From the NCBI RefSeq assembly GCF_001194135.2, contig NC_068985.1, positions 93,058,102 through 93,122,101 on the forward strand: a stretch of 64,000 nucleotides of DNA, read 5' to 3'. This document shows positions 1-64,000 of this stretch, piece by piece. The stretch's first letter is position 1. The number at the start of each line of letters is the position of its first letter. A program made the position numbers and the translations under genes. The DNA comes from Octopus bimaculoides. Taxonomy: Eukaryota. The notes under the pieces were generated by a model. That model had not been told where the DNA came from. It made no database searches and saw only the letters and a list, made by a program, of their open reading frames with translations.

Positions 1-3000
1 AACCTGTTTATTTCCATCAGTATAATAGTGTATATGTTTTTCTTTTATTTCCGAAAAATTAGCTTATATTAATGTATATAAATATTTGAATTGTCTGCAT
101 AAAGTATACAATTAGAAAATTTTATGTCATTATATTAATTTTAGAGTACATTCTTGACACAGTAAAAGTTGATTAAAATGCTAGATATTGCAGTCAATAA
201 CAATTTCTTTCAGTTCATGTATTAGACATAAACAGCTGGTGGAAAGAACTTTTCATAAATTACAGTCATTAGAGTAATGAATTAAGTAAGAAAAAAAGAA
301 ATTGAAGATATTACTGTTTGTTTTAGGAAATTAGGTTGTGTTTGCATTGGAAAATAACTTCCCCTCTCTTGGTTCAACTTCTGTTTTAAATATTAGTGAC
401 CTATTTTCAATTTCAATTTCATTTTGCATATTTTAACCAATATTTCCTAGTTTTTGATTTTCATTCTCTAATTAATAACTGCAATAAACTTCTTTTAAAA
501 CAAATAAGCATTGGCATGGTTTAAGCAAATAATCTTTATTCTATCTATTTATCTATCCACTTACCCAAACATAGGCTCTTGGAAATACTGGTCTTCGTAT
601 GTGTTTATAGACCATTTCACTTATGGCCTACATGATAAAACCTTATGTTGGTGATAAATAAAGTGGAAAATAGGGCACCACCATTGCAAATCAATAGTTT
701 ATTGATAGTGTTTTACTTGTGATGGTTATCCAGTGTTAGTTTTCTTCTATTTTGGATTCATTAAACAAAGTATCCTTTCAAAGAATTAAAACTTCATGTT
801 TTCTCTTCTATTGTTATGCTTGCATGACATGGCAATAGAAAAACCAGCATTTCTAAATTTTCCTCTATTATTACTGTGTTTAATAGTATCATTGTTTAAT
901 TTGATCATTAATTTGGTCATTAATAACATCATTGTTTACGTATATTTGTAAATGTGAATATCTTATGAAAGTATATTAAACGTCTCCTTCACTTCCAAAC
1001 ATAGTTTGAATGCAGGAAATCCATGTAAAGAATTTATAGTAATTAAGACAAAAACGAATCTCAGAAATAGATTTCATTTACTTCCTAAATATTTCTAAAC
1101 TATTCAAACTAATTTTCAAAGGTTGTTTGTCATTGTATTATGAACATATTAGAATCAAGCTCAATATCTTGATTCAATGTATATATATTTCCATAGAGAT
1201 ATTTTGACTTCTGTATTTGTCTGAATATTATGTATGCTACCAACTATAAATCCAGTTGTAATTTACTACAACTGGAATTCTGTTAATACGGTGGGGTGGT
1301 CATAGTTAGAAACATTAACTGAATGTTTTCTCTCATCAGTTAACTCTGAGCCAAGCAGAGTTAGAAATGATTAGTCAATAAGAACATCAAAACCCTGAGA
1401 TTTTAAAGATAATGAAATGTGTATTAAAAAGATTAAAAAAACAAATTGATGAACAGCCTAATTAGTACTGCAGCCATTTTAATGTGCATCCAGAATTCTC
1501 TGTAAATTGCTTAGTACTAACAAAGAAATCCAACCATGGAAACCAGGCCAAAACTTTTTACGTACGAGTAATCTCCAGCTTCTCAATGTATTAATTCAAG
1601 ATAACATCCATTATCAAGATTGGTATTAACTTTGAAGAGGAACCTACTCAATGCATAACATGTTCCATCCATTCCAACATAAGTAAACAGGTGTAAGATG
1701 ATGACAATAGTGTGTTGATATAGTCTACACGTTGTCATCCTCATCATTTTAATACCTACTCTTTTATGCTTGTGTCTAGATCAGATGGAATTTGTTGAGG
1801 CAGATTTTCTGTGGCTGGATGCCTTTTCTCTCACTAACTCCAAGTATACTACTATTTCTTCATGGCCCAACATGTTGTCACCAAAAAATCAGAAACACTG
1901 CTTTGCATGATGTTTAGCATGACATCCATACAAGAACATACACGTTTCATGGGCACTTTTCAGTCTCCCAAATCCACCCAAAAGGCTTTTGTCGGCTTGG
2001 GTCTGTAGTAGCAGACACTTAGCAAAAATTCCATGCAGTAGGATTTGACATGAAACTGCATAGTTTGAGAAATAAACTTATTCACCAGGCAGCCATGTAA
2101 TATATAAAATCTTCAAGCTATAAGAAAGAGAGGTTGATGCTAATCTAAGAAGTTTTCTTTCTCCTCTTATTTTATTTTACAATGGAGTTTAACCAAGTTT
2201 AAATTTATTATTGTTTCACATTCAACTTCACTATTTATTCATTCTTATATTGTCATTAAATAGTCCAATACATTTAATAGTTCCTGTTATTGAATAATTT
2301 GCTTGCATTTATTAGTATCTAGTTGGCATATTGTTCTTGTTAGCTTTGGTTTATTATGCTATATGGTTTCATTGAAAATAGTTTGTTGGAAATTTCTCTA
2401 TACAGAGGGACAAACAGCTCTGAGAAAATGTTATTTCTTCATAAAACAGAAATTGCAGTCTACTTTCAGTTTCTGGTTGGACTTTTTTTTCTCAATTGTT
2501 AACTAATGGTTATATAGAAAGCATGAAATATCATCCTCTATATTTACTCAAAAATTACGCACTTCCAGTTACATCACAGGGACAGATGGGTCATGCCAGT
2601 TCAATGTATCCCTTTATACTATAAAAAATTCTTCAGTAATGCCTTAACAACTTCGTTAATTTCAGAATTGTGTGTGTGTGTGTTTATACATAATACTTAC
2701 ATCTATTCAGTATAGTTTCTTAGTCAACTTGATAGGAATTATGTCTAAGTTGCCAAATAAATGAATGGTTGTCACTCATCATCTATATTCTTTCATACTT
2801 CACTGAGGAGGACTAATAAGATTAAAATATGTCAGAGACTGTCGGCATATTTGCCAGAGATTTGACCCACTTAATGCTTCCTTTCAATTTTTGTATAATT
2901 TGGATTTCAGAATTGTTTCACTTGCCTTCCTTGACAATAATGTACCGTTAAAACAACTGATTTTTACTCTAGATTATGGGTATAATTTGGGCCAAAGAAA

Positions 3001-4830
3001 CATTTCTTTGGTCAACTATTTTAAGTATGTTTGGCTTAACTAAAAATTAAAATGAAATTGCTTTTATCCGAGTCTTCCCATTTACTCACTGTTTATTATG
3101 GATAACATTTTTTATTGTTTTGTTCATATCATCTTTATTGTACTCTTTTACTTGTTTCAGTCATTTGACTGCGGCCATGCTGGGGCACCACCTTTAGTCG
3201 AGCAAATCGACCCCAGGACTTATTCTTTGAGAGAGATTATTGCTAAAGTAATAACTTATAACTTTGTAGGTTGTGGGTTTTATTTCTTTTTTGTTGCCAT
3301 CCCTCAAGCAACATCTTGTTTTCATATGCATTCAGGCAGCTTTTGTTTACAATAAAGGTGTTGATTTATGTATTCCTTTCGGAAAACACAGCTGGTTCTG
3401 TCTTTGATTAACTTAATTTTTGTTGACTTTCTCTTTAAGATAATTCTCCAGTTTTGGACAAACTGATATTTATTTTATATTGCTGCTCTCGTTTAGATGT
3501 TTCTGAGATAATTTATTGCTAAAGTAATAACTTATCAAAGTGTAACTTTTCCTCACTTGCTGTTTTTGATTATTTAACTATATTCTTTGACTGCCTGGGG
3601 CATCATGCTTTTACATATATACTGATATCAGAATTTTTTTCCATTAGATTTCTCGGAAATACAGACATCAAAAAATATTTCTTGCTGTCTTTCTCATATG
3701 TTATATTGGGAATTGCCTGAAAAGTAAGCCTGTTGAAAGACATTATAGAAAAGAAGCATCTCTCATTGTGAACATTAGCCTAAGTTTAGCCAGTGTAGGA
3801 ACTTCAAAGCCTCCATCTCAACACCTTGCCATTTTAAATAAAAAAAAAAAAAGAGAGTTACACTGGACAACTGAATTCCTGATGTAAAAAAAAAAAAATG
3901 GGTGGCCATAGGCCAAGGCTGATGTAGATCTAAACATCATCTGATGTCCACAAAGTAGTTTAGTAAATCTGTGTTGCCATAGTAATTAATAATAATATAC
4001 TGATTTATTGGTCTTTATATTTGAAAAAACATTCCTTTGGACTTTTAATGAATCAGTTTTTGTGCAGTATTGGAGAAATTTGTTTACCACGTTAAGTATA
4101 ACAATATCTCAGCTGTCACTGTTAAAATTGCCAGATCAGTTTTGTTATGAGGTAATTAATTCACAAAGATGAAAATTTAGAAATAACAATAAATACTTTT
4201 AACAAAGACTAAATAACAATACTTAACAAAAGGTTAGACATTAAACTAATCGAAGCTTTAGGTCTTGTCTTCACATCTACCGGCTCCTGATTCCAGAATC
4301 CTTTGGAGACCAGCAGTTACAGGGGTTCAATATAATACTGGACAAATGTGCTAAATAATGGACACTTTTAAACCCATGTTGATAAAACTTACAAGTACAA
4401 AATACTTTTAATACCCATTTTCTTATTTCTACTGGAACATTATATAAATTTCACAAATATACAACTATGTCACCATTGAAAAATTTAGTCTTTTACTCAA
4501 AGTTAGTCTGATCTCAACATAAGATGGTAAAGCCACAACAAGATGCTATTATAGAAACTGTTGAAATGTATCCATAAATATGTTGGATAAGTATATTTAA
4601 TTTTTACTGTTCCAATTACAGCACTGTATTTTTTGTGGTGCAGAATATAAATTTATTTGAACAATAATTTAAAACAAAAAAAGTATTTTTGTTGCTTTGA
4701 AATTTACCTTACCTTTTTCAAATTTTATTTCTCCTGTGAATATTTATTTCCTTTTATTAATATAATTGGGTATTTTTTTTAAACAAAGTTGCCAGAGTTT
4801 TTATTTATTTATTTATTATGTATTATAAAA

Positions 4831-5293
4831 GGCAGTGAAATGGCAGAATCTTCAGCAAGTCCAACAAAATGTCTAACTGCATTTCGTCTGTCTCTACACT
4901 CTGAGTTCAAATTCCACTCAAGTCAGCTTTGCCTTTCATCCGTTCAGGGTGAATGGAATAAGTGCCTGTTAAATACTGGGGTTGATGTAATCAGCTAGAC
5001 CCTCCCCTAACAAGTTTCAGGCCTTGTATTTATAGTAGAAAATACGATTATTATTGCTGTTGTTGTTATTGTTTCTATTAATTGGTCAAGCTGACAGAAT
5101 CATTAGCATGCTGGACAAATGCTTTGTGGCATTTTATCTGTCTTTATGCTCTGAGTTCAAATTCCACTGAGGTCGACTTTGCCTTTCATCCTTTCAAGGG
5201 TTGATAAATTAAGTACCAGCTGCACACTGGGATTGATGTAATCGACTTGCACCCTTCCCCAAAATTCCTGGCCTTATGTCAAAATTTGAAACC
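4831..5293 (+). mobile_element. Two tandem SINE family 2 copies (4831-5040, 5084-5293)
   Basis: Both contain ctctgagttcaaattccact...ctttgcctttcatcc...aagtacc/aagtgcc. Confidence 0.8.
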
Positions 5294-5554
5294 ATTCTTA
5301 CTGATACTACTACTACTACTATTATTATTCAGTAGTTTTATTTTTATAGCATGCTTTCCTTGCACTACCGAGTGCAGCTCTGTGCGCCTTGGGTATGAGC
5401 TGTGGTTTGCTGTGATGCTTTTATGGTTACTGTATTGAAAGTGTTTTGCGTAGGATGTGTGCAGTGCCCAATAGTGCAATTTTCTGTATGTTATATATAC
5501 TTGTAAGTCCTGGTGTTTTTGTTACGTATTTGTCTGAATATTTTTTTTCTAATA

Positions 5555-5556
<2 letters not shown>

Positions 5557-5588
<32 letters not shown>

Positions 5589-5600
5589 TATTATTATTAT
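5557..5600. repeat. (TTA)n microsatellite immediately upstream of the Ig-exon acceptor
   Basis: ttattattatt... running into the pyrimidine tract. Confidence 0.9.
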
Positions 5601-5618
5601 TTTCTTTTTCTCCGACAG

Positions 5619-5799
5619 GGAAGTGCTGAACTTAAGAATTCTGATAAATACAACATAAAAGGCACAAAAGATGGGGATGTGTATTATACAAGTTTACTTG
5701 AAATTTCCAATGTTACAAAAGAAGACTATGGCAAATATTTGTGTAAGGCTAAAAATGTTGAAGGATCTGCTGAATCAGAGATATTATTGGATGGTACAA
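5619..5799 (+). CDS. Exon: C-terminal half of an I-set Ig domain (GSAELKNSDKYNIKGTKDGDVYYTSLLEISNVTKEDYGKYLCKAKNVEGSAESEILLDGT)
   Basis: Acceptor tttctttttctccgacag, donor A|gtgagt. Ig E/F-strand signature L-x-I-x-N-V-x-x-x-D-x-G-x-Y-x-C. Overlaps ORF 5679..5912. Confidence 0.95.
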
Positions 5800-8700
5800 G
5801 TGAGTTATACTGCCTGCTCTTGCCACTGTTGATGTGTGCTTCCACTCCTTGCAAAAATAACGGACCAGTTGGCTTTTTGCACTTTTTTTTCTATTTTTCA
5901 TCTTGTTGGTAGTAAAACAAATTAACTTTAGTAAATTTTATTTCTTTTAGAAGTAGCACCATTTAGCGATGGTTGTTGTTTTTTTTTTATTGTTTAAATT
6001 TTAAAATATTTCTTTTGTTAATTAAATCAAAATTTAATAACCACTTGTGTGAATTTGTTTCTAATTTTTTTCCCCCTCCTTTTTTCTCTTTCACTTCCCA
6101 TACTAACATTGCACATAAGTGTATTCCATATTTTGCAAATTTAACCATCGAGGTTCTTCAATATAATCAATATAAATATACATTAATTCAAGGTGGCTAG
6201 ATGCCACTAAAACTGCATCTACTGAACAGCAATATTAATATTTATAGCCAATTGCCTTATCTAAAATAACATTACTGTATTGATATTATTTGATAATCTG
6301 CTAAAAATGTTGTTGCTGCTAGCCAAGATTTTAATCAATAATTCAGTACAGTCTTTCTATTAGAGAATAATTGATTTCTCTCTCAACTTTTTCTGTTCAT
6401 TTATTAAAAAAAAATAAATTAAAGTACATTTTTAACTGATATGATTTCATTTTGTTAATATATTAAATAGCAGTAAAATAATCTCATTATATTACAACAT
6501 TTTCAAATTGTGCATTTCTTTCTATTAACTCCTAGGTAAACCTGATCCACCATACAACATAAAGTTTGTCAATGCCACACACAACAGTCTAACTCTCACT
6601 TGGCAGCCAGGTTTCAATGGAGGCATGACACAGTCCTTTCGGGTTCGTTATCGGCCAAAAGGAACAACGAACTACAAATATGTTGATGTTGGCCCTGGAT
6701 CAAATGTCTATTTGCTTACTGGTAAGTTGAAATTTTACAGTATCAAGACAACTATTTCATTATTTGTTCTGTGAACAATGCGGTGACCTGGCAGAAACGG
6801 TAGCATGCCGGGCAAAATGTTTAGCAGTATTTTGTCTCTCTTCACATTCTGAGTTCAAATTCCGCCGAGGTCAACTTTGCCTTTTGTCCTTTCGGGGTTG
6901 ATAAATTAAGTACCAGTTGCATACTGGGGTCAATGTAATTGACTGGCCCTCTCTCCAAAAATATCAGGCCTTGTGCCTTCAGTAGAAAAGAAACATTAGC
7001 ACACGAGGCAAAATGCTTAGCGGTATTTTGTCTCTCTTTACATTTTGAGTTCAAATTCCGCTGAGTTCAACTTTCGGGGTCGATAAATTAAGCACCAGTT
7101 GTGTACTGGGGTCGATCTAATTGACTGGTCCCCTCCCCACAAAATTTCAGGCCTTGTGCCTAGACTAGAAAAGATTATTTGTTCTGTGAATCAAAGTTCT
7201 TTATATTCAATATAATTATACAAATGTCATCTTCAGTCGATATTCTTCAGGTAGCTACAAAACTTATTTTCTTTGAATCTATTCTCAAATCATTTGACTG
7301 CGAGGTACTTAGTTTTTTTTTTCACCTGCTTAGAATGTAACACTGACAATCAGCACACTCTGTAGATTGGTAGTACTAGTGGGCATCAGAAAAAAGGAAC
7401 CCAGTACACTCTGTTAAGTGATTGATATTAAGAAAGGAATCCAGGCATAGAAACTACACCAAATATGACATTCACACTTAAAGCAGCCCTGTAGATCACC
7501 AGTTCCTTGTCAAAGCTGTCCTACTCATGCCAGCATGGAAAGCAGATGTTAAAAGATGATGATGATGATATATTCAACCTTATTCCTAGATTAGTGTTTA
7601 AGTTGGGCATCCAGCTATAGAAACTAAATCAAAATGAAATGCTAGCAAAACAAGGTTCCCTTGACCCATCTAAGTAAGCAAGCTCATCCAACTGATAAGT
7701 GCATCAACAAGGGATGTAAAATGATGATGATGATGGTGATGATGATAATTTCAGCCTTAAAATTCCCCAAAGTTTTATTAAAGTTATCGATATTCAATAA
7801 TATACGAAGTTTTCTGTTTGGGTAATTAACATAGTTGTTAATGAGCTAATGTTTGTTCCATCTTCACTTCAGTTTAGCGTTTTGTAATTTAATACAATCT
7901 GGATGTTGCATATTAACATATGTATCACTAGATAATAAATAGATCTGTATATAAACTTATAAATTGAATATTATTTTGATAATGGAAATATTTAAAGCTT
8001 ATTGGCTAGACAGATGAGAATAAGTCAGACGTATAGATTTTGTTATATAAGATTTATTTCTTTTAAAAATTTTGTCTGTGGCAAAAACAAAAATAAGAGC
8101 AATAAATTCTAGTTATTGTTATGCTGTTTTTTTTTACCCTTTTGGCTTGTTCTCTTAGAGATATGCTTGTTCTTCATTTTTTTAACATATTTTTCTGCTT
8201 GGTTCATCCAGCTGTAATGATTTTCCTGTTATGTTTCTGAAATTACGCGACAGTTATCCTGTATGCTTTGTCATCATCATCATCATCAACTGTCAACTTT
8301 TCTATGTAAGAATGGAAATGAACTACACTGCTTGAATGACCGGGATGTTTGTTTACAACCATCATGTTGATGTCAAGAGAAGGGAATACACAAATATACA
8401 TACATACACACATAGGCATGGCAGGCTTCTTCTCTAGTTTGTCTACCAAATACACTCACAAGGCTTTTTTTTATATGCTCGTGGCTATAGTAGAAGACGC
8501 TTGCCTAAGGTGCCATACAGTTGATCTGAAATCAGGATCACATGGTTAGGAAACAAGCTTCTTAACCACACCAACACATAGTTATTCACAAACACACATG
8601 TATACACATTCTTACTTCTATTCTCTTTTACTCTTTTACTCTGTTTAACTTTCTTAACTTTCATATTTATGGATTTCTTTTTCCCCGCTAGAATTCTAAG

Positions 8701-11700
8701 TGACAAACCAAAGTGACGATGGCTTTATTATACTAGAAAGTTGATCAATATTTGCCAAAGCCTAACTGGTATCCTGAGCCATCATTAACTTCTAAAGATA
8801 GTCACATCTAAAAGGCTTCAAAATATCATAAACAATAATGAAAGCATTTGGATGCATTCCATCAAAAGTGTTTAACATTATAATCTATTTGAAATTGGTA
8901 TGGTTATCACTTCTTGACACCTTCAGGTAGTGTAAACTATACAAATTATAATTGCCATATTTTATTATCAGATCTAAATACACAATTAAACTACTATTTG
9001 TGTTAATTGTTATAGTTTTCCTTATTAATAGCTATGTCATATTAGTATTCAATGAAAATTGTCAGTGTCCCCCAATGTAATTGAATTCTTGCCACATTAT
9101 ATTAGATATTGGCCAGAACATAAATTTCTAAGAAATAATGCAAGGTATTGAGTTTATTTCAAGATAATCAGAGTTACTTCCCTTATTCAACTCTAATAAA
9201 ATAATAAACTTTGGAAAACCTGATTAAGCTTCAGCATTTTGATTTATAGATGTCACCAATTAGTTTCAGAACAGATTCTCTCATAAGTAGCTGCAGGTAT
9301 CCATAATGTTACAAAGAAGCATACACAAAAATTGATTAACCTATATGATGTTGATTATGTATGTTAGCAATTTTTGAAACATAGTCTGGTAAATTTAATA
9401 ATTATATTGTTATCACTGTACAAAAGTAATTTTGAAACTAAAAAATTCTTGATCCTTTTTTAGTTACTTTGTTTCCTCATCAAAATATTTCTTTTATTTC
9501 TTGTTCAGAATTTGTCAAAATGAACTATTTTGTAAAAATTTCTTTTTTATTTTCTTTTCCAATAAATTCATTCTATGAATTTTCTAAATATTTTTAATAG
9601 GTCTACAAAAAGGGAAAGAATATGAAATAACTATGCTTGCATTCAATAAACTTGGAGAAAGCAAATACCAAAGGAAAGAATTCATAGCAAAAACTTCTAG
9701 TAAGTACTTTGAAAGTTACCAAAATTGTTAGAAATTTAATATTATTTACCATATTTATTTGTGCTGCAGGAAATTTAATACCAAACATGAGGTCATAATT
9801 CTGGGTTGCAATTACATTTAGAAGTAAAAAGTAGATAAGAGGATAAAATATATCACTGAATTTTAGGTCTAAAAAAAACACCTGCGCATGGTGTGTGTGT
9901 GTGGGGGGGGGCGGTTCTTGTGATATTTGAAATCACATTGTACTGAAGTAAATACAGTATGCGTTTTGTAGGGGATATATTGAGTTTATTATAGGTATTG
10001 ATTTTGATCAATAAGAAAGAAAGATGTCTTTTTTTTTTTCTAATATTTCTGATGACAAGCTGTAAAGGATTATTAAACGTTATGGTACCTAAACCATGTG
10101 AAAAAAAATTTCCATCATAGATTTAAAGTTATAGTTTGTGGTTTTTCTATGTAAATGTAATTAAATGCACTCTTGAAATGTAGGTTGTTGAGAAGAAAGC
10201 ATAGAGCTGTTAGTTTCAGTTAGTATTCTTATATAACGGTGCTTAATAATTTAGATGTATACAGGGTGTAAATTAATTCTTTCATTATCCAGCAGGCTCA
10301 AGATATTGTACAGTTGGTCATTCCTAAACAAGATAAATATAGGTGGAGTTATGTTCTGTATTTATAGGTCTGTATTGTGTGCTATTTTAGATGTAATCAG
10401 TTTTTTTTTTCTTTTATATACTTACATGTCTTCTGGGTTTATTTGAATTGAGTGCTATTTGTAAATTTGTGCATTTGCATAAACTGTCATGGCAAATCTT
10501 CTTTACCGTTAGTGGTTGCAAAACATAATATTTACTATGCAGCTTGTTATTCTGTTTTAAAATTTTCCTCATTACTACTTTTGCCGATCAACAGCAAGAG
10601 TTTGTTATTTAACTTAGTATACTCTGTCTAACTCATGATTATTTTATGCTCACATTAACTTGCATCTAGTTTTGCATTCTATCTCAAATATTTTACAAAT
10701 GTTGTTTGAAGCAGTAATGTTTGTCGTTTTTCAGAAGAAATGAAAAATAGCTACATTTTGCTTAGCAAAGTTCAGGAAAAAGTATTTCTACTAGATAGGG
10801 AAAAAAATCTTCACTATGTCATTATTCAACATCTTTCTTGTCAAAAGGAATTCTTTTTTTTTTTTTTTGGCGCTGGTAGACCTAAATTTCACAGCAGTTT
10901 TCAATCATGAAAACTTAATGAAAAACTTGTAATATCATGAAAACTTTGGAGCCAACTGAGAAAAATGGTTTTCTTTTTTCTAACACTATTTGAAAACATT
11001 CTTATTATGGGCTATGAACACTAGATTTTATAGACATCATCAGACTCATGTGTAAACTGTACAGTTTTAGTTTCATTTAAATCGTTAAAACTCTCTGGGC
11101 ATAAATATTTCCAATCTATTTGAAATAAATCAATTTTACATTGTATTTCTAGCTCTGCTACTCTTCCTCCCACAAACCATCCAAATAATATTAAAGTTTT
11201 CTTGAAGAAATATAGCCTAAAAGCCCAGGAGTTATTTATCAATTTATTTTGGTGTATTTCACTTGGAAACAACAAATATATAAAAGTTTTAATATGTATT
11301 TATTTATTTATTTCATGTGTGTATTTATTTTTATTTTGTGGTTTTTATTTGTTGTTGAAGTTGAAAATCTATTGAAAGTTCATAGGTATTTGGCAAAAAT
11401 TATAGAGAAGAAATGAATATAGATGAAATGAGGTCCAAAAGTTGAAAGTCACTTCTAAATAATATTTGTTTGATAAAGATATATCTTGGAAAGCTTGACT
11501 TGACAAGTAATGGCCTATGCTGGCTCTGAAGATTAATTATAGAAAGGGGAAACAAGAATGTGCTGCCTCTTGAGGAGGACAAAAATGGTAAAAATATTCA
11601 GCAATAAACAAATCAAAAATTTGGAGGTGGAGAAATCAATAAAAGGTAGGAGTGGAAAGAGAAAAATTGATATCACCAAGTCTCTGACAATGAGGGTCAT

Positions 11701-13168
11701 CTAATGTTTGGAAATCTTGCTTAAATCTAATGCTATATCTTATAAAGGAAAGCCAGTTGATGATATAACAAAGAGGCTCCTCTCTAACCTTGTCTATCGA
11801 TCATGACATTCACAAGAAGATTTCGTCTCAGATATCTACCAGTCCCTGAAGTTATTGGATGATGAGGCAATTGGTTGCGGCACAGTGATAACAATCTACA
11901 CACACACAAGCATGCAATATCAATATATCATGTTTGTATGTGTGTACAAAAGAGCATTTGTACACATATGTATGTAACTGTACTTGTATGCATGCATGTA
12001 TGTATACATGCTCACAAGTACGTGTGTGGAAGTGTGAGTGAGTATAACTTACATGAATATCGCTTCAATTGATACTTGTCTTTGTTTTGTAGCTGTAAAT
12101 GTATTAATAATTTCCAATATATAAATATATGGTAAAAAAATAAAATCAGATTCCCTATCTCCCTCTGATCAATTTTATTTTACTTTTTTCTTTATTTCTC
12201 TTTCAATTTACATTTTATGCACATTTTTAGGTGATATTTCTTTCTGTTGTTGAGTCTGCTTAAGCGGGCTCCCTATTAATCGTACATTATTATTATTATT
12301 TATAACAATTTTATTTTTTAGTAAAGAAGAAAATTGATATATTCAATAAATAATTTTAAGATTAAGGTTGGCTCATCAAGGCTTTTTTTTTTCTCTCCTT
12401 CAAACCCCACCATTTAAAATTAAGCCATTGTTTTTTTTTATTGTAAGTTTGAAAATTGATAACATTTATCTTCGTTTATTATTACATCGTTTATAATTTA
12501 TAGCAAAACATTAACTTGTTCAACACAGATTGAATAATGTTGACATGATTTATTTTTCTATCTACATGTCTGGGGAAAAAAGGCACTGAGAGATTAATAT
12601 GCATTGCTGAAATAGCTGGGAATTCCATAGTGCCTCTTAAAATGGAGGATTGTATACAATATTTGGCATGGTATTTTTAGAGAAAATTTGTAGAGGTGAA
12701 GTAGTGCAGAGGAGGGGGTTGCAAAGGGTGATTGTTGTAATTTAGGATATAGTCAAGGCTGACTAGGCTAACCCATGTTCAAATGGATATCTCAAGGATT
12801 TCTCTTTTTTTTTTTTTTTTCCAGACTCAGTAGATGAGGACCACATTGTACAATGTGTCTTTATTGTAAGGTGGTAGAGTGTAATTCAAGATCATTGTTG
12901 AATGAATAGCCTGATGATGAAAGGCATTCCTCTCCTGACCATTCCATCCTTAGCATATGAAAGATTACATAATCCAATATGTTCTTCCTCTTGGCTGCTA
13001 TTTTTAGCAGATTAAATAATCACATAGAGCAGATATTCACATTTAAATCTGCCAGAATGGATTCAGAATGAATATGTACATTATTGTATAGATCAGTTTC
13101 CAACCTGGGGTCCATGGACCCTTGGTGGTCCACAAAGGTAATACAGGGCTCTGTGAACTAAATTCAAA

Positions 13169-13216
<48 letters not shown>

Positions 13217-15650
13217 CACACACACACACACACAGACACACAGTTGACCAAAAGTCACCCAACAGTAAATTAAAATTTCGTAAATACTTAGTATTCAATT
13301 TTTTTATTCATTTGGAGAAATAGTGTCGCTCAAGAAGGATTTCAGTTTGAACAAGTTTCATAATGTTTCATATTTAGATGCTTTTATTAAATTCATTCAG
13401 TTTTTAAACATAAATAAATCTTGGGATTAAATGGTTTTGATTTACTATCAGGTAACGTTTGGTCATCCCTGTATATAAATATATATAAGGATAAACATAT
13501 TAAAAGGGGTCCATGGGCGAACTCATTTAAATAAAAGGGTTGGGAATGACTGTTGGGAACCACTGCTGTAGATTTTCAATGTTGTATGCATTCGAAAGAC
13601 ATCAGCAATTTCTTTGTTGGTTCCTTATAAACATTGAAATGGTATTCTTGTTAGATTCATGGATCTGGCGTGAGACACACAGTGAGGATAAAACACTATG
13701 GGGTCTCAAAGTGCCTTCACATTATTGTAAACACACATGGTGTAAAGCAAGAAGGTGTTCTCCAATAATGAAGAGCAACAACGATCAGATTGTCTTATCC
13801 CAGTCTGCCAGAAAATATCAAGAATGAATATGTATGTTATTGAACTCTGAAATGTTGTTCTTTGAATGCTAAGTATTAGTCAAATTGATCAGTTTTAAAT
13901 TCAAGCTCTGTCACTTATACCTGTGTTGTTATTTTTATTTCTTTTTTTTTTTTAGATTTAAACCCACCTGAGGAGCATGATGCAGCACCGCCTCAAGATT
14001 CCGATGATATGCCACTCATAATAATTCTTGTTGTTTGCATCGTTGGCATCTTCCTTTTAGCACTTAACATTGGTCTCATCATGTTCTTTATCCGCAGGAA
14101 AAGGAAACGCCTAGAAAGTAAGTTACTCTTCCTCCCCTTCCTCCTCTCAATTGCCATTCTGTGACTGTTAGCTTATTTTTCTGGAACAGATGTTAGGTTT
14201 CTCATGTTTATAAAATTATGGAATTAGAAGATATGATCTATCTAGTTTATTAATGTTTTCTTCACAATAACATACTTCAATTCAATGACAACGAGTGATT
14301 CTCACACAGTCATTGGGAATATTTAATGAGGTTGCAAAATATCTCTATTTCTCTTTTTTACTTTAGCTGTGAAATTACTATTTCATAATTTATTACCTTT
14401 ATACTATGCAGTGAAAGTGTTTAAACACAAAGTTGCTGTCATTTATTCTGTCTTGTTTTCTTCCTTCTGTCTTAAAAATGTTGAACTATGTCAGCTTTTA
14501 GACATTTGAATCTAATGTTATCTAATTATTGAATAGTTAAAATATCTTGCTTTGATTGCTTAGGTAACTTGAAATTTAATCACTGTTTAAACCAAATCAT
14601 CAATTTTAATTCACTGATTCCTGTTTCTGTCGCTTTGCTATTTGTAAAATCTTAAAGTAGATGTTTAGAAAAGACAATTGCAGAAATGACTAAAAGCTCG
14701 TTATTTTGGTATAGATTACCAAATGTTGTAAGAATAGTGACTGTAATTACTATACTGCGTCAGACCACGTGGTTATGATTTCAAATTTTACTTAAAGCAC
14801 TATTATGCTCCTGGGTAAAGCACATAATTCTGTTTCAAGTTTTTGACTGATAAAAGCTTGCATTTCTACTTCACAAATTAAATGGTTAACAGTGGAAATG
14901 GCTTCCAGCTATTGAAACAATTACTCCAATTCTGTGCAAATACACCAATTAATTTTTAAAAAAGCATCTCTAACTAATGTTAGCATGATAAGAGTAAAGA
15001 TGAGACAGTCATGAATCAGTTAATCTAAATTACATTTCAAATAAGATTGTATTCTGAAAATATATTTGTAAAGATTTGTGAATTGATGCATGAAGCAGTG
15101 ATTGAGAGTGATCAAAGTTGTTAACTAGTTCAAGTATGTTTAAGAGATATTTAAAGGTTTTTCACTTTAAAGTTTGTCACGGAGAGAGTGGTGGGAGCCA
15201 GAATTTGTTTTTTTACCCTGTGACAAACTTCTGCAAAATGATTTTATAAGTTCAAATATCTCTCAGACATATTTTAACTGGTACCGAGTTTATGTATAAA
15301 TGTATTTTGAATATTGGTTTTAAGTGATAATCTTTAAGTTTTCCATCTACTTGTCTTATTGTATAATTAGGAGTGCCTTAGTTCACGTATTTATGCCGAA
15401 GAATTTCAATAAATGCTAAACTCTAGTTGACCACACCGAAATTTTAATCTTTGTTTAAAAGCTGTCTTACTAAATCTAAGCCAAAGCAAACAAATTATTT
15501 CTCTCTGTCCTCCCATAGCTTTCCACTCTCTGCTTTCAAACCTGCATTACTATGCAAATCACCTGAACTCTCTTGGCTATTAACTGATATTTTACAAACT
15601 TAACACAATTGTAGTTTATCTTGTTCTCTCTTAGTATTCATGTGATCAAT

Positions 15651-15693
<43 letters not shown>

Positions 15694-16630
15694 TCTTTCA
15701 TTGTTATTCCCTTGAATATTTTCTTACTTAACTGTCATCTCTTAATATCTTAAATATAGAATAAATCAAGCAACAATGAATTCTCCTTGGATATTTACAA
15801 TATAGGCTATTCCCGTTTTGTCCTTTATAATATTGGAAAGTGCGCACATATACTCACATCCACACGAATTAAAATAATTGTTTATATTGTGAGAAATAAA
15901 GCTTTATGACTATTAAAATAAAGGTTAATATTGGACAATGTTAGAGTTTATTGAAAATTAAATCTTTTGATTTTTCACAAAGATCTTTTACATTTTTAGA
16001 TCTATCACTCTTTGCCTATCGGTACCGAAGCAATAAGCTAACTCCCCAATGAGCAGTTAGTTTAATCTTTCACTATAAAATCATAATAGTTTAGTCAGGA
16101 AAAATAACAATCAGCAAAATGCCATAAAATGTTTAAAATCTATATAAATCTGATTTTCTGATTGAAACAACAAGCCCATGCTCATTTAGATACATAGCTA
16201 GGTAGCATGGCAAATAACACATGAGAATTAGCTTGGAAAATTACCATTTTGGAATATTTAATTTTTATTATTTATTCTTTATCATATTGTATTGAAACCG
16301 TTAACACCAAATTGGCTTAATATTACCTAAAATTCTTTTTACTGCATAAATTGATAATTTAAATTTTTGAATGAAGATATATAAAACATTTTTTTTTTTT
16401 TGGTATTTGTTTCTGAGTCTTTCTTATGTGTGAGATTTCTTTTTTCTTTCTTCCTTTTTTTTTGTTGCTTTTTTTCTGATTTTATTTCTTATAAACAGTA
16501 AAATAAAATGAGCATCAAATGTTATTTTCAGTTGCAGATCAGTGGTTCTTATACATTATATTCTTCTTAGTTTATTTTTTCCTGTTTTCTTGTACTCTCA
16601 TATGTATTACATATATAACAAAGCACAAGT

Positions 16631-16670
<40 letters not shown>

Positions 16671-19600
16671 TTACATATCATCATTGTTTCATGTTAGCTT
16701 TCCATGCTGGCATGGGTGAAAGGACCACTTATCATTTATACATTTCACTTTTAAATTCTGTTTCTATGGCTGAATGTCCTTCCTCACAGCTGCCATTTTA
16801 CAGAATGTTCTAGATACGTCCTCGACCACTCTAAAAGGCTGAAGCCTTCACACTTCAAAGAGTGCAGTGGATGCAGATTTTCCTGGCATCAACATGAGAG
16901 AGGTAACCTTTCACCCCTGCAAGACTAAAGGTTCCTCTCAGCCCTGTGTTTCTGTTTGCTTATCAACACCTTTACAGAATATTCTGGGTGAATTTAGTGT
17001 CACAAACAGTAGTGGATTTGTCCCATACTCCAAAGGTTGAAGGGTCTTGCCTCTATCCTAATGTGTTTGTTTATTGAGTGTAACCTGGCTGATGAGGGAA
17101 CAAAAGATTGCAAGGTGAAACAGAGTGAAAGGGTCAAGAAAGTTGTAAAAGGGGTTGAAGTGATATCAAATAATGTAAGTGGACAAGTTGTAGTAGTGAA
17201 TGATGGGATACTATATATCAGCTTGTCTGAGAAAGGGAGAGGATATAGAAGAGGTAAGTGTTAAAATGCTTCAGGATGGGTGAGTGAGTTAGGATGATTA
17301 GAATAAGAAGGGGATGTAGTATTGGAGTGATGAGAGGTCCAGGTAGATCCAAAGGTCTCCATAGTTAGATGAGAGGAACATGCTACGATGTGGAGGAGAG
17401 ACTCACTGCTTTCTTTAGACAGCCAAGTTCTGTGAGAATGGTAAAGAGAGGCGTGGCAGAGACAGGAGCAATATGGGAGTGAATGGAAGATGAGTCGACA
17501 CTAAATGATGCAGAAGATATTGTAGAAGGTTGAGCGATAGATGAGTACTCAGTATTCTGAGATGTATACATTGAAGGCAACTTGACCAATAGGACAGAAG
17601 GAAGAGCAATGATGTGGAATGGTTGAGGTGTATGGTAGCAGACAGTGGACAGGTGGATGTCTGACAGTACAGGAAGTGTGGATGAAGGTGAATATACTGG
17701 GAATAGTCTTATAGAGACTATACTTCTCTTAAGAGAACCTGGAAAGAAAGTGGGTGGATCTTATGTCAACAAATGGTACAATGGCGGAGAGATGAATGAT
17801 AAAGATAAGGGTGGAGGGAAAGTAAGTGGGTGTCAATGTGCAGGGGAGACAGCTATAGTAGATATTACAGCGTGTATGCACGCATGCAATCTATATGACT
17901 TCCACCATTTTGTGACTTTAGATTTACCATGCCTGTACAGTTGGTGGGGTTATTTTTTCTGTGATCTGGTATTTGCCAACCTTACAAATTACCAATCAAC
18001 ACACCATCATCTCCTGCATGGGGTGCAGCATCTTGAGATCAGTTTTGACCACTTTTTTTCTACGTCTTTCTTGGTCTCCTTTTTCTACTGGTTCCATTCA
18101 CTTTTAGTGTGCAGCATGTCTTTATACAGCCATCATCTCCCATACATATCACACACCTATATCAATACAGTCTTCTCTCTTAGCACACTAATTTGATTCC
18201 ACTTACGTTCAGTTTTTCTATCAACTCATTAATCCTCTGTCATTCATGCATGCTAACATTACACATCCATCAAAACATGTTTGCTTCATTTCTTTCTAGT
18301 CTCAGTAAATCCTCTGTATTCAAGACTCATGTCTCACTCCCATGCGGCATTGCTCTTTGTACACATCATACAATTCACTCTTCACCCTAAAGAAAAATAA
18401 TCTTTTTGTTCCCAGCTCTGGCCACCATGCTCTCACAATACTCACTCCCAATGCTAATTAGTTCACCTTGGTGACAGATGCTATAAACAACTACCTAGAG
18501 ACCTTTCAATATTATCTATTTTGCATTTGCTCTTAGTGTATACTGTCATTGTACATCTCTCACATGCAGTCTACCTTCTCTGTCAGCCTCACTCTGATCC
18601 CTGTGCGCCTCTTGTATGTCCATAGTTTGTCAGATAGAATTCTCATTTACTTTGTTTGAACACAATGATCATGGCCATTTCCCTGGTGTCAGCAGAGCTC
18701 AATCTTCTCTCATGCTTGTTAAGTTAACTATAAGATCTGTCCTACGTTTTGCTTCTGTATCTAGAATTTCTTTTCTACATCCTCTGCTGATTCCATTATA
18801 AGAACTCGGTCATCAGCATAAAGGAGCTGCCATAGAGAGCTATTCTCAAAATCTCCAAAGACTCTATGATTTATTTATTTATCTGTGTACACTGCATCTT
18901 CATCACTATTATAACATCTACTTTCCTATGGTTGCTTGGGTTGGACGAAATTTGTTGGGGCAAATTTTCAACAGCTGGATGCTCTTTCTGTAGCCAACCC
19001 TCACCTGTTTCCAAGCCAGGTAATATCTCTGTGTGGCCAGACAAGTACTCATTCAAGATTGGCAACAAAGGACACCACCTGCATGTCAGTAACATTCATT
19101 TACAACCGTCATATTGTGTCGAGACAAGGAGACAGTAACACGCTTAGTCTGCAACTGATCTGAGGTTTCTGAGAAGAGCATGATGTCTACTGTGATTCCG
19201 AGGCTTATTAGCAACTCACCATTAACGTTGATGCTACCTTTTCAATCAGTGTCTCTGGTGATCGGTTTGAGACATGCAGTGAAGAGCTTTGAAGAGAATC
19301 CTTCCTGACTCTTACAATAGAGCTTATCATATGCAAACAAAATACATGGAGAGTCTGAAAGAGTAGCACAAGGCCACAAAGTAGTAGGAAGTGATGAAAT
19401 TGAAGTGAAAGAATACATCTTCTTGAAACAGTTAGTGTATGTTGAGTCATGAATGCTGAAATCTCTCACAGAGTAAGAGGCAGGTGGAAGGTATTTGCTT
19501 CAATAAAAGATGTGCTCAAAGCACAGCTAAACAAGATACTGCTTGCCAATCTCTTTAATAGCAATGTCCTGCCTGCTCTCCTATATGTAAGTGAAACATG

Positions 19601-22600
19601 CACTTAAAGATAGAAGAACAATGATGAGTTCTGATACAGAGGGTCATGGAAATATTCATAGTAGAACTATTCTCCAGCTGTAGAAACTCTGCCAAATCAG
19701 ATTGGAGCCTGGTGTAGCCATCTGGTTCACCAGTCCTCAGTCAAATCGTCCAACCCATTGGACTAGGTAGTGCTCGTGACTCTTTATAAGGCCTCCATGA
19801 CAGGTAAGAGAGAGGGGGGAGGGTATTCTCAAACCAGAAACTTGTTTTGAATGCATCCAAATAGACACCACTAAAGGTACTTGAGATACTAAAGGGTCGT
19901 GTTAAAACGGGGTAATGGGTTAAGCCTAGTGTCCAAGTAGGTCCTGGCAACATTGGAGCTTAGAATGTGAACAGTTGGAACAGGTACTGCAAAACAACTG
20001 GTCCAGTATTCTCTCAATTTTACCAATCCATCATCTTAGATTGCTACTTTTTATTGACTCTGCAAAGATGAAATCAGTGGGATTTGAGCCTCAGAAGAGA
20101 TGGAATGAAATACCATGAAGCATTGTGTCTGATGTTCTAACAACTCTGCCAATATTTCTCTGTGTGTTTCTGTCTCTAAATATGTATTCCCAACCTATTC
20201 CCTCTATCATAAGAGGAGTATCTTGCGGTGTGCTTGTTCCCTAGGGAATGCATTTAAAAAAGTAAATTTCTGAAAATTTTACCTGTATTTTAATATTTAT
20301 ATTTTTTCCGCTTCTTGGTGCAAGCAGTTGTGGTAATGGTGGTTGTAATAGTAGTAGTAGTAGAAAAAGAGGAAATTTTGAGCAAAATGTTTAGCATCTC
20401 ATGTTCCTGAAATAGAAACCTATTGTCAGTTCTCTTGTTGTTTCATCTTTGTGAGGACTGATAAAATAATTTGCTATTATAACCGACTAAGTTTGGTCAA
20501 TTATGCAAGAGAGGTGAGAAAAAAATAGTGAGATGTTGATAACTTCAAGTCATATTAACATTTTTTCTTTCGAATAGCAGCCTTCTGGAATCTGTTTTGA
20601 TGTATCTCTATGATGGGTTGATCAAAGACTAGGAAAAAAAAACCTCATGGAACTAAAGCCTTATGCATTTCCACACACACAAACACATGCAGTTAATAAC
20701 AGTCTTCTGAATACCTTATTGATCATTTCAGCAGTATAATTAAGGTTGACCATTCAGTCTAGTTTCTCTTTCATTTCTTTGGTGAATGAAAAATTAATAT
20801 TTAGTACATTTACTCAAACGCTCAGAGACAGGGAAAATGTAATGTGTGTACGTGTGTCATTTTTATATGACATGTAAATCACCTTTTCTCTGTGTAATCC
20901 TCTACAGTCGGAAAACAAACAATTTAGTTAAACATTTGATGCAGTGTATGTGTTGATGAATGTTCATTTCATTTAGATTGCAATCTTAATCAACTGACAG
21001 CCTAAGGCTCTGGTTTTACATTACTACATTCAAGTATGTTTACTGAATTAAAATCCTCTGTGCATAGATCTCATCAAGATCAAAACTCTCAGAGCTGCCT
21101 GCGAAATTGAACCTTTTGTCAGATATAAGCTCATTATACAAGATAGAAGTTACAAATTGAAAAAAAAAAAAAAACATTGGTTCTTTAAGAAAAAAAGGAA
21201 ATAAATTCATTCTAAAGGAAATTGAAATAAGATTTAACTAAGATAAATGGTCCCTATATTGTGAGAAGCTTACTTCCCAACTGTGTGGTTCTAGGTTCAG
21301 TCCCACTGCATGGCTTTTTGGGTAAGTGTCTCTACTATAAACTCAGGGCAACCAAAGTCTTGGGAGTGGATTTGGTAGACAGAAACTGAAAGAAGCTAAT
21401 CATGTGTGCGTGTGTCTGCTTGCCCTCCACCACTGTTTGACAACCACTGTTGGTACATTTATGTCCCCACTTAACAGTTCAGTAAAAGACACTGATAGAA
21501 TAAGTACCAGTCATAAAAAGGGGAAAAATTCCTGGGTCTATTCATTTGAGTAAAATTCTTCAAAGTAGTGTTCCAGTGTGGTGACAGTCGAATGAGAGAA
21601 CCCAATAAAAGCTAAAAGTATATACATCATTTTCATCATTAAATGCAGCTGTTGTTGCCCAACATCTCAAGTCAGCCCTGACTAAACAGACCTATGGTCA
21701 AAGGCAATTCAGCTGTGACCATTCTGTCCTTTTGTACGATTAGAACCACAGTGACCAGTGTATCCTTGTTTATTTAAGGCAGTAGAGTGTAATTTAAAGA
21801 ACATTCAACTGCTATTTCTTTTAAGTCAATCGACCATGTAGAGGCTTCCTCAATTACTGCTAAAAGCAGTTTTATATTCTGCTATTCTTTCTATTGCTTC
21901 TAGAGTTAGTTCAAGTAAAGCAGTATTCAAATTAGACACAAGGTTTGAAACCTGATACTCTTTCGCTAAACAACAGTCTTTGTTCAGCTTCAGTAACATG
22001 CATGTCTGATCAAGTCTCTTTGATTAGAAGGAATCCTTTTATTTGTAATACTTTATTTATTCTAGAAAGGCCTAGCAATGTATTTGCTCTGCACATTGTC
22101 CTATATTCTGAAAAGTAAGCAGCTTAGCCAAGCAGTATAATGTATTTTTCTCAAAGATACATTATTTCAGTTGTAATTCTGTTGACATTATTTTATTATT
22201 ATTATTATTATTTAAAAAGAGAAGGAGGCTGGCTCAATCAGTGGTGCTTTGTCTCCTTTGAACTCTGCCATGGTCACTTTTGCTTTTCGGTTAGTTGTTT
22301 ATCCCAAGGTGAGTCCTTGTCAAGCAGATTTAAGATCAGAGGTGTCTCTTTGTACACCTTTAAATGCATAGTCCTTCCTTTGACTTGAAGATTTGGTTAC
22401 TATTTCTAGCAGGCTGAGTGACCATATTGAGACTCCCTCCCTGCTGAGAAGGAGCCTTCTTTGTTAAATTCTGTATCTGCTCTAATCAATAATCTTTTTC
22501 ACCAAAAGTGTTGTCCTTATTCTAATTTAGAAATTAGGTAACAGATGCAATAACTAAGATAACACCACGAGCAATAAATCCTTGTTCTAGTTAAAATCAC

Positions 22601-23554
22601 CAGCTAGTACTGATAATCGTTCACTAATAATCAAGCACCAATAATTCAAAAATACCTATAAAATTTTAAAAATTATTCTTGTTGCTATTTGCGTTTTAAA
22701 ACAATTTGAATGAATTGCTATCAACAGATTCATATTCTGTTCAGAAATAGTTTGCTTGAATGCCATACCCATGAACTAAGGGCTATCTGTTGATTCTACG
22801 ATGTATGTTAACATCATTAACCTATTCCAGTGTTCCAGACACAGTGAATACAGATGTGAAAATCTTAACTTAGTTCTTTGGATAATGATCTTATTAAAGA
22901 AGCCGTATTTTTTAGCCATAATTCAGCTAGTTCTGCTTGTAGAGTATACCTCAGCAGCCTTCACTTAATATAATTATTATCCAATTTACCTATGGTTTAC
23001 AAATCTCTTAGTCTGTTTTTCTCTATTACACTCTATTCACTGCTCTCTATACCCAGTCAGAGCAATAATCTCATCAGTTGTAAACAATCTGCCTCTTTGT
23101 GCTGTAAACAAACTATGATGAAAGTGTTTGGCTGTAGTAAGCTTCATGGTTGGAAAACTGGAGAGAAAAAAATCCTCGCAATGATGTTGTCTGTAAGCAG
23201 ACATTTGTAAACAGCCTAATTCTCCACTGACAACTTATCTTCATTTAGATTAACTGATCTAGTTTTAGTTTCATCTGATTTTAACCCAGGGATTTTGTTA
23301 TACAGTGTGAGTGGATTAAACACTGATGGTTAGAATAGATAATATAATCCTTGACAATTAACCTGGAAAAAAGAAAAATTGGATCTCCGACGTTGGAGTG
23401 GCTGTGTGGTAAGTAGCTTGCTTAGCAACCACATGGTCTCGGGTTCAGTCCCACTGCGTGGCACCTTGGGCAAGTGTCTTCTACTATACCCTCGGGCCGA
23501 TCAATGCCTTGTGAGTGGATTTGGTAGATGGAAACTGAAAGAAGCCCGTTGTAT

Positions 23555-23591
<37 letters not shown>

Positions 23592-26500
23592 NNNNNNNNN
23601 NNNNNNNNNNNNNNNNNNNNNNNNNNNNNNNNNNNNNNNNNNNNNNNNNNNNNNNNNNNNNNNNNNNNNNNNNNNNNNNNNNNNNNNNNNNNNNNNNNNN
23701 NNNNNNNNNNNNNNNNNNNNNNNNNNNNNNNNNNNNNNNNNNNNNNNNNNNNNNNNNNNNNNNNNNNNNNNNNNNNNNNNNNNNNNNNNNNNNNNNNNNN
23801 NNNNNNNNNNNNNNNNNNNNNNNNNNNNNNNNNNNNNNNNNNNNNNNNNNNNNNNNNNNNNNNNNNNNNNNNNNNNNNNNNNNNNNNNNNNNNNNNNNNN
23901 NNNNNNNNNNNNNNNNNNNNNNNNNNNNNNNNNNNNNNNNNNNNNNNNNNNNNNNNNNNNNNNNNNNNNNNNNNNNNNNNNNNNNNNNNNNNNNNNTACT
24001 CTAACAAAATCTACTACTCTTGGCTCACCATTTTTATATTTTCCCTTAATTTTATACCCATCTTGTCTCATTTCCTTCCATTGTATCAAACCCTACCCAA
24101 AACTCTATGATTAATACTTTTCTCAATCTATTTTTTATTTTCTCGGAAGTGTTCTGATATTTCCTTTAAGTAGAATGCATTCACCATTAGAATGAGCTAA
24201 AACAGCCTTGAATTTCTTATTTCTTTATTGCCCACAAGGGGCTAAACATAGAGTGGACAAACAAAGACAGATAAAGGGATTAAGTCGATTATATTGACCC
24301 CAGTATGTAACTGGTACTTAATTTATCGACCCCGAAAGGATGAAAGCAAAGTTGACCTCGGTGGAATTTGAAAACAGGACGTAACGGCAGACAAAATACC
24401 GCTAAGCATTTCGCCTGGCGTGCTAACGTTTCTGCCAGCTCACCACCTTGAGTTTCTTTCTCTCTTCGAGATAGACTTGGAATTTTACTCTATCATGAGC
24501 CCTAGGACTTATGGCTGGAACTTAACTTTGTTTCCATGGTGTAAAAGTGACTCAGGTTATATCCACCTAGCCCCTGAATCAAACGCTGTTTATCACACAG
24601 TTAACCACTCAGCTATTGCTGCCACTCCTTTACCAGTGGCTGGAATGGAGCAATGTGAGATGAAGTGTTTTTTGGCACAAGACCACAATAAACTGTCTGG
24701 TCTGGGAATTGAAACCAAGATCTTTATGATTGTGAATTCAGCAGCCTAACCACTAAGCCACATGCTCTTACTTTCAAGATAAAAACTAAAAGAAAACAAA
24801 ACAATTAACAAATTTACTGATAGCCTTAAGAATCTGTTTATAAATAAAGAAAATGATGGGTTAACATTTATGTCACAGTTGTAACTCGGTCATCAAATTG
24901 AAAGATGGTGTTATTTATCAATTGTGTCACTTGCATGGTTTTCGGTTCAGAATATATATTATATTCTGATTCAATGAAGTAAGAATATCATTGACATCCA
25001 AACTAGCCATTGTTTCTGAAAATATCAAATTATATTTCCTTTTGTCATTTCTTTAAAAGCCTTTGATTTTGAGTTTTGTTTTTTGTTTGTTGTTCGTTTT
25101 ATTTTGTTTTGCTTATTTGTATGACAGTAAAGTACTGGTGTTGAATAGCCAAAACTGAGAAACACAAGAATTCACCTCTGTCCATGGTACACAAACCTAA
25201 TCAATTTTACATCAACTGATATTTGCTCGTGCAGACCACTCAGACTTTGGACTTAGCTTATTCCTTTCTTTGCAAAGAACAGAGTTGTTTCTGTCTTATT
25301 TCACAGTTCTTTCTTTGCTCTTTCTTTAGTTTTATCATATTAGATATAGAAATCAAGTATATATATGTACAGAATGACAGATGCAAAGAATTCTTTCTTA
25401 ATTGAAATTTTCCTCTTAGTTGGAGAAAGAAAATGTAACCCCTGTGCCATTCACGAGTGAATGGCAAAAAAAAAAAAAGGTTAGTTTCAATAGATTAAGA
25501 ATTAATTTTAAAAACTTAAGAAAATATCTAAATCTTCTAAGTGGAGATGGTGACAGCAGCAGACATGTTCCAGCTTATTGAAGCTCACCAGTGTAGGTTA
25601 GATAACAATTCAGTTGATAAATAAACATAGGTTTTTATACTTTTAGAAAAAAGCGCTACAAATAATTTTTGCCTGCAGTAATTTGCAGGAGCGAATAAAC
25701 AAAATTTAGGTAATGAAAATAACTTAAATAAACCAGAAGTAGGGAGTGAATTGAATCAAATATGTATGGATCTACTCTGATAGTTCTTAATGAATTGAAA
25801 TTTCTTTCATAGCTGGAGAAAGGAAATGGAACCTTGTGGCAATAATTAGTGATTTGCAAAGAAAACTTTGAGGAAATTTCAATAAATTAAGAAAAAAGTT
25901 GATTTCTCATCTATGCTTCCCTAAAAAGGTCCAATAAGACCAAAATATGCCCAGTGTTGACACCATCTTTACTAACAAGGGCATGATTTTTCCTTAACCC
26001 CTTTGGCATTTAATCCAGCCATATCCATCCCAAATATTCTACCTGTTTTATGCTCAAACTGACAAGATCCAATACCCCACAATGTCATTCTAAAAATATA
26101 CAAACACACCATTAAAGTTTTGAAGCTACAAGATAATGTGTAATTAATTCAAAATATTGTGGATAAATAAGCAATACATTTGACAAAGAAACCTGAATGC
26201 TACAGGTTACAAGAACTCGAGTTTTTCAATTGCTTTTTAATTTATTAAAATAATGTTCTTATTTCTTTTTGTGCCACTAGCAAATGAATCCCATGTGTTT
26301 TTCGTTCTCTAACTAAAAGGAAAATTTTCAGTACATTTAGACATCATTAATTTACCTCAGTCTTGTACCATTGGCTCAAACCAGTAATTTCCATTATGTT
26401 AATTGTATACTTTGTTATGCTAATTGCTACCATGAAAATTTATTCATAACCATTTCTCTATATGAGGTGTTTAATAACAGAGTTGTAATGCCACTCTGGC

Positions 26501-29500
26501 CATTTTTGAGGTTAGTATATCATTTTCTTGGTTTCAACGTCTAGAATCCAATAAAGTTGGGAGGAAGAACCAGTGAGGCTTGCAATAAGGTTAAAATCCA
26601 GCTGAAAATATTATGCCTCGATGCTATTGACACAACACTCACTCACCCAAACTTAGACCAGACTTTAGTAACACACCATTATAAGCACACATGCTCAATC
26701 AATAACCTTGGTGTGGTTCCTCTTTCGTTTTCCGAGGTGTTATGACTCATTTTCTAATATTCCTCATTACCATCATAACGATAATGGGCTATTATCTTAC
26801 TATCTTGTCTTAAAGATACTAACTTTGGTATATTAAAACACAAACAATACCTTTGGGTGGGGGTCTCTGTATGTATTTTTCTAGGTATCATGGCTAAAAT
26901 ATTCAATGGAATACACCGTCTTGTAGTACCAGTATATTCTACCAGGTGAGAAAGATGCAGTCATTGTTTCACCTTTCAGATGGATACATAAATAACTAAT
27001 TTTACATAGGTGAAATGATTAGAAGAGGTCTTCGGGATCCTTTTAAGACCAAAACCACCTTCCTAACTTCATTCCTTGCCAAGATGTCGCATTGTGAAAG
27101 TCATGAAACTTTGCATTTTTATTGATTTTTAAGTTGGGGTGCTTACGACTGTCTGTTACTAAATGCCTCATACTCAAGACCAAACATGCTTGTATCAGTC
27201 ATACCTTGCTCATATTCCTTACTTGCATACAGAATTGTGTTCAAGTAAGAAATGTTCCAGTAGCTTATGTGGGTCTGGTATTAAGTTAAAGCAAAATTTA
27301 AAGTAAACTAAGAAGTCAGGATTATTCTGCATTTAGTATATAGGCTACATGTTTAATTATGTCGGTAAAACTCATACATGGTAATGGTTCCCACACATTT
27401 ACATGGCAGAAATACACACATGTATGTGTATTCATCCATGAAATACACTATACACACCCCTGTAACACTTGCTGTTATGCTTCTTTACTCATTTAATCTC
27501 ATATACATCCTCAGGCGACATGTGCACTTTGATACACATCTCTCTTTCTTTCTCTTTCTCTCTCACATACACAGTCTTTCAAACAGTTTTATTGTTTGTT
27601 TTACATCTATGCTTCCCTGTTGCTTACTCTTTCTCACCATCCAAGATAAACATGCAAAAAAAATAAGCTACATTCCTCTAATTAAGCAACTCACTTTCTT
27701 CTGTCCTTAATAATTCTTAGTCTTCTTGCTTAAAATTGTTTCTAATTAACTTTGAAATATCTTTTGATTATTGAGCTGTGCAGACAATTAGAATTTTCCC
27801 TGCTGCTTTGGCTACCAGTCACTTTAATATTTCATGAAATAAGATAAAGCTAAATAACAAAACAAAAAAAAAAGCTGTTTTCATATTTTTTCTAGTTTTA
27901 CAAATAAAAGATTAACTCCTTACACAATTTAATTTTATTTTATAAATGCATATTTCACACCAACTAGCTACACTGATGTCATTTTCAGTCAGGTGTCATG
28001 TTACAAATTAGATGTTATCAGTTAAATGAAGTTAGTAAGCTCATAAAACTACATTTACTCTCATTAGGATGTGTCAAAAACTCAATATCTTCAGAATTTT
28101 AAATACAAATGTTGTTGCATCAGGTTCATTTATTTTGTTGTTGTTTTTTTCTGTTCTTTTTTTTTAAATAATTCCTTGTTGGTATACTGTGTGGGTGAAG
28201 GTGATCTCATGCAAGATGGTAAAAATTCATCAGTTGAAACAAAATAAATTATAAAACATATGAAATAAATTATAACATGTATGAACTACAAAAAAAAAAA
28301 AAGTAGCAATGAAATTTTATTTGAATTTAGTATAAATTTTATTATTCATATTGATTTCTTTCTTTTTATTTTAATAGTCCTTGAATTTTTTCCTATGTAT
28401 CAGTAAATTTTCATAATTCCTTCTTGAGAGTAAGAATACAAAAACCTTCATATCCAAAGTATAAATGAGAAACCAAAAATGTAACCTGAAAATGTATTTC
28501 ATTTACCAGGTCATAATTCAACTTAATACCTTCAAAAGTCAATTTTGTTTTTATTGGTATCCATTTTTATAAAGAAATAAGTATATATTTATATTTTCCT
28601 TTCCAAATTAACCCAATCAGAGTAAAAATAGCAAATATCAGTTGATTATTGCTACAAAAAATCTTTATTAAACATGTCTCCTATTTATACTGTTGGTGGT
28701 AGATTTTGTATTCTTACAATCGTTCATCTTGTATTAACCATCAGACTTCTTTTGCTACTGCTAATTAATGTGTAGAGTTTCTGAGGAGTGGGTTTAAGTT
28801 CATCAGTGTACATATATATGCATGAGAGAATCTTTAGTACAGTTATGCTGTACCATTGTAGGACACCTTGAGTGGTATGCCCTTCACAGCTCCAACCATA
28901 GTGGAACAAATGAGACGATACCTAGACAACGAGGTAATTATAGATACGTGCCAACCTTATATCAGCTGGTTGAAAGAAACTTTACCCCAGTGCAGCCTGT
29001 AGAGAGCTGTTTGTATGTTGTTTTTTTTTTCTGTATTATTAATTTTATTACAATTGTCTCTCTTTGATTTTGTATTTCAATACAAAACTAAAATAAATTT
29101 CGTTTTCCACCATCTTTTTATTAAAGTATTGACAACTGAAATTTCTCCATCCAAATTTGTCACTTTTCATTTAATTTTATTTCTATTAATTTGATGTAAA
29201 GCCAAGTAAAAATATTTAAATATAGTAAATAAGGTTAGATGGTAACTTAATATCAACTTTTAGCATTTAGCTGACCAACATGTTTTGACAACGCACAGTT
29301 TGACTGATTATACTGTTCTAGCATTCCTAAGAGTCTATAATTCCAGATATTACATTTCGACTTTCTAGCAATGTATCATTAAAAACAATATTTCCAGTGT
29401 TGTTTTACCTGACATTTGCCATTTTCTGCTTATATGAATTATATCTAAACATAGATAATACTCTCGTGTGTTTCTATAAACCCTTATTCAGTTTGTGAAA

Positions 29501-32500
29501 CTTGAAGTGTGTCTAAAATTCAAAGCAGATATGTTAATTATAAAATAGATGTATTATTAGACTTTCATGTGTTGACAATTTAATTTATTAATCAAATTAT
29601 TATTGTTCTTCTTCTTTTCCTAAGTTAATTCTTTAGCATTACTTACGTGTCTTTGAAATTATTGCTTAAACTTATGCCTGTCAGGTTCTATATCCTCCTT
29701 TTAACACTTTCTGTTATGGTATCTTTTTGTCTTTCACAGAAATGAGATAGATAAATTATTGAGTGCAAACGCTAGCTTTAGAAATTATAGTTACAGATAT
29801 TCAAACAAACAATGCGTATGTGAAGTATTTGTAGTCATCATAATAGTACTAGGCATTAAAGTGGGGTGAGTGGTTGTGCTTCTGATATTTATGGAGCCTT
29901 CTTTCACACTCGTGTATAAAGTATAAGGTGTATGACACATGCAAGCCTGATGAAATGGATGTAGAATGAAATGAATGCTATATACAGGTTTTGTGTATGT
30001 GCACACATATGTACATCTGCAATCTGCATGTCTTTGAATGTATCTCCTGTAAATAATATATTTGTTTTAGGCATAGGAGTGGCTGTGTGGTAAGTAGCTT
30101 GCTTACGAACCACATGGTTCCGGGTTCAGTCCCACTGCATGACACCTTGGGCAAGTGTCTTCTACTATAGCCTCGGGCCGACCAAAGCTTGTGAGTGGAT
30201 TTGGTAGATGGAAACTGAAAGAAGCCCGTCATATGTATGTGTGTGTGTGTGTGTGTGTGTGTTTGTCCCCCAACATCGCTTGACAACCAATGCTGGTGTG
30301 TTTACGTTCCCTGTAACTTAGTGGTTCGGCAAAAGAGACCGATAGAGTAAGTACAAGGCTTACAAAGAATAAGTCCTGGGGTTGATTTGCTCGACTAAAG
30401 GCGGTGCTCCAGCATGGCCCCACAGTCAAATGACTGAAACAAGTAAAAGAATAAAAGAGTTTAATGCTGGTCTTTTAACTGGTGAAGTCTAAGTAAAGAA
30501 TTGCAACAACAACACCATCCAACTGTAAAAAACTGTTTCAATAAGTCTTTGTCCTCTCCATCCATGCCACCATGGAAAAGCAGAAGTAAAATCAGTTACA
30601 CACACACACACACACGGAAGCACACCATGTTCATACACATGCACAAAATGCTATATTCTCAATATACTTTATGTTTGCATTATATAAAACATGTATATTC
30701 TCTAAATTTAACTTTGTATGAGGGATGTTTCATAGCCATTTATTTGTTTCATTTGCAACTGTACATTTCTGAGCTCCTTCAACATTTCTAAACTTCCCCA
30801 GTCTTATTTTCTGTGAAAAACATTTTAGATGCATTTGTTGTTATTTCATTGGGCTGTTTTTCTTTTTTTTTAGATGAATATTATAAGAATTATGTCTGTT
30901 TTTCATTTGTTATCACCTTACTCCATATTATTTTTATTTATTTACATTAGACATCAGGTTATTTTCAGTAAATCAGAAGATAATGTAGCTGTAGTGTCTG
31001 GTTAGTTTGTTGCTCAAGTATGCTATCTGTTGGTGGAAGTCTTTTGTTAAATATTATTTTTTATTTTCTAGCTTCCATGAGCAATTTTCTCCTTCTATTG
31101 GGAGTTTTATATAAATAGAGTTGTGTTGTTAACTCACGTTTCTAGTTAGTTTACTTTTCTCTTCTGTATTCTTATGTTTTATAATGGCTCCTTGTTCTAG
31201 ATGCATGGTGTGCTGACAAAAAAGTGAGGTACCCATATGAATAATGTAACTGATTATGAAGTCTAGAAATTTCATACTTGCCTATAAATCTTTAAATTAC
31301 ATTAGTCATATGAAATTTATTCAGCAGTTGGTAGATTTGTAGTTGAAGAGATTTTTAAACTTGGATTTTTTTTAAATTTTATTATTTACAATTATTTTTT
31401 TTTCTTTTGGACATAATATGACCAGTAGTTTTTGACAGAATATAATACTTACAACCTTCTGTTTGATGAGTTCCTGATAACAGCTTCATGTATTATGTAA
31501 CCAAGATGTTTTCGGTTCATGTAATACATATATGTTGGTTTGGTTTTTTACTTAGTCTCTAATTAATGTATTCAATTGGTTTCTACTTTCTGTAGAGAAT
31601 GGTCTATAATAAATTTGCTTTGTATATCTGTCACTGACTGGCATTTTTGTTTCACTCACTTAGCTTTTTCCTTTTCTTTTTTTCTTGGTTTTGTAGTTTC
31701 TCTTTGTACAATAGAATCAAAAGTGCCTTATGAGTTGGTAGTTTATTGATAATATTGTTTTTGAATTTCTCGTTTTTCATCCATGTGGGCAGCATACACA
31801 CAAACACATGCGTCTATTTGTTGGTTTTGTAGTATAAAAGCTTATGAGAGTTTGGCACCCCCATGCATCCAGAGCGTGGCAACCTTATTGCATATCTAAC
31901 ATGTGGATGTGACATAGCTTTATATGCTTGTCATCATCTTCATCATCATTTTTTTAGTGTCCCCTTTTCTATGTTTTCATGGGTCAGACAGAGCTTATTG
32001 AAGCAGACTTTTTTTTTACAGCTTGGTGCCCTTCTTATTGTCAGCCTTCACTTGGTTTCCAAGTAAGGTTCCCCATGGCCAGACATGTTTCCATAGAATA
32101 TTGGATAGGAATGGTACTGCTTGTATAACAGTAACACCCACTTATAACTATCACAGAATGTTAAGATGTTGGAGATAAAAACATAGTCACACCTGTGTGC
32201 ACACACACCCACACACAAATATATGACAAACTTTTGGATGGAAGTTCATAAACCCATTACTCTATTACTATGTACGTTTCCACATTGGAGTTAAATCAAA
32301 CACTCAATGCTCCACCCTCACAGAGCATGTACACTGAATTCAGAACAAAGAAATTCATGACCATTCTCTTTTACTTCTCTTATATTACTGATTCTACTCT
32401 CTCTTTTCCTCTTCCTATCCACACACGCCCACTTGCACTGATCTAAATACAAAGTGAATCACTACATACATCCACCCTCCCATTTTGTTTATGTATATAT

Positions 32501-32775
32501 GTAATAGGCTTAGAATTATTTACTAGCCTGTATGGTCTGGCTAAGTCAAAATGTTTTTTTGTACTCTTCCTTTCTACTTGGTGAGTCTAAATGTATTTAT
32601 AAAAATATGTCCTTCTGTTGAAATGTAATTTCAGTAAATTTCTATATCTTTGTGCAGCTGAAGATTGCTGTGCATTTTACATTTAATGTTGTGTTCACAT
32701 TGCTTAATGAAATGGAGTCGCATGAAATGATCATACTGCATTACCTCTGGATATCCTTGTTGCTTATTTTGACTT

Positions 32776-32807
<32 letters not shown>

Positions 32808-33404
32808 GGCACTCCGTCGCTTATAACGTCGAGGGTTCCAGTTGATTCGATCAACGGAACAGCCTGCTCATGAAATTAACGTGCAAGTGGCTGAGCAATC
32901 CACAGACACGTGTACCCTTAATGTAGTTATTGGGGATATTCAGCGTGACACAATGTGACAAGGCTGGCCCTTTGAAATACAGGTACAACAGGAAGAAAGA
33001 GTGAGAGAAAGTTGTGGTGGAAGAGTACAGCAGAGTTTGCCACCATCCCCTGCCGGAGCCTTGTGGAGCTTTAGGTGTTTTCCCGGTCTGGGAATCAAAA
33101 CCGTGATCCTATGACCACGAGTCTGCTGCCCTAACCACTGGGCCATTGCACCTCCACTAAATATATATATATATATATATATATATACTTTTCTACTCTA
33201 GGCACAAGGCCCAAAATTTTTGGGGAAGGGGACAGTTGATTAGATCAAGCCCAGTACACAACTGGTACTTAATTTATCAACCCCGAAAGGATGTAAGGCA
33301 AAGTCAACTACAGTGGAATTTGACCTGAGAACATACAGACAGACAAAATACCACTAAGCATTTTGCCCGGCGTGCTAACGTTTCTGCCAACTTGCCTTAT
33401 ATAA

Positions 33405-33441
<37 letters not shown>

Positions 33442-36400
33442 CATACATACACACTTGTGCTATATGTATATACATATGCATATCCCCCACCCCACCTGCC
33501 ATAACCCATGCCAGCACCAGCATGGAAAACAGACATTAAACTATGATGATAATGATGATATATAAACACTCACACATTGATTTGTATTTCATACCATTCA
33601 TTTTACTTGATTGGTCTCTGCCATTCCTTTAACGCTTGATAATTGTATAATTTTCTTTTTCTCTAAAGTAGTTTAAGATATATGATGTGAAGTTTCATAT
33701 CTCCTTTACTTCCTCTCTGTTGAGTATTTCATTGAAGTAGATATTTTCTCTGAAAAAGTCTAAAGTAAAATGTCCTACATCTGACTTGTTGCTAAATACC
33801 ATCTGTTGTTACTAGAACACTATCGTTATATAGTAGTGGGGTAAGAGACCTTTCTATTCCCATATTTATAGTTGATTGTAAACTAAGTTGTCTTGAACAT
33901 TATTATAAATTTTTTAGATTCTTTCAATTTTTCTCTCTCTGCCTTCATGTTTAACTTACCTTATGACATTTCTGAGTAATAATGATAAATATTGCCATTT
34001 AGATTTTTATTCTTAAAACATATTATTTTAAATTTAAGTTGGATTAAACTTTTGATTCCTGTGTCAGCCAGACTCAATAATTCATAGTTTGTTAAACAAT
34101 TTTTTTTTATATTCTTCGAACGTTTTTATTTCTTTTGTAACACAGACAGTAAAAGATATATAACTTCAGTTACATACATAAAAAATTCTAACATACACAC
34201 ACACATACAAATAAATACATGCACACACATTTGCTCATATTTGCTCATACCTAGGAAATGAAATTTACCTCAAAAATAAAAGTAATTTTGTGTCATTCTG
34301 AATACTTATAATGGCTTCATATTTGCAGCTATTTTGAGAATATATTAGGCCAATCCTTGTAAGAGAGTTTACTTGTCTAATTTTACTTATTAAAATGCAG
34401 TACTAGTTCCATTAGTAATATGATTAATTAAAACCAAAATTATGATCATAAGTCAATGTTAGTAACTTTTTCTTTTATTGGTTTTAATCTCTCGAGGATG
34501 TGGTTGTGCACTTGGTTTTTGGCTGGCCTCCTTTAACTGGTATAATTGATGCTATTAATGTTCCTCTTGAACTGATGAAAATCGGTGGCTGCAGATAAAC
34601 ATGTGCAGGAAAGAATTCCAGAGAGGCAACTCCTTTCTAGGGCTGAAAGATTTGGTATGTGGGGTTTGCCTGATGGATTCATGAAAGTGAATCAGAAATG
34701 CTTTTGTGAAGATAGCATCAGAACATCCAATTTTGATATGTAAAAGCTGCTGTAGTCACAGAAGAAAAGCCAGGCAGAGGAAACGGCGGCATGTCTGTGA
34801 GCTATTGTTGGAGTGTGTTGGGGAATGACTTCATGTCAATCAGTCAGTTGGCCTTTCCTTGGATGCCATTAAGGATATCTATGTGTAAGTGTGTGTATTT
34901 ATAAAGTACCGCCATCCCAGATTGAGAGCTGCCCTCTATTGTGGGTATCATCTGAGCTTTGTAAAGGATAGATGGATGATGAGATCTCAAGTGTTTCCTA
35001 GCTCTGAGGCAGAAGATCAGTCTTTGTAATGTAGTCTTTACTATGTTGACGATGGGCATATGCTAGGAGGGATCTTCAGTGAAGGTCATGCTAAGCTTTT
35101 GAAGAGATTTTGAAGCTTCTAGCTTTGTGATGTTTCTGTTATTTTTTATGGTGAGAGGACCACAATTATGTCTTATTGTGTAATCGTAGTGTTTTTTTCA
35201 TGTTCATGGAGACTAGATTAACAACACCACTGGAGAATGTTGAGGAGGTCAGCGCCAAGTTTTTGAAGACTTAGTCATCATTGTTTTAAAAATACTTTAT
35301 TCAGCTCTTAGTAGCGAGGAGACATCTTAGATTTTTGAAATGCATAAATTTGTCTGTGCTTATGAGATAGTGTGTTATCTCTTCAATTAGATAATGTAAT
35401 AATTGTCGGAAGATATAGTAGTGAACTTCAAACGGTTAAGCTAGAAGATTTGAGGCTACTTTGAGTAAAATATAATTAATATTTATACAGAAAGTATATA
35501 ATGTAATGACCCAATAATAGAAATAAATGTTGAAGGCTTGAAATTTATATTATTTTGTTTTGGGTAGTATAGCCCTGAGTAAAATTGGATATTTTTCAAT
35601 GAGAAAATAAATATCATGAGACTAAAGTGGATAATAGACTATCATGAAACAGTTGTAGGTATTCTTAATTTTAAATTATATATTTAGACTCAAGGTGGCT
35701 GCATGCAATGGAAAATATTTCATGGTTAATAGAAATTACTTATCTGGTTTCTGTAATGCAATAAACAAAGATTAAATTAAACAGATGCAAGTGTATAATT
35801 GAAATCACAATTTATGTTCCAATGTAAAATGGAGATGAGAAATAAACTGAATATTGACATATTGTTGTTTGACCCTAGGTTAGCAATGATTGAACAAAAT
35901 GGTTGAAGCATTTCAGCTTTGACCATCTTGGGTTGTTTTTTTTTTTTTTCTTGTTCAAAGTGTGTTTAGGATCTTTGTCTTTTCATTTTTTTTTTCAAGT
36001 GGGATTTTATTTGAGGAAGATTTGGTTGCTATTTCTAACAGGCCAAACAACCATGTAGAAGCTCCTTCATAGGCTTGAGGCAAGTCATACTCTACGCAAA
36101 CATTGCAAGTTTTCTGTAATTAACGAAGCTGACAAAGAGAATGTTCCACTGTAGATATATGAAAGAAATATTGTGAAATTAAGAATCATTAATTAACTCA
36201 GTTCTAAAAGCTAAAATTCTACCGTATCTCTAGATCGAGCAAATTTATAAATTTAGTAAACTCATACACCTAGCAAACTGGTTGGGTTGTGGGATGTGTT
36301 GCATTGTGGTATTTGTTCTGGCTTTCTGCACTCTGAGATCAAATCCTGCCATGGCCAACTTTGTCTTTTATCCTTTCAGGAATCATAGAATAAAGTACCA

Positions 36401-39400
36401 GTACTTTGTGGTATTTGTACCTCCTCTTTGCAATCTGTGTTCTTGGGTGGTAAACTCATTTTGTCACCTGGTTAACATTGTCACCTAGTTTTTAGGTGAC
36501 TTTAAACAGAATTCCAGGTGTCTGCTTTGGACATATAGCAAATTATGGTGCTTTAAACAAATCTGTAAAAGAGGCCAGATGCCCTAAAGCGAAAAGAGAG
36601 ACTTTTGACTTGTTTATTATTGGCATAAAGTTCCTATGAAATTGCTTTAAAGATTTGATAGCCATAAATTTAACCAAACATATGGTAGCAGGTGGATGAC
36701 AAATTTCAGTTGAGCCTCAGGGAAAATTCCTTATGGTATTTTATTATGTTCTGACCTTAAATCTGATTCATTTTACAGAACTTGTTGGAGGTGAGCAAAA
36801 TAATTACCAGTTATTAAAATTATTTTTGAGATTAATGTTATTAACTGCACTTTAGAAGATAGTGCTCTAGTATGGCCACAGTGCAATGATTGAACCATGT
36901 AAAAGAATGTTTGCTCTAAATGCTAATAATACATGGGCCCATGCGAATTCACATGCAAGCCCCACCTACCCATACATGCAACCATATATTCAAAGAAATG
37001 TGTATTGCTTCAGTTTCACTTGAAAATAAGGTGGATTTATGTGATGAAAGCACTTTTTAGAAGTGTTTGAATTAAACTTGCCTATCACAATCACCTTCAC
37101 CTTTGACTTATTATAAATTGACAAGCCCTTTGTAAATTATGGTTTTAATATCCTTATATTTTCATTTATTTTATAATCAATAAATGATTTTATACAATGT
37201 AACACTTTGTTCTATTATACATGGTCTGAATAGACTGCCTTCCAGAGAAGATTCATTATAAATTCTGAAGTAAATTTCAAATACTGATCTGCATTGTTAA
37301 TCTTTGGCTATTTCCTTTCTCTTGAGTTCTAAAGTAAACCACTGTATCAAATTTGATTAAATCTAGCAAAGCTGATTTCATTTCATTTTTAATTTTATGC
37401 ACTTTATAAATATTAAATAAAAATAAACAATATTTATACTGATTGAAAATAAAATCTTCTTGTTCCCAGAGTAATTTTTTATATAAGGTTTGCAAGTTCC
37501 ATATTGTCAATCTCCACGAATCCTATAAGATTATAAAATTAATTGCCTATATGAAAATAAACTAAAGTTTTATTTGTTTAAAAAATGACTTCCTGATATT
37601 CCCCTAAGAATACTTTTTGTGAATGTAAAATTTCTCTTAAAATTCTAGTTGTGAAGAAAATCCTTTTACAGCGACTTCTGTTAGCAAGTCAATATTTCAT
37701 TTGCATGTTCATAGAGATTGTGTTAATTTTTATTTATTAAATAAATCACCTTGTCAAAAACAGTTTAATTCTGAAAACTTGGCAGCTATAGTCATATGTT
37801 ATTCATTTCTAGACAAGCAGAATTGAATATGATCAGCCGGTAGTGGTTTTAAATATCATCTTCCCCACCCACCCTCTTTCTTATTTTGCTTCTTTTAATA
37901 CCATCCATGATGGCCATTTGTTTGGAATGTATTGTATTGAGAACAACATATCTGTTTTGCACATATCTTCATAGTCATAAACGTAGGGCATTTGTTTGTC
38001 TTAGACTTTTATTACTAACTATTTGGATAATATTTATATTTAATTTATAATCATTTTATTATCTCTTGGAATTACTTTAGTGTGGACCAATCATTCATAT
38101 TTTCTGCTTCTGAAATTTTAGTACAGAATTAATAAAGATAACTTTTAGAAAGTTTATCGAAATTCTGATGTGTTTAGTTGAACATATGTTGGCCATATAC
38201 AAATTGGAAGAAAAATGAGATTTTATCCATGAAGGGAAAATGTGCAGTGGTCCATGTCTTCAGTAAGGAAAACAATGAGAAGCTGTCAGAGAATACATGA
38301 AAATAATATCCTCAAATGTAGAATTGCATTTGTGTTATATGATATTGGCTGTGCTCTGATGCAAAAATCTGACTGGTCAGTGTAATATTCTAATCAGTTA
38401 AGCAGTCTATATCTGCAACTGTCAAAGTTACTGAAGTAAGTTGATGGGGGCCTTGGATACTTTTCTTCTTGTGCAATCTATGACCACTGCTCTAGACTAT
38501 GTTGTAATTGGAGATTTTTCTGATGTATTTGAAAGATACATAACAAATAAGTGTTGGTTATATATGGCTGTGCTAAAGAAGCCTAGCATTATTGATGTAC
38601 TACAAGAGATTCTTTAGTTGGTAGATGTCAAAACACATTTATTTATTTCAGTGAAGAAGCCATTTTGTCAATTTGTTAGAAGCAACTAAGTAATGAACAA
38701 AGAAGTTTTGCTAAAATTTGAATTGCAGCAGACTACAACAATAGAATAATTCTTCATTCCTCATTACTGTAATGTTTGATTAACCTTGCCATCCTACACT
38801 TGTAAACATGATCAAATGAGTAGTTTTAAAGATCAAAAGTAAATGTGACATCAGGCAATAGGATAAATAAGACTGAAGATCAGAACAGCTTTGACCCAAA
38901 TCATTTCATTAATGAAATTAGTTTTTAGAATAGCTGAGTAATACTCATGACATCTTACTTCAAAGCCAAAGGGCAGACATAAGAATCTTTGCATTTTCTT
39001 CATCTGAATGAAAAATCTCAAGAAACTGACTGAGAAAGATTTTGTCTCTTCCCATTTAATATACTTATCATAAAGCACACTTCCTGTAAAATAACATAAT
39101 AGCAAATATAACTGTGGTAAATAGTGAAAGTTAATGGAAAATTTAGAGAATTACTAAATTATATTTCAGTTGTAGTTCCATGTGGTTACAAATAATGAAT
39201 GTTAAGTAGTATACTTGACATCAGACTTCTATTTATAAACAATAAGATATAATCTTCTACTTTAATATCTACATTTTTCACAGAACAAACATTTCTTGTA
39301 TAAACCACGAAAATATTAAAACTTCATTTATTCTCAGTACTAATATAATTCACCAGTAAACTATTACTACTGGACTAACTGTATGTCGATTCTGTATGTG

Positions 39401-39951
39401 AACCACCCTTTAAAAAGATAAATGTTGAACTTAACCATTTAGTTAACAGCTACAGTGACATTGAAGAAGATTCAGTGCTAAAAGATACGACAATATATCA
39501 GTCCCAGACAAATGTGGCATTTATCTGTGTAATTGAGACTCGGTTCCTCAAGAATTTGTCAGACACAATATTTTGTCCTTTTGCTTCACTTCAAAGCTAA
39601 TGCAGGAGCCTCTACAGTGTCACTCAACTTGCTAGAAATGACAGTCAAATCTCTATCAAATCACATCCTTCTGTCTTCAAAGAAGAAAAACACATTCAAC
39701 AATGTATCTCCTAATATATAAAAAGATGAGATGGTGATAGCTGGAACATTTTTGATCACAGATTTACTTAATCAATGCTAACCTGGGGCTAGACAACAGA
39801 ACTGAAAGCCTCAAGTGTCTTCTGTAGGTGTACTTATAAGATAGAACCTTGCTAATATGGGCTTAGTATGTTTCAATTATATAATTATCACATGTGGGTA
39901 GGGTTCGCACTTTTCACTTGCACTTTTTACAAGTCTACACACACACGCACA

Positions 39952-39993
<42 letters not shown>

Positions 39994-42900
39994 TCGATGC
40001 CAGCTCCTCTAGCCCCTGTGTCGGTGGCATGTAAAAATCACCCACTACACTCTAGGAGTGGTTGGCATTAGGAAGGGCATCCAGCTGTAGAAACACTGCC
40101 AGATCAGATTGGGGCCTAGTGCAGCCTCCTGGCTTCCCAGACCCCAGTCGAACCATCCAGCCCATGCCAGTATGGAAAATGGGTGTTAAACGATGATGAT
40201 GTAGCCTACTTTAACATCGCTGCACTTCATTCTCAGGTGCTCATAGTAGAGTAGACACTGTTGCCAGTATTCAAGTCAGGTCCTTAGTCTGAGAATGACT
40301 TACTTAACCCCTACCGGTATTCGAGACCCTAAAAAAGTCATGGACACTATACTTATTCTAAGTTCTGTGGACAAAAACTATCTACAAGTGGAAGTGAAGT
40401 TTACTTCAGTTCTACAAGCTACTGAAACATTTTACTAGTGGTTCAAGTACTGGTAGTCTATACTATGGCAAATTGTTCCTACTTTTGCGAGGTTTATTGT
40501 TGATCTGCTCAATTGGCTTTTTGCATATACACACACACACACACACTTACTACTTGTTTTGCTTTCTGGACAGCACAGAAACTCATTTGTATGTATAAAC
40601 ATTTATAGCAGAATTGCACAGAAATATGTCCACTTCCACTCACACACCTGTATCCTTTCCTTGTGTTATACGCATCGATTAACATATACATGTGTGAGTG
40701 TATATCATATAAAAAGGTTCCATTCACCTAGACATCCTCCTCCCACCCCGCCATGCCATAATTATGTGGGTAAGATTCGTTTTCGTAAATTAGGGGATTT
40801 GCATATTGATGGAGCATTTGTTTTTACAGCTAACCACTCACTGATTTGTGAGCCAGACAGACTGAGACAGGCAGAATTTCGTGTCTTGCCCAGAGGCACA
40901 GCACAATGACTCTTATAGTAAGTTTCAGTAATCAAACTCTTTAGCATCATCACAGCTATTGTGCCTGAATACGAGTATGTTATAAATTAGATTAGCTCTG
41001 CAGTTAGTTCTGGTCACATCCCGTTGCATACGGTCACTAATTGTTTTACTGAGTTCCCGTTGTACAATGTAAAGTATGAAGTAACTGCTAAGATTTAAAT
41101 CTAAATGATATCAGGCACTGTTAGTAAGTACCAATTTAAATATGGCAAAGAGAAACACACCCACTGACAGGATGAAGAGATGCAATTATACACATGCGCA
41201 CTATTGTGTATTTGGTTGAAACAGTCACCTGGCAAGCAGTGGATGTATAGTTCAACTTCTGTCAGTGGGCCTGTTGCTCTTCCATGTCTTAAATTCATAC
41301 TTAACAACGTGTTACATTCCACAATTTAACATAAGCTGAGAAAATGCAAGAAATGGACTTTTCTTTCTCGTATATTCTGTTTCTCTATCTTCAAAGTTTT
41401 AATTCTTTCTATATTTTTCAAGCTCCCATAATCTCACAAAACATGTTCTTTCAGTGTACCACTTATGTTATTCTCCTGGGTTTTTTTTTCCTATTCACCA
41501 TATGCATCCACATCACAAACCACTTCAGTTTCTTTCAACCAACTAAAATTGCCACAATTGTCTTGTCCTTTTCAACCTATTATCCACTCCACTCTCTTAC
41601 CATTTTTTTTTCCCATGGAAACTCTTTTTCTTATATATATATATGCTTATTATTATTTTTTTTCTAATTAACTATTTTAGTTTCCCTATTAAGTGCTTTC
41701 TAAATTTTCATTTTGTTGTATATTATCTTGGAAACAGGCAATCACTATTACACTCTGAACTTTAAACTTAATCATTATTATTATTATAGTGGATTAGTAG
41801 AATTTGTATGGGGAAATGCTTTGTGGTATTTAGTTATGTCTCTTTCATATTTTTAGTTCAACTCCACCTTTCACCCTTCTGGTGGTTGATAAATTAAGTG
41901 CTAATTATTGTTGCTTAGCCCCAGGTGAGCTATTATGAAGCAAACCTGTGACCAAAACGTTTGGTAACTATGACCATCCTGCCTTTTTCTTACTTACGTA
42001 TGGTCTATCTTATAACACATTATTTCAGTGTGTTCTTTTTCATAACAATGTGGTTTTCTTGAGATTTAGTTGCTATTTCTAGCAGGTTGAGCGACTATGT
42101 AGAGACCCTGTCATTGGTTGATATTCTGACTAGTAATGTTTACCTCGTATGTATTGCAATTGGTAAAACCCATTGGTTAATTAAATAGTCTTGTTGATTT
42201 AATTGACCTTTCACAAATATTTCTGCCAATCATAGAAATTAACATAGAAATTAATTTTGTAATGTCCCTCTCATCAGTTATCTCTATGGCAAATAAAGGG
42301 AATGATTATTATTATTGTTGTTGTTGTTGTTGTTATGATGGTGGCGCTCTGGCAGAATCATTAGAGCAGCAGAAAATGCTTTGCTAGTTCCAGCTTCTTG
42401 AGTTCAAATCCCACCAAGACTGACCTTGCTTTTCATCCTTCTGGAGTCAACAATATATAATGACGGTCAAGTCCTGGAGTCAATGGTTTCCCTTAATCTC
42501 TATTCTAAAAGCTATTGCCCTTGTGCCTAAATCAGAAACATTTAGGGTGGTAATAAGCTGATAGGTTTGTTACATGTAAAAAAAAAAATGCCTTGTGGAA
42601 TTTCTTTCGTTTTTTTTTTTTTTCTTTTTGTTTGTTTTGTTTTTACTCCAAATTTTGGCAAGGTCATCTTTGCCCTTCAACGGTCTAAGGTCAATGAAGT
42701 AAAGTACCAGTCATATACTAAGATTGATGATATTGACTAATACCTCTCCTCGCTAAAATTGCTAATAGAATCATTTGAGCATCAGACAAAATACCTGACA
42801 TTAGTTACAGCTCTATATTTTCTAAGTTTTATCCATTCCAAGGTCAACTCTACTTTTCATCTTTTAGAGTTTGATAAACTAAAGTACCAATCAAGTACTG

Positions 42901-45900
42901 GACTCCTTGTTTATCAACCAATCTTCACTCCTCAAAATTGCTTGCCTTATGTTTAAATCAGAAACAATTATTATGGGGAGCAGGAAGAATCATGACAGCA
43001 TCAGAAAAAAATTCTTTGCAGTCCTTTTTCCCATTCTTTACATTCTGCGTTAAATCCTCTCTTCTTTTATTCTTCTAATGGTGTCAGTCGTAGGATTGTG
43101 GCCATTCTGTAGCACTGCCTTAATTCATTTCCTATCAGTTATGTTGTCACTTTATGGCTGGAAGTTGGTCTATGATTGAGCTTGTAGCAGCAGATCTCTG
43201 ATTGTATCCTTGAATGGTTGGCTGGTCTGGTATTGTCATTAGGAGTTTATCCAGCTCAGCTTTGTCTTTCATCCTTTAGAGGACATTAAAGTATCAGTCA
43301 AGCACTTGGGTCAATAGTACCAAGTATCACCATCCCCTCAAAATTATTATTATTGTAAGGGAATATCATTCTCTAGTTTATAAAAAAAGTAGCCTTCAAG
43401 AAATAACTGAGCTTTACCAGATGCTCTGTAGTGTCTGAATTCACTAAAAAGATACAATACCAGTAAGATGTTAAGGCTGATTTCATTGCAGCTATTATGC
43501 AAATATTGGTTGTATGTGTAACCAAATCCTCACTCTTCTTTCGTTTTTATTTAATAAGAACACTATCTTGTTATATGATCTGAAAATAGGATCAACTAAA
43601 TGGCTTTTCAGTACCATAAATCCTATGAAGCCTGTTATCTCTTTTAATGACTCAAAGAATTTAAGCTGGTTCAGATTAGAAATGCTTGAATGTTCTTATT
43701 TTCAATCACTGCCTATTTCCAAGTAACCTAGAGTTTATTTAGTTGATCAATTTGCTTGTCAATATTGTTCAGTCAATATCTAACTTTAGTCAACATTATT
43801 TCTCACTGTCATTCTTTATTTCTTCCAGAAAATAAGAAAAGTCTTTTATTCATGTGCATGTGTCTCAAATTATTTGTTTTGAGTTAGTTGACGTATTTTT
43901 GTGTTATGTTGAATTGACTAATTATATATATATTTGTTTTTACACAGCTTCTCATTTTCTTAACCAAATGTTATCTACCAAGTTATAACATTAACTTTTC
44001 CAAAAAGTATTTCATAAAAGATTGAAGTTCTTATTTTAAGGACACATCCACAATGTACTTGTGGAGAGAAAATGCTTTAACAGTATCCATTGTAATTTCA
44101 CATTCTTTTTTTTTTTTTAAATATTTAGTGTTTATTTTACTTTATTATTTAGGTCAAAATCTCACTGATACATGTAACTGAACGTATTAGAAATATAGAC
44201 AATACACACTTTGAGAACCAATCCTTAAGCTCTCACCATTTATTGTTTCTGTTTGTCAAAATGTTATCACAATAATTATATTTTTAATGGAAAAATTAAT
44301 CACCCATATAATGGCATCTTATATTTTTCACCTTAACAAACTGCTTAAATGTGGAGATTTTTTTTAATTTTTACTTTTAATTTTTAGTAGAAAAGTGGAA
44401 CATAATATTAATCGTAAGTTCTCGCCATCTTCAACTAAATACCACCAAATAAAGATGAGTTATTCTGTCTTTATTGTAGCTGCTGTGAAATTACCTTTAG
44501 ATTCTTTGTACATATTTGCATTCTCACATATCTATTACAGTCTTCCAGTCTTGTAATTTTCAGAATAAAGTCTATTCTAATACGAGTTATTTTCTTAAAA
44601 TGGAAAATTTCTCTTACCTGTTTTTCTTGCAAATTAATGATTCAATGATATTTTGTTTTTTTTTTGTCTTTTAGAAATGCTATAAAATAGTTGCTTTTAG
44701 TTAAGCTTTTCTCTTTGTCTGAATAACTCCGATTAGAAATTTATTTAAACCCAATGAGTAATACATACATGTTCTTACATAAAGAGAAAGAGCATAGAAC
44801 TAGAATTATGTTTTGTATAATGTAAACAATATTAAATATATTCTGTGATTACTATTTATTGAAATGCTCGAAATTTTTGAAATCATTATATATTACCATT
44901 AAGAAATTGGTCTTTTCACAGACGGTAGCGATACAACAAGCCATACGAATACATTTGAGCTTTTTGGCTCAACGAAAGAAAGTCATCTTTATCCCATGTC
45001 TCCATCAGAGGATGCTCGAAGCTATGACACATATGATAAAAGTTTAGATGAATTTTCTGATGAATGCAGTAAAAACTATGAGGTATGTAGACAATTAAAA
45101 TTAACATAAAATCTCTGTTCAAATTTTTAAGAGGAATTATTTTCTTCTCCAATTCTTTGAATCTTTTGCACTTCAAAATCTAATTCAGTGATCTGGTATT
45201 ATTTATTCTGAACGTTTCTTTCTGAAATCAAGTGGTTATTTAATTTTTACCTTCTACAACAACATAAGCTAATTTTTGACATAATGACAAATGTTAAATT
45301 TAGGTCAATGGCCTTGTGGAATTCTTGTCAATGATCATGACAGATAAATAATGTTAGGTTAGTTATTCTGGGTGATAGATTGACAAATGTTAAAGTTTAG
45401 CCTCTTACATTGATGGATGCTATATATTTTGTCTCTGTATCATCCGTAGACATTTGCTGTTAAATACATTTTAGCAAGGGTTTTTTTTTCTTTTTCCTTA
45501 ATCAATGCTCTAACCAATAAGTCATACTAAAATACTCTTGGACAGCAGAATAAAATTATTCTTTTATATATTTTTTTTACTAAAACTCTGCTACTACATT
45601 TTGCTACATACTAAGATTATTTAGATTATCCAACTTTTAAGCTATTTCAGTTATGTTGTCAGAAGGCAAATCACTAAAGATGTTAAAATCCTATTATTAT
45701 ATTCAAATTTTTTTTTGTTTTTTAATATTTTCTGGAGACAGCCATATAACTTCATTTATACTTATATGCATTAGAAATGATGGCATTTTATGTATGCATG
45801 GATGTGCTTTTTTCTTCACTTGAATGATTTTCTTTTCTATCACGTAATATGCAACCTTGTGAGTTCCATTGTAGAACGTGCGTGTATATGTAAAAGAAAG

Positions 45901-48900
45901 TTTTTACTGGCTTAAATTTTTTTTAAGTATGAGTAAATATGCTGAAATCTTCACTTTTCTACAGTAAAATTGTATCACAATGGGTCTATCTTTACTTGTA
46001 ACCATTACTTGTATGTAGTAACAATAGATGTCAAATATAGAAATAGGATGGTTGACATAAAGGTTAAAAAAAATATGGCAAAAAATATTTTGTTGTCGCC
46101 TTTTCTGATTCTCTTAGAGGCATTAAAATTTTAAAATCAATTCTTTGTGTGTATTTGTATGTGATGGTTATGAATAATATTAATTTAAAAACAGATTCCC
46201 ATTTAAAATCATTAAAGTGCTATGAAATAGTGTCCAGCTATTTTCTTTTGCTGATTTTGAAATCTGTAAAAAAAAAAATTACAATATGAAACCACATGAG
46301 AAATAACCCTTGAAACTTGGAAAGCTGTGACTTTTAGATATGCTGTCTGCTTTTCTACTCAAGAAGTGTTGTTGGAGACAGAAACTGAATAATCTTAATT
46401 TGTAATTGTAATACCATGATTTAGAATTTGATTATTGAAATACTATCATACTTGGCCATATATATAGTACAGTGTCTGACAAATATGGTTCATAATAACA
46501 TTTCTTGTTTTTACATTATTTACATTTGACAGATATTTGTCCTCATCTTGTTTGTTGTTAACGCAACGTTTTGGCTGATATATCCTCCGGCATATAGCAT
46601 GGTGGTTAAGAGCACGGGCTACTAACCCCAAGATTCTGAGTCCAATCCCAGGCAGTGACCTGAATAATAATAATAATAATGATGAAAAATACCTTGAGAA
46701 TGAGAACCCAGGTTCGAAATTTTCCCAAGACACCTGATGAAGGCTGGAGGGTGTATCAACCGAAACATTGTGTTAACAACGAAAAAGATGAGGACAAATA
46801 TCTGTCAAATGTAAATAATGTAAATAATGTACATAATTCCTCATCTCTTAAATATAGAACTGTATTTCTTGTTTTTATTAAATTTTTTTTTGTTTTTTTT
46901 TTTAAAGAAGCAAATTAGAATTATGTCTCTTTTAGTTTTTGCCATTTCAGGATGAAGATATGAAGCGGGTTTTTTTACCTCCTCATGATTATTCTGATAG
47001 ACCATATACACCATGTAAACAAGATTCACCTCATGTAGAACCTAAAAGAATATATATGGACTCACCAAATCGGCAAATTGCATATTTAGATGATTCAGAC
47101 ACAAGATTACCAAATGAAGGTGAGTAAAAGGAAACTTTATCTCTCTCTCCAATTCCATTGACTAAAGAATTATTTTTGATCAACAAAGAATTAATTTTAT
47201 TACAAAACACTATCTGTCCTTCTCAAAATGTGCAGATTTAAGACAGCTTGTATTTTATTTAAGAATTTATCTAAGCAATATTTTTATAAAACTTGCAGAT
47301 AGCAGATGTTAAACCAATAGACAATTCCCAATTTTGACCTGTAGAAATGGAATATTCAATATGAGTCTGTTGTTTGATCTTACTGATCAAATGGCATAAT
47401 GACTACTCCTGGCATTCACTGAGATGGGGAAAGGAACAGATAGCCTTAGTTAAATGGCTGAAAATGTCTCAGGCAAATTGGACTTCATTGGAAAGGGAAC
47501 TTCCAGAGTAGATGAAGGCATTTGTGTTCTTTAACTTTCATTATCATATGTAATAAAATACATGTTCCTTAAATTAATTTTGAAAATAATCAAAATTTGT
47601 TGTCAATTTAGTAAGATAACTAAATGTTTGTTAATCTGATGTAACAAATTTAACCAAAGGTTCTAAGATAAAATTATGATGGAAGTCTATAATTTATATA
47701 TAAAATGGATGATTTTACATTACAGAACTAGAAACGATCTCAGGCTTTTTGGCACCAAAATGGTTAATTGTTTGGTTATTATCAATATGAATTATAAGTA
47801 AAGATTATTTGACAACATAGCATGGCAGTCTTGGTTTAGGACTGCCATGTTATGATGGCAAATAATCTTTACTCCAAAAGAATTTTTGCTGAATATCTCT
47901 CTTTGTGAGATTTACAAACAGTAATTTTCTAATGAATTATAAGGTTGAATAATCATTGGATTGACATGTCTTCAGTATTTTCAATATTAATGATGTTCCT
48001 GAAGAAACAATCAAGATGATGTTTGTAAAGAATTCTTCACTAAGATCCAAAAGTCTGTTCATGATCAAGTTAGCTTCTTCCATTTTATAACATTGTTTAT
48101 GCTAGAAATTGTACATTATTTACATTTGACAGATATTTGTCCTCATCTTATTTGTTGTTCACACAATGTTTCGGCTGATATACCCTCCAGCCTTCATCAG
48201 GTGTCTTGCAGAAATTTCAAACCGCGGTTCTCATTCCTAAAGTATTTTTTGTTGATATTATTATTCAGGTCACTGCTTGGAATCGAACTCGGAATCTTGG
48301 GGTTAGTAGCCCAAGCTCTTAACCACTATGCCATGTGCCCATATTATAATTCATGTTGATAATAATCAATCAATCAATTAACCATTTTGGTACCAAAAAG
48401 CCTGAGATCATTTCTATTTCTATTATGTACCATTTTATATTTAAATCATAGACTTCCATCATAAAAAAAAAACCTTAGGAATGAGAACCCAGGTTCAAAA
48501 TTTCCACAAGACACCTGATGAAGGCTGGAGGATATTTCAGCTGAAATCTTGTATTAACAACAAACAAGATGAGGACAAATATCTGTCAAATGTAAATAAT
48601 TCCTCATCTCTTAAATATAGAATTGTATGCTAGAAATTGTTTCAAATTTCATTCATCACGTATAGATTGAAGATAATACTCATTAAAATCTTAATTTTGT
48701 TCAAACAGAAGTCTAAAAACATCTTTACTATTGGGCTATCAGATATTTTTCCTTTTTATATTTCACTTGGCATTCCATCATTATAGATAATATTTATTTA
48801 GATTTCAAAAATGATGAACTAAAGTTGTAGAAGAATAGAGCTACAAAAGCATCCATAAAATAATCCAATAAAAATTTTTTAGTGTTAATTCAAATAACAT

Positions 48901-51900
48901 TGGAAGGGATTAAAATAAATGAGAGAAAAATGAACAAATTTATCTAAAAACCCAATATTTAGGAGCTTGGCTAATATGCAGTGACATATTCTACATTTTG
49001 AGAAATCATGATGTGTAATTTTCAGATTGAGAAATATATCATTGAGAAGTCTTAAAACATGTGTGGATTTTTTTTTACCCTCCATTGATATAATGCAATG
49101 TTTGACAGAAAGAGCAGCAATATTGAAAAATTGCAAACAGGACTCATCATTTGTGTGCAATATGACTGACTTAATATAAAGGATATTTAGAAATCAAATG
49201 AAATGTATATTTTTTTAGCGCTACAGCAGAAACTGTGGTTGGACATTAAGTGCTTAGTAAGCTGACCCCTGTCCAGAGGGTGGTAGGGTTTGGTCCTTAA
49301 TGAAGCAAATAGTTCTTCAAAAAAGTTTTAGGATAGTGTCACATTATTTACATTTGACTGATATTTGTCCTCATCTTGTTTGTTGTTAACACATTTCAGC
49401 TGATATACCCTCCAGCCTTCATCAGGTGTTTTGGGAAAATTTCGAACCTGGGTTCTCATTCCTAAGGTATTTTTTGGTGTTATTATTATTATTGTTATTA
49501 TTCAGGTCACTGCCTGAAATTGAACTCGTGGGCATATGGCATAGTGGTTAAGAGCGTGAGCTACTAACCCCAAGATTCCGAGTTCAATTCCAGGCTGTGA
49601 CCTGAATAATAATAATAATAACATCAAAAAATACCTTAGGAATGAGAACCCAGGTTCAAAATTTCCCCAAGACACCTGATGAAGGCTGGAGGGTATATCA
49701 GCCAAAATGATGTGTTAACAACAAACAAGATGAGGACAAATATCCGTCAAATGTAAATAATGTACATAATTCTTCCTCTCTTAAATATAGAACTGTAGTG
49801 TCACAACTTACAAATTTGAGGGATGGAATTGTTTGAAATTGAAGTATTATTAAATGTTACTTTAAAAAAATAATAATACTCTTGTTTTTGTTCTGCTCTC
49901 ATATACTTTCTCATTATCTAGTTTAAAGTAGGTCTCCATTTATGTTATAAATGTTGACTGGAATTTTAAATTTTACATATCTTTATGACTATTCAATTTT
50001 CTCTGATAGATTTATATATGACACCTAAAAAAAAGACAGAAACCTTTGAGCCTAATCATTATGGGGTTATTCGAGGCAAGACGCCACCAGGAAATATATA
50101 TGAAGATACAAATTGGTCTCGTCAAGAACAAAATAGTCGAATGCGAGTAAGTAATGGACTGTACAGGGGACCTTTTTCTTCTTTCAGCACCTTATTCTAA
50201 GATTATTGTTTTGTTTTTTGGGGGGTTTTTTTCCCAGATATTCATTCACTTTTTATGATTTCTTTTCATTTACTTTGACTATGAGTTTTAAAGCTACTGT
50301 GAAAGTGATAATCCTTGTGAAATATAGCGCTGCGTTTTACTGATTAATAATATATAATTATTGAATTGTAATTAAGTGTAGCTAGCTCCAAGATCTATAA
50401 CTGCCGAAAAGAAATAGTTGTATCTGCTAGAATAAAAGTTTTCTAATGTAATTTTATTACTGCTAGGTGAAATATTTTAACTGTTGTCTTTTGTGGTTTA
50501 GTACCATTTTATTACTCTGGAATATAGTCTGCTTACAAAATTTACTTTTTTATTCCAAACTTCACTTTGCTTGAATAGTTTTAGGAATCTGTTTTCTTAA
50601 TGAAATTTTAATTAGATTAAGTAATATAAGAATAAAAATAGTTGTCATTTAAATTTGAAATACAACATGATTTATAGAATACACAAACTTGAAGATGGTG
50701 TAGTTTGTTTCATTAACCTTTTTAAGTTGTTTGAAATTGATATTATTTTTCTGATATAGTCTTGTTAAAATTCTTCACTTTTAATGACTTCTGAAAACGA
50801 AAAGGATAAAAATGAGTTTCTTATACTTTTGAAGTATGGAAATGAGCCACACTATATTAGAAATGTAAATTTATATAAAAAGAATTTTTTTAAAGAATAA
50901 CCTAACGACCACTTTCATGTCAATTCCAAACACAATTTCAATTATCTATATATGAATAGTGATTTTCATTCCCCACTTTTTTTGTTTTATAAGAGCATTT
51001 TTAATTTCTTAATTGGCGACAATATCTTAACTTCTAATTTTGCTTTTTATTTTTTCTTTCTTTGTCAGGAAAATTTAATTATAATGTTGGTATTTCTGAT
51101 GGCTCATTTTCTTTCTTTCCTATGTAGTAAATGGCAGTTGTACCAGTCATTACAGCAATACATTAATTTCTATTGTTCTGTCAGTGTTGTGCCTTTACAC
51201 GTGTTTTATAAAACTCTTTCACTGAAAGGTTCTTTTTTAAGCTTCAATAGTAATTTTTAAATAACAATTAAATTTCTTAAATATATCCTAATTATACTCA
51301 AAAAGTTAGTAGGAGACCTAAGGGTAAGATAGTTATTTAGAACGAGAGCTATTTTGCAGATGGTGCTTGACATAAGCTTCTAAATTCATCTTTCCATTCA
51401 TATTAAATTGTTTCTTTTTTGGTGGTGGCGGGGTTTCACATTTAAAAGCCAGTTATAGTCTTTAATGAAGAAATAGTTGAAGCATAGAGCAAAATATTTA
51501 TTTTTATACAAATTACCTATAAAGTTGTAGTGAAGTAAAATAATATCCGTTGTGTTAAAATTGCTTTGCTATGAATATACAGTATTTTTTTTTATTCTTA
51601 TAAGAAAAGGATCTTGGTAGTTGGTGTCTGCATTAACATTAGAGATCCCAGCATTTGCATTTCTGTCAACAGATCTGCAAGATTATGTTCCTACTTTAAC
51701 TTTGGTTAAGTAGAAATAAAGTATCAATCATTTGTGCCTTACATTACTTTATTTTCTTCCTTCATTTATCATTTTACTGTTTAATAGGAGAGTATTGTAG
51801 TTCGCTTGAAGCATTGTGTATTGTTTGTAAAGAATAAAAAAATTTGAATGGTACAACAATGCACTATAATACAAAAACTGGACTATATACCTGTTGTAAT

Positions 51901-54900
51901 TTAGTTATCTATAGTCCGATGATATTTCAGAATACGATATCTTCTTCAGATATTCTTAGATGACGTCGCTGCTATAATCTGTTTTCCAATGGCTTTTCTT
52001 TTTTCGGAAGTGTCTCAGTAGTATTTAATCTTCTATACCATTTTGAGTAAGATGGTTTTTATAACCAGCTACTTATTTTTTATTGTTAATTACTTAACTA
52101 TGAAGCACTGGTGCTGGGGCCATGTAAAAAGCTCCCAGTGCACTCTGTAAAGTGTTTGACATTAACAAGGGCATCCAGCCATAGAAACCCTGCCAAAACA
52201 GAAGATGGAGCTTGGTGCAGCCCTTGGTCTTACTAGTTCCTGTCAAACCATCCAACCCATGCCAGCATGGAAAAATGGACGTTAAATGATGATGATGATG
52301 ATATTAGTGTTGAACCTATTGTTAATGTTTTTTGGCTCCAACTTATCTCTGTTCAGAAGATATTGCAGCCATGACCATCATAGCCAGTTTTGCTTTTCAA
52401 ACACTGAACTTGTAACCATAACATCCCAATATGTTCTTTTTTAAAAGAGGGATAGGGTATGATTTGCACGAGATTTAGCTGCTATTTCTTTTAAGTTGAG
52501 AATCCACATAGATAGACCCTCTCTCATTCTGGCTTGTTAAATGAGTGGATTGAGCAGAATTGTATTTTACTGACTGGTGCTCCATCATTTACAGTGACGA
52601 GTGTTCCAGTTGATCTGATCAATGGAACAGCCTGCTCGTGAAATTAATGTGGAAGTGACTGAGCACTCCACAGACAAAGTGTATGACAAGGCTGACCCTT
52701 TGAAATACAGGTACTACTTATTTTTGCCAGCTGAGTGATTTGGAGTAACATGAAATAAAGTATCATTCTGAAGGACATGACATGCCACTGAGAATTGAAC
52801 TCATCACCTTATGATCATGAACCACAAAGCCAGCACATTAACATTATAGCCATTGCTTCATCTCAACTGCACACTATCTCTGTCTTGTATGCAGCTCATT
52901 TCACTTTCTAACTTAATCCTGAAATTCATACTTGTCTCATCACTTTCCTGTTTGTGCTGGTCTTCCTTCAATCCATGTTCCTCCTGAATAAAGTTTTGAA
53001 CAGGAGTCTCTTCTAATTAGCCTGTCACTACTACAAATATCTGTTGCTGAAACTTTTACCTCTCCATGCCATCATTCCTTACCTTATTCTTACCTGTACT
53101 TTATGTAAAGGTACTTGCTTTCAGCTCTGGTTTTGATCAGTTTATTTTTAGCTAATTCTTGTAGGTGTCAGACGTATGCAGTTCTCTGACTGATTGGAAC
53201 AGATGTTTGGTGAAGTAGTTGATTAGTAACGTAGAAGTAGGATGTGATAAAACTAATTGGGGTCTGAAGGTTAATATCATGGATTTTCTCTCTCTCATAG
53301 GCAGATCAGAACACATGAAACGGTGTAAGTAGGGCAGTAGTTGCAGATTAAGACCTATTAAAGAGAAATCTCTTGAGGAGGAGAACTTTATTGATATTGC
53401 TCTCACACATTCCCCCATTAAAAACAAAGGATAGAAAAAAAAAAGAAAAAGAAATATGCCGATGAAAGGAATTAGAAGTTGCTATGCAAAAGAAGTTATT
53501 GAATTTATATCATATTTCTTATTTAAGTTTTTTAACACAGCATTTACTCCTTAAAGACTAATACAATCTCTTTGAAACTTTAACTATTGATCATTTCTGT
53601 TTAGTCTGGTATTAAATTTAAGTACTTGTACTGCTTTTGATCAAATCCGCTGACTTTTCTCACTAATTAAATTATTACTGCTCTCCTCTTTGTTTATTTT
53701 TTTTCCCACCTAACCTGAAATTACAATGGCCACCATTAATGTTGACAGCCACATGTCAAATCCATTTCAGTTCTTTTTTTTATCTTTTTTTTGTCATTGC
53801 ATTTTTTTAAAGCAGTTTTTTAAATTGCTCTTCTTTGTATGTTTTCTTGTTCGCTTTTTTTTTTTCACTCCAATTTTAATCATTTATTTTTTGTCTTCTC
53901 TGGAAAATTAACATCAATTATAGCAACAGCTTTAGAATAGATAATAGAGTGCTAAGAACATAGGTGTTGCAGAAGACTAAAATGTAAGAGTTTAAAAAAA
54001 AAATCCACAGCGTTACCAAGTAATATCTCATTTGTAAGGGTAAAAATAAAATTAATAGAATGAGATTTTCATTTTCTTGTTCGAATGAAAAATTGTTAAT
54101 ACTAGTGGATATAGTTGTTTGTGGAGCGCTTTAGTTGTAATTAATTTTCACTTTCAATGATGTTGGTAGCTTCTTTACTTTGTTTTATTTTCAAGTTTTT
54201 AGAAACATAACTATCTTTATTTCAACAAAGGTTTTTTTTTTATATAATTTTCTGTTCCTTTTGTGTATTTTATACAGATTTGTTTCATATATTTTTATGT
54301 CTAATTAATGTGGTTTCATTTTTATTCATACAGGATCTGTAATATATTGAAACAATCCTTTTAATTCCATGTGTACCAAGGCAAATGTTTTCTCCAATGA
54401 AACAAGCAAAATTTGAAAATATTAGCTAAATGTTTACATCCAGAAATAGAAAGCAACTTCTGTATATTTCCCATAACTTATTGATTCAATCCACCCTTAT
54501 CCATTTTTTACTGGCTGCTTTGATAAAATAGCTACAAGTTGTAGACGATGAGGCATTTGGTCATCTCTCTAGTTTGATTAACTTTTATATTAGTTTTTTT
54601 TTTAAATGAGGCATGATGCAGCCAGGCTGATTGCCCAGGTCAGTCTGACTACCTCTCTCCATCCCTCCTTATCATCCATTAGTGTTTTTAAGTTTTCAAC
54701 TTGGCATCCAACTTGGCAAGATGTTATATATATAATCATCTTCCATGGTCTTCCAGCCAGTGTGGTACCATAATTTGGTGTCCACAGCAACACTTTCTTC
54801 TTTACTTCTCCAACAGTGGTCAGCAAACCTCAATCTCCACAAGTCAGCTACAGAACCATTTTATTAGTACCTTTTCCTATCATTAATGTCCTTCTGTCCT

Positions 54901-57260
54901 GTCATCTTAGCACTGTTGTGCTCTTTTGTGGTTCACCTTCGAACATGAAAAAATCATGGGTCAAAGTTTAGTCTTCCTTTTCAGTTAGCAAACTTATTTT
55001 TGATAGACTGGTATCCTAATCAGAGTGGGAGGGTGTCTGTCTTTACCTCTTCCACTTGAAGCTCCAGGAACCAGAACACTGACAGAGCTTCTACATAGTT
55101 ATTCAACATACTTATCTTCCCCAGATCGCATTCTTCTCTCCTGTGAAAATAGTTCATATTCAATATTGAAGTCCTAGAAGCACTATGCCTGAAAAATTAA
55201 GGAATGGTTTTTGTCAAAGAGTTGCTCAATCAGGGCTGACTTGGAGCTGACAATAAAATCCAGGTGTAAATGCTTATCCATTGGTTTGTGGAGATCTGTG
55301 AAAGAAAATGATGACACTCTTATGAGTCATTGTAAGCATTACATCCTAGAGGACTTGAACAATATCTGTTTTACATTTAGTGTTATGAGAGATAATATGG
55401 GACAATGTATTTTTGTCTGATAATATCATAGGTAATGTCTGATAATATTATATTGGTACAGTATATTTTTATCCAAATTTAAAGCTACATATTCAAAATA
55501 ATGAAGTGGATATTAATTTTTAAAATGAAATTAAATTTCCTGTTTGAATATTAGCAATAAATATATTACCAATAGTGTTTAAGTATCAATTAATTACAGA
55601 AGTAACATCACCTGAGACACATTTTATTTTTCATCTTTTAGTTAAGATGGAAGGAAGTGCACTTCTGACTCTTTACTGGGCTTCCATGACTGATGTATGT
55701 GTTGGGGGAAAAAATTTTCAAAGTGAGGGTTTATAAGTTGCCACATGATGGTGTGAGACCATGTGACAGATTAAATCTACCACCCACAGAGACAAAAGTA
55801 TATTCCCAGCATTATACGTTATATGATGACACTTGTTATATTAGAAAAATAAATTCATTAAGCTCATACTTATATCTTTTAGGGAGGACAAACAGGGAGA
55901 TATGGTGACACACTGCCAACTCCCAAGACTACTTCATTGTTCACTTAGTTGATTTATAGAATCTATTCTACCACCACCAAGTTTTAAAATGATCATCTTT
56001 AAAGTCCTGACCTTTCTCTGTATTTTAGTTTATAAGACATTGGTTTAATTTTTCACCCATTTTCATTAGCAAAAAAAATTGAAACTGAGAAAAAAAAAAC
56101 ACAACCTAATTTTTTTTCATTTTTCCTTTTCTGCGAAAAAGGAAGAAATTTGTTGACTGCTGTATGTCAAAAAAAAAAAAAAAATGGTTAAAATGTCTTT
56201 TTTTGCAAACATTAAATCACATTGAAAATCTCTAAGTCACTTAAACTATGTCACTTTTCATTCCTTTTAGCTGTTTGAGAGAAAAATGTAATAATAAAAA
56301 TATTTTTAAAAATCACTTTCTGAAACAGTTAATAACAAACAAAATTACTTCAGTATTTCTCATCATTTTCTTTATTATTATTATAAATACTAATTGTATG
56401 CATAAAATTTTCTTCCTGAATACTACAATTAACAAGAAATTGTAACTAGGCACACAAACTGGCAAAACTTTAAAACCCTACAGTAAGATCATACAGAAAA
56501 ACAAAAAGAACCTGAATCTTAGTGATTTTTTTTTCTTCTCTCTACAATATAGATACTCATAATAGTGTTGATGATAAAATTGTTAGCAAGAACCAATATT
56601 CTGTTTCACAAATCTTTCTGTTACATATTGCCATATTGGATTCTGATTTCTTAGTTCAAAACTTATTCAGGAGAAAAAAAAAAAAATAGGATTCTTACAC
56701 TTAAGTTTCTGTGTTTTTTAATGTTTAACATGCAAAACTAAAACATACAGATAGGGTCTTCCCCACTTTTTCCCTTTATTTGAACATTAATTTGCTTCCC
56801 TGCTTTATTCTTATTCGTTTATCTTGATTTCATGGAGGAAAGCAAATTTCAATTTTATTTTTTATTTTACTTTGTTTATATGTTAATAGTATTTTGCTAT
56901 TACTATTATGAATATTATTATTATTATTATTTTGACTAGAAAACCGTAAATTTTGCATGAAACTCAGGCTCTTTATTATACGCATGTCAGTGTGCATAGG
57001 TTTCTTTCTGATGTTGTATGTCTTTGTGCCATTATTTTCAGAATGGAATGGTAGGGGACTACCTTGAACGTGCGCCCAGCCGTCCATGCAGCCGAGCCGG
57101 TAAGACACCACCCCCTCCACCAGTGCGTACCTCCAGCCGGGGGGCCACCGACTCTGCTGCCGCCGCTACTTTGTCATTAGAAAACCATGCCCCTCCATTG
57201 CCTGCACGTCTCTATGGCTCTCAGGACTTGCCTAATTATACACCTTCTCCAGGTGTGTAG
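5619..57260 (+). CDS. NPHS1: Multi-exon gene (5' part lies outside the window): nephrin/Sns/Hibris/SYG-2-like Ig-superfamily adhesion receptor (last Ig domain, FN3, TM, ~236-aa cytoplasmic tail)
   Basis: Seven AG/GT-bounded exons join in frame (phases 0-1, 1-1, 1-1, 1-0, 0-1, 1-0, 0-stop). The Ig C-terminal motif DYGKYLCKAKN is followed by SKPDPP...WQPGFNGG...YVDV, which resembles nephrin SRPDPP...WKPGFDGG...YVDV. The TM has the internal Asn (LLALNIGL) and basic stop-transfer RRKRKR typical of nephrin/Sns. Orthology is recalled similarity, not a search result. Confidence 0.8.
6536..6721 (+). CDS. Exon: FN3 domain strands A-E (SKPDPPYNIKFVNATHNSLTLTWQPGFNGGMTQSFRVRYRPKGTTNYKYVDVGPGSNVYLLT)
   Basis: Acceptor ttctttctattaactcctag, donor G|gtaagt. 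FN3 hallmarks PDPP, LTW, GFNGG, F-x-V-x-Y. 186 nt, phase 1-1. Not in the ORF track because it has no start codon. Confidence 0.95.
6776..7173 (+). mobile_element. Head-to-tail dimer of SINE 'family 2' with a single 17-bp TSD
   Basis: Two copies of ...ctgagttcaaattccgccgaggtcaactttgcc...cggggt.gataaattaagtaccag.... Flanked by attatttgttctgtgaa at 6759-6775 and 7174-7190. The core resembles the Meta/MESC SINE domain (from memory). Confidence 0.85.
7400..7746 (+). mobile_element. Two tandem short RTE-3'UTR-derived repeats with (GAT)n tails
   Basis: Motifs gggcatccagc.atagaaac and cccatgccagcatggaaagc..gttaaa.gatgatgat, shared with 59443-59600. Confidence 0.7.
13094..13565. mobile_element. hAT/Charlie-type MITE with an internal (AT)n(AC)n tract
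   Basis: Left end cagtttccaacctggggtccatggaccc, right end ggggtccatgg...ggttgggaatgactgttgggaaccactg. The termini match CAGTGGTTCCCAACC-type TIRs. Imperfect 8-bp TSD gtatagat/ctgtagat. Confidence 0.7.
13956..14117 (+). CDS. Exon: juxtamembrane stalk + transmembrane helix + basic stop-transfer (DLNPPEEHDAAPPQDSDDMPLIIILVVCIVGIFLLALNIGLIMFFIRRKRKRLE)
   Basis: Long poly-T acceptor ending tttag, donor A|gtaagt. About 26 hydrophobic residues followed by RRKRKR. 162 nt, phase 1-1. Confidence 0.95.
15651..15693. repeat. (AAT)n microsatellite
   Basis: Perfect aataataat run. Confidence 0.9.
16632..16667. repeat. (AC)n microsatellite
   Basis: Perfect acacac run. Confidence 0.9.
17930..18880 (-). mobile_element. 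Decayed RTE-clade LINE: RT C-terminal half and 3' end
   Basis: Minus strand reads WQLLYADDRVLIMESAEDVEKKF (YADD at 18809-18820), then GELIS.GSEYCESMVARAG, then GRPRKT..VVKTDLKMLH. Many stops and frameshifts. Confidence 0.85.
18893..19140 (-). mobile_element. Dispersed repeat with an RTE-like tail, abutting the RTE relic; other copies at ~1733-1960 and ~31930-32200
   Basis: Shared motifs ggatgc.cttt.ct.t.gc.aacc, catggcc.(a)gacatgtt and catttacaac in three places. Confidence 0.6.
19200..19660 (+). mobile_element. Second, oppositely oriented RTE-clade (RTE-1/BovB-like) LINE fragment
   Basis: Plus-strand peptides TKYMES, EVKEYIFL and WKVFASIKDVLKAQLNKILLANLFNSNVLPALLYVSETC resemble RTE EEVDEYVYLG..W.AF..IKDVL....ANLFNSTVLPAMLYGSETW. 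Confidence 0.7.
21250..21615 (+). mobile_element. Older, diverged SINE family 1 copy
   Basis: ggttcagtcccactg...gtggatttggtagacagaaactgaaagaagc...gatagaataagtacc. Confidence 0.75.
21640..21850 (+). repeat. Dispersed repeat ('gatttg.ctgctatttctagcagg' family); other copies near 12770-13010, 22190-22440, 35870-36070, 41905-42115, 52310-52520
   Basis: Recurrent motif gctatttctagcagg.tgag.gacca..tagag.ctcc at 6 positions. Confidence 0.6.
23394..23591 (+). mobile_element. SINE family 1, 5' half, cut by the assembly gap inside its (AT)n tract
   Basis: Same head and body as 30070. (AT)n runs into the N block. Confidence 0.85.
23592..23996. other. Assembly gap (405 N)
   Basis: Run of N bases starting inside an (AT)n microsatellite. 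Confidence 0.99.
24218..24447 (-). mobile_element. SINE family 2
   Basis: ctggtacttaatttatcgaccccgaaaggatgaaagcaaagttgacctcggtggaatttgaa...gctaacgtttctgccagctcacc. Confidence 0.85.
26560..27260 (-). mobile_element. Possible highly decayed PLE (RT/GIY-YIG) relic
   Basis: Weak minus-strand peptide resemblances: SRKHPNLK to N..HPNIKF, SFSPG, and GTTPRLLIEHV to G.T.R.L..EH+. Heavily frameshifted. Confidence 0.3.
28862..28933 (+). CDS. Candidate 72-nt cassette exon in the cytoplasmic juxtamembrane region (RHLEWYALHSSNHSGTNETIPRQR)
   Basis: ccattgtag acceptor (weak pyrimidine tract) and CGAG|gtaatt donor. Phase 1-1, length divisible by 3, open in the frame of the flanking exons. Sits in a non-repeat island of higher GC. 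Confidence 0.35.
30070..30460 (+). mobile_element. Full-length tRNA-derived SINE 'family 1' with an internal (TG)n microsatellite
   Basis: Head ggagtggctgtgtggtaag...gggttcagtccc, body gggcaagtgtcttctactatagcctcgggccgacc, tail gaaacaagtaaaaga. Near-identical copies at 23394-23591 and 62041-62414. May correspond to the described octopus OR-type SINEs (not verified). Confidence 0.85.
32800..33158 (-). mobile_element. tRNA-derived SINE 'family 3'
   Basis: Minus-strand head gtggaggtgcaatggcccagtggttagggcagc...ttgattccc. Body ccagttgat.cgatcaa.ggaacagcctgctc.tgaaattaa is shared with 52590-52865. Confidence 0.8.
33188..33397 (-). mobile_element. SINE family 2 embedded in (TA)n
   Basis: Same core as 24218, with (TA)n on both sides. 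Confidence 0.85.
34490..35280 (-). mobile_element. Decayed CR1/Jockey-group LINE 3' region
   Basis: Minus strand reads ADLLNILQW..NLVSMNMKKT, SLQKLSMTFTEDPS*, and ORF 34844..35059 ...LYKAQMIPTIEGSS, resembling LYKAQIRP.MEYCS. It ends LWNS(F)P...FKRNIN. Confidence 0.75.
39955..39990. repeat. (TA)n microsatellite
   Basis: Perfect tatata run. Similar tracts at 13174-13211, 33161-33186 and 63873-63895. Confidence 0.9.
39992..40202 (+). mobile_element. RTE-3'UTR-derived repeat directly after a (TA)n tract
   Basis: ggtggcatgtaaaaatcacccactacactctaggagtggttggcattaggaagggcatccagctgtagaaac...gttaaacgatgatgatg. Confidence 0.8.
41780..43345 (+). repeat. Cluster of about six degenerate same-strand SINE family 2 remnants
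   Basis: Recurrent ttt.catcc/cctt...gataaa..aagtacc(a/t) cores near 41870, 42430, 42670, 42860, 43060 and 43250. Confidence 0.6.
44153..44173 (+). CDS. Candidate 21-nt microexon (SQNLTDT)
   Basis: T-rich acceptor ttttactttattatttag, donor CAT|gtaact. Phase 1-1 and frame-preserving. No other support. Confidence 0.2.
44922..45082 (+). CDS. Cytoplasmic exon (NGSDTTSHTNTFELFGSTKESHLYPMSPSEDARSYDTYDKSLDEFSDECSKNYE)
   Basis: Acceptor tcttttcacag, donor GAG|gtatgt. Open in phase 1, matching the TM exon, and ends in phase 0, matching 46951. Confidence 0.85.
46500..46877 (+). mobile_element. Composite A: inverted dimer of a tRNA-head/hammerhead SINE (inverted 3' fragment 46512-46588 + full forward copy 46589-46864) with 14-bp TSD
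   Basis: Direct repeat atttcttgttttta at 46500-46513 and 46864-46877. The forward copy has a tRNA-like head (box A-like tagcatggtgg, box B-like gagtccaatcc), (AAT)n, a hammerhead-like core and a 3' tail ...ttaaatatagaactgta. Confidence 0.9.
46727..46774 (+). ncRNA. Hammerhead-like motif, sense to the host pre-mRNA (degenerate)
   Basis: aagacac-CTGATGA-a-ggctg-gagggtgtat-caacc-GAAAC-att-gtgtt, with one mismatch in stem II and GTT changed to ATT. Confidence 0.55.
46951..47119 (+). CDS. Cytoplasmic exon (DEDMKRVFLPPHDYSDRPYTPCKQDSPHVEPKRIYMDSPNRQIAYLDDSDTRLPNE)
   Basis: Acceptor tttttgccatttcag, donor G|gtgagt. Phase 0-1. Matches ORF 46939..47127. Confidence 0.88.
47560..47860. repeat. Repeat ending in a 17-bp-stem hairpin (catagcatggcagtctt-ggttt-aggactgccatgttatg)
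   Basis: Hairpin at 47816-47854. Its internal segment 47675-47800 recurs in inverted orientation at 48341-48463. Confidence 0.55.
48098..48640. mobile_element. Composite B: inverted full SINE copy 48111-48340 + ~125-bp foreign spacer + forward 3' half 48466-48627, with 15-bp TSD
   Basis: Direct repeat tatgctagaaattgt at 48098-48112 and 48626-48640. The minus-strand head reads gggcacatggcatagtggttaagagc...gagttcgattcc, with canonical Pol III boxes A and B. Confidence 0.9.
48161..48207 (-). ncRNA. Minimal type-I hammerhead-ribozyme-like motif (best-preserved copy)
   Basis: Minus strand reads aagacac-CTGATGA-a-GGCTG-gagggtatat-CAGCC-GAAAC-att-gtgt. It has the conserved core, a perfect 5-bp stem II, and stem I acac/gtgt. 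This copy has A where the family consensus has G (GAAAC-GTT), consistent with CpG decay. Confidence 0.65.
49334..49805 (+). mobile_element. Composite C: inverted arm 49341-49528 fused head-to-head to full forward copy 49530-49797, with 10-bp TSD
   Basis: Direct repeat tagtgtcaca at 49334-49343 and 49796-49805. About 190-bp near-perfect inverted arms. Same sequence family as A and B. Confidence 0.9.
49669..49716 (+). ncRNA. Hammerhead-like motif, sense to the host pre-mRNA (core mutated)
   Basis: aagacac-CTGATGA-a-ggctg-gagggtatat-cagcc-aaaat-gat-gtgtt. Stems I and II are intact, but GAAAC is mutated. Confidence 0.45.
50010..50146 (+). CDS. Cytoplasmic exon (DLYMTPKKKTETFEPNHYGVIRGKTPPGNIYEDTNWSRQEQNSRMR)
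   Basis: Acceptor ttttctctgatag, donor CGA|gtaagt. Phase 1-0. Matches ORF 49985..50200. Confidence 0.88.
52112..52302 (+). mobile_element. RTE-3'UTR-derived repeat with (GAT)n tail
   Basis: Same family motifs (gggcatccagccatagaaac...ccaacccatgccagcatggaaa..ggacgttaaatgatgatgat). Confidence 0.8.
52590..52865 (-). mobile_element. SINE family 3, diverged copy
   Basis: ccagttgatctgatcaatggaacagcctgctcgtgaaattaatgtggaagtgactgagcactccacagac matches 32835-32905. Confidence 0.7.
54600..54960 (-). mobile_element. RTE/RTEX-like LINE 3' end relic
   Basis: Minus strand reads RLRFADHCWRSKEE, then VLLWTPNYG...GRP...GCQVENLKTLMDDKEGWREVV (ORF 54602..54826), matching the typical RTE C-terminus. Confidence 0.75.
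57042..57260 (+). CDS. Proline-rich cytoplasmic exon, possibly terminal (NGMVGDYLERAPSRPCSRAGKTPPPPPVRTSSRGATDSAAAATLSLENHAPPLPARLYGSQDLPNYTPSPGV*)
   Basis: Acceptor attattttcag, phase 0. Sharp GC-rich island in an AT-rich context. Ends at TAG 57258-57260, or splices at CCAG|gtgtgt after 57252. Confidence 0.88.
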   Translation, partial: NGMVGDYLERAPSRPCSRAGKTPPPPPVRTSSRGATDSAAAATLSLENHAPPLPARLYGSQDLPNYTPSPGV

Positions 57261-59442
57261 TTTACTGTAGTTACAGTTGAAACACTTGTATATTATTCTC
57301 TCTATGGTTATCCTAGGAAACTACCTTTTTTATTAATAATTTCAAAACCATTATTGGTGAAGGGAAAACATTCCCCAAAGCACAAACTCTCTCTTTTCTT
57401 CTTTCTGAGGCTATTTATTAAACCCATGCTTCTTCGTACTAATACATTAATTACTAACAGTAACTTCATAATGAAATGTCAGCTTAAGTCTTGTGTAATA
57501 ATATATCTCACATTTTTACAATTTATTTTACTATATTTTTCTGTGTTTCATTTAACAAGTAGTATCAGAATATCAGAGAAGTGTAGTCAGAAATCAGATT
57601 GAGTCTAAAAGTCTCTCTAGGGAAAATATGTTATATGTTAACAAAAACCTATCAATTGTTTTGGCTAGCAATTTACCATGTTCTCTCTTTTTCTTGTTCA
57701 TGTCAAAAATCTAATATGTATCAAGCTTTTTATAACTTTCTACACATCTGAAGGCTACCACATAGATTTCCAAGTTATTAATTGTAATAGTACCTCATTG
57801 TTCTCCCATTTACTAATACCATTCTACACCAACTCTCCAGCTGTAAGTCTCCTATGCATTTTGCTTCATCTCAGCCTTTGACTTCATTCTATCTAATTGC
57901 AGTTTTACTCTTGACTTTTTACATTTTATTCCATTTGTCGACTAGAGCTACGTATATCTTCCTCTTTTGTTTCTATTCTTGAATCTCCTGTTCTTTCACT
58001 TTCAATTTATTAATATTGGTCTGTTGTTGCCTTTGCTATATTCATACATAAGTTTGTTGCTGGTCAGCTGCCATGTCACATTACCACATATTTTATTACT
58101 GGCAAAAGACATGCAATTAATTTACATACCTACATACACTTTCACTTTTAAATTTGTAATCATTTGGCTGTTTTTTGATTTGTAGTTCTTTGAACTACTT
58201 CCTTTTTCTAGTTTTACTTTTCCACCCTGCTGTGTGTGTGCGTGTGTGTCTTAGTGTTTCTATAGTTAGCTGCTCTCATACTGACTGATATATAATGGCG
58301 TTTGCAATGTTTCCGCTAATCTTGGTATATTTTTCTTAACTTTACCAAACTGGCTGTGATCAATTAGTTTCAATACTACAAATACAATGCTGATCCTAGT
58401 TTACCGAAACTTAACTTTCAATTTACATGAAATGCTACTGATGGTGTACGTTAATATCTCGTGTAAAGTAAAGTACAAATGAAGCTTCCAGAATACCCCA
58501 TGAGTGTTGTGTGATTCAGTTTTCATTCCCATTATGAATTACATCTTTGAGGTTGCTAAAGTCCATATGAATGGCAGGAACACAGCATTTCCAACACAAT
58601 GAAGATGAGGGAAGAAAATTACCCTCTATTTTGCAAATGACCCTTTATTTCTATGTTATTTGTGTAATATTTCTTTACATCAAGTTTGACAAGTATTTCT
58701 CTTTGCTGTTTATAACAATTGACTTAAAACTCAAAGTTTTCCAATCTTAGTAACTTTCTGATAATTTTTCTTTCTAAAAAGATGCATAGACAGGTTTTGA
58801 ATATACTGTGCCCTTGAAATTATTTTACTGATTCATAAATATAGAGGGGATAGTCTATAGGGATTATGTTAAATAAATATAAGTAATGCAACAATTTCTC
58901 TGAGCAATCTTCTCAAATTGTGTAAAGTTATTCATGATGGCCAGAGGTAGACTGTGATGAATATTAACTTTGAATTTAATGTTGTTATTGTTTGGTCATC
59001 TTCAATTAACTCCACAATACTTGACTAATTGCAGTTTATTAATATTTGAATTATGTATCATGTCTAACCTACTTATATATCTCACTGTATCAGCCAGACT
59101 ATTGAATGCTGCTATACACCACTAGTGATGATGCCACTTCACTGGCGAACAGGCCATCATTCCCTCTGATCAGGATGCTAGGCTGCTGCAAGGTTATCCA
59201 TTTACAGCCAAGTGGACTTAGCAGTAATAAAATAAAGCAAAGCTTTATAGAAAATTCTTTTTTCTTAAACTAATTTTCACATCCACTCTATAGTCTAAAA
59301 TTTAAGCCGAAATTTTTGACTAAAAGGATGTGGGGTGTGGGGGGTGTGGAGGGAATATTTACTTCTTACTCAGATTGTCAGTGTAAGAGATATGCAATTT
59401 CTGAATGTCTGTTCTGAATTTGTAATGGATTTTGTTTGATGA

Positions 59443-60078
59443 ACCATCATCATTGTTTAACGTCCGTTTTCTATGCTAGCATGGGTTGGACGGTTCAACT
59501 GGGATCTGGGAAGCCAGGAGGTTGCACCAGGCTCCAGTCTGATCTGCAGTGTTTCTACAGCTGGATGCCCTTCCTAACACCAACCACTCCATGAGTGTAG
59601 TGGATGCTAGTCAAGGCGGCACTTGGTCACATTCGGATGGTGCTTTTTAAATGCCACCAGCACAGGAGGCTGGCAACGGCCATGATTGGTTGGTGCTTTT
59701 TTATGTGCCACCAGCACGGAAGCCAGTCAAAGCGGCACTGGCATTGGCCACATTCAAATGGTGCTTTTTACGTGCCACTGGCACAGGTATCACAACTACA
59801 ATTTCCATTTGATTTTCATTTTGATGTTGATGTACTTGACTCAATAGGTCTCCTCAAACATAGCATGTCGCCCTATGATCCAAGGTACATTTGAATGGGC
59901 TGGGGCTAGTTATGCGAAACTGGTGTAGGATACAGCCATGAACTCACTTTATTTGCCAGGGTCTTCGCAGTCACAGCACATCTCCAAAGGTCTTGGTCTT
60001 TCATCATTGCCTCTGTGAGGCTCAACATTCGAAGGTCATGCTTTCACCACCTCATCCCATGTCTTCCTGGGTCTACCA
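59443..60078 (-). mobile_element. 5'-truncated RTE LINE: ORF end + 3'UTR with three internal repeats + (GAT)n tail
   Basis: Minus strand reads GRPRKTWDEVVK-DLRMLSLTEAMMKDQDLWRCAVTAKT, followed by a UTR with three ggtgcttttta..tgccac..gcac units. It ends in ...gaaaacggacgttaaacaatgatgatg. Confidence 0.85.
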
Positions 60079-62040
60079 TGTTAATCAGTTTCATGATTTT
60101 GTGATTTAACTTTGTGTCATATGTTTCCATCGTTATTTGCATTCAGATGTGATAGGTTATTCTAATACATTGTTATTGATAATTTAATCCGCGATTTGCA
60201 ACAGAAACTCGGAAAATCTTCACAGTTTTGTCAGTTTACCTGTTATTACCTGATTTGGCTTTTTTTAATAAGCTGAATGCTGTGTTATTTTTGTAGTTTT
60301 TTTGTTCTACCTAGACCAGAATAATTGTGCTTTGGGGGGGGTTATATATAATGAACAGTTATAACCTAATCATCAGAGAGCTAAACCATTAGTGAATTGA
60401 ATTATTCCCTACTAGTTTAAGATACATAGTATTATTCTTTGATAGTATATAAATACAATAATGAATTTTATATATATATATATATATTCGGAGAATTTTA
60501 TTGCTATTATATATACAAGGATATTTATTTCTAAAGTAATTTTCTCTTGAAGTATTTAGTGAGTTAGCTTTCACATTCCCTGCCCCAAGCGGCAGTCCAG
60601 GAGTCAAGTAAGCCCTTGCTATGCTTCTGTTTTTGTTGTGGTGGTTCTTGTTTTTGTTGTTGCTGCAACTATAGAGTTTAATCTAGACCCTGCCCCCTAG
60701 TACTTACTAATAACTGGATTGGTGTCCAAAAATATTTTTTGACTAAGTTATTTTTTTTTAAGTGAGACCTATCACAAGTTAGTTTAATGAAATTATTGCT
60801 TCAGTGATTCCTTACACCTCACAAAAAAGGGGGTCAGAATTCATGAAGAAATCACTCTTATTTAGCTGCAGCAACAACAATCAGTTCTCCTAAGATTCCC
60901 TGATGCTTATTTTGTGTGTACCTGTATCTGTGTGTGTAAATATGTGTTTCTCCACCTTTTTTTTTTTTTTACCCATCCTATTTATTACATTCTGGCTGCA
61001 ATTAAGATATTTCAGTTGATACTTAATGTAAATTTGAAATTGTTTTTTTGAAATTCAATTAAAATTTGATATGAGCCATTTTAAAGCTTTCGTTATCTGC
61101 AGCCAGTTGTATAAACTATATACATGGTTAGGTTCATTCTCCTCCTATTACTGTTTTGCTTAATTAATACTTGGGTGCTGTTATTTGTTTTTAATTTAAA
61201 TTGCTATTGGAAGTAGCTTTTTTGTTTTCTTTTTGTTCCCCATTTTATTTAATATGGTTTTCTTTGTTTGTTCTGCTTACCTTATAGTAATTCTCTCATC
61301 TTTGCAGATCTGTGATTCCGTAATCTGTTGTCATTTTTTTGTTTAATCCCAACTTCCCTTCCCCAACCCCTTCACTTTATGTTCTTAAACTGTTGTTAAA
61401 TAATTGTTTTCTTCAATTCTCTCTCTCTCTCTCTCTCTCACTTTAAATAATGCCAAACTATTGTTTATATTAGCTTGCTTCCAGCTTTCCCATTGTTCCC
61501 TTGTTAACAAATTCTTGTCAGCTGATCACAATTAATTTACATGTGCATTCATGCTTCTTTATTCTTCAATTCGTTATGTTGTTTTCTCATTAATGATAGT
61601 GAGAGCTATTATCATATGGTAAAAGTGACTATATTTTTACTGTAGTTTCCATTAACAAGTGAAACTATGAAAAAATATATGACCTTATATGCATACAATC
61701 ATGCATATGTATTATAAATACATTGCACACACATATGTATATATATATATATATATAATTATATATATATAAATCTTCATTGAAGCCATGTGTCATTTCA
61801 TGTTTCTGCATGTGATTACTTCTTTAGATTCACATTCAATATATAAGATAAAAACCAAGCATGCCAGCAAAAAGTCCATACACATCCTGTTAGCTGAACA
61901 AGGCCCCAGATTGTTGACCCTTAGCAAACAGTGCCTTTCAGCAAAAAAAATAAATAAATGAAAACCTGACTACAAAGGAAAAACTTCCAGATTACAATAA
62001 AAGTAATCCATAAAATAATTTAAAAATAAATATAAAACTA

Positions 62041-62414
62041 GGCATAGGAGTGGCTGTGTGGTAAGTAGCTTGCTTACCAACTATATGGTTTTGGGTTTAG
62101 TCCCACTGCGTGACACCTTGGGCAAGTGTCCTCTACTATAGCCTCGGGCCGACCAAAGCCTTGTGAGTGGATTTGGTAGATGGAAACTGAAAGAAGCCCG
62201 TTGTATATATATGTATATTTGTGTGTCAGTGTTTGTCCCCCCAACATCGCTTGACAACCGATGCTGGTGTGTTTACATCCCCTTTAAATTAGCGACCGAT
62301 AAAATAAGTACTAGGCTTACAAAGAATAAGTCCTGGGGTAGATTTGCTCAACTAAAGGTGGTGCTCCAGCATGGCCACAGTCAAATAACTGAAACAAGTA
62401 AAACAGTGAAGAGT
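62041..62414 (+). mobile_element. Full-length SINE family 1
   Basis: Colinear with 30070-30460. Confidence 0.85.
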
Positions 62415-62479
62415 ATATGAAATAACAATAAATTAATATGAAGTGGGAGGTTGTTAGATAACACAGTGTATTCCAAGTC

Positions 62480-63625
62480 AACATTGCCAAGTACAGATTG
62501 TATAACAAATATATATAAAGAAAACTTACCCAAATCCATACATTTACAGTTGGGGAATTGTTTTGAATGCCTCAATCACCTAAGCCGTATTTAACCCTTA
62601 ACAATCATGAAAATGACTTCACAACAAACTTCAAATAGAGACTTATTATCCCTGAAAAATAAATGGGTATAGTTTGCAAAAAAACAAAAGTATAATAAAA
62701 ATATTAATATTTCTAAGTCTCTCTAAAAGAGACTACGGCAGCGGTACTGGATATTAATAGTTATCACCAAGAGAAAATGGCAGTCCAAAAAATAGTGTCG
62801 CATAGCTAGCTAGAGGTGATGGCCCCTTGGAGCTAATCAATGGCACCATTCATCCTATTTTTTTGAACTGCCATGTTGGCTTGGCGATAACTATTAAAAG
62901 TATAATAATTATGCTACTTTTCAATCTTAAAATGATGAGATTGCAATTGTGGCACTACCAAGTAGTTTTAAAGACAAAAATCAACTGGAGATTCACTCAG
63001 TTCAATACTGTAGAGTTCTAGAAGAATTCTTCTGCAAGTGGTAGATTTTGGTAAAATGTGCACCACTATTACTTACAATAATGAATGCCAGGAAAATATT
63101 GTTATGTTACAATAATTTAACCATCTAGGTTAAAAAAAAAAAACCCATATGGAATCAATTTTTTCAAAGTATTTATGGGTAGCAGTGATGGTTCGAAAAT
63201 GTTGACTTTTGTTGAGCTTTTTATATACTTACATTGAAAAAGAGAGTAAAAGACATAAAAAACAGGGTTTGAATATGACAGCAAACTTGCTATAAATGGA
63301 CGTGATGGAGATAGATTTAGGAAAAACATTACATTCTGACAGTTTGGTCAAAAAATTACAGCAAACATTAACCTGAAAACTGTAAGTTTCCTAGATATGA
63401 CAATAAACATAATCACAATATATATGGCTCTTACAATAAACTGACTGATGAAGATACATGCATAAATATTCTAACTACCCTCCTACAATTGTTACACAAA
63501 GCAAAGACAATATCAGTGAACACATTTTCTACCCATCATCAGTCAAGGATATATTCAATAACTCTACTCTCTATCATAATCGAATGTTAAGGAGTCATTT
63601 AAATGGCAAGATAAAATAGAGAAAA
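62480..63625 (+). mobile_element. Decayed Penelope-like element (PLE) reverse-transcriptase region
   Basis: Frame-shifted peptides appear in the correct PLE order. PYLTLNNHENDF..K*RLIIPEK*MGIVCKK resembles FITLKDHKENF..CRLINPAKSE+G. WRFTQFNTVEF resembles FIQFDIVEFYP, and IMNARKILL resembles IMHARKSLL. MGSSDGS resembles MGSYDGAE, and ITANINLKTVSFLDMTIN is recognisable. SNYPPTI..DIFNNSTLYHN resembles SNHPPSI..EIFNNS.PYYN. Motifs were compared from memory. Confidence 0.8.
62754..62897. mobile_element. Small inverted-repeat element (MITE-like) nested in the PLE relic
   Basis: About 43-bp imperfect TIRs: ttaatagttatcaccaagagaaaatggcagtccaaaaaatag versus the reverse complement of cctatttttttgaactgccatgttggcttggcgataactattaa. 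Both ends terminate in TTAA. Confidence 0.75.
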
Positions 63626-63687
63626 TCACCACAATAAATTAAATACTCTGCAAAATGATACGGTTTAATCTGCCAAACACTATAAAT

Positions 63688-63896
63688 ATCTTTTACTTGT
63701 TTCAGTCATTTGACTGTGGCCATGCTGGAGCACCGCCTTTAGTTGGGCAAATCGACCCCAGGACTTATTCTATTGGTCTCTTTTGCCGAACCGCTAAGTT
63801 ACGGGGACGTAAACACACCAGCATCGATTGTCAAGCCGATGTTGGGGGGACAAACACAAACACACACACACGTATATATATATATATATATATATA
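63688..63896 (-). mobile_element. SINE family 1, 3' half
   Basis: Reverse complement of the 30240-30450 segment. A similar fragment lies at 3133-3228. Confidence 0.8.
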
Positions 63897-64000
63897 GTTT
63901 TAGGGAAAATAACCAATTTTCAAGAACTCATCGATGAAAATCCACTATCACATATAGAAAAATTAATAATTAAAAGCACAATAAATGAGTATAATATAAA

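What the first reader, a model, noticed from the sequence alone, without database searches (positions are those of the whole stretch)
46589..49797. tRNA-headed SINE whose 3' half is a Penelope-type minimal hammerhead ribozyme
Seen in sequence: the element reads 5' tRNA-like head (box A TGGCATAGTGG, box B GAGTTCGATTCC), (AAT)n, body, then aagacac-CTGATGA-a-GGCTG-gagggtatat-CAGCC-GAAAC-GTT-gtgtt, then a tail. The consensus comes from five copies plus one partial. It has the hammerhead core C3-A9 and G12-A15, a 5-bp stem II, and a stem I (gacac/gtgtt) closing across the NUH site. Stem III is essentially absent and is replaced by the palindrome AACGTT, which is intact at 46565-46570. Established: type-I hammerheads with a diminished, palindromic stem III are characteristic of Penelope-like element pLTRs and cleave as dimers. 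Inference: this is a Pol III-driven non-autonomous element that has captured a PLE pLTR/ribozyme instead of a LINE tail. Most SINEs parasitise LINEs, so this would be a PLE-dependent ribozyme SINE. Caveats: there is an extra A after A9, and every individual copy has CpG-type damage at GAAACG, so these copies may be inactive.
Basis: partly seen in the sequence, partly recalled or inferred. Interest (0 to 1): 0.9.

Follow-up and report, generated by a model that had tools for sequence, protein, structure and literature searches.

The report
Octopus SINE with Penelope-type hammerhead tail
An intron of an octopus nephrin-like gene holds three dead insertions of a small tRNA-derived mobile element whose tail is built like the end of a Penelope-like retrotransposon, minimal hammerhead ribozyme motif included, and which inserted the way Penelope elements do, so it most likely borrows their enzymes rather than a LINE's.

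Summary
Six copies of a ~268-bp repeat lie at 46512-49797 in an intron region of an Octopus nephrin-like gene.

The consensus with mutated CpG sites restored reads: tRNA-like head with Pol III A and B boxes, (AAT)n, body, then a minimal type-I hammerhead with no helix III (gacac-CUGAUGA-a-GGCUGG...UCAGCC-GAAA-CG-UU^guguu).

New evidence found here:
- **Insertion form.** The six copies are three insertion events. Each is a head-to-head inverted pair inside a single 10-15-bp target-site duplication, and only the direct arm carries a 33-nt tail.
- **Empty sites.** Two of the three pairs are absent from the orthologous sites of a sister octopus.
- **Positive controls.** The best-resolved of two genuine Penelope-like element (PLE) loci fetched here shows the same geometry: inverted pair, one duplication, 31-nt one-sided tail. 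Both carry the same hammerhead design, with the extra A and GAAA-CG-U-H.

Not shown:
- the octopus PLE partner;
- ribozyme activity; all six copies carry inactivating mutations and no Rfam model matches;
- whether this is one of the old octopus SINE families OK, OR1 or OR2.

Precedents exist (Schistosoma Sm-alpha, animal retrozymes), so I rate it a new variant of a known kind.

The parts
46500..46513 (.). Left copy of the target-site duplication of insertion A (ATTTCTTGTTTTTA). Its last bases are ambiguous with the element end.
   Evidence: A single T-rich copy occupies the empty site of the sister species.
46512..46591 (-). c1: inverted, 5'-truncated arm of insertion A (consensus 156-235). 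It starts inside hammerhead loop II, keeps AACGTT at 46565-46570, and lacks the 33-nt tail.
46589..46864 (+). c2: direct full-length arm of insertion A. Head 46589-46660, (AAT)n and linker 46661-46688, body 46689-46728, hammerhead motif 46729-46774, post-hammerhead 46775-46831, tail extension 46832-46864.
46864..46877 (.). Right copy of the target-site duplication of insertion A.
48098..48112 (.). Left copy of the target-site duplication of insertion B (TATGCTAGAAATTGT; end bases ambiguous).
48110..48340 (-). c3: inverted arm of insertion B, full length at its 5' end. Head 48268-48340 with intact A and B boxes. Best-preserved hammerhead motif, 48160-48205. No tail extension.
48341..48464 (.). 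124-bp filler at the head-to-head junction of insertion B. It is an 84% inverted copy of window 47674-47797.
   Evidence: Origin unexplained.
48465..48627 (+). c4: direct, 5'-truncated arm of insertion B (consensus 97-268). Hammerhead motif 48510-48555, tail extension 48596-48627.
48626..48640 (.). Right copy of the target-site duplication of insertion B.
49334..49343 (.). Left copy of the target-site duplication of insertion C (TAGTGTCACA; end bases ambiguous).
   Evidence: A single AGTGTCA occupies the empty site of the sister species.
49341..49528 (-). c5: inverted, 5'-truncated arm of insertion C (consensus 50-234, truncated in box B). Hammerhead motif 49388-49430. No tail extension.
49530..49797 (+). 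c6: direct full-length arm of insertion C. Head 49530-49602 with intact A and B boxes, hammerhead motif 49671-49716, tail extension 49765-49797.
49796..49805 (.). Right copy of the target-site duplication of insertion C.

Best explanation
This is a ~268-bp tRNA-derived SINE family of Octopus.

**Structure.**
- The 5' 73 nt carry Pol III A and B boxes.
- The last ~127 nt are organised like the 3' end of an endonuclease-positive Penelope-like element (PLE):
  - a minimal type-I hammerhead motif without helix III;
  - about 53 nt of 3' sequence after it;
  - a 33-nt 'tail'.

**Most likely life cycle (inferred).**
1. Pol III transcribes a master copy from the internal promoter and reads through the element, which has no T4 run, into flanking DNA.
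2. The PLE-like 3' module is recognised in trans by a PLE reverse transcriptase/GIY-YIG endonuclease.
3. The endonuclease makes staggered nicks 10-15 bp apart.
4. Both nicked strands prime reverse transcription on SINE RNA.

The product is a head-to-head inverted pair: one arm is often 5'-truncated and only one arm carries the tail. A single target-site duplication flanks the whole pair.

**Role of the hammerhead.** It came with the captured PLE end. Both arms extend 53 nt or more past the predicted cleavage site, so the templates that were copied had not been cleaved. The motif is therefore more likely part of the structure the PLE enzyme needs, or a passenger, than the maker of the element's ends. 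If it cleaves at all, it should do so as a dimer through the ACGU palindrome.

**Shown versus inferred.** Shown: the sequence anatomy, the insertion architecture, the duplications, the empty sites, and the match to real PLE loci. Inferred: Pol III transcription, PLE enzymes as the mobiliser, and any catalysis. The six copies here are dead relics.
For: **Anatomy and non-randomness.**
- Six copies and their consensus.
- A+B boxes: 0 of 300 random windows.
- The consensus passes the strict minimal-hammerhead descriptor: 0 hits in 300 random windows.

**PLE hallmarks listed in PMC4209133 that are present in the consensus.**
- Unpaired nucleotide between A9 and 10.1.
- G10.1-C11.1 pair.
- Long helix II (6 bp).
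- Short helix I (5 bp).
- Palindromic 15.2-16.2 with no loop 3.

**Insertion architecture.**
- Three of three events are inverted pairs, each within one duplication of 14, 15 or 10 bp.
- All three inverted arms end at consensus position ~235-237. Only the direct arms carry the conserved 33-nt tail.
- Other repeat families in the same window are not arranged this way.
- This matches the description of PLE insertions in PMC8557442. It also matches the 'dual min-HHRs ~100-700 bp apart on opposite strands' of PMC4209133.

**Empty sites.** Pairs A and C are each absent as a whole from the orthologous sites of a sister octopus, which hold a single copy of the target.

**Arms start identical.** Arm-to-arm divergence roughly equals the sum of each arm's distance from the consensus.

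**Positive controls.**
- Genuine PLE locus L012 has an RT+GIY-YIG ORF and an inverted copy, and the descriptor finds exactly two hammerheads (gcc-CUGAAGA-a-GACCG-8 nt-CGGUC-GAAA-cg-UC^ggc).
- Its arms share 49 nt after the cleavage site, the direct arm alone has a 31-nt tail, and one 10-bp duplication flanks the pair.
- The SINE's corresponding values are 53 nt, 33 nt and 10-15 bp.
- A second PLE, L013, has the same hammerhead design.
- The false-positive rate of the relaxed descriptor is 0 to 0.5 per Mb.

**Context.** Octopus genomes hold active Penelope families and mostly unclassified SINEs (PMC13282606).
Against: - **No partner.** No octopus PLE sequence could be reached, so homology of the SINE tail to a PLE is not shown.
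- **No library support.** No Rfam hammerhead or tRNA model matches, even at E<=10 on 241 bp. ARAGORN finds no tRNA.
- **Small sample.** The hammerhead exists only in a consensus of six copies with two CpG sites restored. No copy is intact, and covariation cannot be tested.
- **Energetics are neutral.** The double-hammerhead dimer scores -24.3 kcal/mol, against -27.2 for two monomers and -31.4 for an alternative dimer.
- **Published activity is low.** PLE minimal hammerheads cleave poorly in vitro (PMC4209133).
- **Missing PLE feature.** There is no direct partial tandem (pLTR).
- **Position of the cleavage site.** A cut in the middle of the unit would separate the promoter half from the tail, so a processing role is not obvious.
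Confidence: 0.75

Rival explanations
1. It is an ordinary LINE-dependent tRNA SINE. The hammerhead-like string is a chance resemblance, and the inverted pairs arose from LINE twin priming or from independent neighbouring insertions.
For: - Most SINEs use LINE tails.
- Octopus has active RTE, CR1, Dong-R4 and L1-Tx1 LINEs.
- No Rfam hammerhead hit.
- No PLE partner was found.
Against: - **Not chance.** The strict motif has 0 hits in 38 Mb of random sequence. It also carries features not needed for a chance match but typical of PLE hammerheads.
- **Not twin priming.** Twin priming inverts a different, more 5' part of one RNA. Here both arms contain the same 3' region (80-185 bp of overlap).
- **Not separate insertions.** The duplications flank each pair, not each arm, and each pair is absent as a unit from the sister species.
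- **No LINE-type tail.** There is no poly(A) or microsatellite tail. Instead there is a one-sided 33-nt extension, as in PLE locus L012.
Confidence: 0.07
2. It is not a SINE in the Pol III sense. It would be a short non-autonomous PLE derivative, like a truncated pLTR or a retrozyme. The tRNA-like 5' end would be incidental, transcription would be read-through or Pol II, and propagation might go through hammerhead-cut circular RNA.
For: - Animal retrozymes are HHR-bearing non-autonomous PLE derivatives.
- The tRNA models fail.
Against: - **The 5' end looks like a SINE's.** Three full-length copies start at the same base, position +1 of the tRNA-like sequence. Box A matches its consensus exactly, box B matches 10 of 11, and the spacing is canonical.
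- **Not arranged like a retrozyme.** The copies are dispersed single units rather than ~300-bp tandem arrays.
- **Ends do not fit cut-and-ligated RNA.** The copy ends are not at the hammerhead cleavage site, as copying of such RNA would predict.
Confidence: 0.12
3. Each pair is a foldback DNA transposon or MITE with terminal inverted repeats, not a retroelement.
For: - Each unit has long terminal inverted repeats and a flanking duplication.
- A real MITE-like hairpin lies nearby at 47797-47873.
Against: - **Variable duplications.** They are 10, 14 and 15 bp long, whereas DNA transposon families give a fixed length.
- **Unequal arms.** One arm is truncated at a different internal point in each event (consensus positions 156, 97 and 50). 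That is the pattern of 5' truncation in reverse transcription.
- **Asymmetric ends.** Only one end has the 33-nt tail.
- **Internal promoter.** The unit contains a Pol III-type head.
Confidence: 0.03

Closest known systems
Sm-alpha / Sj-alpha SINE-like elements of Schistosoma (Ferbeyre et al. 1998; Laha et al. 2000; as described in PMC2770079, PMC6765202, PMC8490949)
   Same: - Short non-coding retroposon with a tRNA-derived, Pol III-type 5' part. Sm-alpha heads are called tRNA-Gln-like.
- Carries a type-I hammerhead.
- High copy number.
   Different: - Sm-alpha carries a canonical hammerhead with loop-loop contacts and a short helix III, and it cleaves well. It matches Rfam Hammerhead_1.
- Sm-alpha often sits in tandem arrays.
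- The octopus element has the stripped-down PLE-type motif with no helix III and no Rfam hit. It is dispersed, and it shows the PLE inverted-pair and tail insertion signature.
Minimal hammerheads of Penelope-like element pLTRs (Cervera & de la Pena 2014, PMC4209133; Lunse, Weinberg & Breaker 2017)
   Same: - Core CUGANGA...GAAA.
- Extra nucleotide after A9.
- G10.1-C11.1 pair.
- Long helix II and short helix I.
- No helix III, with palindromic ACGU.
- Pairs of motifs on opposite strands a few hundred bp apart.
- Same design in two real PLE loci fetched here.
   Different: - Here the motif sits not behind an RT-EN ORF but behind a tRNA-like Pol III head in a 268-bp unit.
- The 2014 paper assumed that dispersed solitary motifs were truncated PLEs.
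Animal non-LTR retrozymes (Cervera & de la Pena 2020, PMC7229834; Li, Clavereau & Pollet 2026, bioRxiv 10.64898/2026.07.22.740005)
   Same: Non-coding, hammerhead-bearing and ~170-400 nt. They are proposed to be non-autonomous derivatives of PLEs that use PLE enzymes.
   Different: - Retrozymes are tandem repeats expressed as circular RNAs cut at both ends by the hammerhead, with no tRNA head.
- They are reported as depleted from introns.
- The octopus element is a dispersed single unit with a Pol III head, its ends are not at the cleavage site, and it sits in an intron.
Octopus tRNA-derived SINEs OK, OR1, OR2 (Ohshima & Okada 1994)
   Same: Same genus, tRNA-derived, and similar in size.
   Different: - Unknown. 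Their sequences could not be reached here.
- One of OR1/OR2 is a CORE-SINE (PMC4758252 and PMC4824008 disagree on which). No CORE-like domain was evident by eye; this was not tested.
- If this family is OK, OR1 or OR2, the element itself is old news and only the hammerhead/PLE reading would be new.
LINE-tailed tRNA SINEs (the standard SINE-LINE partnership through a shared 3' tail)
   Same: Modular head-body-tail build. The tail is presumably copied from the autonomous partner and recognised by its reverse transcriptase.
   Different: - The partner class is inferred to be a PLE (GIY-YIG endonuclease) rather than a LINE.
- No A-rich or simple-repeat 3' end.
- Insertion makes an inverted duplicate with a one-sided tail.

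Membership tests
Hammerhead ribozyme, PLE-type minimal type I | Conserved core C3-U4-G5-A6-N7-G8-A9 and G12-A13-A14, A15.1-U16.1, and H17 at the cleavage site. | tested here: met
   - The consensus reads CUGAUGA...GAAA-CG-U-U^G.
- CUGAUGA is intact in all five copies that reach it.
- GAAA is intact in c2-c5 and mutated (G12 to A) in c1 and c6.
Hammerhead ribozyme, PLE-type minimal type I | Helix II closed by G10.1-C11.1, longer than usual; helix I short (4-5 bp) and open (type I). | tested here: met
   - Helix II is GGCUGG/UCAGCC: 6 bp including one G-U, with an 8-nt loop.
- Helix I is GACAC/GUGUU: 5 bp including one G-U.
- The MFE fold of the 61-nt region contains both helices.
Hammerhead ribozyme, PLE-type minimal type I | An unpaired nucleotide between A9 and 10.1. 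| tested here: met
   An extra A is present in every copy that reaches it. The same extra A is present in genuine PLE loci L012 and L013. PMC4209133 lists it as a hallmark.
Hammerhead ribozyme, PLE-type minimal type I | No helix III or loop 3; palindromic 15.2-16.2, so that two molecules can form helix III. | tested here: met
   - A-CG-U is present in the CpG-restored consensus and intact in c1 (AACGTT at 46565-46570).
- The other copies show TG or CA decay products of that CpG.
- L012 and L013 have the same GAAA-CG-U.
Hammerhead ribozyme, PLE-type minimal type I | Match to a curated hammerhead covariance model. | tested here: not met
   No Rfam 15 hammerhead family hit at gathering score, nor at E<=10 on 3.5 kb or on 241 bp. 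I think this is expected, because my understanding is that those models include helix III; I did not run the two control PLE loci through Rfam to confirm it. This lowers support from libraries, not the structural match.
Hammerhead ribozyme, PLE-type minimal type I | Compensatory base changes in helices I and II across relatives. | not testable with these tools
   Only six near-identical copies are available, and no more octopus DNA could be fetched.
Hammerhead ribozyme, PLE-type minimal type I | Mg2+-dependent self-cleavage after H17. | not testable with these tools
   This needs a bench assay. Thermodynamics neither favour nor exclude the double-hammerhead dimer.
tRNA-derived SINE | Internal Pol III promoter: box A (TRGCNNAGTGG) and box B (GGTTCGANNCC) at tRNA-like spacing, starting at the element's 5' end. 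| tested here: met
   - Box A is TGGCATAGTGG at positions 8-18.
- Box B is aGTTCGATTCC at positions 52-62.
- The combined pattern occurs in c3 and c6, with 0 hits in 300 random windows.
- Three copies share the same 5' end.
tRNA-derived SINE | The head is recognisably derived from a specific tRNA (cloverleaf). | tested here: inconclusive
   - ARAGORN and the Rfam tRNA model are negative.
tRNA-derived SINE | Short, non-coding, dispersed by retroposition with target-site duplications, and insertionally polymorphic between species. | tested here: met
   - The unit is 268 bp.
- Duplications are 10-15 bp.
- Two empty orthologous sites were found.
- The family is also present in O. bimaculoides.
tRNA-derived SINE | The 3' end is shared with an autonomous partner element. 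| not testable with these tools
   - No octopus PLE or LINE sequence was obtainable.
- The 120 PLE proteins listed by the bait search include none named Octopus.
- None of them hits the window.
Element integrated by Penelope-like (RT + GIY-YIG) machinery | [quoted passage not shown] | tested here: met
   True of three of three events. Control PLE L012 has the same layout. Published description: PMC8557442.
Element integrated by Penelope-like (RT + GIY-YIG) machinery | A 30-40-bp tail extension present at only one end of the insertion unit. | tested here: met
   A conserved 33-nt extension is present on c2, c4 and c6 only. All inverted arms stop at consensus ~235-237. The control L012 has a 31-nt tail on one arm only.
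Element integrated by Penelope-like (RT + GIY-YIG) machinery | Direct partial tandem forming a pseudo-LTR. | tested here: not met
   None of the three events has a direct tandem repeat. The literature calls this feature frequent, not obligatory.
Animal non-LTR retrozyme | Short tandem repeats (~300 bp), each with a type-I hammerhead, whose unit is delimited by the cleavage sites. | tested here: not met
   The copies are dispersed single units or inverted pairs. The ends lie 53 and 86 nt past the cleavage site and at the tRNA +1 position.

The most novel reading that the evidence does not exclude
Much of the large, mostly 'unclassified' SINE load of octopus genomes (11.6% of O. vulgaris) may be driven by Penelope-like elements rather than LINEs. 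Each PLE-type integration lays down a ready-made inverted duplicate. These SINEs could therefore be a main source of the unusually abundant long intronic double-stranded RNA that feeds ADAR hyper-editing in octopus.
Probability: 0.15. Interest if true: 0.8.

Novelty: new variant of a known kind. Interest (0 to 1): 0.6.

Why it matters
**A different SINE partner.** SINEs are textbook parasites of LINEs. A tRNA-headed SINE that carries the 3' end of a Penelope-like element, and that inserts with the PLE signature, would be a clear case of a SINE-PLE partnership. It would also explain part of the thousands of 'orphan' dispersed minimal hammerheads reported in animal genomes. Those have been assumed to be truncated PLEs (PMC4209133, PMC7761336).

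**A handle on PLE integration.** A 268-bp substrate would make the poorly understood PLE integration mechanism easier to study, including double priming, the one-sided tail, and the role of the ribozyme.

**A link to RNA editing.**
- Every insertion creates an 80-185-bp inverted repeat inside a transcribed intron. Predicted hairpins here are -144 to -294 kcal/mol.
- Octopus has the highest measured fraction of loci able to form double-stranded RNA, and the highest hyper-editing, among 19 species (PMC5625713).

**Limits.** The kind of element has precedents (Sm-alpha, retrozymes), the copies here are dead, and the partner and the activity remain untested.

Tried and rejected
**Searches that found nothing.**
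- Rfam at gathering score on the whole window, and at E<=10 on 3.5 kb and on 241 bp: no hammerhead and no tRNA hit.
- ARAGORN: no tRNA.
- Exact-pattern scans for the SINE tail or hammerhead in metagenome (twice), prokaryotic-genome and viral contigs: 0 hits.
- Full-text search of papers for the hammerhead string: 0 hits.

**Attempts to get more octopus DNA.**
- The nephrin-like gene spans 215 kb and the dystrobrevin gene 132 kb. Both are too long to fetch.
- Other look-ups were not on record.
- Fishing for SINE-derived ORFs in the protein collection returned only two O. bimaculoides proteins.

**Search for the PLE partner.**
None of the 120 listed is named Octopus.
- None of them hits the window by tblastn.
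- No GIY-YIG or YxDD motif occurs in the six-frame translation, and no ORF exceeds 243 aa.

**Papers not held.** Lunse 2017, Ferbeyre 1998 and Albertin 2015, and the supplements of two PLE papers.

**Other negatives.**
- The bacterial promoter/terminator scan was irrelevant.
- A relaxed hammerhead scan found no other hammerhead-bearing repeat in the window.

**Ideas considered and rejected.**
- *Chance motif:* rejected.
- *L1-style twin priming:* the arms duplicate the same 3' region.
- *Two independent insertions per pair:* the duplication flanks the pair, and each pair is absent as a unit from the sister species.
- *Segmental duplication of one pair:* the three duplications and their flanks differ.
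- *Foldback DNA transposon:* the duplication length varies, one arm is truncated at a different point each time, and the ends are asymmetric.

Full report
**Where we are.** The window is octopus DNA. Two exons, at 46951-47118 and 50011-50148 (+), translate with 100% identity to residues 1136-1237 of nephrin-like XP_036359051.1 of Octopus sinensis. The finding lies in the introns around these exons. The window is 67% A+T. It has no ORF longer than 243 aa and no trace of a reverse transcriptase or GIY-YIG endonuclease.

BLAST with one copy, and later with the consensus, finds six copies and nothing else in 64 kb:

| Copy | Window position | Strand | Consensus positions |
|---|---|---|---|
| c1 | 46512-46591 | - | 156-235 |
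| c2 | 46589-46864 | + | full length |
| c3 | 48110-48340 | - | 1-237 |
| c4 | 48465-48627 | + | 97-268 |
| c5 | 49341-49528 | - | 50-234 |
| c6 | 49530-49797 | + | full length |

The alignment gives a 268-bp consensus with these parts:
- a 73-nt tRNA-like head;
- (AAT)n and an A-rich linker;
- a 40-nt body;
- the hammerhead-like segment;
- 48 nt of very well conserved sequence;
- a 33-nt terminal stretch.

Other details:
- Box A (TGGCATAGTGG) matches its consensus exactly and box B (aGTTCGATTCC) matches 10 of 11. A combined pattern hits c3 and c6 and none of 300 random windows.
- Three copies begin at the same base, the +1 position of the tRNA-like sequence.
- The parent tRNA cannot be named. 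ARAGORN and the Rfam tRNA model are silent.
- The consensus has no T4 run, so a Pol III transcript would end in flanking DNA.

**The hammerhead motif.**
- The copies read gacac-CUGAUGA-a-GGCUGG-agggtata-UCAGCC-GAAA-CG-UU^guguu, once two CpG sites are restored. The copies show the classical TG and CA decay products at those sites, and each site remains intact in one or two copies.
- This consensus passes a strict descriptor: helix I of at least 4 bp, CUGANGA, an optional extra nucleotide, a perfect helix II, GAAA, a palindrome, U, then H. That descriptor found nothing in 300 random 64-kb sequences scanned on both strands.
- A 61-nt RNA folds with both helices in its minimum-free-energy structure.
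- Every genomic copy is damaged and none passes even a relaxed descriptor. The motif is therefore an inferred ancestral state based on six copies.
- No Rfam hammerhead family matches at any threshold tried.

**It is the PLE kind of hammerhead.** Cervera & de la Pena (PMC4209133) define metazoan PLE minimal hammerheads by these features:
- absence of helix III;
- a palindromic 15.2-16.2;
- a conserved unpaired nucleotide between A9 and 10.1;
- G10.1-C11.1;
- a long helix II and a short helix I.

All of these are present.

It served only as bait, and the hits carry precomputed RVT_1 and GIY-YIG domains. I then fetched two genuine PLE loci.
- In L012 the descriptor finds exactly two motifs, each 54 nt after the stop of an RT-EN ORF: gcc-CUGAAGA-a-GACCG-gaguaaca-CGGUC-GAAA-cg-UC^ggc.
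- In L013 it finds uga-CUGAAGA-a-GGUC-cacg-GACC-GAAA-cg-UC^uca.
- Both have the same extra A and the same GAAA-CG-U-H.
- The relaxed descriptor's false-positive rate is 0 to 0.5 per Mb.

The six copies are three head-to-head inverted pairs.
- **One duplication per pair.** Each pair, not each copy, is flanked by a direct repeat:
  - pair A: ATTTCTTGTTTTTA;
  - pair B: TATGCTAGAAATTGT;
  - pair C: TAGTGTCACA.
- **Two different ends.**
  - The inverted arms all stop at consensus ~235-237.
  - Only the direct arms carry the conserved 33-nt tail CATAATTCCTCATCTCTTAAATATAGAACTGTA.
- **Variable truncation.** One arm of each pair is 5'-truncated at a different point: position 156, 97 or 50.
- **A control within the window.** Other repeat families in the window are not arranged in this way.
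- **Agreement with the literature.** Craig et al. (PMC8557442) describe PLE insertions as having an inverted 5'-truncated copy adjacent at the 5' end, and a 30-40-bp tail often present at one end only. Cervera & de la Pena noted paired minimal hammerheads 100-700 bp apart on opposite strands.

The control locus L012 reproduces the geometry:

| Feature | PLE locus L012 | Octopus SINE |
|---|---|---|
| Shared sequence after the cleavage site | 49 nt | 53 nt |
| Tail on the direct arm only | 31 nt | 33 nt |
| Target-site duplication around the pair | 10 bp | 10-15 bp |

**The pairs are single insertion events.** Short assemblies from a sister octopus, about 85% identical in these introns, cover two of the sites.
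- Contigs L007-L009 join window 49341 directly to 49797, with one AGTGTCA at the junction.
- Contigs L010/L011 join 46527 to 46864, with one T-rich target copy.
- Divergence between the two arms of a pair is 4.9-11.8%, which is roughly the sum of each arm's distance from the consensus. This fits arms that were identical at insertion.
- The copies differ from the six-copy consensus by 2-7% at non-CpG sites.
- Two O. bimaculoides proteins contain SINE-derived peptides, so the family also exists there.

**How it most likely works.** The shown facts are the anatomy, the insertion form, the duplications, the empty sites and the match to real PLEs. From these I infer the following.
1. Pol III transcribes a master copy.
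2. A PLE RT/GIY-YIG enzyme recognises the PLE-like 3' module in trans.
3. It makes staggered nicks, and both strands prime cDNA synthesis on SINE RNA.
4. The result is an inverted pair with a one-sided tail.

Both arms extend well past the predicted cleavage site, so the copied templates were uncleaved. I therefore think the hammerhead is part of the captured recognition module, or a passenger, rather than the maker of the element's ends. Its role is also unknown in PLEs themselves (PMC7761336). A double-hammerhead dimer through ACGU is possible but not favoured by nearest-neighbour energies, and published PLE minimal hammerheads cleave poorly in vitro.

**Rivals.**
- A LINE-dependent SINE with a chance motif is unlikely, for three reasons:
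  - the motif statistics;
  - both arms duplicate the same 3' region, which twin priming does not do;
  - the tail is not A-rich.
- A retrozyme-like element without a real Pol III head remains possible at roughly one in eight.
- A foldback DNA transposon does not fit the variable duplication length, the variable truncation of one arm, or the asymmetric ends.

**What is known and what is new.**
- tRNA-derived SINE-like elements with hammerheads have been known since 1998 in Schistosoma.
- HHR-bearing non-autonomous PLE derivatives, the retrozymes, are also known.
- I found no paper linking cephalopod SINEs to hammerheads or PLEs.
- The 2026 O. vulgaris repeat annotation reports SINEs as 11.6% of the genome. 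Nearly all of its recently active SINE families are 'unclassified', alongside 30 recently active Penelope families.
- I could not test whether this family is one of OK, OR1 or OR2, nor find the PLE partner.
- I therefore rate it a new variant of a known kind.

**A possible wider consequence.** Each insertion creates an intronic hairpin of 80-185 bp. Octopus has the highest fraction of dsRNA-forming loci and the highest hyper-editing among 19 species surveyed.

Noticed in passing
window 48341-48464 and 47674-47797: The 124-bp filler at the head-to-head junction of insertion B is an 84% inverted copy of a stretch only ~310 bp upstream of the insertion site. These are the only two copies in the window. 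The sister species has the upstream source. It may be templated filler from a template switch during integration, or an unrelated repeat.
   Followed up: partly
window 47797-47873 (within 47800-47931): A 77-bp near-perfect hairpin (self inverted repeat, with weak mir-8-like and psbA-like Rfam noise) lies in a ~130-bp segment that is missing from the sister-species contig L010. It looks like a small MITE-like insertion specific to this lineage.
   Followed up: partly
window 46512-49797: All three insertion events of this family sit within 3.3 kb, with none in the other ~60 kb. That is roughly a 1% chance if placement were uniform. The direct arms are all on the gene's sense strand. PLEs are said to insert into or near existing copies (PMC6765202).
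   Followed up: no
proteins P0022 and P0021 (O. bimaculoides): The annotated 'dystrobrevin beta isoform X1' begins MPMGIWHSG-EGWRVYQPKCCVNNKQDEDKYPS. That is SINE head sequence spliced to the SINE hammerhead/tail frame, so a copy of this SINE has been annotated as a coding first exon. P0021 is a 51-aa 'uncharacterized protein' made entirely of SINE sequence.
   Followed up: partly
loci L001-L006 versus window 47119-50010: In a more distant cephalopod (about 76-78% identical in the exons), the intron between these two nephrin-like exons is only ~70 bp, against 2.9 kb here. About 1.3 kb of the octopus intron is the SINE insertions B and C.
   Followed up: partly
window ~23590-23995: An assembly gap of 405 N, bordered by a (TA)n-type simple repeat.
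   Followed up: no
window 23395-23566, 30068-30463, 33188-33427, 62039-62432 and others: At least one other SINE-like repeat family is present (shared antisense peptide FFQFPSTKSTHK). It has no hammerhead motif and is not arranged as inverted pairs. One end of sister-species contig L010 stops in a copy of it.
   Followed up: partly
SINE consensus positions ~118-140 (e.g. window 49647-49669): The body contains a second tRNA T-arm-like string, CCCAGGTTCGAAATTTCCCC, just upstream of hammerhead helix I. It may be a remnant of a second tRNA-like unit or part of the captured PLE segment.
   Followed up: no
loci L012 and L013 (ENA assemblies ERZ25068511 and ERZ21788760, organisms unknown): Two intact-looking Penelope-like elements with RT+GIY-YIG ORFs, inverted/tandem copies 99% identical in L013, and minimal hammerheads CUGAAGA-a-...-GAAACGUC. 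In L012 the motif lies 54 nt after the ORF stop. They are useful reference loci for PLE insertion geometry.
   Followed up: partly

Follow-up and report, generated by a model that had tools for sequence, protein, structure and literature searches.

Head-to-head composite insertions of an octopus SINE with a tRNA-like head and a candidate Penelope-type 3' module

In a 64-kb stretch of Octopus bimaculoides DNA, analysed as a whole and here called the window, the region 46500-49805 contains three composites (C1-C3) of one SINE of about 270 nt. Each consists of two head-to-head arms enclosed by an exact target-site duplication (TSD). Each composite is probably the product of one integration of the SINE by the machinery of a Penelope-like element (PLE), with both target nicks acting as primers. 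The layout is a known PLE signature, the inverted-pair architecture having been described for PLEs by 2013 at the latest (PMC3846280; PMC8557442), and thus nothing is overturned. What is new is a tRNA-headed SINE that probably uses PLE machinery in octopus.

Composite insertions and their target-site duplications

The features of the composites are listed in Table 1. The TSDs are 14 bp in C1, 15 bp in C2 and 10 bp in C3, all at the places given in the initial annotation; these lengths are upper bounds, since one to three nucleotides at each outer end are common to the TSD and the element. The chance of an exact flanking repeat of at least 10 nt at such junctions is 2.5e-4 per site. One TSD pair encloses both arms in each composite, and no TSD around a single arm or internal to the composite was found in C1-C3.

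One arm of each pair starts internally (...AATAATGT); its partner extends further, by a tail of about 34 nt. The tail (TCCTCATCTCTTAAATATAGAACTGTA) is present three times in the window, in right arms only. The motif preceding it (GTCAAATGTAAATAATGT) is present six times; three occurrences lie on the minus strand and adjoin the left TSDs, in agreement with the earlier claim that the left inverted arms share one start. The extra tail of the right arms had also been annotated and is indeed present in all three, but its supposed uniform length of 25-30 nt is wrong: it has 34 nt in C3, 43 nt in C1 (9-nt duplication) and 27 nt in C2 (9-nt deletion).

The outer ends are fixed, whereas the inner ends vary across C1-C3: in consensus numbering, one arm is joined at position ~155, ~50 or 1, and its partner at position 1 or ~97. 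The variable arm lengths towards the centre reported before were recovered in C1 (78 nt plus a full copy) and C3 (inverted arm 49342-49528 plus a full copy). For C2, annotated as a full copy plus a 3' half, both arms were found, but 2 nt and a 121-nt non-SINE segment between them had been missed. The same 78-190 nt of 3' sequence is present in both arms of each composite.

The arms diverge by 5-13%, which argues against collapsed reads. No pair is more similar than the two arms of C3 (94.5%). In a comparison of private variants, which if shared would point to one template, only these two clearly resemble each other more than they resemble the rest; for C1 and C2 the comparison is uninformative. 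The family is represented in the 64 kb by these six arms alone, blastn of the window giving no further copy, and the remaining SINE families of the window are plain monomers. The three insertion sites fall within 2834 bp of the window (P about 0.006), which suggests local targeting. Elsewhere the window contains one assembly gap of 405 N.

Table 1. Coordinates of the composites and of the C2 filler (positions in the window)
Feature	Position	Strand	Remarks
C1 left TSD	46500-46513		ATTTCTTGTTTTTA; exact 14-nt match to 46864-46877
C1 inverted arm	46514-46591	-	78 nt; no tail; 5'-truncated (consensus ~155-241)
C1 inverted arm, outer end			...AATAATG(TA); 2 nt common to TSD
C1 inner junction			3-nt GGC overlap between inverted arm and forward copy
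C1 forward copy	46589-46864	+	full-length
C1 forward copy, A box	46595-46605
C1 forward copy, B box	46638-46649
C1 forward copy, (AAT)6	46663-46680
C1 forward copy, hammerhead-like motif	46728-46774
C1 forward copy, tail	46822-46864
C1 right TSD	46864-46877
C2 filler, likely donor	47674-47797	+	only other copy in window
C2 left TSD	48098-48112		TATGCTAGAAATTGT; exact 15-nt match to 48626-48640
C2 inverted arm	48113-48341	-	full-length to SINE 5' end TGGGCA; no tail
C2 inverted arm, hammerhead-like motif	48160-48206
C2 untemplated nucleotides	48342-48343		2 nt, preceding the filler
C2 central filler	48344-48464	+	121 nt, non-SINE; inverted copy of 47674-47797
C2 forward arm (3' part)	48465-48627	+	5'-truncated at A-rich stretch (consensus ~97)
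C2 forward arm, tail	48601-48627
C2 right TSD	48626-48640
C3 left TSD	49334-49343		TAGTGTCACA; exact match to 49796-49805
C3 inverted arm	49342-49528	-	no tail; truncated within tRNA-like head (consensus ~50-241)
C3 inverted arm, hammerhead-like motif	49388-49431
C3 forward copy	49529-49797	+	full-length
C3 forward copy, hammerhead-like motif	49670-49716
C3 forward copy, tail	49764-49797
C3 right TSD	49796-49805

The repeat unit

The unit consists of a tRNA-like head with A and B boxes (TGGCATAGTGG and GAGTTC(G/A)ATTCC, respectively), an (AAT)n stretch and a 3' module. The latter is formed by a candidate minimal hammerhead motif, a very conserved stretch of about 45 nt and the tail of about 34 nt. 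Two full-length arms have the common 5' end TGGGCA. ARAGORN recognises a cloverleaf in the head at a relaxed threshold only and none by default; the Rfam tRNA family had no match in the region, the whole window or the related loci. The last nucleotides of the element are ...AAATATAGAACTGTA, with no A run. Neither a LINE-derived 3' end nor a poly(A) or microsatellite tail was observed in the SINE, the 3' module being of PLE type instead. No ORF for reverse transcriptase (RT) or GIY-YIG was found in the 64-kb window. The repeat is best explained as a non-autonomous retrotransposon of about 270 nt with a tRNA-like head and a PLE-type 3' module.

The descriptor of the PLE minimal hammerhead (PMC4209133) was applied by hand to the CpG-restored consensus of the module. 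The consensus, GACAC-CUGAUGA-A-GGCUG...CAGCC-GAA-ACGU-U/GUGUU, matches every feature of the descriptor: CUGAUGA, the extra A before helix II, G10.1-C11.1, GAAA, the palindromic ACGU and a helix I of 5 bp. In 140 related ORFs, variation is confined to the free position N7 and CpG sites. The copies available for comparison are decayed relics that represent a few close families. The Rfam hammerhead models, on the other hand, had no match even at E<=10 in scans of the region, of the full window and of the related loci, and thus the assignment rests on the hand-applied descriptor and the restored consensus. The 3' module fits a Penelope-type minimal hammerhead motif, a putative ribozyme.

Empty site and related loci

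In a related octopus species the site of C3 is empty (L011-L013). Both arms are absent, the duplicated 10-mer is single (CAGTGTCATA), and the boundaries of the empty site coincide exactly with the C3 TSD. This outcome of a check proposed in the initial annotation covers one of the three composites; for C1 and C2, a search with the concatenated six-frame translation of the flanks gave no match. The single TSD pair, the lack of internal TSDs and the C3 site without either arm support the earlier claim that each composite is a single integration.

One alternative is that the arms were inserted sequentially, the second copy homing afterwards into the extreme end of the earlier one, with a PLE endonuclease cutting its own sequence. 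Cleavage by PLE endonuclease inside its own pLTR or tail region has been reported (PMC11167929), and the clustering of the three sites also suggests local targeting. However, no TSD surrounds one arm alone, both arms are missing from the empty site, the C3 arms are the most similar pair, as expected for equal age, and the same design is seen at all five readable loci (see below). Sequential insertion is therefore quite unlikely.

Two more loci in the related species are also inverted dimers, and one of them, chosen blind, has a 10-bp TSD. Both were assembled independently, and identically, from two sequencing runs. An inverted truncated copy lies beside the main copy within one TSD pair in all three window composites, in L019 and in the homologous L018. 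The latter is an ENA contig with a homologous module, where a 13-bp TSD surrounds an inverted truncated unit and two tandem units, and the tail is confined to one end. The inverted-pair design recurs at 5/5 loci with a readable 5' side, a small sample reached in part via ORFs, which may favour some architectures.

The optional tail of 30-40 nt at one end (34 nt in the consensus) is found on one arm in C1-C3 and L019. Its placement varies: it is on the short arm in L019, on the inverted arm in L018 and on both arms in L016, which has no recognisable TSD. Thus the rule that the inverted arm is tail-less and the forward arm tailed does not hold in general. It is mere labelling, since the tail-less arm of C2 is the full-length one. 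One tail per composite is seen at five of six loci, a proportion not significantly different from that given by independent choice at the two arms (binomial P about 0.11).

A large group of repeats is homologous to the SINE's 3' module. These repeats are arranged as in textbook Penelope elements, with a truncated copy in inverted orientation, further copies in tandem, a tail confined to one end and a duplication. This group, found in ENA, includes tandem units of about 137 nt. Exact look-ups of three window ORFs spanning junctions and of P0003 returned no record, and DNA pattern scans of metagenome and viral collections gave no match. The sole match, in a bacterial MAG (L014), was rejected as a chance one because it is a bare 21-mer.

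Inverted repeats with TSDs superficially resemble MITEs, and the window has the assembly gap mentioned above. The composites could accordingly be products of something other than retrotransposition: foldback elements or MITEs, copies of a master composite, post-insertion inverted duplications or assembly artefacts. However, the TSD length varies (10, 14 and 15 bp), the tail makes one terminus unique so that the termini are not inverted, and the boundaries of the empty site coincide with the TSD. Copying of one master composite was rejected because every inner junction is different, and an artefact is contradicted by the identical assembly of related composites from independent runs. We consider this group of explanations extremely improbable.

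Candidate mechanism of integration

Given the homology of the module to repeats of textbook Penelope arrangement, the layout of the composites is the published signature of PLEs. In PLE insertions the inverted pLTR is the shorter one, one repeat carries a 31-bp tail, and the TSDs have 8-10 bp (PMC3846280); a tail of 30-40 bp at one end was also described (PMC8557442). The attribution to PLE machinery made in the initial annotation fits both this homology and the match of the module to the minimal-hammerhead descriptor.

The following scheme probably accounts for the composites. The endonuclease would nick both target strands about 10-15 bp apart, and each 3'-OH would prime reverse transcription of SINE RNA. 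One RT start would be internal (...AAUAAUGUACA) and have 2-3 nt of microhomology in common with the primer. The other would be at or close to the RNA's 3' end, and that arm would include the tail. The two cDNAs would extend toward each other and be joined on meeting, with 0-3 nt of microhomology or with filler. Fixed outer ends, variable inner ends, common 3' sequence and a single TSD pair would all follow from such priming.

Priming from both nicks, also proposed before, agrees with these ends, with the polarity of the C2 filler and with data on PLEs in vitro. A PLE protein cleaves and extends both strands in vitro, and two internal RT starts bracket the tail (PMC11167929, 2024); this is a lizard PLE, not an octopus element, and it is from this work that we infer two-nick priming. 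Since both arms hold the same 3' 78-190 nt, synthesis requires a second template or a second use of the first; we infer that two RNA molecules serve each composite and that the autonomous partner is a PLE. As suggested in the initial annotation, a hammerhead-mediated RNA dimer might supply the two templates. A stronger version is that integration of the SINE always yields an inverted pair. A PLE ribonucleoprotein in dimeric form would hold two SINE RNAs, paired via the palindromic AACGUU of hammerhead helix III, and would perform symmetric target-primed reverse transcription from both nicks. This version appears unlikely.

The templated filler of 121 nt in C2 is a new observation. Its position is inward of the full-length left arm, and it joins the right arm within an A run. 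Compared with the likely donor, it has 10 substitutions per 117 aligned nucleotides and two indels. Directly after this donor there is a palindrome with 34-nt arms (47797-47873). The polarity of the filler is that expected if the top-strand 3' end had been extended further along a template of plus sense.

The filler could also be a snap-back product of the top strand. Single priming followed by snap-back, in which the end of the cDNA folds and copies itself, corresponds to the self-priming model of rotifer Penelope elements, proposed for an antisense template from palindromes at inverted junctions (PMC3846280). However, the inner junctions of the octopus composites are asymmetric, and the inverted arm holds the 3' part of the element, ending outward at the fixed RT start beside the TSD; such an arm is not what a cDNA end folding back on itself would produce. 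Snap-back is thus very unlikely, and priming from both nicks is the preferred reading.

Comparison with known elements

The closest systems are the endonuclease-positive PLEs (Penelope/Poseidon, Neptune and Naiad; for example, Pen2a_Av of Adineta vaga and PAc of Anolis). They share with the octopus SINE a head-to-head inverted 5'-truncated copy adjoining the main copy, a tail of 30-40 nt at one end only, the inverted repeat being shorter by about that length, short TSDs of variable length, and a minimal hammerhead (in the SINE a candidate one) in the repeated module upstream of the RT starts. In contrast to PLEs, the SINE is only about 270 nt long, has no RT/GIY-YIG ORF, begins with a tRNA-like head (A and B boxes) and, as judged from the three copies of the window, lacks a direct partial tandem (pLTR).

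Metazoan non-LTR retrozymes and short non-autonomous PLE derivatives are likewise non-coding; they contain a type-I minimal hammerhead, for which the SINE has a candidate, and presumably use PLE enzymes. However, retrozymes are defined by head-to-tail tandem arrays and circular RNAs, whereas in octopus the copies lie scattered and form inverted pairs, with a tRNA-like head. With no direct tandem in the window copies, the assignment to non-LTR retrozymes was rejected. Sm-alpha of Schistosoma is also a short SINE-like element, with a polymerase-III-type promoter and a hammerhead ribozyme comparable to the tRNA-like head and the candidate hammerhead of the octopus SINE, but its hammerhead is canonical and recognised by Rfam, and the element is largely tandem. 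The inverted pair with a tail is not reported for Sm-alpha in the literature searched.

In L1 twin priming, the second nick also primes a second cDNA, producing an inversion within one TSD. The two segments, however, come from one RNA and do not overlap, whereas the octopus arms overlap in the 3' 78-190 nt. This contrast had been drawn in the initial annotation, and L1-type twin priming was rejected on its basis.

The octopus SINEs OK, OR1 and OR2 (Ohshima and Okada 1994) and the "unclassified SINE" families of O. vulgaris are tRNA-derived and octopus-specific, and by description resemble the present SINE with its tRNA-like head. No link between octopus SINEs and PLEs was found in the literature searched.

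Implications

To our knowledge, the standard classification of SINEs (RepeatMasker/Dfam classes) has no class for the pairing of a SINE with a PLE. The present data indicate that part of the large "unclassified" pool of octopus SINEs depends on PLEs rather than LINEs. SINEs constitute 11.6% of the O. vulgaris genome (PMC13282606).

As both arms, both junctions and the TSDs fit into about 350-550 nt, the copies are compact natural records of PLE integration. They show microhomology at the start site, 5' truncation, repair of the inner junction and one templated filler. Counting such copies across the genome would allow a direct comparison with the in vitro results of 2024.

Octopus is known for heavy A-to-I editing. 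Each single insertion creates an intronic hairpin of 78-187 bp, and it is plausible that these hairpins may serve as substrates for RNA editing or small-RNA pathways. If integration as an inverted pair were obligate, every insertion would at once give host introns a long hairpin of double-stranded RNA. For the hairpins, the energies predicted by RNA folding are -141 and -293 kcal/mol.

Composite insertions

Three composites of one ~270-nt SINE family (C1, C2 and C3) were confirmed at 46500-49805, each consisting of an inverted and a forward arm (SINE copy) within its own pair of target-site duplications (TSDs), as the initial annotation had claimed. Allowing 3 nt of slack per junction, an exact flanking repeat of at least 10 nt would be expected by chance at a rate of 2.5e-4 per site in this window. 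Beyond these six arms, the 64 kb contain no copy of the family. The tail, the extra segment at the SINE 3' end, occurs three times, in right arms only. The pre-tail motif GTCAAATGTAAATAATGT occurs six times, three of them on the minus strand, directly abutting the left TSDs. All three insertion sites lie within a 2834-bp part of the 64-kb window (P ~0.006), and in each composite the tailed arm is in sense orientation relative to the host gene.

Features of the window
Feature	Position	Strand	Remarks
C1 TSD	46500-46513, 46864-46877		ATTTCTTGTTTTTA
C1 inverted arm	46514-46591		78 nt
C1 full forward copy	46589-46864		
C2 TSD	48098-48112, 48626-48640		TATGCTAGAAATTGT
C2 full inverted copy	48113-48341		
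C2 non-SINE centre	between inverted copy and forward 3' part		123 nt
C2 forward 3' part	48465-48627		
C3 TSD	49334-49343, 49796-49805		TAGTGTCACA
C3 inverted arm	49342-49528		187 nt
C3 full forward copy	49529-49797		
Immunoglobulin-like exon	near 5679-5912		
Gene exons	44918-45084, 46936-47121, 49995-50155	+	spliced Logan transcripts L001-L010, more distant species
Proline-rich exon	near 57018-57260		
Different tRNA-derived SINE, copies 1-4	3111-3229, 8388-8571, 21261-21536, 23395-23566		~390 nt
Different tRNA-derived SINE, copies 5-7	30068-30463, 62039-62432, 63689-63886		~390 nt

For C3, the only one of the three covered by empty-site evidence, the Logan contigs L011-L013 from a related species (10.5-14.5% flank substitutions) connect window position 49341 straight to 49797 with one CAGTGTCATA. 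These contigs thus lack both C3 arms, and the 10-mer is confirmed as a genuine TSD. The C3 arms diverge from the consensus by 4-5% and those of C1 and C2 by 6-7%, as would fit if C3 inserted once the two species had separated. No other pair of arms is as similar as that of C3 (94.5%).

At the tail-less outer ends, 2-3 nt are common to the primer 3' end and AAUAAUGUACA, and the start point varies by about 3 nt. At the tail ends the element and the TSD share 1-2 nt (TA). The inner junctions, where the arms face each other, have a 3-nt GGC overlap in C1, are blunt in C3 and contain filler in C2.

Structure of the SINE

The consensus comprises a tRNA-like head, an (AAT)n stretch, a 3' module, a near-invariant stretch of about 45 nt and the tail. 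The A box of the head reads TGGCATAGTGG and its B box GAGTTC(G/A)ATTCC; ARAGORN folds the head into a cloverleaf at a relaxed threshold only, with no match at default. The 3' module has the motif GACAC-CUGAUGA-A-GGCUG-N10-CAGCC-GAA-ACGU-U/GUGUU, and the ~45 nt that follow are almost invariant across all six arms. Variation between copies at CCGAAACG consists of CpG-decay products throughout. Rfam hammerhead models gave no match even at E<=10, so the putative hammerhead in this module is assigned at the motif level only. Two full-length arms, C2 left and C3 right, both terminate at TGGGCA, which supports an RNA whose 5' end is defined.

The tail ACATAATTCCTCATCTCTTAAATATAGAACTGTA is 34 nt long in C3, 43 nt in C1 (9-nt duplication) and 27 nt in C2 (9-nt deletion). 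The duplicated AAATAATGT and the deleted GTACATAAT lie at the internal RT start region (46804-46840, 48585-48605, 49746-49770), which suggests slippage on AATAAT repeats at the initiation site.

Filler in C2

The initial annotation described C2 as a full copy plus a 3' half; the arms stand, but the centre at 48344-48464 had been missed. This filler repeats, in inverted orientation, 47674-47797, a segment that lies 301 bp upstream of where C2 inserted and is its only other copy within the window. Over 117 aligned nt there are 10 substitutions (8.5%), plus two indels, a divergence that does not exceed that between the C2 arms. On the left, 2 extra nt separate the filler from the 5' end of the full-length left arm; on the right, it joins the right arm within an A run. 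It was probably templated during integration, and might alternatively represent a dispersed repeat. For a filler created during integration, the polarity agrees with extension of the top-strand 3' end along the SINE RNA right up to its end, then along a plus-sense template. Host pre-mRNA is one candidate for this template, the host gene being plus-strand; the strand itself, via snap-back, is another. A palindrome with 34-nt arms and a 9-nt loop (47797-47873) directly adjoins the presumed donor.

Comparison with Penelope-like elements

The composites fit the published features of Penelope-like elements (PLEs). In Pen2a of the rotifer Adineta vaga the inverted pLTR is 37 bp shorter, one repeat carries a 31-bp tail and the TSD is 9 bp (PMC3846280). 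An inverted 5'-truncated copy and a 30-40-bp tail at one end are typical of Naiad and other PLEs (PMC8557442). In assays with a purified PLE protein, both target strands are cut and extended, and reverse transcription starts at two internal sites, the tail being the interval between them (PMC11167929). The PLE-type priming mechanism proposed for the composites is therefore essentially the published one. The initial annotation's further suggestion, a ribozyme-mediated RNA dimer supplying two templates at once, is hypothetical. The carrier is different: unlike PLEs, the octopus element is tRNA-headed, SINE-sized, and has neither an ORF nor a direct tandem; retrozymes, in contrast, form tandem arrays (preprint 10.64898/2026.07.22.740005). 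The nearest precedent combining polymerase III with a hammerhead is schistosome Sm-alpha (PMC6765202). In a recent repeat annotation of O. vulgaris, 893 families figure as 'unclassified SINE' and Penelope elements are recorded as active, with no link stated between them (PMC13282606).

Related loci and ORFs

Inverted pairs were found at all five octopus loci with a readable 5' side, a small sample partly reached through ORFs. None of the related loci fetched is orthologous to the window. L019/L020, contigs from the related octopus species picked blind, contain an inverted pair flanked by the TSD ATAAATAGTA: a tailed 77-nt inverted arm, then 18 nt of filler, then a forward copy that ends without a tail at AATAATATACA. 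The earlier proposal that the inverted arm lacks the tail holds in C1-C3, but the labelling is arbitrary, and the tail-less arm is full-length in C2 and L019. Statistically, one tail per composite cannot be told apart from two choices made independently. In L016/L017, where the copies are older, head-to-head arms both carry tails and have no clear TSD. L015 and L021 begin inside the SINE and give no 5'-side information. The ENA contig L018 has a module ~80% identical to the octopus one over 82 nt. Here a 13-bp TSD surrounds an inverted truncated unit with a tail, a tandem unit with a tail and a tandem unit without one, the textbook PLE arrangement.

A profile-free search with a SINE-derived ORF yielded 140 representative ORFs carrying the module. 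Codon-level counts of PEEG (90) and PDEG (11) correspond to CUGA(A/U)GA, in which free position 7 alone varies; those of PKRC (57), PKHC (35), PKCC (6) and LK(H/R)C (17) correspond to CCGAAACGUU and its CpG-decay forms. In at least 10 ORFs an antisense module precedes a sense module, never the reverse.

The N-terminal residues GEGWRVYQPKCCVNNKQDEDKYPSK of O. bimaculoides dystrobrevin beta isoform X1 (P0004) are the translated 3' module, hence a SINE copy is exonised in this annotated gene model. Many related ORFs from ENA contigs, namely P0007, P0039 and about 30 others, start with MANGIRTGDPRGFNKG. Back-translated from protein, this start resembles a tRNA 3' half with its CCA in antisense, apparently located immediately 5' of the sense hammerhead module.

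Genomic setting

C1-C3 are all intronic; the end of C1 lies 59 nt before the exon start at 46936. In the intron transcript, long hairpins are predicted at 46514-46864 (-140.8 kcal/mol, z -12.9) and 49342-49797 (-292.6 kcal/mol, z -37); RNA editing or small-RNA pathways might act on them.

In all three composites the right TSD is followed, at a distance of 2-6 nt, by the palindromic hexamer AAATTT (46878-46890, 48641-48652, 49806-49820; contexts TTAAATTT, TTCAAATTT and ACTTACAAATTT). The naive chance of this recurrence is ~2e-6, or ~1e-3 allowing for the post hoc search, and it may reflect a target preference.

Other SINE-like families in the window occur as scattered monomers in both orientations. 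Among them, the ~390-nt SINE has an internal (TG/TA)n stretch and seven copies, all simple monomers in both orientations. A 405-N assembly gap lies near 23.6-24.0 kb. About 310 nt at 51780-52090 are absent from the related species (compared with L011 2435-2463). L011 itself begins inside a copy of the ~390-nt SINE that the window lacks near 48870.
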